A stretch of 51,772 nt of DNA from a virus (lineage: Duplodnaviria; Caudoviricetes), in the IMG/VR virus record IMGVR_UViG_3300044834_000093, positions 1 through 51,772 of that record; one strand, given 5' to 3'. The notes under the pieces are model-generated. The model did no database searches. It was not told the origin of the DNA and saw nothing but the letters and a program-made list of their open reading frames with translations. How positions within the stretch are numbered: the stretch's first letter is position 1; every line of letters begins with the position of its first letter. Position numbers and translations under genes: made by a program. Positions 1 through 51,772 of this stretch are shown in pieces.

Positions 1-345
1 CTATTTGAACTCCGGCACGGGATGCAGCCGGCAATCGTAACGACCAGCATTCGATCTCACGACAATCTGCGTGTTGTAGAACTCACCGGGTGACGCGGCC
101 CGCCGCAAGTTCTCCACCACTCCGGCCGGTACGGCGCAGTAATGATACGCCGTCGCCTTGGCACCAATCCAGAGGATTAGGTATTGCTCAGTCCTTGCGT
201 AGCACGAGCGCGTAAGAAATCCGCTCCCCGCGACCGGCTGGCAATCGAACTTATCCAATGAGATGCACTTGCCGTATTTGACGCAGACTGTTTCTGCCTC
301 GACTGCAAAGCTCGCCACCGCCCAAAAGGCAATTGCTGCGATCAT
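1..345 (-). CDS. Secreted KTSC-domain protein
   Basis: Signal peptide then S.FL...Y...L.L......YHYC.VP..V...L..A.S.G.FYN..I KTSC pattern; ATG 345 overlaps the upstream stop (ATGA). Confidence 0.7.
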   Translation of the reverse strand: MIAAIAFWAVASFAVEAETVCVKYGKCISLDKFDCQPVAGSGFLTRSCYARTEQYLILWIGAKATAYHYCAVPAGVVENLRRAASPGEFYNTQIVVRSNAGRYDCRLHPVPEFK

Positions 346-524
346 TCGCATTCGATTTCCATGGTCCCCGGCCACACAAACGGGTCGGAACAGATATTTT
401 CGCCGTCCTTTGTAACTTCCCACCCCAGAAGGAATCCTGGCTCTCCGACCATCCGTGCAGAAAAAGTCGTAACCGCAGAGCCCAGTAGGAGTCCGACAGC
501 GAGCCCAAGCGAAAACCTAGACAT
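342..524 (-). CDS. Small exported hypothetical protein
   Basis: GGGGA RBS, signal-like N-terminus, two Cys, coupled to the KTSC gene. Confidence 0.65.
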   Translation of the reverse strand: MSRFSLGLAVGLLLGSAVTTFSARMVGEPGFLLGWEVTKDGENICSDPFVWPGTMEIECE

Positions 525-562
525 AAGTCCCCCAACGTAGTCTTAGAAAAGAGAGTGTCGTC

Positions 563-591
563 TTCCCAAGTCAGCCAAGATTATTTATATT
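563..591 (+). promoter_or_regulatory. Putative sigma70 promoter
   Basis: TTCCCA-17 bp-TATATT, predicted +1 near 598. Confidence 0.45.
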
Positions 592-597
592 CCCATT

Positions 598-808
598 GGT
601 GCGGGGCGTGTCCTGACCGCGTACTTGGGGCTTCGGCCCCTCCGCCTCAGGCTGTACACGTTCTGCACTGCGGCGGCGCGCTGTGTTCTAATCCGGCGTC
701 ACGTACTTGAGGCGCAAGCTTCTTCGTGCCCGAGATCAGCGCGTCGCTCCCTACCCTGCTAGGATTACAGGTGATCACTTCGCGCCGGCGTTCTGCCGCC
801 CCCGCGCA
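598..808 (+). ncRNA. Candidate structured non-coding RNA, family unknown
   Basis: 5'/3' closing stem, C(UUCG)G hairpin 627-640, stems 643-649/708-714 and 734-738/772-776, upstream promoter, no credible ORF. Confidence 0.45.
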
Positions 809-830
809 AGGTCTAGCATATTTGGGTACG

Positions 831-2585
831 CTAACCGAGTTTCACCATTTTTGGATTGAAGTGAAGAATCCCTTTTTCTTGCTTCGACCCAACGAACGTA
901 AAAGGCAACTCTGGTTGCTCAGCATCAGGCCGGGGCATTGGCGACGGTCGGCGTCGCCGATTTGAGAACGCTGCTGAGGGGAGATGTTCGAGCGGCGGCA
1001 AAATGGGCGGGTTCTGCCCTTTGAACCAATCCTCGATAGAAACAATCTGCAATTTTGGCATATCGCCGTGAACAACTTTCGCGTTTCCTTCACGGATAGC
1101 CTCGGTTCTCATTTTTTCCGTCGGCTTGTGCAAACAAATAAAGAGTCCCATTTCGGCTTTTTCAGTGTCGAGAACATGGGCAAATGCGCGTATGTCGTCC
1201 AATTCTATTTTTCCGCCTTTTACGGAAGTCAGCATTCGCCCCCACGGCCGCCCAGGTCCGTTCGGGAAGAATAATTCACCGTCAATCCCTCTGTCCGCAC
1301 CCTTCTTTCCACGCTCCCGGAGCGCATGGGGATTGAACAGATAATTGGCCCACCACTGGAATTGGTACTTGTCCCTCTCTGCTAGCTTCACGGCAGAAGC
1401 AAAATCGCGTGGCAGCAACTCGATTTCATAATCAACATGGCGTCCGCGCTTCTCAGCGAGATCAGCAAGGCGGCCCTCAATAACCTTTACTGCATGAACA
1501 GCAATATCAATCCCAATCCATTGACGGTCTGCTTGTTCGGCAGCCTCAACGGTTGTTCCGCAGCCGCAAAATGGATCCAAAACAACTTGGCCAGGATTCG
1601 ATGAAGCGCGGATTATTCGGTCTAATAATGCCAATGGCTTCTGTGTTGGATAGCCGGTCCGCTCCTGCGCCTGAGAGTTCAGTGGTGAAATATCGAGGAT
1701 TAGGTCTTGTAATGCTAACCCCTTGCCTAGCACGCGCTTAAACCGAGGGAAGCCGCCGCTGCGGGGCCAGTGAATTAGGCCATGCTGATCGAGAACGTCT
1801 AATTTGTGAGTAGTCGAAAGCTTGGCTCCGGCTTCCTCTCCGATTGCCTCAAACACAGCTTTATTGCTTATCTTCCAATGTACACCTTTGTCAGTCGGGT
1901 TGAATCCTTTCCATGGGGCTCCTGAATCTCCGCGACGGGTGCCCGGCCCCGTAAGATTGTCGTCAGCCCATCGCCGTCCGCTCTCATCGACGTGCTTGTA
2001 TCGTGCTTTGTAGCTGTCGTCATACTCCGTAAATAGCTTGTTCCAAACGTAATCGTTCGTTTTGGAATAGAACAAAATGCAATCGTGCACGTCTGCCCAC
2101 CGCTGCGCGGCTGAATGGGCGCTAGTGCGTTTCCAGATCACTTCGCTTTTGAATGCGCCGGGGCCGAAAACTCCGTCCAATACCACTTTCAGGTAGTGGC
2201 TGGCGGTGGGGTCGCAATGCAGATAAAGTGAGCCGGTAGGCTTCAGTTTGCGATGCAACTCCCTCAATCGGACGGCCATCATCACCAAATAGGCCATCAT
2301 GTCGCTTTCCTTGAGCGCAGTTTTTAGTGCGTCAATTAAGCGAGCGGTGTTGCCACCGAAACCCATCAGTTCACGGTAGGATTCCTGCGCGTCTTCTAAC
2401 CAAGACCAACTATCCCGAAACGCCTGGGCTTGCGCGGACTCAGCATCGCTCTTTCGGCTTTCAAATAATACGTTGTATCCGGCCTGACTGTTGAATGGCG
2501 GATCGAGATAAATCAGATCAACGCTCTCGTCTGGGATGTATTCGCGTAAAATATCGAGATTGTCGCCGAAATACAGCTTATTCAT
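831..2585 (-). CDS. Site-specific DNA amino-methyltransferase (N6/N4 family, beta order) with C-terminal Mrr-like restriction endonuclease domain
   Basis: DLIYLDPPF, YPTQKP and VLDPFCGCGTT motifs; C-terminal ADRGIDG...SVKGG...AEMGLFI PD-(D/E)XK-like region. Confidence 0.9.
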   Translation of the reverse strand: MNKLYFGDNLDILREYIPDESVDLIYLDPPFNSQAGYNVLFESRKSDAESAQAQAFRDSWSWLEDAQESYRELMGFGGNTARLIDALKTALKESDMMAYLVMMAVRLRELHRKLKPTGSLYLHCDPTASHYLKVVLDGVFGPGAFKSEVIWKRTSAHSAAQRWADVHDCILFYSKTNDYVWNKLFTEYDDSYKARYKHVDESGRRWADDNLTGPGTRRGDSGAPWKGFNPTDKGVHWKISNKAVFEAIGEEAGAKLSTTHKLDVLDQHGLIHWPRSGGFPRFKRVLGKGLALQDLILDISPLNSQAQERTGYPTQKPLALLDRIIRASSNPGQVVLDPFCGCGTTVEAAEQADRQWIGIDIAVHAVKVIEGRLADLAEKRGRHVDYEIELLPRDFASAVKLAERDKYQFQWWANYLFNPHALRERGKKGADRGIDGELFFPNGPGRPWGRMLTSVKGGKIELDDIRAFAHVLDTEKAEMGLFICLHKPTEKMRTEAIREGNAKVVHGDMPKLQIVSIEDWFKGQNPPILPPLEHLPSAAFSNRRRRPSPMPRPDAEQPELPFTFVGSKQEKGILHFNPKMVKLG

Positions 2586-2685
2586 AACACAGCCCCCCGC
2601 ACCCACGCCGCACAAGTATGCGGGTGGGTTGCTTTAAATCGGTTCTTTCCGACTAAAGTAACTTCCGGTTATGGTTGCGGGAACG

Positions 2686-2829
2686 TTAAGGAGTTGTGGA
2701 AGTCGCGTCTGTTTTGTTCTGAGCTGAGGCCGGGAGCGACACGGCGGAGAACGCCATTACCACAACGTAGGCGGCGATGACAGCGACCAATATCGCCAAA
2801 ATTGCTACGGTGCGGATTGGTTCGTTCAT
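2686..2829 (-). CDS. 47-aa single-TM/signal-peptide protein (below ORF-track cutoff)
   Basis: MNEPIRTVAILAILVAVIAAYVVVMAFSAVSLPASAQNKTDATSTTP, starting 8 bp after the DUF2335 stop. Confidence 0.45.
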   Translation of the reverse strand: MNEPIRTVAILAILVAVIAAYVVVMAFSAVSLPASAQNKTDATSTTP

Positions 2830-2836
2830 AGACCGA

Positions 2837-3358
2837 TCATTTGCCTTTCCAGGCATTTACAAAGATGCCGATGATGCCAGCTCCGCCGATACCAGCGACG
2901 GCCAGCGCCGCACCTTCGTGTTCGCGTTCGGCCAAAAGGAAAACGATTGCTAAGATGACCAACAGGGACAGAAATCCGGCCGCGAGGCTGGCGAGGCGGT
3001 ATCGTGCGTCAGACTTATTCTTGAAGATGTGTGAGTCGATAAACGCGTCCTGATCCTTCTCCGCCATCTTAAGAAGGCGACCGAAAGACCCGCGCTCTAT
3101 ATCTTCGTACCCCTGAACGGTTTCGACCGAAGGCAGCGGGCCAGAATGAATCTTTGAAACTGTAACAGCAAAAGACTGAACTTTGGATTTGAGGCGTTCA
3201 AGAACCTGCTGCTGTTGCGCCTTCGGCAGAATGTCTTTCACTGCATCGACAATTGACTTGTCGAAGGCTTTGTCGAGCTCCGGCGGTATAACGAGTTGAT
3301 TCTCGTTAAGAGGCGCGGGCCTCTTTCCGTCTGTCGGTTTCAGATCTGGTGGCGGCAC
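2837..3358 (-). CDS. DUF2335 family membrane protein
   Basis: HSGPLPS.E....YE.I..G...R...MAEK.Q motif followed by two TM helices. Confidence 0.85.
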   Translation of the reverse strand: MPPPDLKPTDGKRPAPLNENQLVIPPELDKAFDKSIVDAVKDILPKAQQQQVLERLKSKVQSFAVTVSKIHSGPLPSVETVQGYEDIERGSFGRLLKMAEKDQDAFIDSHIFKNKSDARYRLASLAAGFLSLLVILAIVFLLAEREHEGAALAVAGIGGAGIIGIFVNAWKGK

Positions 3359-3518
3359 GATTCAGCGCCTTGCCTACGTTGTTCCAAGCTGCCGTCACCG
3401 TATCACCACGCTTCAGCGCATGCACCTGCCCGCCATGCGCAAGCATGCCAATACCTGACAGGCCAAGGGCGAAAGCCTTGACGTGAAAATGCGCTTTCTT
3501 GGAATAGCGTCTTGCCAT
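3306..3518 (-). CDS. Small protein upstream of DUF2335
   Basis: Overlaps the DUF2335 start; D....AW..VG..L pattern. Confidence 0.6.
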   Translation of the reverse strand: MARRYSKKAHFHVKAFALGLSGIGMLAHGGQVHALKRGDTVTAAWNNVGKALNRAATRSETDRRKEARAS

Positions 3519-3877
3519 GTTGACCGGGATTGTAGTGGAGGTTCAGTTACTAAACGATGACGTCACCGCCTTCGTTCCTCTCTCCAGGTATCGGTATAGC
3601 GCAGGCTGCGTTCGGCTTACAAGTCTTTCATATGGCTCATTGATTCTGTTGTATTTCCCCTTTGCCACGCCGACCCGGGCAGCCCCCCCCTCCTGTGGCC
3701 ATACACCGACTCGGGTGCGATAGGACAAGTGATCCACTTTCGGCCACCATGAGCATCCGGGTGCCCCTCCTGCCCCTTGAACGAACATCCATGCTCTGTA
3801 TGATTGTCGCCGGTTAGTCCCGGCCCCCCAACCCCCAAAAACTGCCAGCTCTCCCGCGATTCTAGGCGGGGGGGAGC

Positions 3878-4198
3878 ATGTCTATTGCTGGGCTTGGAAC
3901 AAGAGCCGCCACTGCGTCGATCGCAGTGCTGTTTCTCCTCGTTTTCGGTTCGGCCACGCTGGGCCACGACGCGCCGAGCGGCTGGGCCTATGACGCGGCC
4001 TGCTGCTCTGACCGTGATTGCGCTCCGCTTCCGGAAGGCAGCGTGCAGGAACGCGCGGACGGCTTTCTCCTGAAAACCACCGGCGAGCTGGTCGGGCGCG
4101 ACAAGGCCAAGCGAGGTCAGGACGAATACTACCACCTCTGCCGGAGCGTCTACAGCAAGGCGATCTATTGCATCTATCTGCCGCAGCGGGGGAGCTGA
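3878..4198 (+). CDS. Secreted Cys-rich hypothetical phage protein
   Basis: Signal peptide, HDAPSGW.Y...CCS..DC and C-terminal YCIY.P; GGGGAG RBS; stop overlaps the endolysin start. Confidence 0.75.
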   Translation: MSIAGLGTRAATASIAVLFLLVFGSATLGHDAPSGWAYDAACCSDRDCAPLPEGSVQERADGFLLKTTGELVGRDKAKRGQDEYYHLCRSVYSKAIYCIYLPQRGS

Positions 4199-4989
4199 TG
4201 CCGGTCTTGTCATACGTCGCGAATGGAGCGTTGCGCCTGGGCACCAGGGGTGACGCGGTAATCGCGGTGCAACTCGCGTTGCGCGCCGCCGGGCATGAAC
4301 TCGTGGCTGACGGAGATTTTGGGCAAGTCACGCTTGCCGCGGTGACGCGGTTTCAAGCCGCGCATCTCCTCACCCCGGATGGAGAGGTAGGCCCGCTAAC
4401 CGCCAAGGAGCTTGATCGCATCGCGCTGAGAGCGCCGCGCCCGGCCCCATCCTTGCCCTCGGCTCTATCGATCGCACCGTGGCTGTCCGTGATGCGCGCC
4501 ATCACCGGCACCAAAGAGATTCCTGGCTCGGCCGACAATCCACTGATCCTGGGCTGGGTTGACGAGATCGTTGCGGCCTATCCGGAACTGAATGGAACGG
4601 TCGGCTGGTACAACGATGATGCCACGCCTTGGTGCGGGCTGGGCTGCGGCTATGCCGTGGTCAAGGGCGGCTACAAACCGCCGAAGCTTCTGCTCGGTGC
4701 CGCCAATTGGGCGAATGAATGGCCGGATGGCATTCACCTGCGCGAGCCTGCGCTCGGCGCCATCATGGTGATGACCCGCCAAGGCGGCGGTCACGTCACC
4801 ATGTACGAAGGTGAGGACGCCGAGAATTACTACGGCCGCGGGGCCAACCAATCCGACATGGTCAACGTCGCGCGCTTCCCCAAGAGCCGCAACTATCTTG
4901 GCTTCATGTGGCCCGCGGCTGCGCCGCCCCCGACCGGCTGGCGCGTGTTCACAACTTTTGCCAGCGCCGTTTCTGCCACCGAAGCGTGA
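4198..4989 (+). CDS. Endolysin: peptidoglycan-binding domain + TIGR02594 (NlpC/P60-like) catalytic domain
   Basis: LRLG..G..V..VQ..L...DGDFG..T..AV..FQ; DDATPWCG, GGGHV and GANQSD.V motifs. Confidence 0.9.
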   Translation: MPVLSYVANGALRLGTRGDAVIAVQLALRAAGHELVADGDFGQVTLAAVTRFQAAHLLTPDGEVGPLTAKELDRIALRAPRPAPSLPSALSIAPWLSVMRAITGTKEIPGSADNPLILGWVDEIVAAYPELNGTVGWYNDDATPWCGLGCGYAVVKGGYKPPKLLLGAANWANEWPDGIHLREPALGAIMVMTRQGGGHVTMYEGEDAENYYGRGANQSDMVNVARFPKSRNYLGFMWPAAAPPPTGWRVFTTFASAVSATEA

Positions 4990-5013
4990 CCACAAACCCA
5001 TTTGAGGTTCGAC

Positions 5014-5304
5014 ATGCAGATCACCACCGAGGACTTCCAGCGTTATCTCCGCATCTTCCTGCAATGGCTGGCGAGCGCGCTGGTCAGTTACGGCTTTATC
5101 AAGCCCGAAGCGACATGGGTCACCCCAGCCATCGGCGCGGTGATTGCCGGTGGCAGCTTCATTTGGACCATGTACGGCAACCGGGTACAGGCGAAGATCA
5201 ACGAAGTCGCCAAGCTCGATGTCGTCGCAAGCGTGAAAGTCACCGACAAGGAAACCGCCGAAAAGGCGCCTGCTAACGTCACGGCGACCCGGGGCGCGAC
5301 GTGA
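5014..5304 (+). CDS. Putative holin (2 TM)
   Basis: Two hydrophobic helices, directly after the endolysin. Confidence 0.65.
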   Translation: MQITTEDFQRYLRIFLQWLASALVSYGFIKPEATWVTPAIGAVIAGGSFIWTMYGNRVQAKINEVAKLDVVASVKVTDKETAEKAPANVTATRGAT

Positions 5305-5597
5305 CAATGTTCGACCTTTCACTTTTCGGATGGCTTGGCCTCGGCGGCGGCGTGGTGGCCGCCGCACTTGCCGTGGCCTGGTTCATCCCGCCGTTACGTC
5401 GGACCGCGCTTCTAGTAGCGGCCGCGGCATTCGCCGGCGCCGCTGCGTATGCCAAGGGCAACCGCGACCGCGCGGATCTCGAACAGCGCCGCAAAGACGA
5501 AGCGGTGCGGAAAGTGCAGAAAGACTATGCGGAAATCGATGCTCGCCCTGATGACGTTAAGTCTGCTGCTGACCGCCTGCGCCACGGCAGTTTTTGA
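5301..5597 (+). CDS. Putative inner-membrane spanin-like protein
   Basis: N-terminal TM segments, helical tail ending RL..GSF, overlapped by a lipoprotein gene. Confidence 0.6.
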   Translation: MTMFDLSLFGWLGLGGGVVAAALAVAWFIPPLRRTALLVAAAAFAGAAAYAKGNRDRADLEQRRKDEAVRKVQKDYAEIDARPDDVKSAADRLRHGSF

Positions 5598-5754
5598 CGA
5601 ACGTGGCTGTCCGCGTGAGATGGAATACACGAAGGCACAGCAGGCACAAATGGCGAAAGAACTGACCGCGGCTGGCCCCGCCATTCAGGGGGCAATGGTC
5701 GATTACGGTAAGCTGCGCGACAAGGTGCGCGCCTGCCGCGGAGGTGGCCCATGA
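5527..5754 (+). CDS. Putative outer-membrane spanin (lipoprotein)
   Basis: MRKSMLALMTLSLLLTAC lipobox, start embedded in the preceding gene. Confidence 0.7.
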   Translation: MRKSMLALMTLSLLLTACATAVFDERGCPREMEYTKAQQAQMAKELTAAGPAIQGAMVDYGKLRDKVRACRGGGP

Positions 5755-6173
5755 GTTACGCCATCCGATATTATTGCGGCAATCGCCTATTCGAGTGGGT
5801 GATGACCGCCGCCATGCTCGGGCTGACCATAGAGATCATGCTGTGGCCAGAAACGATCAAGGCATCGGCCTTCCGTTTCATGCTGGAAATGATAAGCACG
5901 CAATTCCTTGGCTGGTTTTTTCTGATCGCGGGCTCTCTCCGCGTCGCCGCTCTGATTGCCAATGGGTCATGGCCGGTTTACGGCCCCTATCTCCGCTCGT
6001 TCACCGCCGGCGCCACGGCATTAATCTGGATGCAGATGGATGCAGCGCTGCTCGTGCTCGTTCCGATCAATGAAGCTCCTTCGCCCGGAATCCCGGTGTA
6101 TTTCGCACTAACAATAGGAGAATTGATCTCCTGCTACCGAGCGCTGAGCGATGTCGGACATGGAACAAGCTAA
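5751..6173 (+). CDS. 4-TM membrane protein of the lysis region
   Basis: Four hydrophobic segments, ATGA coupling. Confidence 0.7.
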   Translation: MSYAIRYYCGNRLFEWVMTAAMLGLTIEIMLWPETIKASAFRFMLEMISTQFLGWFFLIAGSLRVAALIANGSWPVYGPYLRSFTAGATALIWMQMDAALLVLVPINEAPSPGIPVYFALTIGELISCYRALSDVGHGTS

Positions 6174-6498
6174 CCTTGGCCCTTATCCCATATTGCAGTT
6201 CGCTGCTGCCATCCTCGTCTTGGTGGGTGTTGGACTCGCGGTCTATCGGGGGTTTCGGGACAAGAGCAAAGCGCTGGACGCCAACGACCCGTCATCGCGC
6301 TGGTTTTTTGATGGACCTATTAAGGTCCATTTGGAGCAGCAAGCTGAGATTGTGCAACAGCAAGCTGAGATTATGCAGCACATCAAGGCTCTGCGCGAGG
6401 CGTCTGATCGACTAGAGCGGGAAAAAGCCGGTGAGGAATCGCGGAAGCACACCGATCTGCTTCAGCGACTTGTGATCGTCTTGGAACGTAGACGATGA
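6151..6498 (+). CDS. TM + coiled-coil hypothetical protein
   Basis: N-terminal TM, helical C-terminus, internal EQQAEIV/QQQAEIM duplication. Confidence 0.65.
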   Translation: MSDMEQANLGPYPILQFAAAILVLVGVGLAVYRGFRDKSKALDANDPSSRWFFDGPIKVHLEQQAEIVQQQAEIMQHIKALREASDRLEREKAGEESRKHTDLLQRLVIVLERRR

Positions 6499-6526
6499 AA
6501 CCAATTGATCGGACGAGGCGTGCACA

Positions 6527-6928
6527 ATGCAGAGCAATGCCGTCCTGTTGCGGGAGCACATTAACGCGCTCCGGGTTGCCGACCAACGCTTCGATGCCGA
6601 ACGTGATCGACGCATCACGGAGGTTGGCCAAGAACGTGAAAAGGCGCTGAAGATCAAAGAAACTGCTGATGCCAATGCGCTCGAACTCGCCCGCGAGATA
6701 CAGAAATACAAGGACGCAAAGGCCAACGATTTGCGCGAGCAAATTAACAGCGAGCGCGGCCTATATGCCACGAAAGAAGATGTTGAGCCGTTGAAAACCT
6801 ATATCGCCGGGCAGATGGGTCGGGCCGGCGGGGTCGGCTCATCGTTCGCGGTGATATTCCAGATCATATCCAGTATCGCATCAATTGGTGCAATCGTCAG
6901 CGTTGCGTTTCTTCTCTCTCGTAACTGA
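6527..6928 (+). CDS. Coiled-coil protein with C-terminal TM anchor
   Basis: GAGG RBS; charged helix, Gly linker, TM. Confidence 0.7.
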   Translation: MQSNAVLLREHINALRVADQRFDAERDRRITEVGQEREKALKIKETADANALELAREIQKYKDAKANDLREQINSERGLYATKEDVEPLKTYIAGQMGRAGGVGSSFAVIFQIISSIASIGAIVSVAFLLSRN

Positions 6929-6942
6929 AAGGAAATAATACG

Positions 6943-7119
6943 ATGTCGATAGGTCTTATCTTTTGGATAATCATGCTGATCTGGCTCTTGTTTGCGCTGG
7001 CCTGGAATAGCGGATGGAGCGCGATTGGGCCGCATGGTCCGCTTGGCAACAGCCTGTTGCTGTTCATCCTGTTTCTGTTGGTGGGTTGGCGTGTATTTGG
7101 AGCGCCAATTCACGGGTAG
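6943..7119 (+). CDS. 58-aa 2-TM protein (below ORF-track cutoff)
   Basis: AAAGGA RBS; MSIGLIFWIIMLIWLLFALAW...LLLFILFLLVGWRVFGAPIHG. Confidence 0.75.
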   Translation: MSIGLIFWIIMLIWLLFALAWNSGWSAIGPHGPLGNSLLLFILFLLVGWRVFGAPIHG

Positions 7120-7175
7120 TTCGCCTGGCAGCACGTCCCCCGTCCGGCCCATCGCCGGGCGGGGTGCTTCGATGG

Positions 7176-7331
7176 CTAGGGATTTGCGAGCCCAGCCTTT
7201 TCCAGGCCGTCATCCGCTATCCGCTGGGCTTCCAGAAGCGCGGGCATTGCGTCGGCGCCCGTCTCGACCGCGATAGCTCCGATCTGTCGCAACGCATCCG
7301 CCAGTATCTTGACCTGTTCCAGTGGGGTCAC
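7176..7331 (-). CDS. 51-aa hypothetical protein, paralogue of the N-terminus of 10333..10698
   Basis: Translates to MTPLEQVKILADALRQIGAIAVETGADAMPALLEAQRIADDGLEKAGLANP; GTGA coupling. Confidence 0.65.
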   Translation of the reverse strand: MTPLEQVKILADALRQIGAIAVETGADAMPALLEAQRIADDGLEKAGLANP

Positions 7332-7576
7332 GTCATCCATCCTTCAAAGATCAAAGCCCGGTGCAGTTGATCGGTCGCGGCTCTGATGTCATCCCGCTTG
7401 CCGCTTTCGTGTGCCTGCATCAGCAGCGCGGCGGCATGTTGCCAGACTTTCTTTTCCTGCCTCGCCTTCGGCAGCCGCTTGGTGATCAACCCTGCCGCCT
7501 GCTTCATGGTTTCAATCTCATGTCCGTCTCTCAGCTCTAGCGGATAGGCGAGGGGACGATTCCAGCCGGTGGGTTT
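7200..7576 (-). repeat. Inverted duplicate of 9877-10123 plus 10334-10464
   Basis: Reverse complement aligns almost base for base with the two right-hand blocks. Confidence 0.95.
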
Positions 7577-7600
7577 TGATTTAGGCTTTGCCACCGGCAA
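7328..7600 (-). CDS. Hypothetical protein, paralogue of 9853..10125
   Basis: Near-identical translation (PTGWNRPLAYPLELRDG...RALIFEGWMT). Confidence 0.75.
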   Translation of the reverse strand: MPVAKPKSKPTGWNRPLAYPLELRDGHEIETMKQAAGLITKRLPKARQEKKVWQHAAALLMQAHESGKRDDIRAATDQLHRALIFEGWMT

Positions 7601-7835
7601 TCGATTTCAATCGCGGCTGAAGATCGTCAGGATGCATCATGTGCCGCGGTATCGGTCGCGTTCTAAACTCGCAAAACACCACACCATCGGGAATGGCTGT
7701 CGATATTGGAACGTAAAAACGAAAGCTCATTTCCTCCTCTATTTCGTGCTCCATCATCCCGCGCTCTACCTCGTATCGAAGTTCCTGTAGAAGCCGCTCG
7801 ATGCGCTCCTGTCGGATGTTGGTGGTTTCAGTCAT
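7581..7835 (-). CDS. Hypothetical phage protein
   Basis: Coupled to flanking genes. Confidence 0.65.
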   Translation of the reverse strand: MTETTNIRQERIERLLQELRYEVERGMMEHEIEEEMSFRFYVPISTAIPDGVVFCEFRTRPIPRHMMHPDDLQPRLKSIAGGKA

Positions 7836-8074
7836 TTTGCGGCCTTTCGGGATAACGCCAAGCCTTCGTTTACCTGTTTGATTAGAAGCTCCCTGGCGTC
7901 CAGTCCAAAAACGTTTTCGATCTTTAGAGCAAGATCAATCGACAAGCTGGCATTCCCGTTGAGTACGTTCGAAAGAGCGGGTCGGCCTATCTCAAGCTTC
8001 TTAGCTGCGTCCGTGACGGACAGCCCTTCCTTGACGGTAATCAGCAACTTGAGTTTTTCGCTGACGGTTTGCAT
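7832..8074 (-). CDS. HigA-like XRE/HTH transcriptional regulator
   Basis: GLSVTDAAKKLEIGRPALSNVLNGNASLSIDLALKIE; GAGG RBS before ATG 8074. Confidence 0.85.
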   Translation of the reverse strand: MQTVSEKLKLLITVKEGLSVTDAAKKLEIGRPALSNVLNGNASLSIDLALKIENVFGLDARELLIKQVNEGLALSRKAAK

Positions 8075-8083
8075 TACGCCCTC

Positions 8084-8129
8084 TGTATTGCTATACAATA
8101 CACATTGGCGTCGAAATAACAAGTTTCGA
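8084..8129. promoter_or_regulatory. Two palindromic operator candidates in a divergent promoter region
   Basis: TGTATTG-N5-CAATACA (8084-8102) and TCGAAA-N7-TTTCGA (8111-8129). Confidence 0.6.
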
Positions 8130-8158
8130 TGCCGTCCGGTGCGACTAGAAAGCTAGGC

Positions 8159-8497
8159 ATGGGTGTCAGGCGTTATTCCAGGAATCCGATTCAGCGCAGG
8201 CGCGAGCAGGCCCTCGATCATCTCCAATGGCGCTGCGGCCTTACCTTCGTCGGCCAGTATGAAAAGCCACCGACCATCGGGGAATTGCTCGATGCCGGCG
8301 TGCTAACGGCGGTGTGGACCTGCCGGAACACGGCCGGCGGGTGCTGGCGTCACAGCGAGCCTTTCTCGCTGTCCCGATTCGGACGTGACGCCTGGGTCCA
8401 TAAGCTGCGCAAGCATTTCGTGTGCAGCGAGTGCGGCACCGGGTATCCCCGGCTCCGGCTCGAGCTCCGGGGGATAGCGCCCGCGACTGGACCGTGA
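8159..8497 (+). CDS. Zinc-ribbon hypothetical protein
   Basis: C-x6-C-x2-H and F.CSECG; start uncertain (8129 or 8159). Confidence 0.6.
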   Translation: MGVRRYSRNPIQRRREQALDHLQWRCGLTFVGQYEKPPTIGELLDAGVLTAVWTCRNTAGGCWRHSEPFSLSRFGRDAWVHKLRKHFVCSECGTGYPRLRLELRGIAPATGP

Positions 8498-8601
8498 ACG
8501 CCGGGCTGGCTATATCGGTGCCTGAAACGGCCTGGATTGAGAAATCTGATTTTGATCTTGGAAAACACTTCCTAATTATCCTTACATTTCAAGTGCTTAT
8601 T

Positions 8602-8675
8602 TGGGGAATAGTTCAACGGTAGAACATCGGACTCTGACTCCGAGAATCTTGGTTCGAATCCAGGTTCCCCAGCCA
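8602..8675 (+). tRNA. tRNA-Gln, anticodon CTG
   Basis: Acceptor TGGGGAA/TTCCCCA, anticodon arm TCGGA-ctCTGac-TCCGA, T-loop GGTTCGAATCC, encoded CCA. Confidence 0.97.
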
Positions 8676-8679
8676 GTAA

Positions 8680-8738
8680 AATCAAAGACTTATGGACTAT
8701 TCACATTCCGGTTAGACAACCCTCTCCTTAAGTTAGAC
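8680..8738 (+). promoter_or_regulatory. att-arm: IHF site and putative integrase arm-type repeats
   Basis: AATCAAAGACTTA (8680-8692) matches WATCAANNNNTTR; GTTAGAC at 8711 and 8732 recurs at 51727 and partially at 51768. Confidence 0.7.
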
Positions 8739-8742
8739 GCCC

Positions 8743-9024
8743 ATGCCCTCTCAATGGCCGATGCAATTCATGGCTGGACTATTCGGTGTGGACCTGCCGC
8801 CCAAGCCACGGCGGCTGTCCATGCCACGTCTCAAGGAGAAGCCGAAACCGCGCAAGGTACGCTGCGACAACTTCAAGCCGGTGCGGGATCGAGTGATGGT
8901 AGGGCAGATGTTGACGGTGCTGAACTCGCTGCCGGATACCAAGCGGCCAAAGATACAGCCGGTTGATGAGGGTTGGTGGTGGGCAGTGATGCGGGATACT
9001 GCTGATATGTCAAAGGAGGCCTGA
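8743..9024 (+). CDS. Basic hypothetical protein
   Basis: ORF whose 3' end carries the AGGAGG RBS of the next gene. Confidence 0.55.
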   Translation: MPSQWPMQFMAGLFGVDLPPKPRRLSMPRLKEKPKPRKVRCDNFKPVRDRVMVGQMLTVLNSLPDTKRPKIQPVDEGWWWAVMRDTADMSKEA

Positions 9025-9026
9025 CC

Positions 9027-9191
9027 ATGGACGCGGAAACAATGAGGGCGCTAGAAGCTGCGGTACGATGCGCCAAGCTGGCGCTGTTCGTTATCCGTAA
9101 GCAAGGCGTAATGCCAAATTCAAGTTGGGAATCCGGCTTCAATGCCGATCTGAAAATTGCGGAGGACGCACTCGCCGCCGCGAAGCGGTGA
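9027..9191 (+). CDS. 54-aa hypothetical protein
   Basis: AAGGAGG RBS; MDAETMRALEAAVRCAKLALF...AEDALAAAKR. Confidence 0.65.
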   Translation: MDAETMRALEAAVRCAKLALFVIRKQGVMPNSSWESGFNADLKIAEDALAAAKR

Positions 9192-9558
9192 TGCGGGAGC
9201 GGCGCGAGGTATGAAAAATCTTCCAGCTACGCAACAGCGAGCGCTTGACGGGGAAATTATCCCGCCACCCGACCAATGGCGCGATCAGGAAGACCGCTAT
9301 GGCGTTGGAGATTATGTGACACGCTGCGGAACCGATGTTCATCAGGTTGTTTCGTTCAACGAGCCCGATGGGCATTGCGGAGAATTTCTTTGTGTGAAAG
9401 CGCCGTTGGCACAGCCTACTGAAGATCCTTGGATTAAGGTTGGCGAAACAGAAAACAACTTATCCAGGCGCTACTCGCCCGTTGTCTGGAAACCAGGAAT
9501 GGAGTTTCCAGAAGAGATCGACCGACATCCGCCAAAAGAAGCGGTGATGCGGGAGCGG
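9182..9558 (+). repeat. 21-bp direct repeat pair flanking a gene
   Basis: GAAGCGGTGATGCGGGAGCGG at 9182-9202 and 9538-9558; partial copy at 8983-8996. Confidence 0.9.
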
Positions 9559-9567
9559 AGGGGATGA
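9211..9567 (+). CDS. Hypothetical protein
   Basis: GAGGT before ATG 9211. Confidence 0.65.
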   Translation: MKNLPATQQRALDGEIIPPPDQWRDQEDRYGVGDYVTRCGTDVHQVVSFNEPDGHCGEFLCVKAPLAQPTEDPWIKVGETENNLSRRYSPVVWKPGMEFPEEIDRHPPKEAVMRERRG

Positions 9568-9592
9568 CGAACAACCAACAGAGGACAATATA

Positions 9593-9856
9593 ATGAACTT
9601 TTCTGACGCTGAGAAATTAAGCCGCCCGATACAAGAAGTTGAACGGCTGGATCGCGAGATCGTCCATCTAAACCAGGCCGATCAGCAAGGTAGCAACTTC
9701 ATACCTGGGATGTTTTCGAGCGAAATAGACCCAGGTCCATCGTTAGAAAACGCTCAGAAAATACGGGAAATTCTGAGAGTCGATGCGCAACAAAAACGCC
9801 AAGCGGCACTAGCTGAACTCACGCGCCTGGGTGTTGATGTTAAAGCTGCCGCGTGA
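9593..9856 (+). CDS. Hypothetical helical protein
   Basis: GAGGA RBS, GTGA coupling to the next gene. Confidence 0.65.
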   Translation: MNFSDAEKLSRPIQEVERLDREIVHLNQADQQGSNFIPGMFSSEIDPGPSLENAQKIREILRVDAQQKRQAALAELTRLGVDVKAAA

Positions 9857-10125
9857 CGCGCAAGCCCGCACAAAAGAAACCCACCGGCTGGAATCGTCCA
9901 CTCGCCTATCCGCTAGAGCTGAGAGACGGACACGAGATTGAAACCATGAAGCAGGCGGCAGGCCTGATCACCAAGCGGCTGCCGAAGGCGAGGCAGGAAA
10001 AGCCGGTGTGGCAATATGCCCGCGAACTTCTGACGCAGGCGCACAAAAGCGGCAAGCGCGAGGACGTGAGAGCCGCGACCGATCAACTGCACCGAGCTTT
10101 GATCTTTGAAGGATGGATGACGTAA
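9853..10125 (+). CDS. Hypothetical protein, paralogue of 7328..7600
   Basis: Near-identical translation. Confidence 0.75.
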   Translation: MTRKPAQKKPTGWNRPLAYPLELRDGHEIETMKQAAGLITKRLPKARQEKPVWQYARELLTQAHKSGKREDVRAATDQLHRALIFEGWMT

Positions 10126-10135
10126 GGAACAGGAA

Positions 10136-10336
10136 ATGGCAGACATCGAAAAAGAAAATGAAAATTTGCGCCACGCACTAGCTGAGGCGCTAAAAGTTAT
10201 CCACCATTTTTTTGGACTGACGGAAGGTGAGATGAAAGCCGCCCTTGACGATGCGGCAACAAATCCAGATTTCAGCCCTCACGATCATGATCGCTGGAGC
10301 AAAATCGCATACCCAAAAACTGAGACAGCGACATGA
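10136..10336 (+). CDS. Hypothetical protein inserted between two paralogous genes
   Basis: AAGGA RBS; absent from the left-hand copy. Confidence 0.65.
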   Translation: MADIEKENENLRHALAEALKVIHHFFGLTEGEMKAALDDAATNPDFSPHDHDRWSKIAYPKTETAT

Positions 10337-10698
10337 CCCCACTGGAACAGGTCAAGATACTGGCTGATGCGTTGCGACAGATCGGAGCTATCGCGGTCGA
10401 GACGGGCGCCGACGCAATGCCCGCGCTTCTGGAAGCCCAGCGGATAGCGGACGAGGGGTTGGAACGGGCGGGTATGCAGGTGGCGGAAGGGATGATGATG
10501 AACTGGAAACCAATAGAAACGGCGCCCAAAAACGGAACAGTTATCCTAGGCTGCCAGGGAAACGGAGACGACTATCAGGTTTTTGAAATGGTGTGGGGCG
10601 ATTGGAACGGGGGTATAGAATGGCGCGATCCACGGTACGACGGCGCTTACACGCCGACGTATTGGCAACCAAGACCTGAGCCACCAACGAACAAATAA
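10333..10698 (+). CDS. Fusion of 51-aa module with a DUF551-like domain
   Basis: WKPIETAPK.G..IL and PT.W.P.P.PP motifs. Confidence 0.75.
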   Translation: MTPLEQVKILADALRQIGAIAVETGADAMPALLEAQRIADEGLERAGMQVAEGMMMNWKPIETAPKNGTVILGCQGNGDDYQVFEMVWGDWNGGIEWRDPRYDGAYTPTYWQPRPEPPTNK

Positions 10699-10790
10699 AA
10701 AAGGCCCCGCCGTTTCCAGCGGAGCCTTAAGTTCGTGGCTTGCACCACGGGGAGGCTCGGCCCGAACAATGACGGACAGCCGAGATTGGA
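10697..10790 (-). ncRNA. Candidate suhB/MmgR-like small RNA ending in an intrinsic terminator
   Basis: Minus strand: hairpin, CCTCCCC, hairpin, AACTT, GC-rich stem, T6. Confidence 0.4.
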
Positions 10791-10813
10791 GGGGCGCTAG
10801 GTGCGCGCCGAAG

Positions 10814-11116
10814 CTATTTGATCTGACCGTTTGTGATAAATCCGTGCCAAAGGCCGCCGGGGCTCCCGTCCAATGATGGCGTGACAGTCATCGTTTCAAA
10901 GTCGGCAGCGTCTATGCCTCCGGCAATCACCCAAGTAGCATCCGGGTTGCAGCCCTGCACGTCATCGTCGCCAAATAAATCCCATTGCACCTGCCGAGGC
11001 GGCGGGTGGGGAAAACAACTTTGGCGCCATTTATTGTTGGTCGGACTGACAAACGTAAATCCGACACGCTTGCCGTCTTGAATCAACCACTTTGGATCGA
11101 GGTCTAGGAGGCGCAT
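10814..11116 (-). CDS. DUF6527-like protein
   Basis: C-terminal T.TPSL......WHGFITNG pattern. Confidence 0.6.
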   Translation of the reverse strand: MRLLDLDPKWLIQDGKRVGFTFVSPTNNKWRQSCFPHPPPRQVQWDLFGDDDVQGCNPDATWVIAGGIDAADFETMTVTPSLDGSPGGLWHGFITNGQIK

Positions 11117-11123
11117 CTGACGA

Positions 11124-11630
11124 TCAATTCATCGCCATTCGCGAAGCCTGCGGATCAACAATAGCGTAGCCAGCTATACTGCGCGCGTGATAGCGGCTCT
11201 GATGTCCTCCGCTGTTGTAATCATTGACCATCCAGACAGTTCCTTCGACGTGCTCTTTCAGCACGAAAACATGGCCCGGGCGGACAGCGACCATACCGCG
11301 AGCCGGAGTAGTGCGAGGAAAGCGATACCAAGCGGACGATGGCCAAAGGTCGCGAAGGCATTTTCCAAACACGTCATAAGCTGCGCCGCAGCCACAGAAC
11401 TGACGGCCAGGGCAGCATGACGGATGCGGGAGGTACATAACCTCACTGGGTGCTTTACTTTTTCGGCCAGAATGCACATGACGCTTTAAGGGCTGCGCCA
11501 ACTTGCCTGTTTGCGCCTGCTCCCGCCCATACATAGAGCCGCCATCATCCGGTTTTGCGAATGCAGGAGCCGCAAAGCTGACCATAAGAATAGCCAGCAG
11601 CGCAGCGCAAAGCGTGCGCCATGCCGTCAT
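11124..11630 (-). CDS. Secreted CHAP/NlpC-like putative peptidoglycan hydrolase
   Basis: Signal peptide, FCGCGA, VAVRPGHVFV, DYNSGG. Confidence 0.6.
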   Translation of the reverse strand: MTAWRTLCAALLAILMVSFAAPAFAKPDDGGSMYGREQAQTGKLAQPLKRHVHSGRKSKAPSEVMYLPHPSCCPGRQFCGCGAAYDVFGKCLRDLWPSSAWYRFPRTTPARGMVAVRPGHVFVLKEHVEGTVWMVNDYNSGGHQSRYHARSIAGYAIVDPQASRMAMN

Positions 11631-11879
11631 GATTCCCCTCGATGTTTGTGGAAATGTTTACTCTGACAGGCGCGGTGGGCCGCGCTCTATTGTTGTTCAG
11701 TCGAAGTGGCTAAATGGCACCTAATCACTTTTTATTTCACATAACTCCTAGCAAACAGAGCGTCGGTCGCCGCTAAGTCATTGATATGTTCTGCGAGCAA
11801 CAATAGTGCAAAACGCGATGTGCTATGATGCTATTGTTGGTCGGAATAATCCGCCAACGGGCTGTTTGAAAATGTGGAG

Positions 11880-12122
11880 ATGAAAATGACGCATTATCCA
11901 GTGGGCGGACCTCGTGAGCGGGTCTATGATCTAATGCGCAAACTTGGCTTATCGGAATCCAAGTGGTCTGATAAGTTTTGGCGAAGCGCGGACGGGATCG
12001 AGGTTTCAATCTTCGGTGCTGGCTCTATGGCTCGCATATCGCTTGCTGGCGTATCACAGGGCGAATGCGAATTAGACAAGCTTGGAGAGCGTATCGATAT
12101 GCTCCGGGTGCCAGTAGCCTAA
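11880..12122 (+). CDS. Antisense moron, hypothetical protein
   Basis: GGAG RBS, own terminator; start uncertain. Confidence 0.6.
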   Translation: MKMTHYPVGGPRERVYDLMRKLGLSESKWSDKFWRSADGIEVSIFGAGSMARISLAGVSQGECELDKLGERIDMLRVPVA

Positions 12123-12127
12123 CAACA

Positions 12128-12168
12128 ATGCCGCGCTCTGGAGAAAAACCTTGAGCGCGGCATTTTTT
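12128..12168 (+). terminator. Intrinsic terminator
   Basis: AATGCCGCGCTC...GAGCGCGGCATT followed by a T-run. Confidence 0.75.
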
Positions 12169-12184
12169 CGCGGCTTTTCTTTGC

Positions 12185-12343
12185 CTACAACGCCCCGATC
12201 AACACCAAGATCAAAACCACAATCAGCAAAGTGCCGATCAGCCCGGACGGGCCGTAACCCCATTGCGCGCTGTGCTGCCAAGTCGGGAATGCACCGAGCA
12301 GGATCAGAATGAGCAGGATGACGAGAAGCGTACCGAGTGACAT
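12185..12343 (-). CDS. DUF3309 family small membrane protein
   Basis: LG.LL.ILLILILLGAFPTW.HS..WGYGPSG signature. Confidence 0.9.
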   Translation of the reverse strand: MSLGTLLVILLILILLGAFPTWQHSAQWGYGPSGLIGTLLIVVLILVLIGAL

Positions 12344-12345
12344 AG

Positions 12346-12888
12346 CTATCCCTCTTTCTTTCTTAGAGCATTGATTGCAAGCGATCCGGTGGCGATCAAA
12401 AACATAAGCCCAGCAACAATCCACCCAATGAGATCACCGATCCCCGCCCCACGGCCGCCGGTTTCCCACCGGAACTGTTCCTGCTTTGCCATGCGCTCGG
12501 ATAGGTCGGTCTTGACCTCGCGGAGCTGGGTGGCGAGCAGCAGGGACTTTTCGTCGACGCTGGCCTTCAGGATACGGGCTAGTTCAAGGTCGAAAAGCTG
12601 CTTTTGCTGTGCTAGCTCGTTGATGCGGCGGGTCTCGGCCTCGCGGATTGCACTGTGCAGGCGCGTTTCGGCTTCCCGCGCGGCGTTCTGAAACTTGGCC
12701 TCCGCAGATCGCAGGTCGTCCTGCCGCTTCGCCTCTGCGGCATTGAGCGCTTTGACGTTCTCGGTCGGGTCAACGACGGCTCCACCGCGTCCATCAACGC
12801 CTACGCCAGGACGCTGTTCTTGTGACGATGCAGGAATAATCGTCAGCGCCAAAGACAGTAGAATCGTCCCCACCACATGCAGCTTCAT
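12346..12888 (-). CDS. Exported coiled-coil protein with C-terminal TM
   Basis: Signal peptide, DPTENV..L, coiled coil, GGRGAG linker, TM. Confidence 0.7.
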   Translation of the reverse strand: MKLHVVGTILLSLALTIIPASSQEQRPGVGVDGRGGAVVDPTENVKALNAAEAKRQDDLRSAEAKFQNAAREAETRLHSAIREAETRRINELAQQKQLFDLELARILKASVDEKSLLLATQLREVKTDLSERMAKQEQFRWETGGRGAGIGDLIGWIVAGLMFLIATGSLAINALRKKEG

Positions 12889-12898
12889 CTTTGATGTC

Positions 12899-13249
12899 CT
12901 ATTTGAGATGCACATGCGCGACGATCCACGCCCACAAATCTTTGAGGATGAAACCGATCACGACGAAGATGACCGCTCCGACGCCGGTGAGCACGATCAG
13001 AGCGCCACTGACGTTTTGTCGAAGCTTCACCCAATCCGCGACCTTCGGCTCCATCGTTTCGACTTTGGTCGTGACCGTCCTTATTGAGTTGTTCGCGCGC
13101 AACAATTCGATGCCGAGCTTTTCCAGCTTCTCGTGAATTTCCTTGCGCGATTTGTCACCTTTTCCGATTGCATCTAAGACCGCCGCCATCTGTGCCTTGA
13201 GCCCGCCGAGGTCTTCTCGGATGTCATCTAGATTCACCCTTGGCGGCAT
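12899..13249 (-). CDS. Coiled-coil + C-terminal TM lysis-region protein (DUF1515-like)
   Basis: Architecture and position; start uncertain. Confidence 0.6.
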   Translation of the reverse strand: MPPRVNLDDIREDLGGLKAQMAAVLDAIGKGDKSRKEIHEKLEKLGIELLRANNSIRTVTTKVETMEPKVADWVKLRQNVSGALIVLTGVGAVIFVVIGFILKDLWAWIVAHVHLK

Positions 13250-13406
13250 TGCATCTCTCTGGTAAAGTTCGATCTGCGACATAGCCATGAGGGCAGAAAA
13301 TGTTCGCAATCATCAGCGAGAATCCGCTTACCTTCGTCGTTGTTCTGATACTAGGCTTGCTCGCTGGCGCGTGGCTGGTGAAGAGATCGAAGCGACCGAA
13401 CGGGCA

Positions 13407-13940
13407 TTAGCTGTCCTTCGTTGCCACTTTCGCAATCATCGACGTGAGCTGGTCGGACTTCTCGGCAGAACCGCGCGACGATCCGAACTCGAAGTTGAAG
13501 GCTTGGGTCAGCATGGTGGCTAGATTGCCCACAAGCCCGCCAAGGATAGCGGCGATGCCATCCGGCATGTCCTGGCGATAAAAGATGATGCCCAGAACGA
13601 TCACGATGATCGCAACAAAATTGCCGATTAGCATCACATTGGCGCGCGCATTGGTCCCACCCGAGAGCTTGCGCACCTCTACGTCTCGCCCGCGCGCGCT
13701 GATGGTGTCTTCCACCTGAATACGGTATTGCTCGGTGTCGGCTTGCAGCTTTGCTTTGAAGCGATCCGCCTTGCTGGCGTCGGCTGCGATCTGGGCCTGT
13801 ATTTCACCTGGATCGTCGGTGCCGAATATTTCCTTGGCCGCATTGACCACAGTTTCAGTGACGCTTTGCGCCTTGCTGCCGAGCAACATTCCGGCGATGG
13901 AAGGAACAAGATTGGCCGCGAGGCCGAGCAGTGCGAGCAT
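13407..13940 (-). CDS. Holin-like membrane protein
   Basis: D..SAR.R motif, two TM, F.FGSSRGS; follows the endolysin. Confidence 0.65.
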   Translation of the reverse strand: MLALLGLAANLVPSIAGMLLGSKAQSVTETVVNAAKEIFGTDDPGEIQAQIAADASKADRFKAKLQADTEQYRIQVEDTISARGRDVEVRKLSGGTNARANVMLIGNFVAIIVIVLGIIFYRQDMPDGIAAILGGLVGNLATMLTQAFNFEFGSSRGSAEKSDQLTSMIAKVATKDS

Positions 13941-13952
13941 TGGTATTCCCCT

Positions 13953-14609
13953 TTAGGCTTGCAAACTTTTCCAGGTGTAAGAACCGACCACACCGTCAGC
14001 CACCAAGCCTTTGCTTGTTTGATAGTTGATGACGGCAGCCAGCGTAGCGGTGCCAAATTCCTCATCTACTTTGAGCACAGCACCGTGCTTGTTCAGCAGC
14101 ACTTGCAGCCGCGCTACATCGGCGCCGGTTGCGCCTTTGCGGAGGATGGGAAAGGCTGCAGCCGGTGGCGCTGATACGGCAACAGCCGCCGGATTGAGCG
14201 TCAGCACCCAAGGCACCACGGAGTCATAAAGCGCCCGCTCCGGCCTGACCGAGATATGGACATGGTGATCGTGTGGATTCGTGCCGCTGTAAGCCCGCCA
14301 AGACCAACCATGATCGAAGCTGGCAATCTTGCGATTGGAGATGATGTATTTGATTCGACTGTCACGCGAGGCGCGCAGCATTTCGGCCAATTCTTCCGAA
14401 ACAATGCCGTGCGCCGGGTCGTTGGTGATGTCGATTGCCGATACCACCCCCACGCCGTCTTCATCCTTGAACCACGGATTGTGATCCGAGCTACGCGAGG
14501 CGTGCGCCTCGTCGCCTATCGAGCCGTCATTTTCCTTGTTCCGGTTCGGGGAGATAGCGTTGATCTGATTGCGTAGCTGAATAAGGCTCTTAGCCAGACG
14601 CCATGTCAT
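13953..14609 (-). CDS. Endolysin: Zn-peptidase (M15/LAS-like) + C-terminal peptidoglycan-binding domain
   Basis: SDHNP, AIDI, HVHIS; LRKG..G.DV..LQ..L...DGVVG..TW. Confidence 0.8.
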   Translation of the reverse strand: MTWRLAKSLIQLRNQINAISPNRNKENDGSIGDEAHASRSSDHNPWFKDEDGVGVVSAIDITNDPAHGIVSEELAEMLRASRDSRIKYIISNRKIASFDHGWSWRAYSGTNPHDHHVHISVRPERALYDSVVPWVLTLNPAAVAVSAPPAAAFPILRKGATGADVARLQVLLNKHGAVLKVDEEFGTATLAAVINYQTSKGLVADGVVGSYTWKSLQA

Positions 14610-14768
14610 GGAGCGTTTCTCCCGAAAGATGGAGTGGTTGCAGCGGCTAGTTTCCGCTTCCCGAGGGTTGCGGTTGTGTGATAGGAAAGGCGCAACTAGC
14701 GGAGACGGCGATGCGCGCCGAATGCAGCGCTCAAATGGAGGGCGCGCCTAAAACAAGGAAGTCTCAAA

Positions 14769-15161
14769 ATGAAATTAGTTGTCGCAGGACTTATGTCGGC
14801 GCTCGTTATCTCACCGGTTGCTGCAAGAGCATCGTGTGCCCAAGCCGATTTGGCGGGCTCGTGGAAATTCTATAGAAACCAGGGCAAAGAATGGGAACGC
14901 TGCAATTTTGTGGTGAAAAATGGGGGGGTATTTGAACCCGGCGGTTCTTGCAGTTTTTCTTTTGACGCAACACCGATGCAAATAAGCAAAGGTCTAGCTA
15001 AACTTACGTCTCCTGCAGACTGTACATTTACTGCTCGGTTCGCGGTCGACGGGCATGTAACTGAAATCGTAGATGCAACACTTTCTTACGACAAGCATAC
15101 GGCTGCAGGCGTTGGCAATCAGTCAATATCGGAATTCATTTTTACGATGTTGAAGATGTAG
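14769..15161 (+). CDS. Secreted beta-rich moron protein
   Basis: AAGGA RBS, signal peptide, 4 Cys, antisense to late genes, lower GC. Confidence 0.75.
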   Translation: MKLVVAGLMSALVISPVAARASCAQADLAGSWKFYRNQGKEWERCNFVVKNGGVFEPGGSCSFSFDATPMQISKGLAKLTSPADCTFTARFAVDGHVTEIVDATLSYDKHTAAGVGNQSISEFIFTMLKM

Positions 15162-15477
15162 GAATAGTAGACACCGCAGCGTCGACCTTAAATGCCTTGA
15201 CAACATCCGGCGTGTGTTCGTTTTTTACAATCTTACGTACACGCGCCCAATCGCTATCCGAGACTTTTGCTTCGCCCATACCTGCTAGATGCGAGTCAAC
15301 GGCACTCGCTTGCGCCTCTGCATTAATACCTGGTTCAAATAAGGCGCGCCGCGCCATTCCGACGACAATACCTTATCGCCCTCAATGATTTGTTTTGCCA
15401 ACCGAACCTGCACTATACCGTTGCGCCTAATCTCAATTTGATCAACAATTGTTTGCCGTTCAATGCCTATAATTCAT
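15142..15477 (-). pseudogene. Frameshifted tail-fibre-associated protein
   Basis: IERQTIVDQIEIRRNGIVQVRLAKQIIEGDKVLSSEW continues as RALFEPG..AQ..AVDSHL..MG in another frame near 15350; ATG 15477 is out of frame. Confidence 0.65.
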
Positions 15478-15507
15478 ACTGTCCTGTGTTGCGGATTTTC
15501 TACTTTG

Positions 15508-17304
15508 TTATACAAAATATGTTATGGAATGTCGCACCCATGTAGAACCAGCAGTTAGAGTGCTCCACGTAACGGCAGAGAATCCGGTGTTTGACGCAAC
15601 AACCCAATAGACAATTTTTGTTTCTCCTACTTCTACGACTCCGTGACTACCTGGATTTAAGATATCAGTAATAAGGGATGCCGAATGCCCCGCTACCCCA
15701 CATGTGAATGGCAGGCCAGTTACTGCAACTTGACCAACACCACCAGAGCCTTTGGAATTCAGCGCAAGGATAATGCTTACACTTACTAGCCTTCCGATCT
15801 TGGTATATGTGCCAACCTGCGTTGTGTAAGTCACGCCAGTCGGCGCTGTGGTCAGCGCCGTGAGCGCAGGGGTAAACGTGCCTTCCTTGTAGTCATCTAA
15901 CGTATTAGCATCAGCCGAGGCGTTCTGTGTGGCCGGGAATGGAATTTGCCCATTACCTATTTCGCCGCGGACATAAGCCGTGGTTGCAATCTGCGTAGTA
16001 TTCGTAAGCGCCGCTGCAGTTGGTGCAGCTGGCGTTCCTGTAAAAGTCGGGGAAGCAAGTGGCGCTTTTAAATTATCAGCCGTAGTAACAAAGGCGGTAG
16101 TAGCTAGCTGCGTTGTGCTGGTCGCAGCCGCCGCAGTTGGCGCGGCTGGTGTTCCGGTAAAAGTCGGAGAAGCGAGCGGTGCTTTTAGATTATCTGCCGT
16201 AGTAACAAACTCCGTCGTCGCTATTTGAGTTGTGTTTGTATTTGGTGCCGCAGTAGGCGCTAGTGGCGTTCCAGTAAAGACCGGGAAGGCAAGATAAGCT
16301 TTCAAGTCCAGCGCGGCCTGCTGCGCCGTTGACACTGGCTTGTCGGTGTCCGCAGTATTATCGACGTTGCCAAGGCCAACGTCGCCCTTCACCAATGCCA
16401 GCAAAGTCTTAAAGGCGGCGTAAGTCTTCTGCTTGATCAGCTTGCCGGTAGTACCGTTGAAGATCGCGGGAAGATCGTCGGTGACGGAAGCGGGGCCGAC
16501 CACATCACCCGCGCCGGTCGGTGTGGACCATATTCCGTCCCCGCGCCAATATGTTGCGGATGTCGCGCCGGTTCCCGAGCCGAGGTTCGCAACCGGTAGA
16601 TTCCCGGTGACGCCATTCGCAAGGTTAACCTGCGCCCAGGCCGGGTTGTTGCTTGCCCCCGTGTTGGATAGATACCGGGTCGCGTTGGCATCCTTGGCCA
16701 GCGCGGAAAGCGTGTTGGCGGCCGAGCCGTAGAGCAACTCGCCTTGCGCCAGCGTGGAGAGCCCGGTGCCGCCATAGGCAATTCCGACAACACTGCCGTT
16801 CCATACGGCGGCTCCTGAGAAGGTGCCGCCTATGAAGGTGCCGCCTGTGAGCGTCTTTCCGGTGAGTGTGATCGCCGCCGGCAGCGAGAGCGTCGGATTG
16901 CCAGCCACGCCGCCGCCATCGGCGACCGAGATTTCGTTTGCGGTGCCTGAAATTGTGCGTTGTGCCCAAGTGTCGGCTGCGGTACGCGTGGCAAAGCCGG
17001 TGCTGCCAAGCGCCGCAATGGCCGCAAGATCGGCATCTTTAGCGGCATACCGGGCATCGCCGGTTTGCAGGTTAAGTGCATCTAGGGCAACGGTAGGGTC
17101 AGCAAGATTGGTGATCTTGTAACCACCCCAATTTATATTGGCAGTTGGGGAGGCTTGGCCGTCACGGTACAGGGCCAGCGACAAGGCTGCGGCGATGTCT
17201 GCCAACGATTCATCTTGCCGCACGGCCAGGATTTTCAGACCGTTGTTACGATCTGTCACCCACGAATACAGTGGCGAAAACGTGCCGGAGCCGTTGAGGG
17301 GCAT
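15508..17304 (-). CDS. Tail fibre protein
   Basis: Head-binding N-terminus (KITNLADP), APLASPTFTGTP.APT repeats, LDDYKEGTFTP...G.YTKIGRLV C-terminus. Confidence 0.9.
   Translation of the reverse strand: MPLNGSGTFSPLYSWVTDRNNGLKILAVRQDESLADIAAALSLALYRDGQASPTANINWGGYKITNLADPTVALDALNLQTGDARYAAKDADLAAIAALGSTGFATRTAADTWAQRTISGTANEISVADGGGVAGNPTLSLPAAITLTGKTLTGGTFIGGTFSGAAVWNGSVVGIAYGGTGLSTLAQGELLYGSAANTLSALAKDANATRYLSNTGASNNPAWAQVNLANGVTGNLPVANLGSGTGATSATYWRGDGIWSTPTGAGDVVGPASVTDDLPAIFNGTTGKLIKQKTYAAFKTLLALVKGDVGLGNVDNTADTDKPVSTAQQAALDLKAYLAFPVFTGTPLAPTAAPNTNTTQIATTEFVTTADNLKAPLASPTFTGTPAAPTAAAATSTTQLATTAFVTTADNLKAPLASPTFTGTPAAPTAAALTNTTQIATTAYVRGEIGNGQIPFPATQNASADANTLDDYKEGTFTPALTALTTAPTGVTYTTQVGTYTKIGRLVSVSIILALNSKGSGGVGQVAVTGLPFTCGVAGHSASLITDILNPGSHGVVEVGETKIVYWVVASNTGFSAVTWSTLTAGSTWVRHSITYFV
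15975..16305 (-). repeat. Three tandem 117-bp (39-aa) tail-fibre repeats
   Basis: KAPLASPTFTGTPAAPTAA..T.TTQ.ATT.FV units; boundaries approximate. Confidence 0.85.
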
Positions 17305-17324
17305 GTCTTATTGTCCTAGAATGC

Positions 17325-17349
17325 AAAAACCCGCCGGGGAGGGCGGGTC
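17325..17349 (-). terminator. Intrinsic terminator upstream of the tail fibre gene
   Basis: ACCCGCC-ctcccc-GGCGGGT-TTTT on the minus strand. Confidence 0.65.
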
Positions 17350-17352
17350 TGG

Positions 17353-17526
17353 ATGCGAAAACTTCTCTGTACGTTTGTGGCTATCGCGCTGATGGCCACA
17401 GGGGCGGCCTACACGTTTATTACGATCCCAAATTTTGAATTTGTGCCGGGGCGGATGTTCATCATCGGGCCATTCGTAACGCTGGCCGGATTCTTAACCT
17501 TCGCCTCGGAATGGTTTGATCTATAG
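17353..17526 (+). CDS. 57-aa 2-TM protein, candidate superinfection exclusion factor (below ORF-track cutoff)
   Basis: MRKLLCTFVAIALMATGAAYTFITIPNFEFVPGRMFIIGPFVTLAGFLTFASEWFDL; GGAGG upstream; fills the intergenic gap. Confidence 0.65.
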   Translation: MRKLLCTFVAIALMATGAAYTFITIPNFEFVPGRMFIIGPFVTLAGFLTFASEWFDL

Positions 17527-18840
17527 GCCGGAGTATGCCCCGGCCCTTGGATTTATGGTGACTTGCGGTCGCCGTTTGTCCAACTGATCGGCCATCAGCA
17601 CGCGGACAAGAGCCTCAATGCTTGTAGGAACCTCACGCGGCGCTGCCGCTAGCTTTTCCTGGTACAAAGGCGAGCGTCTACGCACCATTTCATCAAGAAT
17701 GTTCGCCTGCTTCTGAGTTGATTTCTCCGCAAGCATTTTTGCGAGAACTCCGATTGTTGGAGAAGCCACGGCTGCAACACCGCCACCAATCGGACCGCCC
17801 GCTGCCGTTCCAGCCACACCAGCCGCAACCGATGCTGGCCAACCCGTCATAGGATGAGACAGGGCAAGCTTGCTTAGCAGGCGTGCGGCATTCCCAGTGC
17901 GCGTACCTGCAACAATCTTCTCCATTTGAGCAATTTCATCGGCGGTATAGCCCCTCGTTCCGTTCTTAGAATCGAGAATGGAACTGATCTTCTGCCGAAG
18001 CGCATTGTCGACATTAGCGCCGCTTCCTGCCTTTTGTGCCTGCCGTTCTGCCCTTGAAAATCGAGTGCCTATATCCTCTGCCCTAAAACCTGCGGCAGAG
18101 TTGGCGCGGGCCGTTGCTAGTTCTGGCGACAATGGCGACAGCGTGTCGTCAACAATACCAATGGCACGGCGCGAGGCATCGCTTTCAGCATAATCCTTGC
18201 CTGCAACACGAAAAGCACGCCGCATGGCTTCGATATTGTTGACACCAACAGGCCCAAGAGATTCGCCTTCCTTTAAGGCTGGCGGCGTCATTTCCTTAAC
18301 AACACCAAATGTCCTTGGAGCCGTCGCCGGGAGATACCCTTGATCGGTTAGTTCATTACCGATCTTCGACTGCATCGCAGCGATTGCTTCCGGCGGAACC
18401 GTCACGCCAGATTCCCGCGCCGCATTGTATCCGCGTGATGCCGCTGCCTCTAATTCCTGCTGGGTTGGTGCCGCCACTTTGCGAGGGCGCATACCGAACA
18501 CAGGCGGGGCAGGACTTGAAGGCGTGAATACCATAGCCGCTTCTGCGGCGGGTCCAATCATGGCTTCTGTGGCTTCGCGCGAACCGGCGGGGGCCGATTG
18601 CGCGGCCTCTATGGCGCGCTGCGGTATGCCAGCAATCTCTCGAACGGATCGCTCGGGCCAGGTCTGATAACGTGACCCACCGATGCCCAGGAGCTGATCC
18701 ACAGCGCCACGGCCCGCCATTGGCGCACTCGCGCCAGCAAGACGCTGGGCGGGCGCATCGTCAAGCACAAAGCCGGGTGGTAACTGCGGGGGCGCGGCTG
18801 TTTGCTGATCGATGACAAAGCCTGGAGGGAGTTGGCTCAT
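17521..18840 (-). CDS. Internal virion/DNA ejection protein
   Basis: LPPGFV.D repeats, Ala-rich helical, C-terminal glycine-rich hydrophobic hairpin, position. Confidence 0.7.
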   Translation of the reverse strand: MSQLPPGFVIDQQTAAPPQLPPGFVLDDAPAQRLAGASAPMAGRGAVDQLLGIGGSRYQTWPERSVREIAGIPQRAIEAAQSAPAGSREATEAMIGPAAEAAMVFTPSSPAPPVFGMRPRKVAAPTQQELEAAASRGYNAARESGVTVPPEAIAAMQSKIGNELTDQGYLPATAPRTFGVVKEMTPPALKEGESLGPVGVNNIEAMRRAFRVAGKDYAESDASRRAIGIVDDTLSPLSPELATARANSAAGFRAEDIGTRFSRAERQAQKAGSGANVDNALRQKISSILDSKNGTRGYTADEIAQMEKIVAGTRTGNAARLLSKLALSHPMTGWPASVAAGVAGTAAGGPIGGGVAAVASPTIGVLAKMLAEKSTQKQANILDEMVRRRSPLYQEKLAAAPREVPTSIEALVRVLMADQLDKRRPQVTINPRAGAYSGL

Positions 18841-21269
18841 TGCACGGGTGCCCACTGGCCGCCACGATAAATAAGCTTTTCGCCGGTCTGCGGATTGGTT
18901 GCCGTCATGCCATCGGAGATTTTAGGAGTTGATTGCGGTCCAGCTCCGGGACTCTGCGCCTGGGGTGGTTTCTCAGGGAACAGCCGGTTAGCATCGGAAA
19001 AGTCGGCCAATTCCTGATAGAAACCATCATTGAGACGACCGTGCGTCTTAACGTATTGCTGCCGCAGGCGCTCTATTTCGAGCGAACGGCTCGCTACCTT
19101 CTTCAGATAGCCGCCAATCTCTCTGTTGCCTTCGGGCGTGCGCTCAAGGCCGGGCGGGATCGATTGCAGAAACTCGCGATCCTTATCCGACATAGCACCA
19201 GGCATGCCAGCGCCGCCGCTTGGATTGCGTAGTTCAAGAGCAAACTGATTTTGAATCGAGCGCACCGCCTCTGGCCCTGACAGGTCGCCAACATCTATAC
19301 CGATGGTCTTGGCATAGCGCTTGGCGTCAAGAATGAGGCCAGCGCCAGCGCCAGTCGCGATGTTGGGATCGGACAGTATTTGCCCGAGCCGGTCGAGCGT
19401 TGCGATTTTGTTTCTGGCGCTCGCTGCATTCTTCGGAATCTCATGGTTCAGCTCAGCGAACGATTTTGAATTGAACTCGTCGTATTTCGTTTCGCCGCGC
19501 TGATCAATGCTAACTTTGGATGACCCGGCCTGCTTAATGGAAGTTTGGTACTGCATGAACGGCATAGGCTGCTTTCCAGCGGCTCGCTCCTGTTCGCTGT
19601 ACATCTGATATTCGCGTATGTCGTTGGTGTCCTGCGACTTTGGATATTTTCGGACTAGATTGCCGCGATCATCAAGAATTCCAACCTCATTGCCGAAGTC
19701 GTGCGGCTTAACCTCTGGCGGCTTGGCATACTGCTGATAAAGCTGCATGCCATACTGACGGGTTTTTGGATTGGCAAGCAACGACCTGATCTGCGCTACT
19801 ACTTCTGGTGGGATGGCCCTTGTCTGTTTGCTCGTATCAGGGGAGCCCATCTGCTGCATCTGTGCCATCTGCACCGGAGGCTGAGCAGATTGCGCTCCAC
19901 CCTGTTGCATCGGCGGTAATGGAGGCTCACCCTGCGGCATACCTCCCATGCTGGCGAGCCTAACAGGAGCATTGATGGCCTGCTCTGGTTGGGGCGGCGG
20001 CATCGGTTGTGCGCCGTCCTGCGGGATGTCTTGCGGGCGCGGGCGAGGCAGCGGAACAGAACCGTCAGCCATCTGCGGCTGCTGTACTGCACCGCCACCC
20101 TGATTGAACCATTGTGCCTCTTGCTGACGACGCGAGGCTAGACCCGGCAACGTCTGCCCACCCGCCTTGTTGTATTGCATGAGGCGCTGCTGTGCGCCCT
20201 GCCAGTCGCCAGAGCGGACAAGTTCGCCAAGGCCAGACCGTGACCACTTATCGCCAGCATTGTACGTTAGCGATGTAAGTGCCGCACGCGGCCCCTCCGG
20301 TGCATTTGGCGCAACCCTATCGACAATACCAGCCGCCTTTGTGAGTTCCGTTGCGAGACGGCGCTCACCTTCGGCACGGTCAATGACTTCTCCGGGGTGG
20401 GTTGCGCGTGTGCCGTAACCGACGCTGTTTTGCTTATAATCCCATGCGGCTTTTGGCGTCCATCCTTCAAACTTTTTGATCGCGTCGATGTATTGCTGCG
20501 GTAGCGCGCCGCCTACGTTCGGAATGCTGCCTGGCGGGCGTGGTGCTACCATGCCATCCGACGCCATGACGGGACGGGCTGATGCAAGCTCTGGCGTCTC
20601 ACCTGGAAGCGCGCCTGCAAGCGCACGCTGATTGGGGCGCGGCAATGGCGTTGGCGCAATCGCGGACTTGGCCTGATTGATGATTTCATGGCTGCCAAGC
20701 GGATCGGTGCGGCGTGGCTGTGGTGCTCTCGCAAGCGCTGCGGCCAAGGCTTCGCGGCCAAATATTTGCGGGTCTTGCGAACCGGGGCCAGCCTCATTTT
20801 GCGGGGCCAAGGCTGCGAGCTGCGCACCGCTTAGCCCCGATTGCTGTTCAGGAACGCCACCGCCGGCTTGCGGTGCGGGTGCAGGAGGGGGTGGCGCTAC
20901 AGGTGACGCCTCAGAAGAAGACGGCGGTGCCATTGGCGGCATTGGTGCAGCAGCAGGCGATACCCCGGAAGTACCAAGCCCCGGCAAGTTTTGGAGCGCC
21001 CGCGTTGTCGCAGCGTTCGACGCCTGCTCGCCCGCAATCATCTTTTGCGCCAGCAACCCGCCCATCAGCCCGTTAGCGAGCCGTCCATAGCCCTGCCACT
21101 TAGATTGAACGGGTGAGGTGTTGCCAGCGTCCTGCATATACTGCTGGGCAAGTGCCTTCTGGAATTGGGTGGCAAGATCACCTTGGCCTTCCTCGCCTTG
21201 ATGGGCGCGAAGCGCGAGCAACATCGCCAGTGGATTTTCATTTGCGCCCGGAGCGAATTGGATAGCCAT
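18837..21269 (-). CDS. Ejection protein with GH24 lysozyme domain
   Basis: IKKFEG......WD.....VGYG, ALTSLTYNAG and LPGLASRR..E...F within Pro/Gln-rich linkers. Confidence 0.85.
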   Translation of the reverse strand: MAIQFAPGANENPLAMLLALRAHQGEEGQGDLATQFQKALAQQYMQDAGNTSPVQSKWQGYGRLANGLMGGLLAQKMIAGEQASNAATTRALQNLPGLGTSGVSPAAAPMPPMAPPSSSEASPVAPPPPAPAPQAGGGVPEQQSGLSGAQLAALAPQNEAGPGSQDPQIFGREALAAALARAPQPRRTDPLGSHEIINQAKSAIAPTPLPRPNQRALAGALPGETPELASARPVMASDGMVAPRPPGSIPNVGGALPQQYIDAIKKFEGWTPKAAWDYKQNSVGYGTRATHPGEVIDRAEGERRLATELTKAAGIVDRVAPNAPEGPRAALTSLTYNAGDKWSRSGLGELVRSGDWQGAQQRLMQYNKAGGQTLPGLASRRQQEAQWFNQGGGAVQQPQMADGSVPLPRPRPQDIPQDGAQPMPPPQPEQAINAPVRLASMGGMPQGEPPLPPMQQGGAQSAQPPVQMAQMQQMGSPDTSKQTRAIPPEVVAQIRSLLANPKTRQYGMQLYQQYAKPPEVKPHDFGNEVGILDDRGNLVRKYPKSQDTNDIREYQMYSEQERAAGKQPMPFMQYQTSIKQAGSSKVSIDQRGETKYDEFNSKSFAELNHEIPKNAASARNKIATLDRLGQILSDPNIATGAGAGLILDAKRYAKTIGIDVGDLSGPEAVRSIQNQFALELRNPSGGAGMPGAMSDKDREFLQSIPPGLERTPEGNREIGGYLKKVASRSLEIERLRQQYVKTHGRLNDGFYQELADFSDANRLFPEKPPQAQSPGAGPQSTPKISDGMTATNPQTGEKLIYRGGQWAPVQ

Positions 21270-22627
21270 CAGACCGGCTCCGTCGCTAGATCGTAGCGGA
21301 CTTGCTTGTATCCGCTCTCATGCGTGGAAACGGCCTCCGGGTGAACCTTCTCAACTTGATCGGCCATAAATCCGATGCGAGGCGTTGGATCACCCCTGTA
21401 GTTGTATGAAAATATCGGCAGGCCGCCGCGTTTCTTGTCGCTCTTGCCAACCTGCTCGATATTCTCTTTCAGCCGCTCGTCAGAGAACAGCGCGGGTAAT
21501 GCACTAAGGAGCGATGAGCCAAGACCGAACATGCCGCCCATTGCAGCGTTATTGGCCTGATTTTCCATCTGTGCGCTTTGGTAAATATATTGTCCGACTG
21601 GCGTATCCGCAACATGCCCGGCTTGAAATGGCTGGAACTGCGGAAGGGTCGGCTGGCTGCCGTTCAAAAGCGCAGAGATTTCGCTGATTGGCTGATTGCG
21701 GAGCGCTATCTCTTCCTGCAACGCCTGCTGCCGCAAGGTTTGCTGATTGGCAGTTTCCGTATTCGCTAGATCGAAGCGCTGCGAACTTACTTGATTCGCA
21801 TGGTCTGCCGCGCGCAATCTATCCGTAGCGCTCTGTTGCTGCGCCTGGTTAAAGAACTGCTTGCTGCCAACATCCTGCGTATAACCCTGCTGCTGAGCCG
21901 CATTGGCGAACTGGCCTTGCGCTTGACCCATACCGAACAATCGGGATTGCTCTTGCCCCCCGGCCAGCACGGCTTGCATACGCAGATCGTTGATTTGCCT
22001 GTTCTGCGCGTCAAACGCATTGTTGTACGCGCTAGACCCTTGCGTTACGCCCTGATTTGCCAGCTTTGTTTCCATCGTGGCGCGGTCGCGATCTGTCTGC
22101 GGATTAAGCCGTGAAAATAGCGCGTTTACGACCTTGTCACGGTCCGCTGAGAAATCGTTAGCTCCGATGCTTGTCTGGATCGGTCCTGCGTTGATATTTT
22201 TTTGATAATCCGGCGTCAGGCCACTGGCTGTTTGCAGCCCCGGCGCATTCCGCGCGTTCCTTACAGAATCTGGAAGCTTGTTCTCGTTGATGGTTGTATT
22301 TAAAAGATCACCGATCTTTTTCGACTGCGTAAGCGCCGTTTCTCCGAGCTGGGTTCCGGTTGATTCTTGAAGGTTCAATAATCTCTGTTGATCGTCCGAT
22401 AGTTTTTGCTGCACACTCCAGGTAGGGATTTTATAATCCTGCCCGCCATTAGGACCAGGGACATGTATTGTCTTCTCGCCGGTCTTGTTATACGTGGTTG
22501 AACCAAGCGGACCATAGGTATCGGCATTGCCCATATAGCTGTTGGCAATAGCTGTGCCGATGTCGGCGGCGGTCTGCGCCTGAGCTACTTTGTATGGGTC
22601 TGGAGTGTTAGGTGTTTTGCTGCTCAT
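21269..22627 (-). CDS. Ejection protein with C-terminal S74-like (intramolecular chaperone) domain
   Basis: Gln/Ala-rich; SDERLKENI...GFMADQVEKVHPEAV...GYKQVRY. Confidence 0.8.
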   Translation of the reverse strand: MSSKTPNTPDPYKVAQAQTAADIGTAIANSYMGNADTYGPLGSTTYNKTGEKTIHVPGPNGGQDYKIPTWSVQQKLSDDQQRLLNLQESTGTQLGETALTQSKKIGDLLNTTINENKLPDSVRNARNAPGLQTASGLTPDYQKNINAGPIQTSIGANDFSADRDKVVNALFSRLNPQTDRDRATMETKLANQGVTQGSSAYNNAFDAQNRQINDLRMQAVLAGGQEQSRLFGMGQAQGQFANAAQQQGYTQDVGSKQFFNQAQQQSATDRLRAADHANQVSSQRFDLANTETANQQTLRQQALQEEIALRNQPISEISALLNGSQPTLPQFQPFQAGHVADTPVGQYIYQSAQMENQANNAAMGGMFGLGSSLLSALPALFSDERLKENIEQVGKSDKKRGGLPIFSYNYRGDPTPRIGFMADQVEKVHPEAVSTHESGYKQVRYDLATEPV

Positions 22628-23145
22628 GCTCCGGCCTTCCGTAGCCACTTACACTCTTCGCGGAGCATGCCATACACCATCGCGTCTTCTCGCCCGTTGA
22701 ATCTCTTACGCAAAACACCCTCAAGCTTGAATCCCAAGCCCTCATCAATTCTGCGGGCTGGTTTATTTTTTCTTCCGGTAATTGTCGTCATGCGGATGCA
22801 GTTGAAGAATACGAATGGAAACGAAAACATCGCTCGCAATGTGGATGGCCTACACCAGTCTGATGCATCGAACGCCGCAGACATTTCAACATCGATCATC
22901 TTCCCCTGGCATTGAGTGAATTTACTGAACACAACGCCGCCAACCAGATTGGCCTTGCGAATAACGCCTATCGAGGCATACGGTAAAATGCCAGTCACGA
23001 GATGACGCTCGCCAAAACTCTCACCGCTCATATGCGGGATGCGCTCAGCGACAAATTTGGCCACCATCTCGTCGGCCTTGTAGAGTATGGACCCGATCAT
23101 AAAAGGCTCGTCCGGCTGTGTGATCTGCACAGCCGCCACGCTCAC
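22624..23145 (-). CDS. GNAT-fold acetyltransferase-like virion assembly protein
   Basis: N..A......LGFKLEGVLR...DAMVYGML. Confidence 0.8.
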   Translation of the reverse strand: MSVAAVQITQPDEPFMIGSILYKADEMVAKFVAERIPHMSGESFGERHLVTGILPYASIGVIRKANLVGGVVFSKFTQCQGKMIDVEMSAAFDASDWCRPSTLRAMFSFPFVFFNCIRMTTITGRKNKPARRIDEGLGFKLEGVLRKRFNGREDAMVYGMLREECKWLRKAGA

Positions 23146-24689
23146 TGCGCTCTCCCAATCTCAAATTGAATATCCGTCTTGTTCCACGTCAGTTGCGTGG
23201 TTACTGAAGACGCAAGGCACATTGAGGCGTGTGTGCCGTAGCCGGTGACTGGACGCCATTGCCTCGTTACCGCCTGCGATGCGCCCCAATCGTTTTCATC
23301 CCATGGAGTAGTATCCCAAGGAGGACCAATAGAGGTGAAAGCAGTCGGGGTGAAACTCGGCAAAGCGCTGTCGAAATCCGTCAGTATCTTGATCTGCGGA
23401 ACGTAACCCTCTGGCCCCGTCAGGGTTGCACGGGCAGATTTGTAGGTTTTATTCTCCACCATGCCGAAATCGTTGAACGCCTGACAGGCCAGCGCAGTCA
23501 CCGGATCGCCGTCATCGTCGTAAACGCCAACCCCGCCATATTGATAAGTCTTGCCGTCTATGCCGCCGAATTGAAGCACATCGCCCTTCAGACCGAAGCA
23601 ATTGGCGTTGATGCCTTTCCACCTGCACCACTTCTTCGTTTGCAAGTTCATGACGAATTGGTACTGCTCGGCGCGCTCCCTGATAGGAACATTTACGATC
23701 AAAAGATGCTCTTTTGGATATTCCAGAACTTGCCAGCCAAATCTCGTTCCTGTCGCACGGTAAGCGTCACGGAACGCGCCGGTGATCTTGTTGGTGATCG
23801 ATAACGCATCCCGTCCCGCGCTGCTCTGGCTAAGAAACTGCGGAAGCGGTAGAACTCCCTGCGAACTCAAATAACAAAGGTCCGCACCTAGCTTGATAAA
23901 ACAGCGTCTGCCGATAGGCTCCGGGGCGTCGAAAACACCCTTGAGCGACCATGTGCTAATGTCGCTCGGGTCGGTCCCTTGGTAGATGAGGATTTGCCCC
24001 TTGCTAGTGACCCACACGGCAAGGTCATCCATTCCCATGCCGCCGTCATACGACCATGACGCCATTGCAATAAGCTCACCACCTTTGTCGCATAGTGGGC
24101 CAAAATCAATTTCCGATGCTGCCCCGGCAATCGACAGGACCGGCAAATACCAGGCTTTCATAGTAGACGCCTGCACGTACCATAAGCGGCGTTGATGCGC
24201 GCACACATTGATCAGCGTCGAAGGCAGGACTCCCGTTATTGCTGCCGATGTCCAGGTTGTGCCGTCATAATTGCGGACAGCATCGGCTCCGTTGCAGCAA
24301 ACAAGCCACGTTCCCGCCGGGGTGGCGAACATCGTGTGTTGCCAGCGACCGTTTGTAAGTCCCGTAACGACCGCAGCCCCAACCGCAGCAGTAGAACTTG
24401 CGTCATAAATATTATTCGGCAGCGCCGCGAACATTTTGGGATTAGCACCAGCGGCGCTATACTCCATCATGCTCTCGACAAAATTGCCTGACATACCGGT
24501 GGCGGACGGCGCATATCCACGGCGCTGCTGAAGCCCTAGATCGTCTGGAATCCAATTGTCCAGCAACCAAGCTTCGTCAGGCTCCATTTCCGACAGCATG
24601 TCGCGGGCGTTCCAACCCCCGGTCGGAGCTATCACACTGCGGGTTATCACACGGCCCGATCCGACCGCGCCCCTGCCGCCCCTTGCCAT
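23142..24689 (-). CDS. Head-closure/tail nozzle protein (P22 gp10-like)
   Basis: APTGGWNARD, LLDNWIP, beta-propeller-like composition, position after the adaptor. Confidence 0.7.
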   Translation of the reverse strand: MARGGRGAVGSGRVITRSVIAPTGGWNARDMLSEMEPDEAWLLDNWIPDDLGLQQRRGYAPSATGMSGNFVESMMEYSAAGANPKMFAALPNNIYDASSTAAVGAAVVTGLTNGRWQHTMFATPAGTWLVCCNGADAVRNYDGTTWTSAAITGVLPSTLINVCAHQRRLWYVQASTMKAWYLPVLSIAGAASEIDFGPLCDKGGELIAMASWSYDGGMGMDDLAVWVTSKGQILIYQGTDPSDISTWSLKGVFDAPEPIGRRCFIKLGADLCYLSSQGVLPLPQFLSQSSAGRDALSITNKITGAFRDAYRATGTRFGWQVLEYPKEHLLIVNVPIRERAEQYQFVMNLQTKKWCRWKGINANCFGLKGDVLQFGGIDGKTYQYGGVGVYDDDGDPVTALACQAFNDFGMVENKTYKSARATLTGPEGYVPQIKILTDFDSALPSFTPTAFTSIGPPWDTTPWDENDWGASQAVTRQWRPVTGYGTHASMCLASSVTTQLTWNKTDIQFEIGRAQ

Positions 24690-24693
24690 GAGG

Positions 24694-25398
24694 TTAGACG
24701 CCGACCGTGCCGGGATAAGCGAGCGTCACTCCGCTAGGCATACGAGCGCGCCCAACATGAAGAATGCGCGAGCCTTTGTCGCGCGCCACCTCCTGCCCCA
24801 TCGCCATGTTGAAGTCTGACAACTCCTGCTGATAATCGAGGCCGTTTTGACTGCGCCACTTGAATTGCAGGCACGAAGTCAATAGACGCTCATTCAGCAT
24901 AAATGCATCACTATCGAGCGTGAACGCGGTTTTATTGTCGCCGGACGCCGGATCGACAATCAGGTTTGATTGATAGTAAAATTTAATACTGGTGCTGGCC
25001 GCCACGGCGGGCTTGACGTTGATTGTGCCACCGATAATAAACCAAGCACCTGCCGTACCCGCCACAGATGTAAGCCCCAAAGCCAGCCATTGATCGGTGT
25101 CCTCAACCCGAGCCAACGGCGCTGCCGTACTAGTAAGAAACACGGAAGAATTAACCGGCATGCGGTCGAAGTCAGCAGGCAGGGAGAAGGCCGTTGTGGC
25201 CCCATCCCCCGCCTGGGTCTTCAGCGTCGTGAGCTTCCGCCAATCATGCGCCTTGGCAATGATCTGGGCGCACTCGTTTGCAAGATTGCAAAGCTGAATT
25301 TCCTGCTGGTCAGTTGACGTAAACAGCGTCGTTGGGGCTGGGTGAATCCCCATCGACGGCAATCTGCATGCGTTCTGAACAGCCGACAAAACCGTCAT
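24694..25398 (-). CDS. Head-tail adaptor protein
   Basis: W..L......G....FSLPADFDR pattern, position. Confidence 0.7.
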   Translation of the reverse strand: MTVLSAVQNACRLPSMGIHPAPTTLFTSTDQQEIQLCNLANECAQIIAKAHDWRKLTTLKTQAGDGATTAFSLPADFDRMPVNSSVFLTSTAAPLARVEDTDQWLALGLTSVAGTAGAWFIIGGTINVKPAVAASTSIKFYYQSNLIVDPASGDNKTAFTLDSDAFMLNERLLTSCLQFKWRSQNGLDYQQELSDFNMAMGQEVARDKGSRILHVGRARMPSGVTLAYPGTVGV

Positions 25399-25399
25399 T

Positions 25400-26089
25400 T
25401 CAGACTGCCTCAGCCTTACTGTTGGCGATTTCCGCCACGCGCTTAAGCAACGTATCCCGTGACGGGTTGCCCCTGATGCCTTCGCCTGTCTCGCGTCTGA
25501 TAAAGGCTTTCAGTTCAGTATCCGAGCATTCCTCAATGGATTTATCCCGTTGAGGCTCGACAACTGGTGGCTTGTCAGGAACAAAAGAAGTGATGTTGCT
25601 GTTGGTCAGCCGCTCAACCAGCTCAGTCAGCCGGGCCACTTCAGCCGACAGTTTTGATGTGCCAGCGCCTTCCTTGGCGCGCTCTATGTAGGCCCTGGCT
25701 TGCTCGCGCAATTCCCGCGCGCCAATGCCAAGTTTCGGTAGAGTGCTATCCGAGATACCGGCCAATTCTTCGACCGAGAGGATATTTTGCGCCTTCAGTT
25801 CAGCCACCCGGCTTTTATTCAGCTCGGCATTCGGCCAATGCTCCAACGGAGTGCCAGACGCAGCACGCTCCTCGCCACGCTTGAACGCGGCATAGATTTC
25901 AGGCCATCGGTGACGTTCCACGTCAGTAACCTCACCGACATAGCTAAATTGTTTGTCGCCAGGAATCTTGACCTCCACCATTTCCTTTTCATCGAAAATG
26001 GGACGGCCTTCCTGTTCGGATTTTGATTTGTTCTTTATCGCGTCCATGTGGAATCTTGGACGCGCAACGTCGCGATCAGGCGTTGACAT
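25400..26089 (-). CDS. Conserved phage head-region protein
   Basis: S..EGRPIF, SGTPLE.WP, HhH-like VEELA.ISD. Confidence 0.7.
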   Translation of the reverse strand: MSTPDRDVARPRFHMDAIKNKSKSEQEGRPIFDEKEMVEVKIPGDKQFSYVGEVTDVERHRWPEIYAAFKRGEERAASGTPLEHWPNAELNKSRVAELKAQNILSVEELAGISDSTLPKLGIGARELREQARAYIERAKEGAGTSKLSAEVARLTELVERLTNSNITSFVPDKPPVVEPQRDKSIEECSDTELKAFIRRETGEGIRGNPSRDTLLKRVAEIANSKAEAV

Positions 26090-27431
26090 TCATTGCTCCT
26101 GTGTTGGCAAATGTTGGCAAAATTTCCGTATTGACAAGGAAGGAGGATGAAATATCCCCCATCTCCTGCCATGACACGAAATACCCGAGTTCATCGAATT
26201 TCTTGCGCCACCACCCATGCGGGTGGACACTCAGATGCAAGCGCCGACCAATTAGAGCACCCATCTTGTCGTCCACCGTACTGATCTGGAAAAACACATT
26301 AGACGCCGAGCCCATGATATTTTTAATGACGGTATCCACCTGTTCGGGCGGGATATGCTCCATCACGTCAATGCAGTAACCAAACCTTTCCCGCAGTGGC
26401 ATCGGCTCGGATAGGTCAAGTTCTATGAAGGGGAGCGCGGCGGCTTCCTCGTCCCGGCAGTTCGGCGCAAAATCCACCAACAGCACATCATGCCCCTTGG
26501 CGCTGATGCGAGCTGCCGCACGGCCTGTGCCGCAGCCAAAATCCACAATGCGCCCGGTTGGCCGTAATTGATCAAGGATGGTATCGACTATGCGTTCAGC
26601 AGGCGAATCCTGCCGATAGGAGAGCATCGACCACATGCGGGAGTATTTTTCTTTTTCAGAAAGTGCGCCATCGGGAGCCCTGTACATATCGGGTAGTAGT
26701 CCGGTGCCGTGCATCTCGATCTTGCAGCCTTCCCCCTTGAGTAGGTTGGCAATCTGCATGAAGCGCTCGGCCTGCAATTTCATGGGCAGGGATGACACGT
26801 AATTCTTTCCGCAAAAGCTGACGTTCATGCAGGCCACTACATCATTCATCTTCTGGCGAACTACATGGCTTTCATTGTTTTCATGCGAAGAATCGTAGCC
26901 ATAGAAGTGCAGATCGCGGTATCCCACAACGAACGCAAGGATTGCCGAGACAAGCCCCACGCTGACGGCGGTACTCATCATTGAATATTCATGCGGGGCG
27001 AGAGCATCAATCTCCGCTTGCAGATCGTCGTCATCTACTTGTAATTGAAAGAGAGTGGCGTTCGGTCTTGCCTTGAAGCACCGTGGGTTTACCGTCGCGC
27101 CGAACAGATGCTGCTTTGCCATCCCGATAAGGCCTAGGCTTTCTTCCTTAGCGTCGATCATCACTTGGAAGTCGGGATGAAAGGAACGGGCGTTTAGAAA
27201 TTTTGCGGCGGCATTCAGGGCAAATATCTTAGCGCCCCGTCCATGCCTCTCGCGTATGTCCCCCACGTCATGCCTTATGCTTGGGCCTGAGCCGCAAAGC
27301 AGAGCAGTGCCACCATGCGCCGGTTCCTGCTTGATCCACCGCTGGCAGTTTTTCGAGTTCTGCCTGATGTGGGAAAAGAGTGTTTCCGGCGGCGTGTTGA
27401 TCAGCACCGAAACAGGGACGATCAAGGGCAT
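26076..27431 (-). CDS. DUF115/Maf(MptE-like) transferase domain fused to a class I SAM methyltransferase
   Basis: CGSGPSI, IFALNAA, PDFQVMID, GYRDLHFYGYDS; IVDFGCGTGR, CIDVMEHIP. Confidence 0.8.
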   Translation of the reverse strand: MPLIVPVSVLINTPPETLFSHIRQNSKNCQRWIKQEPAHGGTALLCGSGPSIRHDVGDIRERHGRGAKIFALNAAAKFLNARSFHPDFQVMIDAKEESLGLIGMAKQHLFGATVNPRCFKARPNATLFQLQVDDDDLQAEIDALAPHEYSMMSTAVSVGLVSAILAFVVGYRDLHFYGYDSSHENNESHVVRQKMNDVVACMNVSFCGKNYVSSLPMKLQAERFMQIANLLKGEGCKIEMHGTGLLPDMYRAPDGALSEKEKYSRMWSMLSYRQDSPAERIVDTILDQLRPTGRIVDFGCGTGRAAARISAKGHDVLLVDFAPNCRDEEAAALPFIELDLSEPMPLRERFGYCIDVMEHIPPEQVDTVIKNIMGSASNVFFQISTVDDKMGALIGRRLHLSVHPHGWWRKKFDELGYFVSWQEMGDISSSFLVNTEILPTFANTGAMNVNA

Positions 27432-27490
27432 GGTCGTGCCCTCATTACGATAGCGAATGTGCAGATCGCCCATACAGTCTCCTTGAATGT

Positions 27491-27520
27491 AAAAAAGGCG
27501 GGAGCATTGCGCCCCCGCCC
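27491..27520 (-). terminator. Intrinsic terminator after capsid/decoration genes
   Basis: GGCGGGGGC-gcaat-GCTCCCGCC-TTTTTT. Confidence 0.8.
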
Positions 27521-27533
27521 TTGTAGTAATCGT

Positions 27534-28031
27534 TTACGTTATGCGGCCCTGGAAAACTGGCCTATTGACGACCAGCGACACAAGAATGACTCCGGTTTTT
27601 GCCGAAGCCACTGCCGCAACAACAGCGCCGCTCAGTTCCTTACCAGTACCGCTGACCGAAATACGGCCAACGGTCTTGACGCCGACCGCAACACCAGCCG
27701 CCAAGGAAATCGTGGCAGCTTTAGTTGCGCGAACAATGCCAGAGATTTGATACCACCCATACTGAGCGGCAACATTAGCTGACATGGCGAAGGCTACTGA
27801 GAGGGACTTGTTTGCCCCAACTGCGGACCGGGTGGTTTGCCCGGTCGTTGAGTTGTAGGTGACAGCATCTCCCACAGCGGTAGATGCAACACCAAGCAAA
27901 TAGATGAACTCACCAGACCCATAGGTAGGGTCGGCTGCTTGGCGGATCGTGCCGATAGCATGGTTTTTAACCGTGCTTGTCGTTGCAATCGGTTGCAAGC
28001 CGAGGGAGTTTTCGGTGAAAATGTAAGACAT
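27534..28031 (-). CDS. Capsid decoration/cement protein
   Basis: GEFIYL.G, YGWYQI.G; directly after the major capsid gene. Confidence 0.7.
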   Translation of the reverse strand: MSYIFTENSLGLQPIATTSTVKNHAIGTIRQAADPTYGSGEFIYLLGVASTAVGDAVTYNSTTGQTTRSAVGANKSLSVAFAMSANVAAQYGWYQISGIVRATKAATISLAAGVAVGVKTVGRISVSGTGKELSGAVVAAVASAKTGVILVSLVVNRPVFQGRIT

Positions 28032-28043
28032 TTTGTTTCTCCC

Positions 28044-29036
28044 TTAGCCGGTGATCATTTTGGCTTGGTGCAACGGGTTCGCCAGCGTCAGGTTGCCCAT
28101 AAACCCGATATGCTGGACAATCGCGTCCTGGTTCACCGGGCGCAGCTTGCCACCAAAGGCAGCGAAGTTACGTTCCGGGTGATAGCGGAAGCGAAGCCCG
28201 TCATCCCCAACCTTGAGGAAGTAAGACGTTCCAGAAGGCATGGCAGAACCAATGCCGCCCTCAAGAACAACATCCAACTCGTAACCGGCTCCGGCGAAAG
28301 CCAGAGACGGGAATCCCGCCGTGGCCTTGCCTTCCTTGGTAACGCGCTGGATTGCCACCAGCCCCTGCTGGAACATGCGATAATGATCAGCAGAAGCGGC
28401 AATGAGGTTCGGACCATTCTTGCCGCGCGAGTGAGCAATCAACACACGGGTATATTGGTCATGGATATTCGCTGCGGTGGTTGCCGCACTGAAATCTCCA
28501 CTTCCGCTATAAGAACCCGTACGCCATGCCGCCACCGTATTGCGGTCAATGCCGCCGTAGATGTTGGTCACGGTAGTTGGAACGGAGGCCTGCAAGCCCC
28601 CGATCTGGTTTGTCGCCGTGCCGTTCGAGTGCAGGTCTTCAACAAAACGATCCTGCAATTCACGCTCGGCAGCGGAGATATGCTCCTCCATCACATCGAG
28701 GAGTTGGTTCTTTCCTGAGTTTTTCAGGATTTCCTCACCGGAGAGCGTAACCGACACGGCAGCCATTTTCGGCGTGTATTCCGCATCGTTAAACAATTCG
28801 ACGGGGACAGGATTTAGGAAGTCGTAGCCGGTATAACGGACATACGATCCACTTTCGTTGTAGAGAAGGCGCTCACGGATGGATGGACCCGAAAAGGTTT
28901 TCCAGCCGCCCTTGTCCTTCATCATCTTGAGGATAGCATTCGAGTTGGAGACGAGATCGGCGTAACCACGCGACCGATCTTCGAGCGCCAACGAAAATAC
29001 TTCCTGCAAGTGAGTGTCGCTTACCATTGCAGGCAT
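28044..29036 (-). CDS. Major capsid protein
   Basis: 330 aa after scaffold; IGGLQ, YGGIDR motifs. Confidence 0.85.
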   Translation of the reverse strand: MPAMVSDTHLQEVFSLALEDRSRGYADLVSNSNAILKMMKDKGGWKTFSGPSIRERLLYNESGSYVRYTGYDFLNPVPVELFNDAEYTPKMAAVSVTLSGEEILKNSGKNQLLDVMEEHISAAERELQDRFVEDLHSNGTATNQIGGLQASVPTTVTNIYGGIDRNTVAAWRTGSYSGSGDFSAATTAANIHDQYTRVLIAHSRGKNGPNLIAASADHYRMFQQGLVAIQRVTKEGKATAGFPSLAFAGAGYELDVVLEGGIGSAMPSGTSYFLKVGDDGLRFRYHPERNFAAFGGKLRPVNQDAIVQHIGFMGNLTLANPLHQAKMITG

Positions 29037-29072
29037 GATGTTTGGTTCCTGTTGCTAGTGCCGGTCTGGCAC

Positions 29073-30188
29073 TCACAATGATGCGAAGGCGCGTTCAAGC
29101 GCTTCGCGGGGGGAACCGGCTGGCTTCGTTGCGGGGTTTGAGCCCATTGATGGAGCGCCGGTGATGGAAAGATTGGCCTTCGGGTTTGAACCGTTGGTCT
29201 TGGGTGCCACTTTCGCGGCGTTGTCGGCCTCGATCTTGGCGGCAATCTCGGGGTTGAGCCGGACCGCCTTTTCGTAGGCATCTGACAAATCTGTTGCGAA
29301 CTTCTTTTCCACCATGTCTGTAATAGTGGGCATAAGCTCATTGAAATACGGGTGGTTGGCAGCGAAGTTGCTCACCTCGTTTAGCTGAGCGTTGTAGTGC
29401 TGCTGAAAGATGCTTTGCTCATAGGTCTGTTTTACCTGACCTACTTCGCCCTTGATCGCAGCGAGTTCCTGCGCCATCGCACTGATCTGCGTATCGCGCG
29501 GATCGGCCTGTTGCTGTGGCTGGCCGGTCATCGCGTTAACAACGGCCTGGACCAACTGTTGCGGGTCTACCTTTGTCTTTTGGCAGGTCTGGAAAAATGC
29601 CTGTACTGGATCAGACGCCCAAGCATGGTCAAGCTTGACGTAGTTCGCCATCGCGTCTTCGATCTTGACGCCGTATTGCTTGGCAAGATCGTGATAGGGC
29701 CGCATAGGCTGGAAGGCTTCGGCGTCTGTGCGGTATTTCTCAATGCCTTGCGTTAGCTCTGTTTCCAGCCGCTTGACTTCCTGCTTGACGACAGGAGGCA
29801 GCTTTGCCCATTCGGCCTGTGCAGGCTTGGTGAACCGTGACGGTGGAGCATCGGCAACGTCAATCGGCTTCAGTGCCGGTTCCGTCTGTAGTTGATCGGC
29901 TGTTGCGACCGGCTTTGCCGGGTCTGCTACGGCTGTTTTAGCCGTGAATTTTCCCGTGACAGGATCGCGATTATCTCCAACGTTAGCCGCAGGCTTTTCA
30001 CCTTCCGGCGTGTCGACCGCTGCGAAGGCTTTGGTGAGCGCTTCGCGCGCTGATACGGGCGGTGCATCGCTTGACGGGGTTGCTGGCGTTTCTACTCCGG
30101 TTGATGGAGTGCTTGCGCCGGGGGCTACATCTGCAACAGCGGATTCGTTCGTGCTCGCTGGGTTTGAGCCAGCGTCAACGTCTGACAT
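29073..30188 (-). CDS. Capsid scaffolding protein
   Basis: Disordered N-terminus with RD..TGKF, helical core, L.DAYEKAV..NP. Confidence 0.75.
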   Translation of the reverse strand: MSDVDAGSNPASTNESAVADVAPGASTPSTGVETPATPSSDAPPVSAREALTKAFAAVDTPEGEKPAANVGDNRDPVTGKFTAKTAVADPAKPVATADQLQTEPALKPIDVADAPPSRFTKPAQAEWAKLPPVVKQEVKRLETELTQGIEKYRTDAEAFQPMRPYHDLAKQYGVKIEDAMANYVKLDHAWASDPVQAFFQTCQKTKVDPQQLVQAVVNAMTGQPQQQADPRDTQISAMAQELAAIKGEVGQVKQTYEQSIFQQHYNAQLNEVSNFAANHPYFNELMPTITDMVEKKFATDLSDAYEKAVRLNPEIAAKIEADNAAKVAPKTNGSNPKANLSITGAPSMGSNPATKPAGSPREALERAFASL

Positions 30189-30205
30189 GATCGCTCCTTG
30201 AAAGG

Positions 30206-30235
30206 AAAAAGCCGCTCACCTTGCGATGAACGGCC
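30206..30235 (-). terminator. Possible intrinsic terminator
   Basis: GCCGTTCA-tcgcaagg-TGAGCGGC-TTTTT. Confidence 0.55.
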
Positions 30236-30285
30236 AAGTTGCGAGACGGAGAGTCACCATCCATCCCGGGGAGGGCTGTGAATTA

Positions 30286-30618
30286 CTAAACTGAAATCCC
30301 TACGCGACTGGCAGCCCTGCGGACGCTCTCGCGAATTGCTTTGCGGTCAGGTTTAGGGCGCGACGGGATTTCCTGGGTTTCATTGCCAACTTCATTGTAG
30401 CGCTCGCCTTCCGCATTACCGCTCGGTGAGTAGGTCCGGCGTAGCGCCGACTTGGAATCGTAAGTCTTACCGTCCACCATCGAACGGACAGGCTCGGTTT
30501 GATCCGAAATAAGCATCGGGCATGGCAGCCGCGATCTTGCTACATCTATCTGCTTGCGCGCGTAGTATTCTTCCGGCGGGACCAGTTCGCCGGTCTTCGG
30601 TTCTACTATCCAGCGCAT
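30286..30618 (-). CDS. Conserved phage head-region protein
   Basis: ISD......SMVDGK.YDSKS.LR and EVGNE. Confidence 0.75.
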   Translation of the reverse strand: MRWIVEPKTGELVPPEEYYARKQIDVARSRLPCPMLISDQTEPVRSMVDGKTYDSKSALRRTYSPSGNAEGERYNEVGNETQEIPSRPKPDRKAIRESVRRAASRVGISV

Positions 30619-30620
30619 TT

Positions 30621-30854
30621 TTAGTAAGGCTGCATCCCAGGTGCCTGCGCTGACACACCAGCCATCATCGGCAATGCGCCGGGCGGCATGCCAGGGGGTT
30701 GCCCCATCCCACCCCCGCCCTGCAATTTCGCCATGAGCTGCGGATTTTGCGCCAGAAGCGCCATGATCAGCTGACGCGGATCGCCAGCGCCGCCTTGCCC
30801 AGCGGTAGGAGGCGGCATACCGCCCATACCGCCCATTTGCTGCATCGGATCCAT
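30621..30854 (-). CDS. Low-complexity Met/Gly/Pro/Gln-rich protein
   Basis: AGGAG RBS before ATG 30854. Confidence 0.6.
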   Translation of the reverse strand: MDPMQQMGGMGGMPPPTAGQGGAGDPRQLIMALLAQNPQLMAKLQGGGGMGQPPGMPPGALPMMAGVSAQAPGMQPY

Positions 30855-30855
30855 A

Positions 30856-31107
30856 TCAAGCTCCTGCCGTTGTAATGTCGGCTGCCACCTTGGCGGCCAA
30901 GGCTGGCGGCATGCCAAGCCCCATCAGGTTCTTTTCAATCCCGGTCCCGGCTGTCATCTGCGCCACCAGTTCATTAGCGAGTGGAACAGGGAAACCAAAG
31001 GCAATCAGTTTTGCGACGACAGGCGTGCCGTCAATCTGCGTAGCAAGCTCATTGGCCTGAACAGCGCTCATGCCACGCGCCATGAAATCCATTGCGACTG
31101 TTGTCAT
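30856..31107 (-). CDS. Small protein with three helix-Gly-helix repeats
   Basis: FMARGMSAVQANELA / LIAFGFPVPLANELV / LMGLGMPPALAAKVA. Confidence 0.7.
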   Translation of the reverse strand: MTTVAMDFMARGMSAVQANELATQIDGTPVVAKLIAFGFPVPLANELVAQMTAGTGIEKNLMGLGMPPALAAKVAADITTAGA

Positions 31108-33104
31108 TGGAATGGTCCTTGTGGCTGCTGTGGCATCATGGATTCAGCCATGAGCCGCTGCATGTCCTGTTCATGCTCCATCTTGGAGCGCTGCATTTCC
31201 ATACCCGTCTGTTGAATTTTCGCCTGCGCCCCAACCTGTTCGGCTTGGCCCCTGACCTCTGCGGTCTTGAGCTTGATTTGCTCGGTCGGGTCCGGCCCCT
31301 TCGGCTGCATGCCCTTCTCGGCAAAGGCTGCCAGCCCCTGCACAAGCGTTTCAATCGCGCCTTCAAGCGGCCTACCGGCGCGGAAGCCCTGCGCCACGAA
31401 CTTGACCACCTCGCCAATGAACGGCCCAAGCTGTGGAGCCTGCGCCACCATCGGGCCAGCTTCTTTTATCAGCCCGCCGATTGCTGTAACGAACTCTACA
31501 CGGCGCTGCTTCTCTGCATCCTCGTCCGGCTGAATGGTGCTGTCAGTCTCAATCTCAATAACAAACCCGCGCGCCTTGTCGTCGCGCAGGAAGCCCATCA
31601 CGTCCTCTATCGAGGGCGTCTTCATCAACTTGACCAATTCCGGCGGCGGCTGTTGTGGCTGGGCCTGTGGCATTCCGGGCTGGCCGGGCTGCTGAGGCGT
31701 TTGCGCCTGCTGCATTTGGAACTTCTGCTGCGCCTGTTGTTTCTGAGCGTTGCTCGGCAACTGAACCTGCGCCATCTCTACCATGGTCTGCTGCTGAAAG
31801 TTCTCCGCAATGATTTCAGCCGCGATGCGGGTCAAGTCCCGCGCAAACCGGATCAATTCGTTCTGGCGCTCCCTGATGCGAGCAGAGCCGGTCTGAGATT
31901 TTAGCTGTTGCGCGCCAAGCGTCTCGTTAGGGTCGGTCTGACCCCGCAGGATGTCGGAAATTCCGGTGATCTGGTAAACATCGTCGATAACAACGCGCCG
32001 CAGATCGACAAGGTATTTGATTATCTCAATAATATCCCTGACCGGCAGCCAGACTATCGCCTCCTTGAAGCTGGAGCCGCCCAACGCCGCAGCGCTTGAA
32101 ACCGGAACGAGCGTGGCGCGATTGTCGGATGACTTCAGCGCCGTCTCTATCGCATCCGACAGTTCAGGTGCGCCGGCCGGATAGAAGCCTTTGACCCGCA
32201 GGGATTCCGACAAGGCCGCGATGCGCGCGGTATATTCGTTTATCTCCTCGATCTGGTCCTTGTACTGCCGAATGTCGGGAACAGGCTTCAGCTTGCCCGG
32301 AACTGTCGTTCCAAATGCAGGTCGCGGGCAGGGCCAGAAGTTCGACAGGTCAAGCCACGGCTCCTGCGTGTCCAGCTCGCTATCAAAATCCTCCACCACG
32401 AAATGAACTTTGCCGGAGGTTCTGCACCAGATTTCCCATACCGGCGTGCGGTCTTCCGTCTTGTCTCCCTCCGATTCACCTTCCCGTTTCTTCTTAGGAA
32501 CCGCCTTCACGTCCAGGCCAAGGGCGGCCATGCCACCGCCAAAGCGCTTTTCCATATCTTTGCTGTTCAGCCATGCCCTGAACGCTACCCATTTCACCTC
32601 CCTCCAAGTGCGCGCTGGGTCGTGTGCAAAATCACTGGCCGTAAAATGATCGAAGGCGATACGCTCAACCCCTCTCGCCCCCTGATCGAGCCGGACCCGC
32701 GCGGTGCCCCGGCTGTAGCGCAGAAACTCATCCCTGACCTCGCGCATGCAGCCGTCAATGTCGCCCTGCTCAAAGGTCGTTATCAGGCAGCGCTCCAACA
32801 GGTCCGATGCGGAAGACGCCAACGGGTTTGTCTGTTTAAAACGCGGAGCCACGACCGGCACGGGAGGTCTGGCGTAGGTGGCTGGACGCAGTACCTCAAT
32901 GTTTGCCCAAAAGATCGAGTATTCCCGATCCGAACTATCGGCGCGCTCATCCCGGCAGTACAGTTTATCAAGGTTCTTGCGCTGATCTGACCACTTGTCC
33001 TCTACCGCGCGCTTATATTCTTCCAGCCTTTCGTGCCAGTATTTTGCAGAGCGGGGAGCGGCTGCGTCTTGTTTCTGCTCCTCGTCCTCGATTGGTTCGG
33101 CCAT
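31104..33104 (-). CDS. Portal protein
   Basis: 666 aa after terL; IYQITGISDI.RG-type motif, ETLGAQQLK, Gln-rich C-terminal barrel. Confidence 0.9.
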   Translation of the reverse strand: MAEPIEDEEQKQDAAAPRSAKYWHERLEEYKRAVEDKWSDQRKNLDKLYCRDERADSSDREYSIFWANIEVLRPATYARPPVPVVAPRFKQTNPLASSASDLLERCLITTFEQGDIDGCMREVRDEFLRYSRGTARVRLDQGARGVERIAFDHFTASDFAHDPARTWREVKWVAFRAWLNSKDMEKRFGGGMAALGLDVKAVPKKKREGESEGDKTEDRTPVWEIWCRTSGKVHFVVEDFDSELDTQEPWLDLSNFWPCPRPAFGTTVPGKLKPVPDIRQYKDQIEEINEYTARIAALSESLRVKGFYPAGAPELSDAIETALKSSDNRATLVPVSSAAALGGSSFKEAIVWLPVRDIIEIIKYLVDLRRVVIDDVYQITGISDILRGQTDPNETLGAQQLKSQTGSARIRERQNELIRFARDLTRIAAEIIAENFQQQTMVEMAQVQLPSNAQKQQAQQKFQMQQAQTPQQPGQPGMPQAQPQQPPPELVKLMKTPSIEDVMGFLRDDKARGFVIEIETDSTIQPDEDAEKQRRVEFVTAIGGLIKEAGPMVAQAPQLGPFIGEVVKFVAQGFRAGRPLEGAIETLVQGLAAFAEKGMQPKGPDPTEQIKLKTAEVRGQAEQVGAQAKIQQTGMEMQRSKMEHEQDMQRLMAESMMPQQPQGPFQ

Positions 33105-33105
33105 T

Positions 33106-34464
33106 TCAAATCCTGATTTTCACGCCTGACTTGGGCTCTGGAGGCCCAGGCAAAAACACCTGACCGGGCTGCGGCTTGCGCTTTGGTGTCACCACTTCCT
33201 GCTTCACCTCTCGCCATGCCAGCGACATATACCGGAAGGCATCGGCTAAATGCGTGGTCCAGTCCCTAACCTCGTTGGCGGCAAACATCTTGCGTTCATC
33301 GTCCCAATCCCGCCGATATTGTTCCAGCGCAGCCAGGCCGTGTTCTTCACAACGAGGATGGAAAACCGCCGTCCGCAACGTCATGCGCGAGGCATTGATG
33401 CCGTCAAGCTTCGACACGTTGCCGACAAGCCGTGGGTTTAGACCATGCGCCTGCATGGCCTCCAGCCGCGTGCGCCCTCCGCCCCACTCCAAAACCTTTG
33501 CGTCATGCGGAACGAAATCTATCCCGGGTTGCCAGCCACGCTCCCGACAGACCTCAGCGTAGTGCTCTACTCCTGCCCCGTGGTTCGTATAGCAGTCGAT
33601 GATGTGCGGAACGCCGCCGATGACCTGGAACCACCAAATACTCGTATCGTCTCGCGTGCCAATGTCCCAAGCCTTGTGTACCGGCTTATCGGGCTGCGGC
33701 TCAAATTCCCTGATCCGGCCCGAGCTGCGTACAGCCACCATTTCACGGGCATAAAACGCGCCCAGAATCGCAGCATTGAACGAACAAAGATATTCCTGCT
33801 CGAATTGCGCCTGCCCCACGTCCTCGCCATAGAGCGAAGCATATTCCAGGCGGGCTTCCTGCACCTGCTCCGGTGTTAGCGCCTTGGTGTCATTGACCGA
33901 GCTGATTTCCGCAAACCAGCGCGGGTTGCCCTTCGCCATGTCGTACATTGACTTGGCGTGATTGCGGCCCCGGGGCGTCGTGATGAACGCTGCCCAGCCG
34001 TTATTCTCCTCGATCATCGGGCGAATAAAGCCCCAGGCCGAAGGATTGGCTAAGGCCCATTCGGAAAATACAATACCCGCCACGCCAGCACCAACGAGGC
34101 TGTTGTATCGGTCAGAGCCAACGATCTGCCACGTGGACCCGCAGCGAAGTTTGATGAACATTTGCTGTTCATCCTTGCTTTCACGAATCTCTGGCGGGAA
34201 AGCCTCGTCTATCCTTCTTTTGCCGGTGTGCGGATTAACAGCGGTCCATAACGCCTTGCGGCCCTGCTCGTACTCCGGGAGACAATGCCAGTAGGAGGCC
34301 ACCCGCTGGTGTGCCAACTCGCACGTGGCCGAAAGGGCTATCTCATCCTTACCCCAGCGGCGGTGTGCTATCTCAATGGCGCGGGCGCGAGGTGTTTTAA
34401 CAAGATATTCATGCAGCGGCCGCTGATACCAGCGTACCCGGCGCTCAATCTCTAGCGGTTTCAT
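33106..34464 (-). CDS. terL: Terminase large subunit
   Basis: HRRWGKD Walker A, VFSEWA Walker B, FITTPRG, AWDIG..D, H.ADAFRY. Confidence 0.95.
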   Translation of the reverse strand: MKPLEIERRVRWYQRPLHEYLVKTPRARAIEIAHRRWGKDEIALSATCELAHQRVASYWHCLPEYEQGRKALWTAVNPHTGKRRIDEAFPPEIRESKDEQQMFIKLRCGSTWQIVGSDRYNSLVGAGVAGIVFSEWALANPSAWGFIRPMIEENNGWAAFITTPRGRNHAKSMYDMAKGNPRWFAEISSVNDTKALTPEQVQEARLEYASLYGEDVGQAQFEQEYLCSFNAAILGAFYAREMVAVRSSGRIREFEPQPDKPVHKAWDIGTRDDTSIWWFQVIGGVPHIIDCYTNHGAGVEHYAEVCRERGWQPGIDFVPHDAKVLEWGGGRTRLEAMQAHGLNPRLVGNVSKLDGINASRMTLRTAVFHPRCEEHGLAALEQYRRDWDDERKMFAANEVRDWTTHLADAFRYMSLAWREVKQEVVTPKRKPQPGQVFLPGPPEPKSGVKIRI

Positions 34465-34843
34465 AAACCGTCTTGAACACGACCGGCCCGCCGTCCGCCC
34501 CCGTGTGCGCCACTGCCGTCAGCCTTGGGTGCATATAGGCCGCCGCATCACGCGCACATTCGTGTGCCATTTGGCGAAGGCCAGCCGCTTTCTTCACTTG
34601 CGCCAGCAACGCCTTAAATTGGTCTTCTGGGCTGACCTGCTGCCCGCTTGTTTCTTCAACGGTCAAGCCTTCTAGGACAGCCTCGGCATCAAGCGCGACC
34701 TGTTGGAAGTGGCGCATATTGTCGAGCATAACCTCTAGCGGTGTCTTGCCATCGGCCAACGCCCGCTCGGCAACCTCTCTCGTTCGCTTTGTTAGCGAGC
34801 CATTCTTTCGCCCAGCGCCGTCCCGCTTACCTCCGCGAGACAC
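34445..34843 (-). CDS. terS: Terminase small subunit
   Basis: RGGKRDGAGRK.GS, TPLEVML, AA.YMHPRL, HTGADGGP. Confidence 0.8.
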   Translation of the reverse strand: MSRGGKRDGAGRKNGSLTKRTREVAERALADGKTPLEVMLDNMRHFQQVALDAEAVLEGLTVEETSGQQVSPEDQFKALLAQVKKAAGLRQMAHECARDAAAYMHPRLTAVAHTGADGGPVVFKTVYETARD

Positions 34844-35038
34844 TTTGATTTCCTATGATTAACATAATCGGCCCAGAGCGTTTGAGGCTCTGCTCCTGGA
34901 ATGAGAATGCTGCCCGGAGGCGGCTATATGGGGATTATCTGAGGCGCTTCTCGCGCCACTAGTAACTTGAATCTGATTTGCTGGCAGAGCGCAAGAAGTT
35001 TCTTGAAATCGGTGGGCACCCCGAATCAGGTAGCCACA

Positions 35039-35803
35039 TCACGCCACCGCCCTCCTATTGAACGTCTGTTCCGCCGCGTTGATCCAGTTCTGAGCTATCT
35101 TTTTGTCAACCCAGCCAGCGCGGGCCGCATAGTCCCGTAGCCCACCCAGCACGGCCCGTTCAATCCGCTTGTGTTGGAAGCCTAGGTCTTCCGCGATTAT
35201 CCTGATCGGCCTTTGATCGATCACGGCGGCTATGACGCATTCCATGGTGTGGTCGAGATGGGATTTACGGCGAATGGACCAGTGCTTGGCCCAGGCTTGA
35301 TATTGCTTGACGGCGTGTGCTGTCGCTGCATTCCAATCTGGACGCCGCCCGCCGGCCACACGCTCCATGGATAACGGCCTGAGCATCAATGCCCCTGTAA
35401 GAGCGAACCATGCCCGCTCAATTTCCTGTGCGGCCATCAGCTCCTCGCCTTTGGCTGACGCCTTCTCGATCAAAAGAGCCATCGGGGAGCCACGTAGCTT
35501 TGCAACAGCCAGGGTGTTTTCACCACAGCCAAGATAGGCATTGATCGCCTTGATGCGCCTTTGCTGGTCGCTGTCGTTTAGGACTCCAGTCGCCTCGAAT
35601 GCTTCCGCGAGAGAGATTGTCAGGCCGCTTTCGCTCTCCAGCCGTGCCGCCATTTGTTTCCTACGGGCATCGCTTGCTCTCGCGCTGGTATGATCCAGCC
35701 GTAAATGTTCGATCACCACGGGTTTTTTCTCTTTCGACACTGCGATTGCTCCCCCTGGCATTGGATAGGCCCTCAAAAATGTTTCACGTGTGTCAATTCT
35801 CAT
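35039..35803 (-). CDS. Putative late-gene regulator (Q position), C-terminal HTH
   Basis: Last gene before the late promoter region; AVIDQRPIRIIAEDLG. Confidence 0.55.
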   Translation of the reverse strand: MRIDTRETFLRAYPMPGGAIAVSKEKKPVVIEHLRLDHTSARASDARRKQMAARLESESGLTISLAEAFEATGVLNDSDQQRRIKAINAYLGCGENTLAVAKLRGSPMALLIEKASAKGEELMAAQEIERAWFALTGALMLRPLSMERVAGGRRPDWNAATAHAVKQYQAWAKHWSIRRKSHLDHTMECVIAAVIDQRPIRIIAEDLGFQHKRIERAVLGGLRDYAARAGWVDKKIAQNWINAAEQTFNRRAVA

Positions 35804-36576
35804 GCGGTACGTTGAAGAAATCCCGGAATGCTTAGATCGATTTCCTCTTTTGGCTTCCGCTTTGCCGCCAGCACGGCGTCGAGCTTAGCCCGCGCTTCCT
35901 TGTCGAAGGCCTGCGGCGCTTCAATAGGAGACGGCGTTTCGTTTGCCACCAGCAAGTTTGCGCAATCTGCGTATGGTTGCTCTGCGGCTTGTTCCGTCTC
36001 CGGCTGGCGAGCGAGCGCGCCCGTAGGGAGCGCCGTAGCGAGTAAGCCAGCCGTGTTTGTTTGCTCCTGTGGCTTTTCCACAGGAGGGGGTCGCGCGGCT
36101 TCTTGCTCAGAAGAAGTTATCTTTCTTATGTGATTGGTTCCCGGTAGCTTCGTTTTCGCTTGCGATCTCGCTTCGTGGTTTGCTTCGATCTCGCTTTGCG
36201 GCTCGCTTCGATCTCGCTTCGATCTCGCTTCGTCTTGCCCCCGTTTTATCGCCCGTGAAATGCCAGACCGGACTCCGCCGTTACGGCCAGCCAAGGTGCG
36301 CTGCATGACGGCGCGCTCCGTCTTCTCACGTTCTGCGTCAATCCGCTTATGAGTGCCATCGTCCAGGAAGTAGGATTCAACCTCCGATTTGATTGTCTGC
36401 CACCGCTTTAGTGGAACGCGGGCAATCGTGGCGCGCCCAGGGGCACCGTCAGGCAGCTTACCGTGCTGCCAGCAGTGCAGGATGAGCAAGAGGTATGCCC
36501 CATGTTGTTCTGTGGTGAGGTGTCCAGTGTCGCGGAGATAGTCCCCCGCATAGAACGGCATCCAGGCGCGGCTCAT
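35800..36576 (-). CDS. DUF1376 (YdaU) replication initiator
   Basis: WMPFYAGDYLRDTGHLTTEQHGAYLLLI signature. Confidence 0.9.
   Translation of the reverse strand: MSRAWMPFYAGDYLRDTGHLTTEQHGAYLLLILHCWQHGKLPDGAPGRATIARVPLKRWQTIKSEVESYFLDDGTHKRIDAEREKTERAVMQRTLAGRNGGVRSGISRAIKRGQDEARSKRDRSEPQSEIEANHEARSQAKTKLPGTNHIRKITSSEQEAARPPPVEKPQEQTNTAGLLATALPTGALARQPETEQAAEQPYADCANLLVANETPSPIEAPQAFDKEARAKLDAVLAAKRKPKEEIDLSIPGFLQRTA
36151..36232. repeat. Iteron array, probable replication origin
   Basis: CGATCTCGCTT at 36163, 36186, 36209 and 36220 plus degenerate copies inside the initiator gene. Confidence 0.8.
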
Positions 36577-36795
36577 TGCAGCGCCATGCTATTTGAGGAT
36601 GCAACGAACATGGTTTCGGGCTGCGCTGTCATCGTCTCGCCTCGCTCGCTTCTAATGTTTTAAGAGCTGCGGCAAGGCGCTCTTTTAGAAGTTCAGCCTC
36701 ACCTTTACGGAAGCAGAAACTTCCTTTCATCAAGGTATGTGGGTTAGCGCGATCAACGATGATGCGCAGCGCGTCGATTTGTGCGCTGAGTGGGA

Positions 36796-37113
36796 TCATC
36801 TAGCAGCCCACGTTTGAGATGTTTCCGGTCCGAGTAGACCATCGCAAAGAGGTGTTAGAAGTCCACTTTCTATCGCTTGTTGTGCAGAGCGCGGGCCGCA
36901 ACGCTTCCCGCTTGGCTCAAAGCAGAATAAAATCTCTGTTTCGCCGGACTCCTTAAAGCGGAATGTCTTGCGGAGCGATTGGCCATTTTTACAGCGGGCG
37001 ATGACGGCAAGCACTCGCTTAGGTAATAACGCCTTCTTTGTTTCGTCCGCACCTTGTTCGGTGTTGCTAATTGCACCTAGGTTCGTGGGAACGAGGAGTT
37101 GATTGTCCATCAC
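36796..37113 (-). CDS. Hypothetical protein
   Basis: GGAGG RBS, GTGA coupling; DGLL..SQTW. Confidence 0.65.
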   Translation of the reverse strand: MMDNQLLVPTNLGAISNTEQGADETKKALLPKRVLAVIARCKNGQSLRKTFRFKESGETEILFCFEPSGKRCGPRSAQQAIESGLLTPLCDGLLGPETSQTWAAR

Positions 37114-37301
37114 ACCTCCCCCTCGCCTATCGGGACCGGATGAATAGAGGGCTTGGGAAGCTTCGATGTTTCCAGCGCGGCGCGTGCAAGCATTAGGCGA
37201 AGCTCAAGTTTGGATGGTTCGGCCAAGGCTTGCGTGATCGAGGAATCAATGCAGCGCAGATGTGCGGTCCGGTGGTGCTTATCCAGGGAGTAGAAGCTCA
37301 T
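37110..37301 (-). CDS. Hypothetical protein
   Basis: Coupled on both sides. Confidence 0.5.
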   Translation of the reverse strand: MSFYSLDKHHRTAHLRCIDSSITQALAEPSKLELRLMLARAALETSKLPKPSIHPVPIGEGEV

Positions 37302-37888
37302 GGCTGTTCGTCCTTCAGGGTGAGAAGGGCGGTAAGCTCGGTGAGTTGCTTGTCGAGTTCGGGGTCTACTTCGCGCTGCGCGCCAATCTTCCTGATTGCA
37401 TGGAAAGCCGTAGAATGGTCGCGTCCGCCGAAGCGCCGGCCGATTTCCGCAAGACTGCCTAGCGTCATCTGCTTGACAAGGTACATCGCGATATGACGTC
37501 TGTGGACAACCTGTGCAGTACGTCGATGCGAAAGAATATCGTTGACGCTTATCTGATAATAAACCGCGACGGTTCGGATGATGATGCGGATCGATGGGCG
37601 CGCTTTGACAAGCGGGATTTCATCGCCTAATGCTTGTTCGACACGATCCCTCGCCAGCCTGACTTGGGCGGCAAGAGTATGCAGCTCATCCTGTAGGGCG
37701 ATAAGCTGGGCCTCGCGTGTTTCAGAAACAGGCGCGACAGGTGGGGCGATGGGCTCCGGGAGAACGACAGTTGCAGGATCCGGCGTGGGCGCGGGTACAT
37801 CAGCCCGCATAGGAGGGGTCCAAAGTCTTTGGTTGGCTTCCTGCCAGTTGCGGTGTTGCTGAAGCTGGTGTTGTCCATAATCTGACAT
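37298..37888 (-). CDS. DnaA C-terminal (domain IV)-like HTH protein
   Basis: S.RRT..VV..RHIAMYL......SL.EIGRRFGGRDHST. Confidence 0.9.
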   Translation of the reverse strand: MSDYGQHQLQQHRNWQEANQRLWTPPMRADVPAPTPDPATVVLPEPIAPPVAPVSETREAQLIALQDELHTLAAQVRLARDRVEQALGDEIPLVKARPSIRIIIRTVAVYYQISVNDILSHRRTAQVVHRRHIAMYLVKQMTLGSLAEIGRRFGGRDHSTAFHAIRKIGAQREVDPELDKQLTELTALLTLKDEQP

Positions 37889-37987
37889 TCTTTCTCCCCC
37901 AACGCGTTAGTGTTAGGTTTCACGATAGGCTTGTGTTTGTTTGTTCCGTCTGTGCGGTCATCGGTTCGCCCGTTGCTTGGCCGACGC

Positions 37988-38197
37988 TCACGGAAAATAC
38001 TCAGGAAGGTCTTTGATCTTGTCGTAGTAAGCGACTGCATCCTCTCTCGTTTTAAAGGTTTCAAGGCAGCGCCATGTCTTCAGACCAAGCCAATCTGTTC
38101 TCTCCTTGCAGAACAAGGCGAATGGCCACGTGCTCGGGCATGAGTCGCTGCGGTCTATCTTGAAGCGTGCGTTTTCCTCGCCATAAATCCCGTTCAT
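37988..38197 (-). CDS. Hypothetical protein
   Basis: GGAGG RBS, adjacent to the upstream stop. Confidence 0.6.
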   Translation of the reverse strand: MNGIYGEENARFKIDRSDSCPSTWPFALFCKERTDWLGLKTWRCLETFKTREDAVAYYDKIKDLPEYFP

Positions 38198-38572
38198 TCA
38201 CCCCTCCCCGTTATCCTCGCCAACCACAACAACAGCCGCCCTAACCACAAGCGCATCAGTCCCGGCTTTCGCTTTGGTGATTTCAAGCTCATGTCGATAA
38301 AGCCGTGCTTGGCGCTCACACTCGGCTTGATAGGCCATGCGAAGGCGCTGATAATTGAACGCGGTGATCCAAGCTGGTTTTCGGTAGCGCAAAGCCCAGA
38401 AGGTGCGCCACGGCACGCCGTACCTAGCCTCTAGCCGCTGCCATGCGTTTTCGAGGTCGCCGGGGCCGCGCGCTTCCGTGCGCGTCAATGCTTTGGCCCA
38501 TCCAGCGGCTTCATCAACAAGAACAGCGTCGGACATGGGTTCGTCCTGCAAAGAACTTTTGCACACTTGCAA
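38198..38572 (-). CDS. CII-position HTH regulator
   Basis: RGPGD.ENA..RL..RYGV.....W.LRYR.P; GGGAG RBS. Confidence 0.65.
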   Translation of the reverse strand: MQVCKSSLQDEPMSDAVLVDEAAGWAKALTRTEARGPGDLENAWQRLEARYGVPWRTFWALRYRKPAWITAFNYQRLRMAYQAECERQARLYRHELEITKAKAGTDALVVRAAVVVVGEDNGEG

Positions 38573-38998
38573 CTCTCCCTCTGCTTTGTTTGCTCGCGAT
38601 GAGAAACAACACAGAGGATTTGGAATCTTACTCGTTTGCCCCGATCAGCTTGGCAGTGGATCGGGTCGTGGAAGGCTTAGGCTTTACTAGAACGGCAGCC
38701 GGTGGAACGGCTGGACGCGGATACAACGTGATTAGGTTTCCGAAGAGGGTTTCTTGCGCGTCACGCGGATGCTGCGCAGAACCGTGTGCAAGGTGTCCAT
38801 CTGCTAGTTCTCCCGTTCCGATTGCTGAGGCGGGATCACCAGCGAGGTTCCCGAGTGGGAGTTGTCAAAATATCTCTTATGCCCCCTCTTAAACTCGCAA
38901 GGATTTGATAACCTTGAGCCCACCTTCCTTACCCGAGATGGTAGAATTGTCTGGTAGGCTTTCCCCGCTATGCCGCCGACGTTGGTACGGGGCGTGTT

Positions 38999-39277
38999 AT
39001 GGGGTGCGCGGGAATATCGCTCGTCGAGCCCTTCGCAGTGCAGGACGATGTTGTATCCGGCATCGATCACATCGAGCCGGTCGGAAAATCCCTGATACGT
39101 TTGTACCTTTACATCGATCACACCCCTATCGACGGCAGCCCTCCCGAAAGAGTGCTGGTGCGCAAGGTGGTGATTTCCCTGGACGACATGCCGAAAGCTG
39201 TCAGGAAAACGATCCGCTTCATGGCCGACCGGGGGATAGAGATTGGCCAGCGGGATTTGTCGAAGCTGCTGAGCTGA
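38999..39277 (+). CDS. Hypothetical protein convergent with cro
   Basis: LVEP.AV.D..VSG, globular composition, stops 2 bp from the cro stop. Confidence 0.6.
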   Translation: MGCAGISLVEPFAVQDDVVSGIDHIEPVGKSLIRLYLYIDHTPIDGSPPERVLVRKVVISLDDMPKAVRKTIRFMADRGIEIGQRDLSKLLS

Positions 39278-39279
39278 GG

Positions 39280-39498
39280 TCATTCGGCGGCCACCGTGTA
39301 TCCAAGGAATTGCGCCCGGCTCAGGCCGGTGACTTCTTCGATCTTTTCCCACTGTCTCTTTTGGGGCTCGGTGTCGCGCCGCTCCCATCGAGAAACCGTC
39401 AGCCCATCGACGCCAAGCCGGTCACCCAAGGCTTCTTGCGAAAGCTTTGGGAGCTGCGCATCGCGCCATTTCCGTAAGGGGTGATCTTCGTCTGCCAT
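39280..39498 (-). CDS. cro: Cro-like HTH repressor
   Basis: HPLRKWR, LSQEALGDRLGV...TVSRWE; divergent from cI. Confidence 0.85.
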   Translation of the reverse strand: MADEDHPLRKWRDAQLPKLSQEALGDRLGVDGLTVSRWERRDTEPQKRQWEKIEEVTGLSRAQFLGYTVAAE

Positions 39499-39508
39499 TG
39501 CGCCGCTC

Positions 39509-39536
39509 ACTATACAGAAAATGATGGCTGGCGCAA
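39509..39536 (-). promoter_or_regulatory. PR-like promoter/operator
   Basis: TTGCGC-16-TATAGT; 20 bp identical to the PL-like promoter. Confidence 0.8.
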
Positions 39537-39594
39537 GCCCCATCATCATTTCGGTAATAGTGCTTTAGTCACAATATGTTGGCACTATTGGCAC

Positions 39595-39915
39595 ATGGCA
39601 GGCACCACCAGGATCGGCCCGCGACGGCCTCGGAAGGTTTATCTTCAAGAATGGCGGGAAAGCCGGGGCCTTACCCAGAAGCAGCTAGGCGAGCGCCTGG
39701 GGGTCACTGACATGACCGTTTCCCGATGGGAGCTAGGTAGGGTGCTCCTCAATACAAACGTACTGGCGGCCTTCGCTGAGGCCCTGGGCATAGAACCAAT
39801 GGACCTCTACCGCCACCCAGATCATCCCAGCGCCGATGCCCTGCTTCGCGGGCAGACGCAGGACGTGAAAGAACAGGCTTTCCGGCTGATCGAAGCCATC
39901 AGAAAGGCCAATTAG
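39595..39915 (+). CDS. cI: CI-like XRE repressor lacking an S24 peptidase domain
   Basis: YLQEWRESRGLTQKQLGERLGV...TVSRWE; 106 aa; probably leaderless. Confidence 0.85.
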   Translation: MAGTTRIGPRRPRKVYLQEWRESRGLTQKQLGERLGVTDMTVSRWELGRVLLNTNVLAAFAEALGIEPMDLYRHPDHPSADALLRGQTQDVKEQAFRLIEAIRKAN

Positions 39916-39925
39916 CGGGGCTTTC

Positions 39926-40192
39926 ATGCCGATCATCGTCATTCTTGGCTTGATCGCAGCTTGGTATTTCGGGCTTTTTGAGAGCTTCCAGGGCCACACC
40001 TACCGGGCCGAGGTAGGTTATTTCCAAGGCAGCGAACGTACCTGGTATGTTGGCCGCGACAAAAGCCGCGAGGCCTGCACTGCCGAGGCTACGGCGCTTT
40101 ACAATTCCTATAACCGGGAATCGCCGGGCCGCGCCTTTTCCTGGGCTTGCCGCAAAATGCAGGGTGACCGGTTTTTAGACCGGGTACGCTGA
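39926..40192 (+). CDS. Membrane-anchored protein downstream of the repressor
   Basis: N-terminal TM, two Cys, 10 bp after cI. Confidence 0.7.
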   Translation: MPIIVILGLIAAWYFGLFESFQGHTYRAEVGYFQGSERTWYVGRDKSREACTAEATALYNSYNRESPGRAFSWACRKMQGDRFLDRVR

Positions 40193-40275
40193 GCAATTCA
40201 CAACCTGATTCTTCTGGAAATTACGTTTCCATTCAATAGGTTGTCATTCCTATAACATTTTTTGTCTATACCCTA

Positions 40276-40303
40276 TTGCAACTGCCATCATTTTCTGTAT
40301 AGT
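40276..40303 (+). promoter_or_regulatory. PL-like promoter/operator
   Basis: TTGCAA-16-TATAGT containing GCCATCATTTTCTGTATAGT; IHF-like ATTCAATAGGTTG at 40231. Confidence 0.8.
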
Positions 40304-40340
40304 CAATCCCGACGCTGAGATATTCAGACGGGAGTGGAAG

Positions 40341-40844
40341 ATGGTGACAACGGCCTCCACGGCAGACGGCAGTCTCACCACTGGTGATCAGAAGCCCTCA
40401 ATCGCGGCGCGCAAGAAAGTTTATCGCGCTGAGCGCCGTAACGATTTCATGGCCGACAGGCGCACGGTAGCGCCAGTTCATCGCAAAGCCTTCCGCTGGA
40501 AGGGAACGGCAGCCGTAAAGGAAGCCAGCACGCCGCCGGTTTCGTCAAACAAGCGAGACCGTTCCCCTCAAGCCGAACAGCGCCGCAAAGATCGCAGCGT
40601 CACGATGGATTTCACTGACGGCGTGAATGGCATCAGCCGCGCGCTTATCAACCACTCACTGCAAACGATCCAGAAGAAAAAGCCCAAGCGCGGCTGGGCG
40701 GCTAAGCGCAGAGCCACGCCATGGAAGGACACGACGACTGACAAAGAGCGCGGGCGTCACGCTTGGTTTCGCAAGGCAACAACCTCAGCGCCCGGATCAC
40801 CAGTCGGACGAGAGCCGAGCAAACAAAGGGAATTGTCCCAATGA
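40341..40844 (+). CDS. Arg/Lys-rich first early protein
   Basis: GGAG RBS, ATGA coupling to the next gene; both ends encoded by repeat elements. Confidence 0.55.
   Translation: MVTTASTADGSLTTGDQKPSIAARKKVYRAERRNDFMADRRTVAPVHRKAFRWKGTAAVKEASTPPVSSNKRDRSPQAEQRRKDRSVTMDFTDGVNGISRALINHSLQTIQKKKPKRGWAAKRRATPWKDTTTDKERGRHAWFRKATTSAPGSPVGREPSKQRELSQ
40346..40840. repeat. Inverted-repeat-bounded cassette A
   Basis: Left arm 40346-40392, right arm 40791-40840; the same arms recur at 47086-47343. Confidence 0.9.
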
Positions 40845-41194
40845 CCTCTCTTCCAGAACTCCCTACCTTCCATTTTATTTCCTTTTGTCAGCCAGCAACA
40901 GCATCGCGTGGAAGGTCAGAAGGCTTTTACGAGCTTTCCATGGAGCAGTCCTGTCATCGCCCGCAACTGCTTCGCGACATAGCGGGAACGCAGTTTGAAG
41001 ACATCGACAAGGTTTACGAAGCGGCGGATGGAAAATTTCATGACGTAACGCTGGAAACCGCAGAAGACGTGCTCGCCCTGGTGATCGCAGACGGCGGCGA
41101 TGTTCCCGATGAACTCCGGTTATGGCTGCAGGAAGTCATTGGAGTGAATGCGGTGGATCAAGCATTGGCTGAACAGCTGATGGAGCATGTGTGA
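40841..41194 (+). CDS. Acidic hypothetical protein
   Basis: DI...Q...I..V.E......DVT...AE; coupled genes. Confidence 0.65.
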   Translation: MTSLPELPTFHFISFCQPATASRGRSEGFYELSMEQSCHRPQLLRDIAGTQFEDIDKVYEAADGKFHDVTLETAEDVLALVIADGGDVPDELRLWLQEVIGVNAVDQALAEQLMEHV

Positions 41195-41700
41195 TGCCAC
41201 GAAAGCGAGCTAATCCACATAAAGCACCCGTTCCTAGAGAGCAGCATGGGCTTTCAAAAACCAAAGAGTTCACGACGTGGTGGGCGATGAAGCGGCGCTG
41301 CACTGAACCGACTGCGCCCGATTACGCCCGGTACGGCGGCGCTGGCATTACGGTCTGTGCTGAATGGATGAAAAGCTTCCTTGCTTTTTATAAGCACATC
41401 GGGCCAAGGCCGTCTGACGTTCACAGCCTTGACCGCATAGACAACACAAGGGGTTACGAACCCGGCAACGTTCGCTGGGCCACGCGCGTCCAGCAGGCCA
41501 ATAATAAAAATAACAATCACATCGTTGAATATAAAGGCGCGACGGTAACTGTAGCTGAGGCTGTTCGGCGAGCTGGCTCTATCATAAGTCGAGAGACAGC
41601 TCTCTGCCGCCTCAAAAACGGTTGGTCACCAGCTGCAGCCGTAGAAACTCCGCTTCTCTTTAAGCGCGATCCGTTAACCAGACGAAGGTTGGCGGTGTAG
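41191..41700 (+). CDS. HNH homing endonuclease-like protein
   Basis: HG.S.T.E...W..MK.RC, YGG.GI.VC..W, SLDRIDN..GYEPGNVRWAT. Confidence 0.9.
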   Translation: MMPRKRANPHKAPVPREQHGLSKTKEFTTWWAMKRRCTEPTAPDYARYGGAGITVCAEWMKSFLAFYKHIGPRPSDVHSLDRIDNTRGYEPGNVRWATRVQQANNKNNNHIVEYKGATVTVAEAVRRAGSIISRETALCRLKNGWSPAAAVETPLLFKRDPLTRRRLAV

Positions 41701-41702
41701 CC

Positions 41703-41894
41703 ATGTCCCTCAAATCCTCCATGACGTATGAGGCTCTTATAGCAGCGAGCATATCGTTGCTGGTGGAGGCTGTGGTTGTTCTTATGTTCTTTGCTGCTTT
41801 GTTTGTTTGGGTGGTTTTGTATTTGGACCATCAGCGGCATCACTCTGATCGCGGTCCTGCAATTAGCGTCTCTGAGCAAGGTGCAGGACGATGA
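41703..41894 (+). CDS. Small TM protein
   Basis: Hydrophobic segment, ATGA coupling. Confidence 0.55.
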
Positions 41895-42259
41895 TAGAGC
41901 ACCCACGTGAACTAAACGCCATCATCGAGAGCGCCCGTATTACCAACGATGACCACGGGCTACTGTCAGCATGGCTGACGCTCGACTACGGCGGATCGGG
42001 GCAGGGCTTTGGTGGATACTCGCTGTATCTACCGAAGAACTGCACGCATCACAATCCGAGCGGGCCGAACTACGCCGGACATTTTATCTGGCGTGTCATG
42101 GAAGTTGCTGGCGTATCGGAGTGGTCGCAGCTTCCGGGGAAGACCATCCGCGTAAAATGCGAACATACAAAGGTTCACGCCATCGGTCACATCGTCAAAG
42201 ACGATTGGTTTGATCCAAAAGCTGACTTCGAGCGCATGGGAGAAAAGACAATCCCATGA
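41891..42259 (+). CDS. Conserved hypothetical phage protein
   Basis: NA.I......DHG......[15 protein letters not shown]. Confidence 0.75.
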
Positions 42260-42606
42260 GCGTCTTCAAACAAATGCTGATCGACAGCATGGAGCGCCAC
42301 TATCCGTCCGCGCCCGGCTGGCAGCGCCATTCAGACACCAGCCATGCCGCCGCACAATCCATGCGCCCGCATTACACGGTGCAACAAAAGAGAATTGTGG
42401 ATTTCCTACAAGGGCAGGGCGTGACAGGCGGCACCTATACGGAAATCTGCTCCGGCACTCAATTAAGCGCGCCATCTGTCTGTGGCCGCATGGTCGAGTT
42501 GGTGAGGGGCAAGCACGTCATCAAATCCAACGACACGCGCGCAACGCCATCGAACCGGCAAGCCCATGTCTATCTTCACAAGGATTTTGCAGGGAGGGAG
42601 CAATGA
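42256..42606 (+). CDS. Winged-HTH protein
   Basis: DTS.AAA, G.T..EI.......SV.GR..EL. Confidence 0.7.
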
Positions 42607-42872
42607 GACAGTCAGATTATCCTCTTCCAAAATGGGATCATGAGATAGCGCCGTATCTGCACGCAATCACGTCGCACGCGCATTGGCTGTCCTATCACGG
42701 TCGCGGCGTTATCGCCGGGCTGACCATGCTTCCCGCCCGTCCGCAATGGCCAACGCAGGCAGAGGAAGCCTTGCAAAAGGTTGAACAGGAACTAACCGCC
42801 GCTCTGGAATTAACGCAGGAAGCGCGGCGCAAGTACGGCGAATTGCTGATCCTGAGCGAAGCAGCGGAGTAA
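42603..42872 (+). CDS. Hypothetical protein
   Basis: GGAG RBS before ATG 42603. Confidence 0.6.
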   Translation: MRQSDYPLPKWDHEIAPYLHAITSHAHWLSYHGRGVIAGLTMLPARPQWPTQAEEALQKVEQELTAALELTQEARRKYGELLILSEAAE

Positions 42873-42877
42873 GTATC

Positions 42878-43645
42878 ATGAACGTAGCTTTAGCCGAAAT
42901 TGGACATAACAAACCGCCGGAAGCTCTCGGCTTCGCCAGCGATACCATGATCTTGCTTTCCGATTGGATGAAAGAGCATCCGGTCATTCAGACCGCGCAC
43001 GACGCGCACGAAGCCAAGAAACTGCTGGACAGCGCAAAAGCTACTGCTGGCGACATTGAGGCCGAGCGCGACGGCAAGGTGCGCCCGCTGAACACCGCCA
43101 TTGCCGACATCAACTTCCGCTACAAGGCCGTCCACAACACCGACAGCAAAAAACCTGGGCTACTCGATAAGATCGTAAATGAACTGAAAGCCCGTCTGAC
43201 CGCTTTTGTGAAAGCAGAAGAGGCCAGGCGCGAACATGAAGCCGCAGCCAAGCACCATAATGCCGAGGAAGCCGAGCGCCTGTCGCTTGAAGCTGCCCAG
43301 CGGGAGCGCGAGGCAATCGACAATGCGCGCGCCGGAGAGCTTGGCGTCGATGTAACAGCGGTAGTTGTAGAGGCTGATGCCCTTGCTGCCGCTCATGCCA
43401 GGGCCGAGCGCGAAGCTGCCAGAGCTGACCGTGACGCGCACGTTAAGATTGGTGGCGGATGGGGCCGGTCGGTTTCATTGCGAACCAAAGAAACGCTCAT
43501 TCTGACCCACCCCATGGTCGCAATTAAAACGATGGGCGTCACAGACAAGATTCGTGAGGCGATCCTTTCCGCCGCGCGTGACTACAGGAGTGAGAAAGGA
43601 ACACTGCCAGAAGGCGTTGTATCTCAAACGATACGGGAAATTTAA
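42878..43645 (+). CDS. Coiled-coil protein of the recombination module
   Basis: IGHNKPP, E.ER..KV.P, helical core. Confidence 0.75.
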   Translation: MNVALAEIGHNKPPEALGFASDTMILLSDWMKEHPVIQTAHDAHEAKKLLDSAKATAGDIEAERDGKVRPLNTAIADINFRYKAVHNTDSKKPGLLDKIVNELKARLTAFVKAEEARREHEAAAKHHNAEEAERLSLEAAQREREAIDNARAGELGVDVTAVVVEADALAAAHARAEREAARADRDAHVKIGGGWGRSVSLRTKETLILTHPMVAIKTMGVTDKIREAILSAARDYRSEKGTLPEGVVSQTIREI

Positions 43646-43668
43646 CCAGACACCACAAGGACAAGCAC

Positions 43669-44055
43669 ATGAACATCGAAGAAGCATTCCCCTCTAAATA
43701 CCTGAAAGCCGCCGATCTGAAAGGAAGCAGGACAACGGTGAAAATGGATCGCGTCGAAAGCGACACGGTTGGCGATGACAACAAAGTCATCCTGTACTTT
43801 CAAGGCAAGGAAAAAGGCCTCGTCCTGAACGTCACCAACAAAAACATGATTGTCGATACCTACGGCCCGGAAACTGAAGACTGGATTGGGCAGCCGATCA
43901 TTCTTTACGAGGCGATGGTGCAGTACCAGTCGAAGATGGTCCCGGCCATCCGCGTCATGGCACCGCCACGCACGCCGACACGAACTGCACAGCCAGCGGA
44001 CCGCAACCAGGGCGACCCGCGCACCAATGACGACATGAACGACGTGCAGTTTTAG
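43669..44055 (+). CDS. Putative ssDNA-binding/recombination protein
   Basis: FPSKYLKAADL, LVLN.TN, acidic aromatic-ending tail DDMNDVQF. Confidence 0.65.
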   Translation: MNIEEAFPSKYLKAADLKGSRTTVKMDRVESDTVGDDNKVILYFQGKEKGLVLNVTNKNMIVDTYGPETEDWIGQPIILYEAMVQYQSKMVPAIRVMAPPRTPTRTAQPADRNQGDPRTNDDMNDVQF

Positions 44056-44057
44056 CC

Positions 44058-44258
44058 ATGGAAAAACCCGCCGCCTTCAGCGCGAGCTATTCTGACTGGA
44101 AGGTCATCAAAGGCCGCAAGGTCATTCAGATAATCTTCGAAGTCCCGATGGAGGCGGCTGGCCATGCCTACAATGTTCTAGGCGGTATGCCGAACTTTGG
44201 CGCGGATGAATGGTTCGCTATCGCGCGATTACAAAAGCCTGAGAAGGCAAGCGAATGA
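44058..44258 (+). CDS. Hypothetical protein
   Basis: A.YSDWK..K.R.V.Q..FEVP. Confidence 0.65.
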   Translation: MEKPAAFSASYSDWKVIKGRKVIQIIFEVPMEAAGHAYNVLGGMPNFGADEWFAIARLQKPEKASE

Positions 44259-44608
44259 GACGTGAGTTTCCAGCCAAGGTTAAAGCAGCAGCTCTCAAAC
44301 GCTGCATGGATGCGAAAGGTATTCCGCATTGCGAAGGCTGTGGGATCGAGCTGACGGCCGGAAACACCGCTTACGATCACGACAAGGCTGATGGGTTAGG
44401 CGGCGAGCCTTCCCTGGATAACTGCAAGGTTCTCTGCATCAGGATTTGCCACAAACGAAAGACCTTCGGCCAAGACAATCCCCGCATGCAGAAAGCAGAC
44501 CGACAGCGCAAAAGCTCATTCGGGATTAAGGCAAAGGCCCGCTCTTTACCTGGAGGCAGAAATTCCCCGTTCAAAATCAAGATCGGTGGGGGAGTGGAGA
44601 GACGATGA
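44255..44608 (+). CDS. HNH endonuclease
   Basis: CEGCG...YDH......GG.....NC.VLC...CH..KT. Confidence 0.85.
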   Translation: MRREFPAKVKAAALKRCMDAKGIPHCEGCGIELTAGNTAYDHDKADGLGGEPSLDNCKVLCIRICHKRKTFGQDNPRMQKADRQRKSSFGIKAKARSLPGGRNSPFKIKIGGGVERR

Positions 44609-44672
44609 CCGAAACAGAAACAACATGCGCCTTCCTCTCAGAACTCCCCTACGTGGCGCTGGGGAGTGGGGC

Positions 44673-45089
44673 GTGACTGAAACAATCCTAATCAAAGGCG
44701 AGCGTCACGTTGTCACACAATGCGGGTCATGCGGAGTTTGGCATACCGTGCCGGAAATCGTTTTCAACTCGCACAAACGAGAGGGCGGGTTTCACGGTTG
44801 TCCAAACGGGCATCAACGCGGATGGGTCAAGGGCGAAGAAGAAATTGAGCGCGAAAAAATCCGCCGCGAGCGCGACCAACTAAAACAGGACGCTGCCAGG
44901 TTGGCGGAAGAGATCGCCTCAGCAAATGCACGCGCTGAAACAGCCGAGCGAAAGGTACAACAAGCCAAGAGACGCGCGGTAGCTGGTGTCTGCCCGTGCT
45001 GCACCCGCACCTTTGTAAACGTGCAGCGACACATGAAGTCCAAGCATCCGAATGTTGTTCCGTTGGAACAAAAGGCGGCACGGCCATGA
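44673..45089 (+). CDS. Zinc-finger/coiled-coil protein
   Basis: CGSCG, CPNGH, CPCC.R.F....RHM..KH; GTG start after GGGAG. Confidence 0.7.
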   Translation: MTETILIKGERHVVTQCGSCGVWHTVPEIVFNSHKREGGFHGCPNGHQRGWVKGEEEIEREKIRRERDQLKQDAARLAEEIASANARAETAERKVQQAKRRAVAGVCPCCTRTFVNVQRHMKSKHPNVVPLEQKAARP

Positions 45090-45216
45090 CCACCCATACC
45101 CCAGCAACACCCGCTCTTGGTGGAGAGGTGCAGAGAATAGATGCGGACTTGAACCGTCTCGTCGCTAATCGCGTAGGTGCAGTTAGGAACGCTGAGCAAG
45201 GTGCCAGGAGAGCAAG

Positions 45217-45678
45217 ATGACAAAGCCGAAATTGAAACTGCCTTCAACAGCAACGGGGCGCCGCAGGCTCTTGAAGCTTGCCGATCTGCTTGAAGCGGAT
45301 GCCAGAAAGAAACGAGGCATCAGCTTCAATTTAAACACAGTGGGGACAACTATTATGTGGCTCGATAGCAGAAAGCCCATTGCACTAGATTGCGGCACGG
45401 AGGCTTGCGCTATGGGCCTTGCTGCAATCTCAGGAGCCTTCAAGCGCCAAGGGTTGTCCTACAAAATAATTGGCCGCTTCATCGAAACAACGCTCAACGG
45501 AAGAGTGCAAGGCTACGACAAATCGGCGATGGACGTATTCAATCTCTCCATGCAAGAAGCTGACTTTCTTTTCACGCCATGTTCATACCCCCAGGAAATT
45601 CGGCTTGGTGCGCCCGCCGAACGCTACGTCGCAAAACGCATCCGTGATTTCGTTGCCGGAAAGGCAGCGCCAACCTGA
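45217..45678 (+). CDS. Conserved hypothetical phage protein
   Basis: LLKLADLL, CGT.ACA.G.A; AGGAG RBS. Confidence 0.7.
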   Translation: MTKPKLKLPSTATGRRRLLKLADLLEADARKKRGISFNLNTVGTTIMWLDSRKPIALDCGTEACAMGLAAISGAFKRQGLSYKIIGRFIETTLNGRVQGYDKSAMDVFNLSMQEADFLFTPCSYPQEIRLGAPAERYVAKRIRDFVAGKAAPT

Positions 45679-45728
45679 CCGCCCCGCCGCCGGCAGCAAC
45701 CACCAACCTCACGTGAACTGGATACTCA

Positions 45729-46091
45729 ATGTCTGAACAGAAACTAAGTCTAGGGGGGAAGGGAGTGGAGGCGGGGCCTTACTACGCCAAGGACGGCCTT
45801 GTTTGGAAGCACCCTATTGTAAAAGAGAACAAAGGAGGCGGCACGACTATCACTATCGGCTTCCCCATTTGTGAGCCGCACGACGCTGTAGGAGTAGAAG
45901 CTGCGGAAACCATTGCGGCCTTGATGAACCTCGGTGACGCCGCGCCTGCCATGCAGGCGGCGCTCATCTCAGCTCGACCGTATGTCGAAAGCGCTGCCGA
46001 CGACGCTCTTCCCAATCCTGCTTCCGAAGCACTTGCGTTGCTGGACGCCGCTCTCGCCCTCTCCCAATCCAAGGGAGGGGCGAATGACTGA
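45729..46091 (+). CDS. Mosaic early protein
   Basis: AAP.M..AL and AALALS linker. Confidence 0.6.
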   Translation: MSEQKLSLGGKGVEAGPYYAKDGLVWKHPIVKENKGGGTTITIGFPICEPHDAVGVEAAETIAALMNLGDAAPAMQAALISARPYVESAADDALPNPASEALALLDAALALSQSKGGAND

Positions 46092-46356
46092 ACCAAATCT
46101 TGGCGAGCCTTGGGCATTCATCGCTCATAAGAAGGGTTGTTTAGGCGGAGTTGCCGCAGCGAACCTAACTGAAAAGGAGCTGCGAGAATTTTTGGGAGAT
46201 TTTGCAGGCAGAGGTTATGCGATCCTCACGGTGCACAGCCGAGACGAATATAGCGCCGCTCTTATGGCTCTTGCCGCCTCCCCATCCCCCGGATCACCAG
46301 CTCAGAGCAAGACGAGCAACGAGGACGCCCTCGCAAAAACGGAAGGCGGCGTTTGA
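46084..46356 (+). CDS. Hypothetical protein ending in an orphan right-arm repeat
   Basis: GGAGG RBS before ATG 46084; PGSP arm at 46288. Confidence 0.6.
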   Translation: MTEPNLGEPWAFIAHKKGCLGGVAAANLTEKELREFLGDFAGRGYAILTVHSRDEYSAALMALAASPSPGSPAQSKTSNEDALAKTEGGV

Positions 46357-46682
46357 TGGCCGAATTTCACCGTTCCAAATTGCTGGCGCTGTCTGATGTC
46401 GAAGTCGGGAAGCTGTTTAAGCAGTTCATCGGCCAGATCGACGATTGGGCGAACAAGCAATGGTCAGACAAAGCCGAATTGATAGTGGGGCTTTCTTTTA
46501 TGGCGTGCGCTCAATTGGTGAAGCAGGCGCACGACTGCAACGCTAACACGCTCATGATGACGCTAATGGATGTCACCCTTGAAGGTGGTTCGGCTGGCGA
46601 TTGGAAACTGACACTCAAGCAGATTAAGCCGCCGTCCTGCAAATCTCCCCGCCCCACCCACCCCAGAGGGGAAGTGAAATGA
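46356..46682 (+). CDS. Hypothetical protein
   Basis: TGATG coupling. Confidence 0.6.
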   Translation: MAEFHRSKLLALSDVEVGKLFKQFIGQIDDWANKQWSDKAELIVGLSFMACAQLVKQAHDCNANTLMMTLMDVTLEGGSAGDWKLTLKQIKPPSCKSPRPTHPRGEVK

Positions 46683-47797
46683 CGGATCTGATCGAGCGGC
46701 TGCCTCCAATTATTTGTTCGCAAGGCGGCATTCCGTACAACAAAGCGCACCTTGACGCCAAGGATGCTCGGATAGCCGAACTGTCAGCCGCCCTCAAAGC
46801 AAAGGCAGCCGCCCTCAAAGGGGAGCGACTTGCCGACGCGATAGAAATCTCTGCGCTCCACGAGCAAGTTAACGCCGCCGAATCCCTACTCGCCTCAGTA
46901 AGAAAGACGGCGATGGAGGAGGCAGCGCAGACTGCGAACGCGGCGAACAGCGATTTCCACGACGAGCAGAAAAGCATGGACTATGTGTTTGGCCACGCTG
47001 ATGCCTGCGACAAAATAGAACGCGCCATCCGCGCCCTCGCTTCTTCCTCTCCCCCAAGAGAAGGGGAGGGAAGTATTAAGCCGGAGACAACGGCCTCCGC
47101 GTTTCCTAGCAGTCTCACCACTGGTGATCAGAGGGTGGAGGATGCTCTTCTCGCTGCGCTGCTAAATGTTCGAAAGATTATCTCAGAAGCGGCGCTGACG
47201 GGGTTCAACTGTAACGATGGCGATTGGGTTGATCGCCTCTTCTTCAGCCAACAGAAAACTAGCGCCGCTATCGCTAGGGCAACAAACAAAGCCCCCGGAT
47301 CACCAGTGGCCAACTCTCCGAGCAACGAGAGGTCATTGTCCCATCCCTCCTCCCCAGACCCAAAGCAGCAAGACCAAAGCCGGTGGCTAAACGATCTACT
47401 CCGGGCCGCCGAAGCATTCCGCGGGGCGATGGTTGAAAGCGGGGCGCTAATCCGCACGCCGCAGAACAAGTATTTGGCGCAATTACGCGCGCTCGAATGC
47501 GCGCTCAATCCGCTGAATTATACTTTCCCGCCAGACCCAAAGCAGCAAGCGGGCGGGCCGGAGGGGTGGCAGTGGGTGCCGAAGGAGCCAACCAAGGAAA
47601 TGATGAACGCCGTTTGGGCGGTCGCGATGGCAGAGCATTATCCAGTCTTTTCTCCTGAAGCTTTATGCAAAATGCACCGCGCCATGCTCGCCGCCTCTCC
47701 CCCGCCACCAGGATCAGCAGCGGGGAGTGGGGAGAACCACGTTGCAAACTCAGTCCAAGAGCAAGCAGCGCCTCGTTCCTCAATGGAGGGCGCATGA
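46679..47797 (+). CDS. Multi-module mosaic early protein
   Basis: Modules separated by repeats; PEGWQWVPKEPT.EM..A module. Confidence 0.7.
   Translation: MTDLIERLPPIICSQGGIPYNKAHLDAKDARIAELSAALKAKAAALKGERLADAIEISALHEQVNAAESLLASVRKTAMEEAAQTANAANSDFHDEQKSMDYVFGHADACDKIERAIRALASSSPPREGEGSIKPETTASAFPSSLTTGDQRVEDALLAALLNVRKIISEAALTGFNCNDGDWVDRLFFSQQKTSAAIARATNKAPGSPVANSPSNERSLSHPSSPDPKQQDQSRWLNDLLRAAEAFRGAMVESGALIRTPQNKYLAQLRALECALNPLNYTFPPDPKQQAGGPEGWQWVPKEPTKEMMNAVWAVAMAEHYPVFSPEALCKMHRAMLAASPPPPGSAAGSGENHVANSVQEQAAPRSSMEGA
47086..47343. repeat. Inverted-repeat-bounded cassette B
   Basis: Left arm 47086-47132, right arm 47294-47343, perfect 12-bp inner stem. Confidence 0.9.
47354..47549 (+). 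repeat. 19-bp in-frame direct repeat pair
   Basis: CCAGACCCAAAGCAGCAAG at 47354 and 47531. Confidence 0.9.
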
Positions 47798-48306
47798 CGG
47801 ATTTGCTGATCAAACGCAGCGCCATCATCTCGGATTGCGGTCTATACCGTTACGAGGCGCGGCGCATTTGGGATGATAGTTTACCGCCCTACGTGTCGGG
47901 GATGCTCAATCCCTCTATAGCCGATCACGAGATAGATGATCCGACCGTAATTCGGAATTGGCGGCGCGCGGAAGTCAACGGTTGCGGCTCCTTGATCGTT
48001 TGGAATCTGGGGGCAGGCCGCGCAACCGACCCCAATGACTGGAAGGCGATGGGTGATCCTATCGGCCCTCAGAACGATTGGCACATCCGCCGCATTCTAA
48101 CCGAGTGCCGCGAGCGCAGCGGGATTGCCGTAGTCGGGTGGGGTGCGCACGGCTCATTTATGGGGCGGGACCGTAAGGCCCTCAGCATTGCTGCCGATGT
48201 CGGGGTGACCTTCCGCTGCCTTGGCACCACGAAAGATGGGCAGCCTCGCCATCCACTTTACATCGCGAACGCACAGCCTCTTGTCGAATGGAGACGAGCA
48301 GCATGA
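47794..48306 (+). CDS. DUF1643 family protein
   Basis: A.IS.CG.YRY...R.W, MLNPS.AD...DDPT, GWG.HG, G.PRHPLY. Confidence 0.9.
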   Translation: MTDLLIKRSAIISDCGLYRYEARRIWDDSLPPYVSGMLNPSIADHEIDDPTVIRNWRRAEVNGCGSLIVWNLGAGRATDPNDWKAMGDPIGPQNDWHIRRILTECRERSGIAVVGWGAHGSFMGRDRKALSIAADVGVTFRCLGTTKDGQPRHPLYIANAQPLVEWRRAA

Positions 48307-48677
48307 CAACGAAACCAATTGAGGAACGCGAGGCCGGCTGCTTTGCCTCTGAAAGACCAACGCAGGTCTCCCCCGCCTTCGCAGAAATGGTCGAGGCGCT
48401 GAAGGTTGCGGAAGATACGATCAAAGGGCACTTTCAGGACGATTGTGGCGATTGTTGTGCTGCACTTGCAGTGATCAGCGCCGCCCTCTCCCGCTCCCCT
48501 CAATCAGCGCCGGTTAGGAAGGTGGGGGAGGAGGAGATTGCGCGGGTGATCGCGAAATGGCGGTTCGAGACGATAGCTGCATTCGACGAAATGACAACAA
48601 CACCAAGCAAAGTAACGGAGCCGGATAGAAGCCTAGCCCGCGCCGTCCTTCGTCTCCTAGCAGAAAGGGAGGGGTAG
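48303..48677 (+). CDS. Mosaic early protein
   Basis: ATGA coupling; AALSR linker. Confidence 0.6.
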   Translation: MTTKPIEEREAGCFASERPTQVSPAFAEMVEALKVAEDTIKGHFQDDCGDCCAALAVISAALSRSPQSAPVRKVGEEEIARVIAKWRFETIAAFDEMTTTPSKVTEPDRSLARAVLRLLAEREG

Positions 48678-48746
48678 ATGCGCATCACCTCTGAGACATG
48701 CAAACCGTGTTCGCCGTGCGCGACTTACTCAGCGGCATGATTGAGA

Positions 48747-49214
48747 ATGGGAAATGAACCACACTGGTTCCTCACAAAGGATGGAGACGTGTCTTGTTAC
48801 TCGCTCTTCGAGCGACACTATTCATCCGTCAAGAACCGGAACCGTAAGCAGCGGCAGTTCGTCGGACCAGGAGAAAACATCGTCCTCAGAACAGCGCGAG
48901 CTGATGCCATGTTCGTCTGGCGAAAATATATCGACGACACAGAGCCGAAGCAGAAAGGCATCGAGTGCGCGGTGTTCCGAAACGAGGGCGAAATCCTCTC
49001 GTCCGAGCTTATCCGACAGGCTGACGCCGTTGCTGATTGCGCGTGGCCTGGTGAAAGGCACTACACCAAAGTCAATCCGCCGGCAGTTAGGAGCCGAAAC
49101 CCGGGCTTCTGCTTTATGGCCGCTGGATGGAGGAAATGCGGAATGACAAAGGGGGGATTGTTAATCCTCGAAAGAAGCACATACCCCCGCGCGACGGACG
49201 CACCGGCCAAATAG
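48747..49214 (+). CDS. Putative Mom-like (GNAT-fold) DNA modification protein
   Basis: L..RHYS, FRNEG..LSSELI, S.NPG.CF.AAGW...G.T resemble Mom-family motifs. Confidence 0.45.
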   Translation: MGNEPHWFLTKDGDVSCYSLFERHYSSVKNRNRKQRQFVGPGENIVLRTARADAMFVWRKYIDDTEPKQKGIECAVFRNEGEILSSELIRQADAVADCAWPGERHYTKVNPPAVRSRNPGFCFMAAGWRKCGMTKGGLLILERSTYPRATDAPAK

Positions 49215-49229
49215 AAGGATGAAGGAAAG

Positions 49230-49679
49230 ATGAAAGAGTTGATCGCCAAATTAGAGAATGCTCACGGACCAAGCCGAGAATTGGATTGTGCTATCGCGGT
49301 TGCTGTCGGCTGGTTCGTCGCTCATCCCGGCCAAAAGTCCGAGCCGGTGGATTACGTTGATGTGCGGCAGCCCGGCCAGAACACTTGGCCTGGTTACGGC
49401 GGCGATCAGCTTGTCCCACGCTTGACAGAATTTATCGACGACGCGCTGACGCTGATGCCAAAAAAGTTGCCTGAGCATTCCGAAATCAACATCAGCATCG
49501 AAGGTGACCGCTCTTTTACGAGCGTGTCCATCGACGTGCGTGGAGAACATTCGATGGCCGACACGGTAGCGGAAGGCTCGGCGTCAGCCCCAGCCCTCGC
49601 CATCTGTATTACCGCGCTGAAAGCTAGCGCTGCCATCTCCGCCGCAACCACGCCCGACGCGCAGGGCAGGACGGGATGA
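49230..49679 (+). CDS. Hypothetical protein (ABA-sandwich-like)
   Basis: GPSRELD..IA, P..T...D.A..L, PALAIC..AL. Confidence 0.65.
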   Translation: MKELIAKLENAHGPSRELDCAIAVAVGWFVAHPGQKSEPVDYVDVRQPGQNTWPGYGGDQLVPRLTEFIDDALTLMPKKLPEHSEINISIEGDRSFTSVSIDVRGEHSMADTVAEGSASAPALAICITALKASAAISAATTPDAQGRTG

Positions 49680-50098
49680 GAAAAATGAGCAGGTCTGGAT
49701 ACGTCGAAGATATGGAAGATCAGTGGCAGCTAATCAGATGGCGCGGTGCCGTGAATCAAGCAATCAAAGGTGCTCGCGGCCAAGCCTTCCTGAAGGAAAT
49801 GCTTGCTGCCTTGGATGCTCTGCCGGAGAAAAAACTGATCGCCGGAGAACTGGAAGAAGATGGCGCGGTGTGCGCGCTCGGCGCTGTCGGAAAGGCACGC
49901 GGCATTAACATGGAGGGGCTTGACCCCGAAGAGAGCGAAAAAGTTGCTGCGGTCTTTGGTATCGCTCCGGCCCTCGCGATGGAGGTCGTCTACATGAATG
50001 ACGAGCGTTGCTTCGGCACGCCGGAAAACCGCTATGCGGAAATGAAGGGATGGATAGAAGCAAATATTTTGCCAGCCCCCATCGAGGCAAAGCGATAG
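49676..50098 (+). CDS. Conserved hypothetical phage protein
   Basis: MSRSGY, RGQAFL.E...ALDA.P.K.L, VCALG. Confidence 0.75.
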   Translation: MRKMSRSGYVEDMEDQWQLIRWRGAVNQAIKGARGQAFLKEMLAALDALPEKKLIAGELEEDGAVCALGAVGKARGINMEGLDPEESEKVAAVFGIAPALAMEVVYMNDERCFGTPENRYAEMKGWIEANILPAPIEAKR

Positions 50099-50447
50099 CT
50101 GCGCATGGCCAGGAAGGGATGAGAAGATGGTAGACGACGAACTGACTTCTGAAGGAACGCGGTTGGTGAAAGCGTGGCTTGGTGCACAGGACGAGGTAGA
50201 GCGCGCGAAGTCGCGTCTTAGAAGCGCGGAGTGCGATCTGGCAAACACGCAGAAAGCCCTCGCAAAATGGATGCTGCCGGAAGACGCGAAGCCAGGAGAA
50301 AAAATCGCCGTTTGGTATGTGGATTCGCTCATCCAGGTAGAGGTGCCGCTTCAGGGACACATGACCATACCTGTTACAATTCGCAAGCGAGGCAGGAGCC
50401 TTCATGCTCGCTGACCAAATCGAGGCAAAGCGATAGCTGCGCATGGC
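50081..50447 (+). repeat. 29-bp perfect direct repeat pair flanking a gene
   Basis: ATCGAGGCAAAGCGATAGCTGCGCATGGC at 50081-50109 and 50419-50447. Confidence 0.95.
50127..50414 (+). CDS. Hypothetical protein within a direct-repeat cassette
   Basis: W..P.DAK.GEK..VW; bounded by the repeats. Confidence 0.7.
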   Translation: MVDDELTSEGTRLVKAWLGAQDEVERAKSRLRSAECDLANTQKALAKWMLPEDAKPGEKIAVWYVDSLIQVEVPLQGHMTIPVTIRKRGRSLHAR

Positions 50448-50751
50448 AGATGAGCAAGGTCCGGTGAAGAAAAGTTTGTCAACTATCGGCATCGCGCCTC
50501 GGCTCCTGACGCGGGAGCAAGCGGCAGCCTATTGTCAAGTCTCGACCGAGATTTTTATTGCTCGCTGCCCGGTACGCCCTGTGAAGATGGGGGAAACAGT
50601 GCGTTCACACCGATGGGACATCAAAGAACTGGACCGATGGCTTGACAGCCTCTCCGGCGAAGCCCCGACAATCGCCTCGAACGGTCAACAGTGGATCGAT
50701 CGGCTCGGGGGAACTAATGAGGGTGGTCGTGCGCGGCGTGAAACAGTATAG
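50443..50751 (+). CDS. xis: Excisionase-like HTH protein
   Basis: PRLLTREQAAAYC..S...F and RWD..ELD.W.D, overlapping the integrase start. Confidence 0.75.
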   Translation: MADEQGPVKKSLSTIGIAPRLLTREQAAAYCQVSTEIFIARCPVRPVKMGETVRSHRWDIKELDRWLDSLSGEAPTIASNGQQWIDRLGGTNEGGRARRETV

Positions 50752-51772
50752 GTCAAAAGGAAAGACCTATTGCTATCACCGGCTGACCGGCAAGCGCATT
50801 GCCGCCGCGCCAGGAACAGCAGAGTTTTTTGCCGAGATCGAAGGGCTGAACTCGGCAACAAAACTAATCCTGCCGCGCGCTGGCACCCTCGGAATGCTGC
50901 TCGGTAAATACCGAGCGAGCGTCAAATTTGCTGAGCTAGCGCCGCGCACGCAAGCCGACTATCGCCGGATCATGGATTGGCTGAAGCCGCTGGACACAAT
51001 GGCGCTCTCAATCATCACACCGCCGTTCGCCGCAGGGTTACGCGACAAGGCCAAGGCTGCACATAAATACCGTTTCGCCAATTACGTTCTGTCCGTGCTG
51101 TCGGCGGCGCTGAGCTGGGGTGCGGAGCATGGCCACATCGATACCAATACGATCAAGGGTCACGTCAAGAAAGCTCCACGACCCAAGGGCATGCCGCAGC
51201 GTAATCGTCCATGGACAACGGATGAGCGCAACACTGTTTTGCAAGAGGCACCGCTGCATCTGAAGGTGCCGGTGGCCATGATGCGATGGGCTGGACTGCG
51301 AACCGGCGATGCACTGATTGCGCCAAAATCATCCTTCGACGGAACAGCCATCGAAATCAGGACAGGCAAAACCGGCCAGCTCGTATGGCTCCCCTGCCCG
51401 GTTCCACTAAGGGCGGTCCTTAAGGCGGCTCTCACTAAGCATCCTAACGCGATCACGCTGGCGACGACATCTAGAGGGCGGCCTTGGACCGGCGGTGGCT
51501 TCCGGGCTTCTCTGGCGAAGTTCCTGGGGAAGCTGGTGGCGGCGGGGCGGATCGGGAAGGGGCTGTCACCGCACGGCCTACGACATTCCATGGCCGTCGA
51601 TTTGCGGGAACTAGGCTTTGATGAACGCACCATTGCCGACTTCCTCGGCCAATCTCAAATTGAAACGGCTCGCGGCTATGCTCGCGGTGCCGATCTACGA
51701 AAAAAGATGACGGCGACGGTGAAAAAGTTAGACATCAGCTTTAAATCTGCAAAGAAATCGGTAGCGGGTTAG
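50717..51772 (+). CDS. int: Tyrosine integrase
   Basis: GLR.GD, KT, HGLRH, LGQ (Gln at the second His position), catalytic Tyr in RGYAR; N-terminal arm-binding domain. Confidence 0.95.
   Translation: MRVVVRGVKQYRSKGKTYCYHRLTGKRIAAAPGTAEFFAEIEGLNSATKLILPRAGTLGMLLGKYRASVKFAELAPRTQADYRRIMDWLKPLDTMALSIITPPFAAGLRDKAKAAHKYRFANYVLSVLSAALSWGAEHGHIDTNTIKGHVKKAPRPKGMPQRNRPWTTDERNTVLQEAPLHLKVPVAMMRWAGLRTGDALIAPKSSFDGTAIEIRTGKTGQLVWLPCPVPLRAVLKAALTKHPNAITLATTSRGRPWTGGGFRASLAKFLGKLVAAGRIGKGLSPHGLRHSMAVDLRELGFDERTIADFLGQSQIETARGYARGADLRKKMTATVKKLDISFKSAKKSVAG

Follow-up and report, generated by a model that had tools for sequence, protein, structure and literature searches.

The 306-nt spacer at positions 525-830 of a 51,772-nt prophage sequence, which was analysed at its full length and is called the window below, holds two adjacent, mutually similar hairpins that fold better as RNA on the plus strand than on the minus strand and that start just behind a promoter-like site. 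The reading that we favour, at a probability of roughly 45%, is that these hairpins would belong to an orphan, promoter-driven small RNA encoded on the plus strand of the prophage spacer. It is favoured because the stability is strand-specific, because tetraloops of stable classes occur on the plus strand only, and because a relative in a metagenome contig displays compensatory changes together with a −10-like hexamer in the same register. In folding models the duplicated, strand-biased hairpin element is real, and an RNA gene built around it is plausibly a reasonable candidate, albeit an unproven and unsurprising one. A first-pass annotation of the region had likewise proposed a prophage non-coding RNA; a structured plus-strand RNA behind a promoter is the part of that proposal that is best supported, whereas the topology that came with it fails and the gene partnership is not supported.

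The record is a 51,772-bp provirus, and the genes flanking the spacer all lie on the minus strand. Among sequencing runs, the sequence is listed for one DNA run, labelled soil metagenome and possibly its source, and for no RNA run. Convergent with the element runs the gene for a DNA methyltransferase that ends in an Mrr/restriction-endonuclease-like C-terminal domain (831..2615, minus strand; assigned by Pfam and phrog_67), in which Pfam recognises N6_N4_Mtase (E = 9.6e-43), NA-iREase1 (E = 6.4e-08) and Mrr_cat (E = 3.8e-04). The nuclease-like domain of this fusion finds its best match in an ‘inactive’ REase family. Divergent from the element is the gene for a 60-aa small protein (342..524, minus strand; full-length match to phrog_37095, E = 2.4e-12), whose start lies 39 nt past the promoter-like block and for which a single homologue was found, with 61% identity over 67% of the query. 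The stop of this ORF is overlapped by a gene for a KTSC-domain protein (1..351, minus strand; PF13619, E = 7.7e-07), and an integrase gene occupies the far right end of the record (50642-51772, plus strand). The GC content of the element region is 66%, against 56% for the window. The portal protein is 36-47% identical to the portals of Rhizobium, Bradyrhizobium and Brucella phages, and the closest relative of the methyltransferase, at 64% identity, comes from a Xanthobacteraceae MAG (G001); on account of these relatives the host is probably an alphaproteobacterium of the Hyphomicrobiales. The region itself had been said to contain no convincing ORF, which agrees with the finding that none of its five ORFs of 43-79 aa has a match in PHROG.

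Hairpin A (598..669, plus strand) folds at −41.1 kcal/mol (z = −4.30, with 0 of 200 shuffles as good) and ranks 6th among 20,680 75-nt windows after correction for composition. From base to tip, it comprises a 14-bp outer helix with four G-U pairs, a CCUGA/UCAGG and a GCG/CGC helix, an asymmetric 5/2-nt loop, UACUU/UC, and a GGGGC-UUCG-GCCCC apex (627-640); this apex is the tetraloop hairpin that had been picked out at first sight. Its paralogue, hairpin B (672..748, folded as 670-750, plus strand), reaches −39.7 kcal/mol (z = −3.52, equalled by 1 of 200 shuffles) and is built, in the same direction, of a 12-bp outer helix with two G-U pairs, a 7-nt bulge (UGUUCUA), a middle helix, CACG/CGUG, a UACUU/UU loop and a GAGGC-GCAA-GCUUC apex (709-722) whose stem contains one further G-U pair. 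The common plan is thus a 12-14-bp outer helix, a loop or bulge, a middle helix, a 3-4-bp helix, an asymmetric loop of UACUU facing 2 nt, a 5-bp stem and a tetraloop. Pair probabilities are at least 0.98 in both hairpins except for the terminal pairs, the full range in A being 0.85-1.0. Only 2 nt separate the two hairpins; both carry CGUACUU and the string CGTACTTG(G/A)GGC, and a direct repeat, CGTACTTGGGGC/CGTACTTGAGGC, recurs between them at a spacing of 82 nt.

Could such a pair of hairpins simply be what a GC-rich spacer folds into by chance, with its likeness to the metagenomic relative arising from convergence on the stable GGGGC-UUCG-GCCCC hairpin? We regard this as quite unlikely, but two observations made within the window fit it. 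About 10 further loci of the window have hairpins whose excess stability is similar, so that stability alone does not make this region special. Moreover, the similarity of A and B appears modest when judged by sequence alone, the local similarity score of 19 being reached by 47 of 2000 shuffles and by 36 of 2586 background windows. Chance does not readily explain, however, why the same unusual internal loop should appear in both of two hairpins that are only 2 nt apart. A descriptor of the shared architecture (3 bp, TACTT, a 5-bp stem with a 4-nt loop, NN, 3 bp) retrieves A, B and the metagenomic copy and nothing else from 1.28 Mb; this descriptor was devised post hoc, and its reversed-sequence control also gives three matches, none of them adjacent.

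The strand on which the element folds bears on its being an RNA. The first-pass annotation had named folding no better than that of shuffled controls as an outcome that would speak against it; in fact, the region folds better than chance, and on the plus strand only. For positions 598-808 the plus-strand fold reaches −97.8 kcal/mol (z = −2.63), which 1 of 200 shuffles equals, and the minus strand only z = −0.75, a value equalled by 47 of 200 shuffles. As RNA on the minus strand, hairpin A falls to −31.7 kcal/mol (z = −2.71) and hairpin B to −28.9 kcal/mol (z = −0.50), since several of the plus-strand pairs are G-U. UUCG and GNRA are extra-stable classes of tetraloop, to neither of which CGAA and UUGC belong. 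On the plus strand the tetraloops read C(UUCG)G in A and C(GCAA)G in B, and their minus-strand counterparts are CGAA and UUGC. When DNA parameters are used for the folding, the strands hardly differ, at −19.7 (plus) and −18.6 (minus) kcal/mol for A and −19.7 and −17.9 kcal/mol for B, which has two consequences: the strand signal is an RNA signal, and a DNA-level palindrome may, on the same models, be what the sequence encodes instead of an RNA structure.

That second consequence leads to the most serious competitor of the RNA reading, according to which the hairpins are passive palindromic spacers of the REP/BIME or mini-MITE kind, or else 3′-end hairpins that stabilise or end the minus-strand message and shield the next operon, with no transcript of their own. 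Unlikely as we consider it, it draws on the near-equality of the DNA folds and also on position, for the hairpins lie downstream of a minus-strand gene in both loci: 82-230 nt after the methyltransferase stop codon in the window and 9 nt after the stop codon of vapC in the metagenome contig. Both contexts are mobile DNA, the one a prophage edge and the other a site 55 nt from the end of an insertion sequence (IS). Tandem copies are typical of REP- and MITE-type repeats, and the tandem arrangement of A and B suits them. Against this stand the minus-strand RNA folds of A and B, which are 9-11 kcal/mol weaker than their plus-strand counterparts and in B no longer stand out (z = −0.50), the confinement of stable-class tetraloops to the plus strand, and the lack of a U-run on either strand; the 51.8-kb window, moreover, contains only the two tandem copies. 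Nor would passive hairpins explain the −10-like hexamer that keeps its register between the two loci.

As to the fold as a whole, the motifs that had been listed for the region are all present at the positions given for them or 1 nt away: GGTGCGGGGCG at 598, CGCCCCCGC at 797-805 (previously 798-806), GGGGCTTCGGCCCC at 627, CGCCTCA at 643 and TGAGGCG at 708, GTAC at 621, 654 and 703, the T-loop-like GTTCTAATCC at 685-694, GATCA at 734 and TGATC at 772, and CCTA, CCTG, TAGG and CAGG at 750, 755, 760 and 768, respectively. The long-range pairings drawn between them do not survive the folding calculations. A helix of 8 bp with one bulged nucleotide can indeed form between 601-608 and 797-805, but the pair probability of this end-to-end closing helix is at most 0.011, and forcing it costs 7.3 kcal/mol (−90.5 versus −97.8 kcal/mol). 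The pairing of CGCCTCA with TGAGGCG has a probability of 0 and costs about 20 kcal/mol to impose; its supposed GTAC/GTAC extension and the enclosing GATCA/TGATC pairing have a probability of 0 as well. These pairings are a by-product of the two similar tandem hairpins, in which the 5′ arm of B is complementary to the 3′ arm of its paralogue A. The suggested H-type pseudoknot at 750-771 consists of 4-bp stems with probabilities of 0.33 and 0.5, and patterns of this 4+4-bp type are so common (the plus strand of the window has 48, a density of 0.93 per kb) that the candidate is not significant. An element with global closure and a pseudoknot, as first proposed, is by these models not the structure present here.

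The same features had raised the prospect of a known class of RNA, be it a retron msr-msd, a tRNA- or tmRNA-like att fragment, or a self-cleaving pseudoknotted ribozyme. The end-to-end inverted repeats (601-608/797-805), the T-loop-like string at 685-694 and the vicinity of the provirus-record edge would each be at home in one or other of these classes. Nevertheless, such an assignment is hardly credible. The closing helix has a probability of only about 0.01, the pseudoknot pattern is commonplace at 0.93 per kb, and the T-loop-like string GTTCTAATCC resolves into the 7-nt bulge and part of the stem of hairpin B, with ARAGORN and Rfam seeing nothing tRNA-like in it. A search of the whole window against Rfam 15 returned a tRNA at 8602 and nothing else. 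For positions 450-950, with E-values up to 10 admitted, no Rfam family matches the element, the sole match being the archaeal sR44 over 19 nt (13.7 bits) at 463-481, outside it; ribozyme families gave zero matches in this interval, leaving the idea of self-cleavage unsupported, and neither ARAGORN nor the Rfam tRNA and tmRNA models found anything there. Finally, neither a reverse transcriptase nor any other obvious RNA-partner gene occurs among the 60 window ORFs scanned against Pfam (sets of 5, 3 and 55, with three ORFs scanned twice, and with short or overlapping ORFs left out).

Upstream of hairpin A lies the promoter-like site (563..591, plus strand), with TTCCCA at 563-568, a 17-nt spacer and TATATT at 586-591, which together match the consensus at 9 of 12 positions. 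It had been noted before and was picked up again by a promoter scan of positions 300-1200, in which it is the only match, compared with a mean of 0.4 in shuffled sequences. Transcription is predicted to start at about G598, 6-7 nt past TATATT and thus at the base of hairpin A. The stretch that joins the hexamer to the hairpin is a 12-mer, TATATTCCCATT (586..597, plus strand), made up of the −10-like hexamer and the 6 nt that follow it.

This arrangement recurs once, in a contig (L174) found in a scan of metagenome sequences, where positions 2999-3031 are identical to 618-650 of the window at 32 of 33 nucleotides. The hairpin around them (2980-3047, z = −3.35) has the architecture of A and B but is single. 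It retains the asymmetric UACUU/UC loop, exchanges an A-U for a G-C pair in the middle helix, and has an outer helix that differs in sequence yet is re-paired; its folding energies, −38.6 kcal/mol on the plus strand and −38.3 kcal/mol on the minus strand, show no strand bias. Immediately before it, at 2968-2979, stands TAGAATCCCCTT, which agrees with TATATTCCCATT at 9 of 12 positions in the same register, a degree of likeness reached at this one position only among 12,026 in the contig. Both −10-like hexamers match TATAAT at 5 of 6 positions, and each ends 6 nt short of the base at which pairing begins. Beyond the 12-mer the upstream sequences of the two loci are unrelated, and their 3′ flanks show no likeness either. 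A promoter scan of L174 called no promoter, which can be put down to its poor −35 region; read on the minus strand, its 12-mer contains no −10-like hexamer and so does not seem to be a promoter for that strand.

For the chance reading, this relative is a difficulty. Setting aside the 21 positions that the search pattern itself had fixed or restricted, the contig agrees with hairpin A at 4 of 4 loop bases, 4 of 4 purine/pyrimidine choices and 7 of 8 flanking bases. In addition, it shares 9 of the 12 bases before the hairpin, keeps the UACUU/UC loop, swaps A-U for G-C and re-pairs the outer helix. On the other side, the pattern scan also yielded a plain chance match (L173), and a 20-nt core recurs in unrelated terminator-like hairpins, as described below. 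An alignment of the three copies adds to the case for RNA pairing: over 12 core pairs, 94.4% of the cells are paired, against 39-65% in slid controls; three pairs are altered on both sides and one changes from G-C to G-U; and RNAalifold independently arrives at the same core from these copies. Since the alignment has only three rows (A, B and the L174 copy), with A and B being paralogues, the support from covariation is weak, and 18 of 500 shuffles reach the same result. The collection of homologues and covariation that had been called for thus produced a homologue with compensatory changes, but from just three copies and at a level that shuffles occasionally equal.

The surroundings of the L174 copy are informative in their own right. 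The hairpin ends 9 nt ahead of the point where a convergent gene, encoding a PIN-domain protein (VapC) that has a Phd/YefM partner, has its stop codon, and the context is neither phage nor integrase-bearing. An IS of the rve type ends at about 2924, its inverted repeat lying 55 nt from the hairpin, which places the hairpin outside the IS. A vapBC-plus-IS context implies that the element travels without the methyltransferase, KTSC and small-ORF genes that surround it in the window. Because it recurs in one unrelated metagenome contig, we infer that the promoter-plus-hairpin unit constitutes a small, rare RNA family that would move independently of its neighbours. A functional partnership with the neighbouring nuclease fusion or with the KTSC protein, as had been suggested, is not supported by this distribution, the element being absent from the loci of their relatives and its sole homologue adjoining vapBC and an IS. 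None of 159 loci with methyltransferase-nuclease relatives holds the element, and the 13 best foldable among them have no comparable element downstream (a 14th was too short). For the KTSC and 60-aa proteins, the viral contigs provided no loci. Among 401 genomes, KTSC has four distant relatives (28-39% identity), whose loci contain neither a blastn match to window positions 1-3500 nor a match to a model of the element, and the 60-aa family has one, located 2 nt after an integrase gene and devoid of hairpins. Co-occurrence with flanking genes is therefore not seen in the loci of methyltransferase, KTSC or small-ORF relatives.

How rare is the element beyond these two loci? A DNA search with 525-830 against phages and plasmids gave no match, and scans of viral contigs with exact or degenerate patterns gave 0 matches. 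A relaxed viral pattern brought up 62 loci, all judged to be chance or coding; four related contigs among the relaxed matches share a small AT-rich hairpin with flanks unlike those of the element. L173, the second match of the metagenome scan, has no hairpin and was likewise dismissed as chance. A search of 401 alphaproteobacterial genomes allowing up to 3 mismatches found a match in none. In a DNA search of 401 genomes from the family of G001, 30 have matches of 20-35 nt only (E = 1e-4 to 1e-2), none of which spans the hairpin. That number exceeds the approximately 4 expected if the E-values hold, but the matches were read as GC-rich noise and not as homologues, since the eight inspected lie in different ORFs. 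A model built from A, B and the L174 copy (R1), under which hairpin B scores 66.7 bits, recovered only its three source copies from the sequences examined and none besides A and B in the 51.8-kb window; its match in 1 of 151 genomes (E = 0.009) lies inside a long ORF, folds with z = 0.06 and is at chance level. In the excerpts of the literature available to a text search, the core hairpin string occurs only in matches that look unrelated. Such scarcity, with one further copy in the metagenome scan, none in the viral-contig scans, 0 of 401 alphaproteobacterial genomes, no hairpin-spanning match in the 401 of the G001 family and a chance-like 1 of 151, counts against the hairpins being dispersed passive repeats.

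One set of partial matches does lend something to that passive alternative. Two viral contigs, L239 and L240, contain the 20-nt core GGGGCTTCGGCCCCTCCGCC within a plain terminator-like hairpin that separates two co-directional genes. These identical-looking loci, with their UUUGU tails, were rejected as members of the family, but their core is related to that of the element, and part of the similarity among its copies could therefore be convergent.

Behind hairpin B, the 3′ tail (749..830, plus strand) runs to the stop codon of the convergent gene and contains the weak pseudoknot candidate at 750-771 and a small GC hairpin at 782-806. Its folding is not significant, with z = −1.69 on the plus strand and −1.21 on the minus strand for 750-830 and z = +0.37 for 778-826. 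No intrinsic terminator, that is, a GC hairpin followed by a U-run, occurs on either strand within 351-904, which leaves the 3′ end of a plus-strand RNA undefined; a terminator-like site is equally lacking from positions 2700-3300 of L174.

Long transcription through the region raises another option, namely that the hairpins are a cis-acting element of a long plus-strand transcript, either a put-like antiterminator or an RNase III site like lambda sib. Two tandem stem-loops do begin at the predicted +1, and with the integrase gene on the plus strand at the other end of the record, read-through would enter the region in a circular phage. This option nonetheless seems very improbable. The next 3.4 kb of plus strand are antisense to minus-strand genes, so there is no operon to antiterminate; lambda sib directly follows att, whereas two minus-strand genes intervene here between the left end of the record and the hairpins; and the L174 copy has no phage or integrase context at all.

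What, then, would a small plus-strand RNA do? If the favoured reading is correct, a structured non-coding RNA is encoded by a small gene within the spacer, and its transcription would begin near G598, both transcription and its end point being inferred. The first 150 nt would fold at once into the tandem hairpins A and B, with their tetraloops and CGUACUU loop, which might serve as stabilising or protein-binding handles. As no terminator precedes the convergent stop codon in either locus (82 nt away here and 9 nt in L174), the transcript would read through it and become antisense to the 3′ end of the methyltransferase/REase-like gene in the window and of vapC in L174. The convergent gene might then be damped by transcriptional interference or by RNA pairing. 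Such an antisense brake is a guess, and a rather unlikely one even granted that the RNA is real, prompted by the fact that both loci, two in all, point the RNA at the 3′ end of a convergent nuclease-type gene and by analogy with the EcoRI system. Bolder still, and correspondingly doubtful, is the thought that the −10-like hexamer and the CGUACUU hairpin make up a very small mobile RNA gene, which would insert in convergent orientation next to genes for potentially self-harming nucleases (the methyltransferase/REase-like fusion and the PIN toxin VapC) and act there as a 3′-end antisense brake or antitoxin, with the hairpin recognised by RNase III or by an RNA-binding protein of the host.

Should the RNA prove real, it would found a new small-RNA family in soil alphaproteobacterial prophages, for which, to our knowledge, almost no phage RNAs have been characterised. 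It would likewise exemplify a module of promoter and hairpin that passes from one mobile element to another without being tied to protein genes. If, in addition, vapC or the methyltransferase/nuclease-like gene were its target, antisense control of the kind known from EcoRI would reach restriction-modification and toxin genes in new contexts.

Among known systems, REP and BIME sequences are GC-rich imperfect palindromes in post-gene spacers, sometimes tandem and often near mobile DNA; a REP measures 20-40 nt and is present in tens to hundreds of copies per genome. The hairpins described here differ in being 68-77 nt long, in their asymmetric loop and RNA-type tetraloops, and in amounting to three copies in all searches. 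A likeness to an intrinsic terminator is seen in L240, where positions 1493-1522 contain 22 nt of the core and where, as in the element, the GGGGC-UUCG-GCCCC apex is extended by CCGCC pairing. The L240 stem, however, is symmetric, is followed by UUUGU and stands between co-directional genes, whereas A, B and the L174 copy lack a U-run, possess the UACUU loop and are preceded by no gene on their own strand. The put RNAs of HK022, about 70 nt long, consist of two adjacent stem-loops at the start of a phage transcript, are conserved more in structure than in sequence, and act on the downstream operon. Two adjacent stem-loops at a predicted transcript start are found here as well (put being compared by description only), but the element is about 150 nt long and has no downstream operon on the plus strand.

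A further comparison is with the small RNAs of prophages. DicF, AgvB and AsxR belong to the Hfq-type RNAs and have a terminator hairpin followed by a U-tail. As far as the available parts of the reports describe them, prophage sRNAs, among them the anti-sRNAs of pathogenic E. coli, come from short non-coding genes that have promoters of their own and are located in accessory regions of prophages (PMC4104026, PMC12197685). The element differs from these E. coli RNAs in its two long 5′ hairpins, in the lack of a terminator and in having no Rfam match.

A parallel in arrangement is Rna0 (ecoRIA), the antisense RNA of the EcoRI restriction-modification system, which, in the available part of its description, is 88 nt long, is transcribed from a reverse promoter located where the nuclease gene has its 3′ end, lowers expression of that gene and softens killing (PMC3141266). 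There are differences: Rna0 starts inside the gene, whereas the element lies wholly in the spacer and bears no sequence relation to it; an overlap with the gene would here follow from the absence of a terminator; and the target would be a methyltransferase fusion with an ‘inactive’-REase-like domain. The likeness lies in the layout, for here, too, a short structured RNA behind a promoter-like site would be directed towards the 3′ end of a gene that converges on it, the methyltransferase/REase-like gene in the prophage and vapC in the metagenome contig.

The 60-aa ORF that diverges from the tandem hairpins (342-524, - strand) is a member of phrog_37095 (E 2.4e-12), and the large protein collection has a single homologue, 61% identical. 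In genome G040, one of the 401 genomes searched with this family, a distant relative (L238 1495-1692) begins 2 nt past an integrase gene. The 60-aa product appears to be a small 'moron' protein, either secreted or membrane-bound, that travels with integrases. In the protein collection the window's own copy of this protein is assigned to a 64,926-nt contig, and therefore some 13 kb of DNA flanking the record exists, which is perhaps host DNA carrying the att sites. Within the provirus record, the lysis genes are followed downstream by a tRNA-Gln (CTG) gene (8602-8675, + strand), which either the phage may carry as its own or which may mark an integration site. Within the structural-gene block, the ORF at 26076-27473 (- strand) has both an MptE-like domain (E 6.4e-12) and a methyltransferase domain (E 1.4e-07), which is an unusual combination at such a location.

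On L174, the metagenome contig with the single outside relative of the hairpin element, an rve-type IS has vapBC and a UPF0047 gene as neighbours; its imperfect 32-nt inverted repeats (1612-1643 and 2893-2924) stand ~1.3 kb apart. This IS also contains a perfect 34-nt palindrome (2840-2873), situated between the transposase start codon (2779) and the right inverted repeat.

Other stable hairpins occur in the window. One (846-892, + strand) runs antisense to the 3'-terminal codons of the methyltransferase gene; at -14.1 kcal/mol it falls well below its shuffles (z -3.51, 0/200 shuffles), and no U-run follows it. Very stable local hairpins were also listed at 12476-12550 and 36036-36110 (both + strand), and at 8318-8392 and 10693-10767 (both - strand). 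The viral contigs L240 (1493-1522) and L239 (- strand) carry a hairpin that resembles a terminator, CGGGCGG-UU-GGGGC-UUCG-GCCCC-U-CCGCCCG with UUUGU after it. It separates two co-directional phage genes and has 22 nt in common with the apex of hairpin A. The window's hairpin at 10693-10767, which terminates in GGCUCCGCUGGAAACGGCGGGGCC and then a U-run, looks like a classic terminator.

Follow-up and report, generated by a model that had tools for sequence, protein, structure and literature searches.

The idea of modular phage evolution goes back to the original papers on lambdoid phages. In mosaic temperate phages, conserved boundary or linker sequences are described at module junctions, and such short conserved sequences have been proposed, in the account we draw on, as recombination sites in phage mosaicism (PMC3029335). 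A second described system is that of the promoter-early stem-loop (PeSL) cassettes of T4-type phages, in which repeated motifs flank non-essential ORFans in a plastic early region; PeSLs are reported as intergenic promoter-plus-terminator units in direct orientation, with mini-circles, and were suggested as substrates of modular shuffling (PMC2839356). Rickettsia palindromic elements (RPEs) are described as self-palindromic units of about 150 bp within many unrelated bacterial genes (PMC10969869), and Cluster K mycobacteriophages are reported to carry 13-bp untranslated SAS motifs upstream of starts, together with 17-bp ESAS inverted repeats with spacers of 4-13 bp (PMC3203893).

The window analyzed here is a Caudoviricetes prophage sequence of 51,772 nt (IMGVR_UViG_3300044834_000093). 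The first-pass annotation had described two types of arm in its early operon as imperfect inverted repeats around unrelated, in-frame cargo. Both arm types are copies of one element of ~55 bp, named E (alignment and nhmmer, spacer included), with the left arm being E+ and the right arm the reversed element, E-. The left-arm pattern GACAACGGCCTCC-N10-GCAGTCTCACCACTGGTGATCAGA occurs exactly at 40346-40392 and 47086-47132, with no match in 100 shuffles, and the right-arm pattern CCCGGATCACCAG-N12-CGAGCAA occurs at 40791, 46288 and 47294, with no match for the reversed control pattern. Allowing up to two mismatches, the right-arm 13-mer has 8 matches (3 exact) against 1.44 expected, a count reached in 0/100 shuffles. 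The arms at 40791 and 47294 continue to ATTGTCCCA; the one at 46288 stops short. The inverted cores are ACTGGTGATC/GATCACCAGT at 40380-40389 and 40795-40804, and CCACTGGTGATC/GATCACCAGTGG at 47118-47129 and 47298-47309, with core-to-core spacings of 405 and 168 nt, each a multiple of 3. The arms are true inverted homologues, since the inverted similarity covers the whole arm and the cores are not the sole match. Local alignment of an arm with its reverse-complemented partner (53 nt) scores 12 for L1-R1 and 20 for L2-R2, compared with a mean of 6.7 (sd 1.46, maximum 17) in ~20,000 random pairs of 53-nt windows; the top score between genomes, L2 with the right arm of record G003, is 26.

E is built of an outer box, GGnGACAAYnnCCTCC, and a core, CTGGTGA(T/A)C, separated by a spacer of about 16-19 nt; the core is invariant, with CTGGTGA unchanged in 12/12 copies. 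These 12 copies (7 E- and 5 E+) were retrieved by nhmmer from five viral records, all with E <= 1.5e-5, and the next-best match has an E of 0.64; beyond the five records, 185,579 species genomes and 241 million metagenome records gave chance-like matches only. The exact inner-box pattern was not found in the species genomes except for one partial match in Streptomyces. The element is not self-palindromic, and a 13-bp palindrome around the core is absent as a conserved feature in R1, R3 and the G004 copy. The outer box is missing in R3 and in both right arms of G002. L1 and L2 are identical at all 37 box positions and at only 2/10 spacer positions, the spacer being fixed in length and variable in sequence; in the G001 copy it is 10 bp longer, which is about one helical turn.

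Like the PeSLs as described, E is a small repeated motif that flanks cargo in a plastic early region of the kind proposed for shuffling. Unlike PeSLs, it is translated and inverted, and no promoter-like or terminator-like site was found inside it. With the reported SAS and ESAS motifs it has in common that start-linked nucleotide motifs, some of them imperfect inverted repeats, are conserved among related phages, but E is translated and found at either side of genes, with inverted copies 168 nt to 3.8 kb apart.

Table. Features of the E locus in the window, in order of position.
Feature	Position	Strand	Basis
Early promoter, predicted, sigma-70-like (TTGCAA-16-TATAGT)	40276-40303	+	sequence pattern
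E+ L1 (left arm 1)	40342-40395	+	nhmmer 45.2 bits, E 1e-12; exact pattern match; translation
Cargo 1, body of a small basic protein, recognizable family	40390-40794	+	405 nt; homologue search
E- R1 (right arm 1)	40788-40841	-	nhmmer 32.0 bits; sequence
Phage exonuclease-family gene	42878-43645	+	phrog_10477, E 1.3e-11
Junction island, ribosome-binding site and ATG of ORF 46084	46066-46097	+	97% vs G002
E- R3 ("orphan")	46285-46333	-	nhmmer 28.2 bits; outer box absent
Junction island	46641-46683	+	43/43 identical to G002
P0003, 372-aa ORF	46679-47797	+	protein comparisons
Hairpin CTTCCTCTCCCC/GGGGAGGGAAG, precedes L2	47043-47073		local fold
E+ L2 (left arm 2)	47083-47136	+	nhmmer 51.3 bits; exact pattern match
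Cargo 2, C-terminal fragment, small phage protein family	47130-47297	+	168 nt; protein matches
E- R2 (right arm 2)	47291-47343	-	nhmmer 41.2 bits
Junction island	47691-47732	+	42/42 identical to G002
Further colinear G002 islands, within 48369-50130	48369-48403, 48479-48513, 48635-48734	+	
Further colinear G002 islands, within 48369-50130	49184-49238, 49644-49682, 50073-50130	+	

In the first early gene, L1 begins 1 nt past the ATG and is translated as VTTASTADGSLTTGDQK. R1, read on the + strand as APGSPVGREPSKQRELSQ, ends the same 167-aa ORF (40341-40844, MVTTASTADGSLTTGDQ...APGSPVGREPSKQRELSQ); its outer box supplies AAGGGA followed by an ATGA stop/start overlap with ORF 40841-41194. Within P0003, L2 is internal and translated as ETTASAFPSSLTTGDQR, and R2 is read through in frame as APGSPVANSPSNERSLSH, with CCCATCC at the position of the ATGA junction. 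R3 forms the C-terminal tail of ORF 46084-46356 (…AASPSPGSPAQSKTSNE…). The annotated bracketing of unrelated, in-frame cargo is thus confirmed at both pairs. Across all records, 5/7 E- copies are at gene 3' ends, and in the remaining two, R2 and the orthologous copy in G002, a long fused ORF reads through the element. Where E- stands at a gene end with its outer box intact (R1 and the right arm of G003 at 42343), a terminal Shine-Dalgarno-like run and ATGA place the next gene's ribosome-binding site and the stop/start inside the element. As for E+, L1 and the G004 copy both follow homologous repressor/promoter regions and start <=14 nt from the first early gene's ATG; the G001 copy begins about 38 nt into its ORF, and L2, like its orthologue in G002, lies inside a long ORF.

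A homologue search with cargo 1 found 13 homologues among 1.84 billion representatives, aligned to query residues 26-153 only, and 0/13 carry an arm on either side. The domain of cargo 2 occurs without arms in all three relatives, P0006 and P0007 (E about 3e-15 and 4e-15) and P0005, and full-length members of this family stop at the point where E- starts. P0003 itself is an in-frame patchwork of segment A, the junction hairpin, E+, fragment B, E- and segment C; its counterpart in G002, P0004, is a longer fusion of 547 aa. In G001, the phrog_1273 match excludes the E+ region, which forms an N-terminal extension. By these comparisons, the arms are add-ons to ordinary genes.

E is conserved as nucleotides, not as peptides. 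The two orientations encode unrelated peptides (TTAS..SLTTGDQ and PGSPV..SN). The conserved codons of L1 and L2 are identical at 12/12 while their spacers differ at 8/10, and L1 matches the G001 copy at 24/24 nt in genomes that have only 89 aligned nt in common. At 38487-38545 in G003, most of the copy is located beyond the stop codon of a phrog_1229 gene on the minus strand, and E is untranslated there. Conservation of the peptides alone, which would have spoken against the annotated arms, is therefore not what is seen. On the same grounds it is most improbable that the arms owe their conservation to a function of the encoded tails (TTAS..SLTTGDQ, APGSPV..) as linkers or interaction tags, even though most E copies are translated in frame and, in the diverged G004 copy, T-G-D and several further residues are preserved alongside three synonymous changes; the tails occur in 0/16 cargo homologues.

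The four E-bearing records besides the window (G000) are G001, G002, G003 and G004. G004 has a single copy, G002 has orthologues of L2, R2 and R3, and G003 has two E- copies in divergent operons, both in the same RNA sense. The five records have little or no other DNA in common, and a blastp comparison among G000-G003 revealed no protein common to all. Alignment of the window with G002 gives 1669 aligned nt in 18 HSPs, 13 of which are <100 bp, >=90% identical and colinear, most at stops or starts. E is one of these about 13 short islands (90-100% identical, 25-71 bp); to our knowledge, such a number of colinear islands in 4 kb of otherwise dissimilar genomes exceeds any known density. Three longer stretches of gene homology measure 130, 544 and 334 bp, with identities of 92%, 85% and 74%, respectively, the third lying in an unrelated upstream gene. 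Apart from the islands and these three stretches no DNA is common to the two genomes.

The cassettes between islands mostly encode unrelated proteins in the window and in G002, and homologous proteins (31% identity) end in different tail junctions. R3 lies within a 71-bp island (46254-46324, 97% identical to G002) that follows unrelated genes in the two genomes, in agreement with the expectation of the first-pass annotation that the arms recur with different cargo. The island at 46641 is coding in the window (KSPRPTHPRGEVK*) and non-coding in G002, where it lies past a stop codon. A DUF1643 cassette comes after the island at 47691 in the window and is missing at the G002 site, and the islands downstream of 48369 are mostly at stop/start junctions. 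As in phage boundary linkers, the junctions of the E locus are short, conserved between dissimilar phages, and have different modules between them. Unlike in those, they are in part translated into C- or N-terminal tails, and E is reused in both orientations, several times per genome.

We give an even chance to the reading that E is a conserved gene-boundary linker module, with cassettes exchanged in frame by homologous recombination; it draws on the observed anatomy, nucleotide conservation and gene-boundary position of E, on the arm-free cargo homologues and on the island pattern. The exonuclease-family gene and the two HNH endonuclease genes of the operon also speak for it, as does the published proposal of boundary sequences as recombination sites (PMC3029335). 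The gene-swap joints at E would then most likely be an unusual version of a known theme, with no new mechanism. Within the early operon, E would act in both orientations as a module at gene boundaries. E- would close a gene or module, be translated as a Pro/Ser-rich tail and, with an outer box at a gene end (R1, G003 42343), give the next gene its Shine-Dalgarno sequence and ATGA; E+ would lie at or <= about 40 nt from a start codon or an apparent former start and add an N-terminal extension. The islands would serve as homology patches between which ordinary genes or gene fragments are swapped, probably through phage or host homologous recombination, and the cargo would be kept in frame because translation must run on to the next gene, whose start is coupled. 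We infer that the process is recombination at the islands, that selection keeps cargo in frame on account of translational coupling, and that history, not mechanism, accounts for the inversion of E. The islands could alternatively be expression signals retained after illegitimate gene replacement, and not exchange substrates. Moreover, a linker function neither needs nor explains inverted E around cargo, as direct repeats or unique linkers would be equally good, and the perfect boxes of L1 and L2 with a variable spacer of fixed length resemble a bipartite binding site or a helix pair more than a passive patch.

A helix pair could form in the early transcript, in which E+ and E- would make up a long-range RNA stem with the cargo looped out, as the first-pass annotation had suggested. 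The CCUCC of E+ would occlude the downstream Shine-Dalgarno sequence and start in the E- outer box, resulting in long-range translational coupling or repression, or in an RNase III processing site; a cis-RNA switch like P1 C4 or P4 would be a special case. The stem is indeed strongly predicted in silico, a point against the linker reading. Minimum free energy and centroid folds join L to R over the full arm in both pairs, with pair probabilities for the core helix of 0.66-1.0 (pair 1) and 0.58-1.0 (pair 2) in contexts of <=1.3 kb; the left outer box is complementary to the right outer box that holds the Shine-Dalgarno-like run and the next start (R1, G003), and the orientation of the copies agrees with the transcription direction, the minus-strand G003 copy included. 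However, there is no pair-specific covariation, as the partners score 12 and 20 compared with 22-26 across genomes, and in the G002 pair orthologous to L2/R2, the one such pair, the right outer box is gone and GATC in the core has become GAAC with no compensating change. Half of the copies (R3, its G002 orthologue, those of G001 and G004, and both of G003) have no partner in their own operon, so that the unpaired arms named in the annotation as contrary evidence are found in 6/12 cases, the other half being paired. Whole-segment folds are weak (z -2.1, with 8/200 shuffles as good, and -0.8, with 23/100), local arm folds are not significant (z -1.9 to +1.3), and no Rfam family matches. We consider the RNA stem unlikely.

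A bipartite site on DNA, with the E boxes bound by a protein as a recombination hotspot, nuclease target or regulator site, is distinctly unlikely as well. The inward-facing orientation about cargo would in this case steer break repair or regulation. Such a site would be consistent with the perfectly conserved boxes, the fixed spacer length and its extension by one helical turn in G001, the unchanged core, and the 8-mer CTGGTGAT, with 7 occurrences in the window where about 1.5 are expected. The operon also includes two HNH endonucleases and the exonuclease-family gene, a candidate recombination function. The core agrees at 6/8 bases with the E. coli Chi octamer, a lead only; the host may have another Chi sequence. 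Against a protein-binding site stand the lack of a protein common to the E-bearing records (blastp among G000-G003), the dispensable outer box, the incomplete conservation of the core palindrome, and the confinement of CTGGTGAT to 38.8-47.3 kb instead of a genome-wide distribution.

That the repeats are true inverted homologues of about 50 bp, bracket two unrelated genes whose homologues lack arms, and recur in phages with almost no other common DNA is also consistent with a non-autonomous mobile element. The E+...E- unit would resemble a MITE or composite transposon, or a lone E a small insertion, moved by an enzyme acting in trans and tolerated in frame like RPEs, which are described as translated within genes (PMC10969869). 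As in RPEs and intragenic MITEs, so far as these are described there, a nucleotide repeat lies in frame within coding genes and adds a peptide segment; unlike RPEs, E is 55 bp long, non-palindromic and limited to 12 copies in five phage records. We regard mobility as very unlikely, since no target-site duplication was seen by eye at either pair, no pair of empty and filled sites was found, the exact inner-box pattern is missing from the species genomes save the partial Streptomyces match, and the copies are at or near gene or module ends, not scattered. In accordance with the annotation, Pfam analysis of the 79 ORFs revealed no transposase among the 25 of 27 families listed, the only recombinase among these being one Phage_integrase at the window end.

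Capture of cassettes through attC- or REP-like folded ssDNA, another suggestion of the first-pass annotation, is not supported. Integron cassettes each have one compact attC site on their 3' side, which IntI recombines as folded ssDNA. The likeness lies in imperfect inverted repeats with promoterless cassettes in an array; the E repeats, by contrast, are on both cargo sides and do not form one compact site, the outer boxes misfit the attC core consensus, and there is neither an integron-type context nor a Y1/RAYT transposase among the Pfam families listed. The family is, in addition, tiny.

The predicted early promoter ends 38 nt upstream of the first early ATG and thus lies upstream of L1 as well. 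An inverted 28-nt copy of the promoter region is present at 39509-39536.

The window is an IMG/VR provirus record of 51,772 bp, and it is complete. The left arm that the first-pass annotation had placed at 40346-40392 and 47086-47132 is matched exactly at both sites, with no match in 100 shuffles, and the right arm was found at all three positions claimed for it (40791, 46288 and 47294), the first and third of which run on to ATTGTCCCA. The same annotation is also correct on the inverted cores, the core-to-core distances of 405 and 168 nt, and the translation in frame. The arms are imperfect reverse complements, with a complementarity that spans the entire arm; the local alignment scores are 20 for L2-R2 and 12 for L1-R1, compared with a mean of 6.7 and a maximum of 17 for ~20,000 random 53-nt pairs. 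Each left arm aligns with the reverse complement of each right arm in a single coherent alignment of ~55 bp, spacer included, and we refer to this element as E, with E+ denoting the left arm and E- the same element reversed. In a comparison that leaves aside the left arm of G002, the top inverted matches are cross-genome (L2 and L1 against the right arm of viral record G003, with scores of 26 and 22), so that the arms resemble divergent copies of a single sequence rather than co-evolving partners.

Positions of element E and of the other features described, in the window and in related viral records
Feature	Record	Position	Description
L1	Window	40342-40395	E+
R1	Window	40788-40841	E-
R3	Window	46285-46333	E-, orphan
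L2	Window	47083-47136	E+
R2	Window	47291-47343	E-
E copy	G003	38487-38545	Between two minus-strand genes
First early gene	Window	40341-40844	Contains cargo 1 (405 nt)
P0003	Window	46679-47797	372-aa ORF, contains cargo 2 (168 nt)
P0004	G002	3505-5148	547-aa counterpart of P0003
Separate ORF	Window	48288-48677	Homologous to a segment of P0004
Promoter-like site	Window	40276-40303	Second half of 28-nt inverted repeat
First half of inverted repeat	Window	39509-39536
Identical island	Window	46641-46683	43/43 identical to G002
C-rich islands	Window	46040-46085, 46646-46682, 47691-47732
C-rich island	Window	47043-47073	Predicted to fold as a strong stem
CAGGAnGGGATGAGAA	Window	49667-49686, 50110-50129	Direct orientation
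CAGGAnGGGATGAGAA	G002	606-625
CTGGTGAT outside E	Window	38835	Minus strand
CTGGTGAT outside E	Window	41078	Plus strand
DUF1643 gene	Window	47665-48306	E-value 1.7e-31
Methylase fusion	Window	831-2615	594 aa
tRNA-Gln (CTG)	Window	8602-8675
L035	G004	13682-14356	Early-operon ORF

With an nhmmer model derived from 10 copies, 12 are recovered at E-values of 1.5e-5 or lower, among them two right arms of G002 that were absent from the model input; the next match has an E-value of 0.64. In the collections searched, these 12 copies are confined to five records, all viral: five in the window, three in G002, two in G003, and one each in G001 and G004. Nothing but CTGGTGA, within ACTGGTGATC, is invariant, and the outer box is absent from R3 and both G002 right arms. 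The 8-mer CTGGTGAT has seven copies in the window, all within 38.8-47.3 kb and two of them outside E, with ~1.5 expected genome-wide. A Chi-like distribution was rejected for the core, which does not occur genome-wide. An operator reading was also discarded, since the 13-bp palindrome TCACCAsTGGTGA gives 8 hits against 8.06 expected (at most three mismatches) and R1, R3 and the G004 copy do not preserve it.

In viral contigs, the exact left-arm core was found at one locus, the right-arm pattern at two, and the two-box pattern at 12; four of the latter are copies of E, two of them in G003 and the others in G001 and G004, and under the E model the remaining eight reach no more than 11 bits. Genome contigs yielded one partial match, in Streptomyces (18 bits), metagenome contigs seven loci of at most 12.4 bits each with the same model, and GenBank phages and PLSDB plasmids nothing significant. 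The two-box architecture would fit a protein-binding or hotspot site, but no protein common to the E-bearing phages G000 (the window) to G003 was found that could be a shared candidate, and we regard such a site as improbable. The sole hint to the host is a weak similarity to plasmid genes of Rhizobium and Bradyrhizobium.

The peptides encoded by the two orientations of E are unrelated. Between L1 and L2, 37/37 box positions (12 codons) agree and only 2/10 spacer positions do, and L1 is identical to the G001 copy at 24/24 positions in genomes that share just 89 aligned nt. The G003 copy listed in the table reaches into a gene that matches phrog_1229 (E-value 3.4e-18) only at its final codons and stop. 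The most diverged copy, that of G004, has both synonymous and non-synonymous changes and retains the core. Because the orientations differ in peptide, the codons are identical, the G003 copy is mostly outside coding sequence and the G004 core is kept, E is conserved at the DNA or RNA level, and the refuting case named in the first-pass annotation, in which homologues would conserve only the peptides, does not hold. A peptide function of the arms is contradicted by these observations.

A long-range RNA stem between the arms had also been proposed. Arm-arm pairing is predicted in silico, but covariation is absent, pairing fails for six of the 12 copies, and the arms of G002 have decayed without compensation, so that pairing as RNA seems unlikely. 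An RNA switch of the P4 seqA/B/C or P1 C4 type would involve a processed small RNA complementary to one or more downstream targets in the same operon, which brings about termination or a translational block; the arms are complementary in predicted folds. Single arms have no significant fold, and a search of window positions 38000-51772 against Rfam gave only a microRNA match (E-value 0.63) and no known RNA family.

All seven E- copies have one sense relative to local transcription, and all five E+ copies have the opposite sense. Five of the E- copies lie at gene 3' ends (R1, R3, the G002 orthologue of R3 and both G003 copies), and translation continues through the remaining two, R2 and its orthologue in G002, in long fused ORFs at a module end. 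The outer boxes of R1 and of the right arm in G003 provide a Shine-Dalgarno (SD)-like run and an ATGA stop/start overlap; in R2, CCCATCC occupies the position of the ATGA junction and the frame runs on. Among the E+ copies, L1 and that of G004 begin at most 14 nt from the ATG of the first early gene, that of G001 begins ~38 nt into its ORF, and L2, like its orthologue in G002, lies within a long ORF, with an SD-containing hairpin preceding L2.

L1 and the G004 copy occupy an equivalent site, in the first early gene after homologous repressor genes (70% nucleotide identity) and a promoter-like site, and the promoter regions of the two records are similar. Four further loci with repressor relatives were found, none of them with E. 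In the window, this promoter-like site is the sole plus-strand sigma-70-like match in 39000-51000 (TTGCAA-16-TATAGT) and lies upstream of the operon. It also forms one half of a 28-nt inverted repeat (89% complementary) that flanks two plus-strand genes, one of them HTH repressor-like, and that probably represents a promoter/operator unit of the immunity switch in duplicate.

Downstream of E+, the window and G004 have unrelated gene bodies. Cargo 1 forms the body of a small, very basic Arg/Lys-rich protein without Pfam or PHROG match; each of the 13 homologues found among 1.84 billion representatives aligns with residues 26-153 and lacks both tails. Cargo 2 corresponds to the C-terminal portion of a family of small phage proteins; full-length members stop where E- starts, and E+ breaks into the conserved NARLIAAAP region. 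Three relatives compared as proteins (P0005, P0006 and P0007) are without arms, and the latter two bear the precomputed label PF27050, which lies outside the local Pfam copy. G001 encodes a full-length relative with E+ as an N-terminal extension, outside its phrog_1273 match. With the cargo 2 fragment flanked by E+ and E- and its relatives arm-free, the 372-aa ORF is an in-frame patchwork. A protein search gave two relatives of this ORF, and a back-translated peptide scan of viral contigs gave none. Its counterpart in G002 is a fusion that includes a segment homologous to a separate ORF of the window; islands can therefore be read through, and proteins fuse or split there.

The window and G002 differ in GC content (56.1% vs 60.6%) and have only 1669 aligned nt in common, in 18 HSPs, 13 of which are under 100 bp at an identity of at least 90%. 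The short HSPs, or islands, are all in the early operon and colinear, most of them at stops or starts, and other genome pairs have at most one such HSP in common. The cassettes between islands are mostly unrelated as proteins. The identical island is translated in the window and untranslated in G002, the island bearing R3 has different, unrelated upstream genes in the two records, and two homologous proteins (31% identity) have different junction tails at their ends. A second junction motif, CAGGAnGGGATGAGAA, precedes the start codon at two successive gene boundaries of the window and is also present in G002. A 31-nt island probe matched G002 alone. The DUF1643 gene, whose closest DNA matches are in Rhizobium plasmids, lies between two islands that are just 93 nt apart in G002, and therefore looks like an inserted cassette. 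Four islands pair a C-rich run, translated as a Ser/Pro-rich tail (e.g., SPPREGEG, SPRPTHPRGE), with the G-rich site at which ribosomes would bind for the following gene, and these pairs could form SD-sequestering hairpins.

The boundary-sequence version of modular phage evolution (PMC3029335) predicts the pattern observed at the islands, and relaxed homologous recombination by phage recombinases has been published as a route to mosaicism (PMC3945230, PMC2327257). The operon contains an exonuclease-family gene (42878-43645) and two HNH endonucleases. We infer, at roughly even chances, that E and the other islands would serve as homology patches for exchange, and that cargo would be kept in frame because the upstream reading frame has to extend as far as the coupled start of the gene that follows; since the junctions are translated into protein tails, the frame must be preserved across the cargo. 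A more specific and very unlikely possibility is that E serves for docking, is ORF-neutral and reversible in orientation, and has inward-facing cores that act as a recombination hotspot or nuclease-stop signal. If the cargo were broken, resection would proceed as far as the two cores, and repair would draw on a second phage in the same cell with the same arms and other cargo. Such an element would be a homologous-recombination analogue of the integron inside reading frames.

Like phage boundary or linker sequences, which are short and conserved at the module junctions of otherwise dissimilar phages, E has different modules between the same junctions, as the first early gene after E+ illustrates. 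This theme of conserved junctions is known; the unexplained twist is that one element occurs in both orientations inside reading frames. The shuffling mediated by PeSL cassettes (PMC2839356) is similar in outcome. These cassettes are composites of an early promoter and a terminator stem-loop, whereas the only promoter-like site here is upstream of the operon and no arm has a terminator-like site.

The observation of the first-pass annotation stands, in that the arms are real, and its interpretation is right in part, but the cassette capture of attC or REP type that it suggested is not borne out. In integrons, every cassette has one attC site at its 3' end, a compact imperfect palindrome of about 55-140 bp (R''-L''...L'-R'), whereas the complementary arms of E lie on either side of the cargo, at distances of 168 nt, 405 nt or 3.8 kb. 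The attC core sites have the consensus RYYYAAC / GTTRRRY, and the outer boxes of E, (A)GACAAC and (G/A)TTGTCC, misfit this purine/pyrimidine pattern. REP/BIME and MITE elements, including RPE, have many dispersed copies, terminal inverted repeats and target-site duplications; E resembles RPE in being translated in frame. A MITE-like mobile element nevertheless seems highly improbable, as the copies are few and give no copy-number signal, no target-site duplication flanks either arm pair in the window, and, in agreement with the earlier claim, no RAYT/Y1 or IS transposase was detected in the 79 window ORFs (E-value of at most 1e-3, among 25 of the 27 Pfam families listed). With the same scope, the only recombinase is encoded by an ORF of the Phage_integrase family that the window end truncates, 3 kb past the last arm; an integron would have an IntI integrase next to it, with attI and Pc. 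An invertible coding switch of the Gin/Cin or shufflon type was rejected, since inverting the core-to-core segment creates in-frame stops, four in pair 1 and one in pair 2.

The debate on phage mosaicism sets homologous exchange at short conserved junctions against random illegitimate joins followed by selection. The operon is an unusually clean case for the former view, with near-identical boundary islands of 25-71 bp as nearly all the DNA common to two phages, and it adds two oddities: junctions read through as protein tails, where genes fuse or split, and a junction element that flanks cargo in either orientation. Should exchange be demonstrated at the islands, the operon would offer a tractable natural system for the minimal homology needed by phage recombinases, and would show an origin of ORFan genes and chimeric proteins.

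Elsewhere in the provirus, an N6/N4 DNA methylase domain is fused to an Mrr-like or inactive restriction endonuclease domain, and a tRNA-Gln gene is present. In G004, the early-operon ORF L035 consists largely of pentapeptide-like repeats (ANLAGA/YLAGA...).
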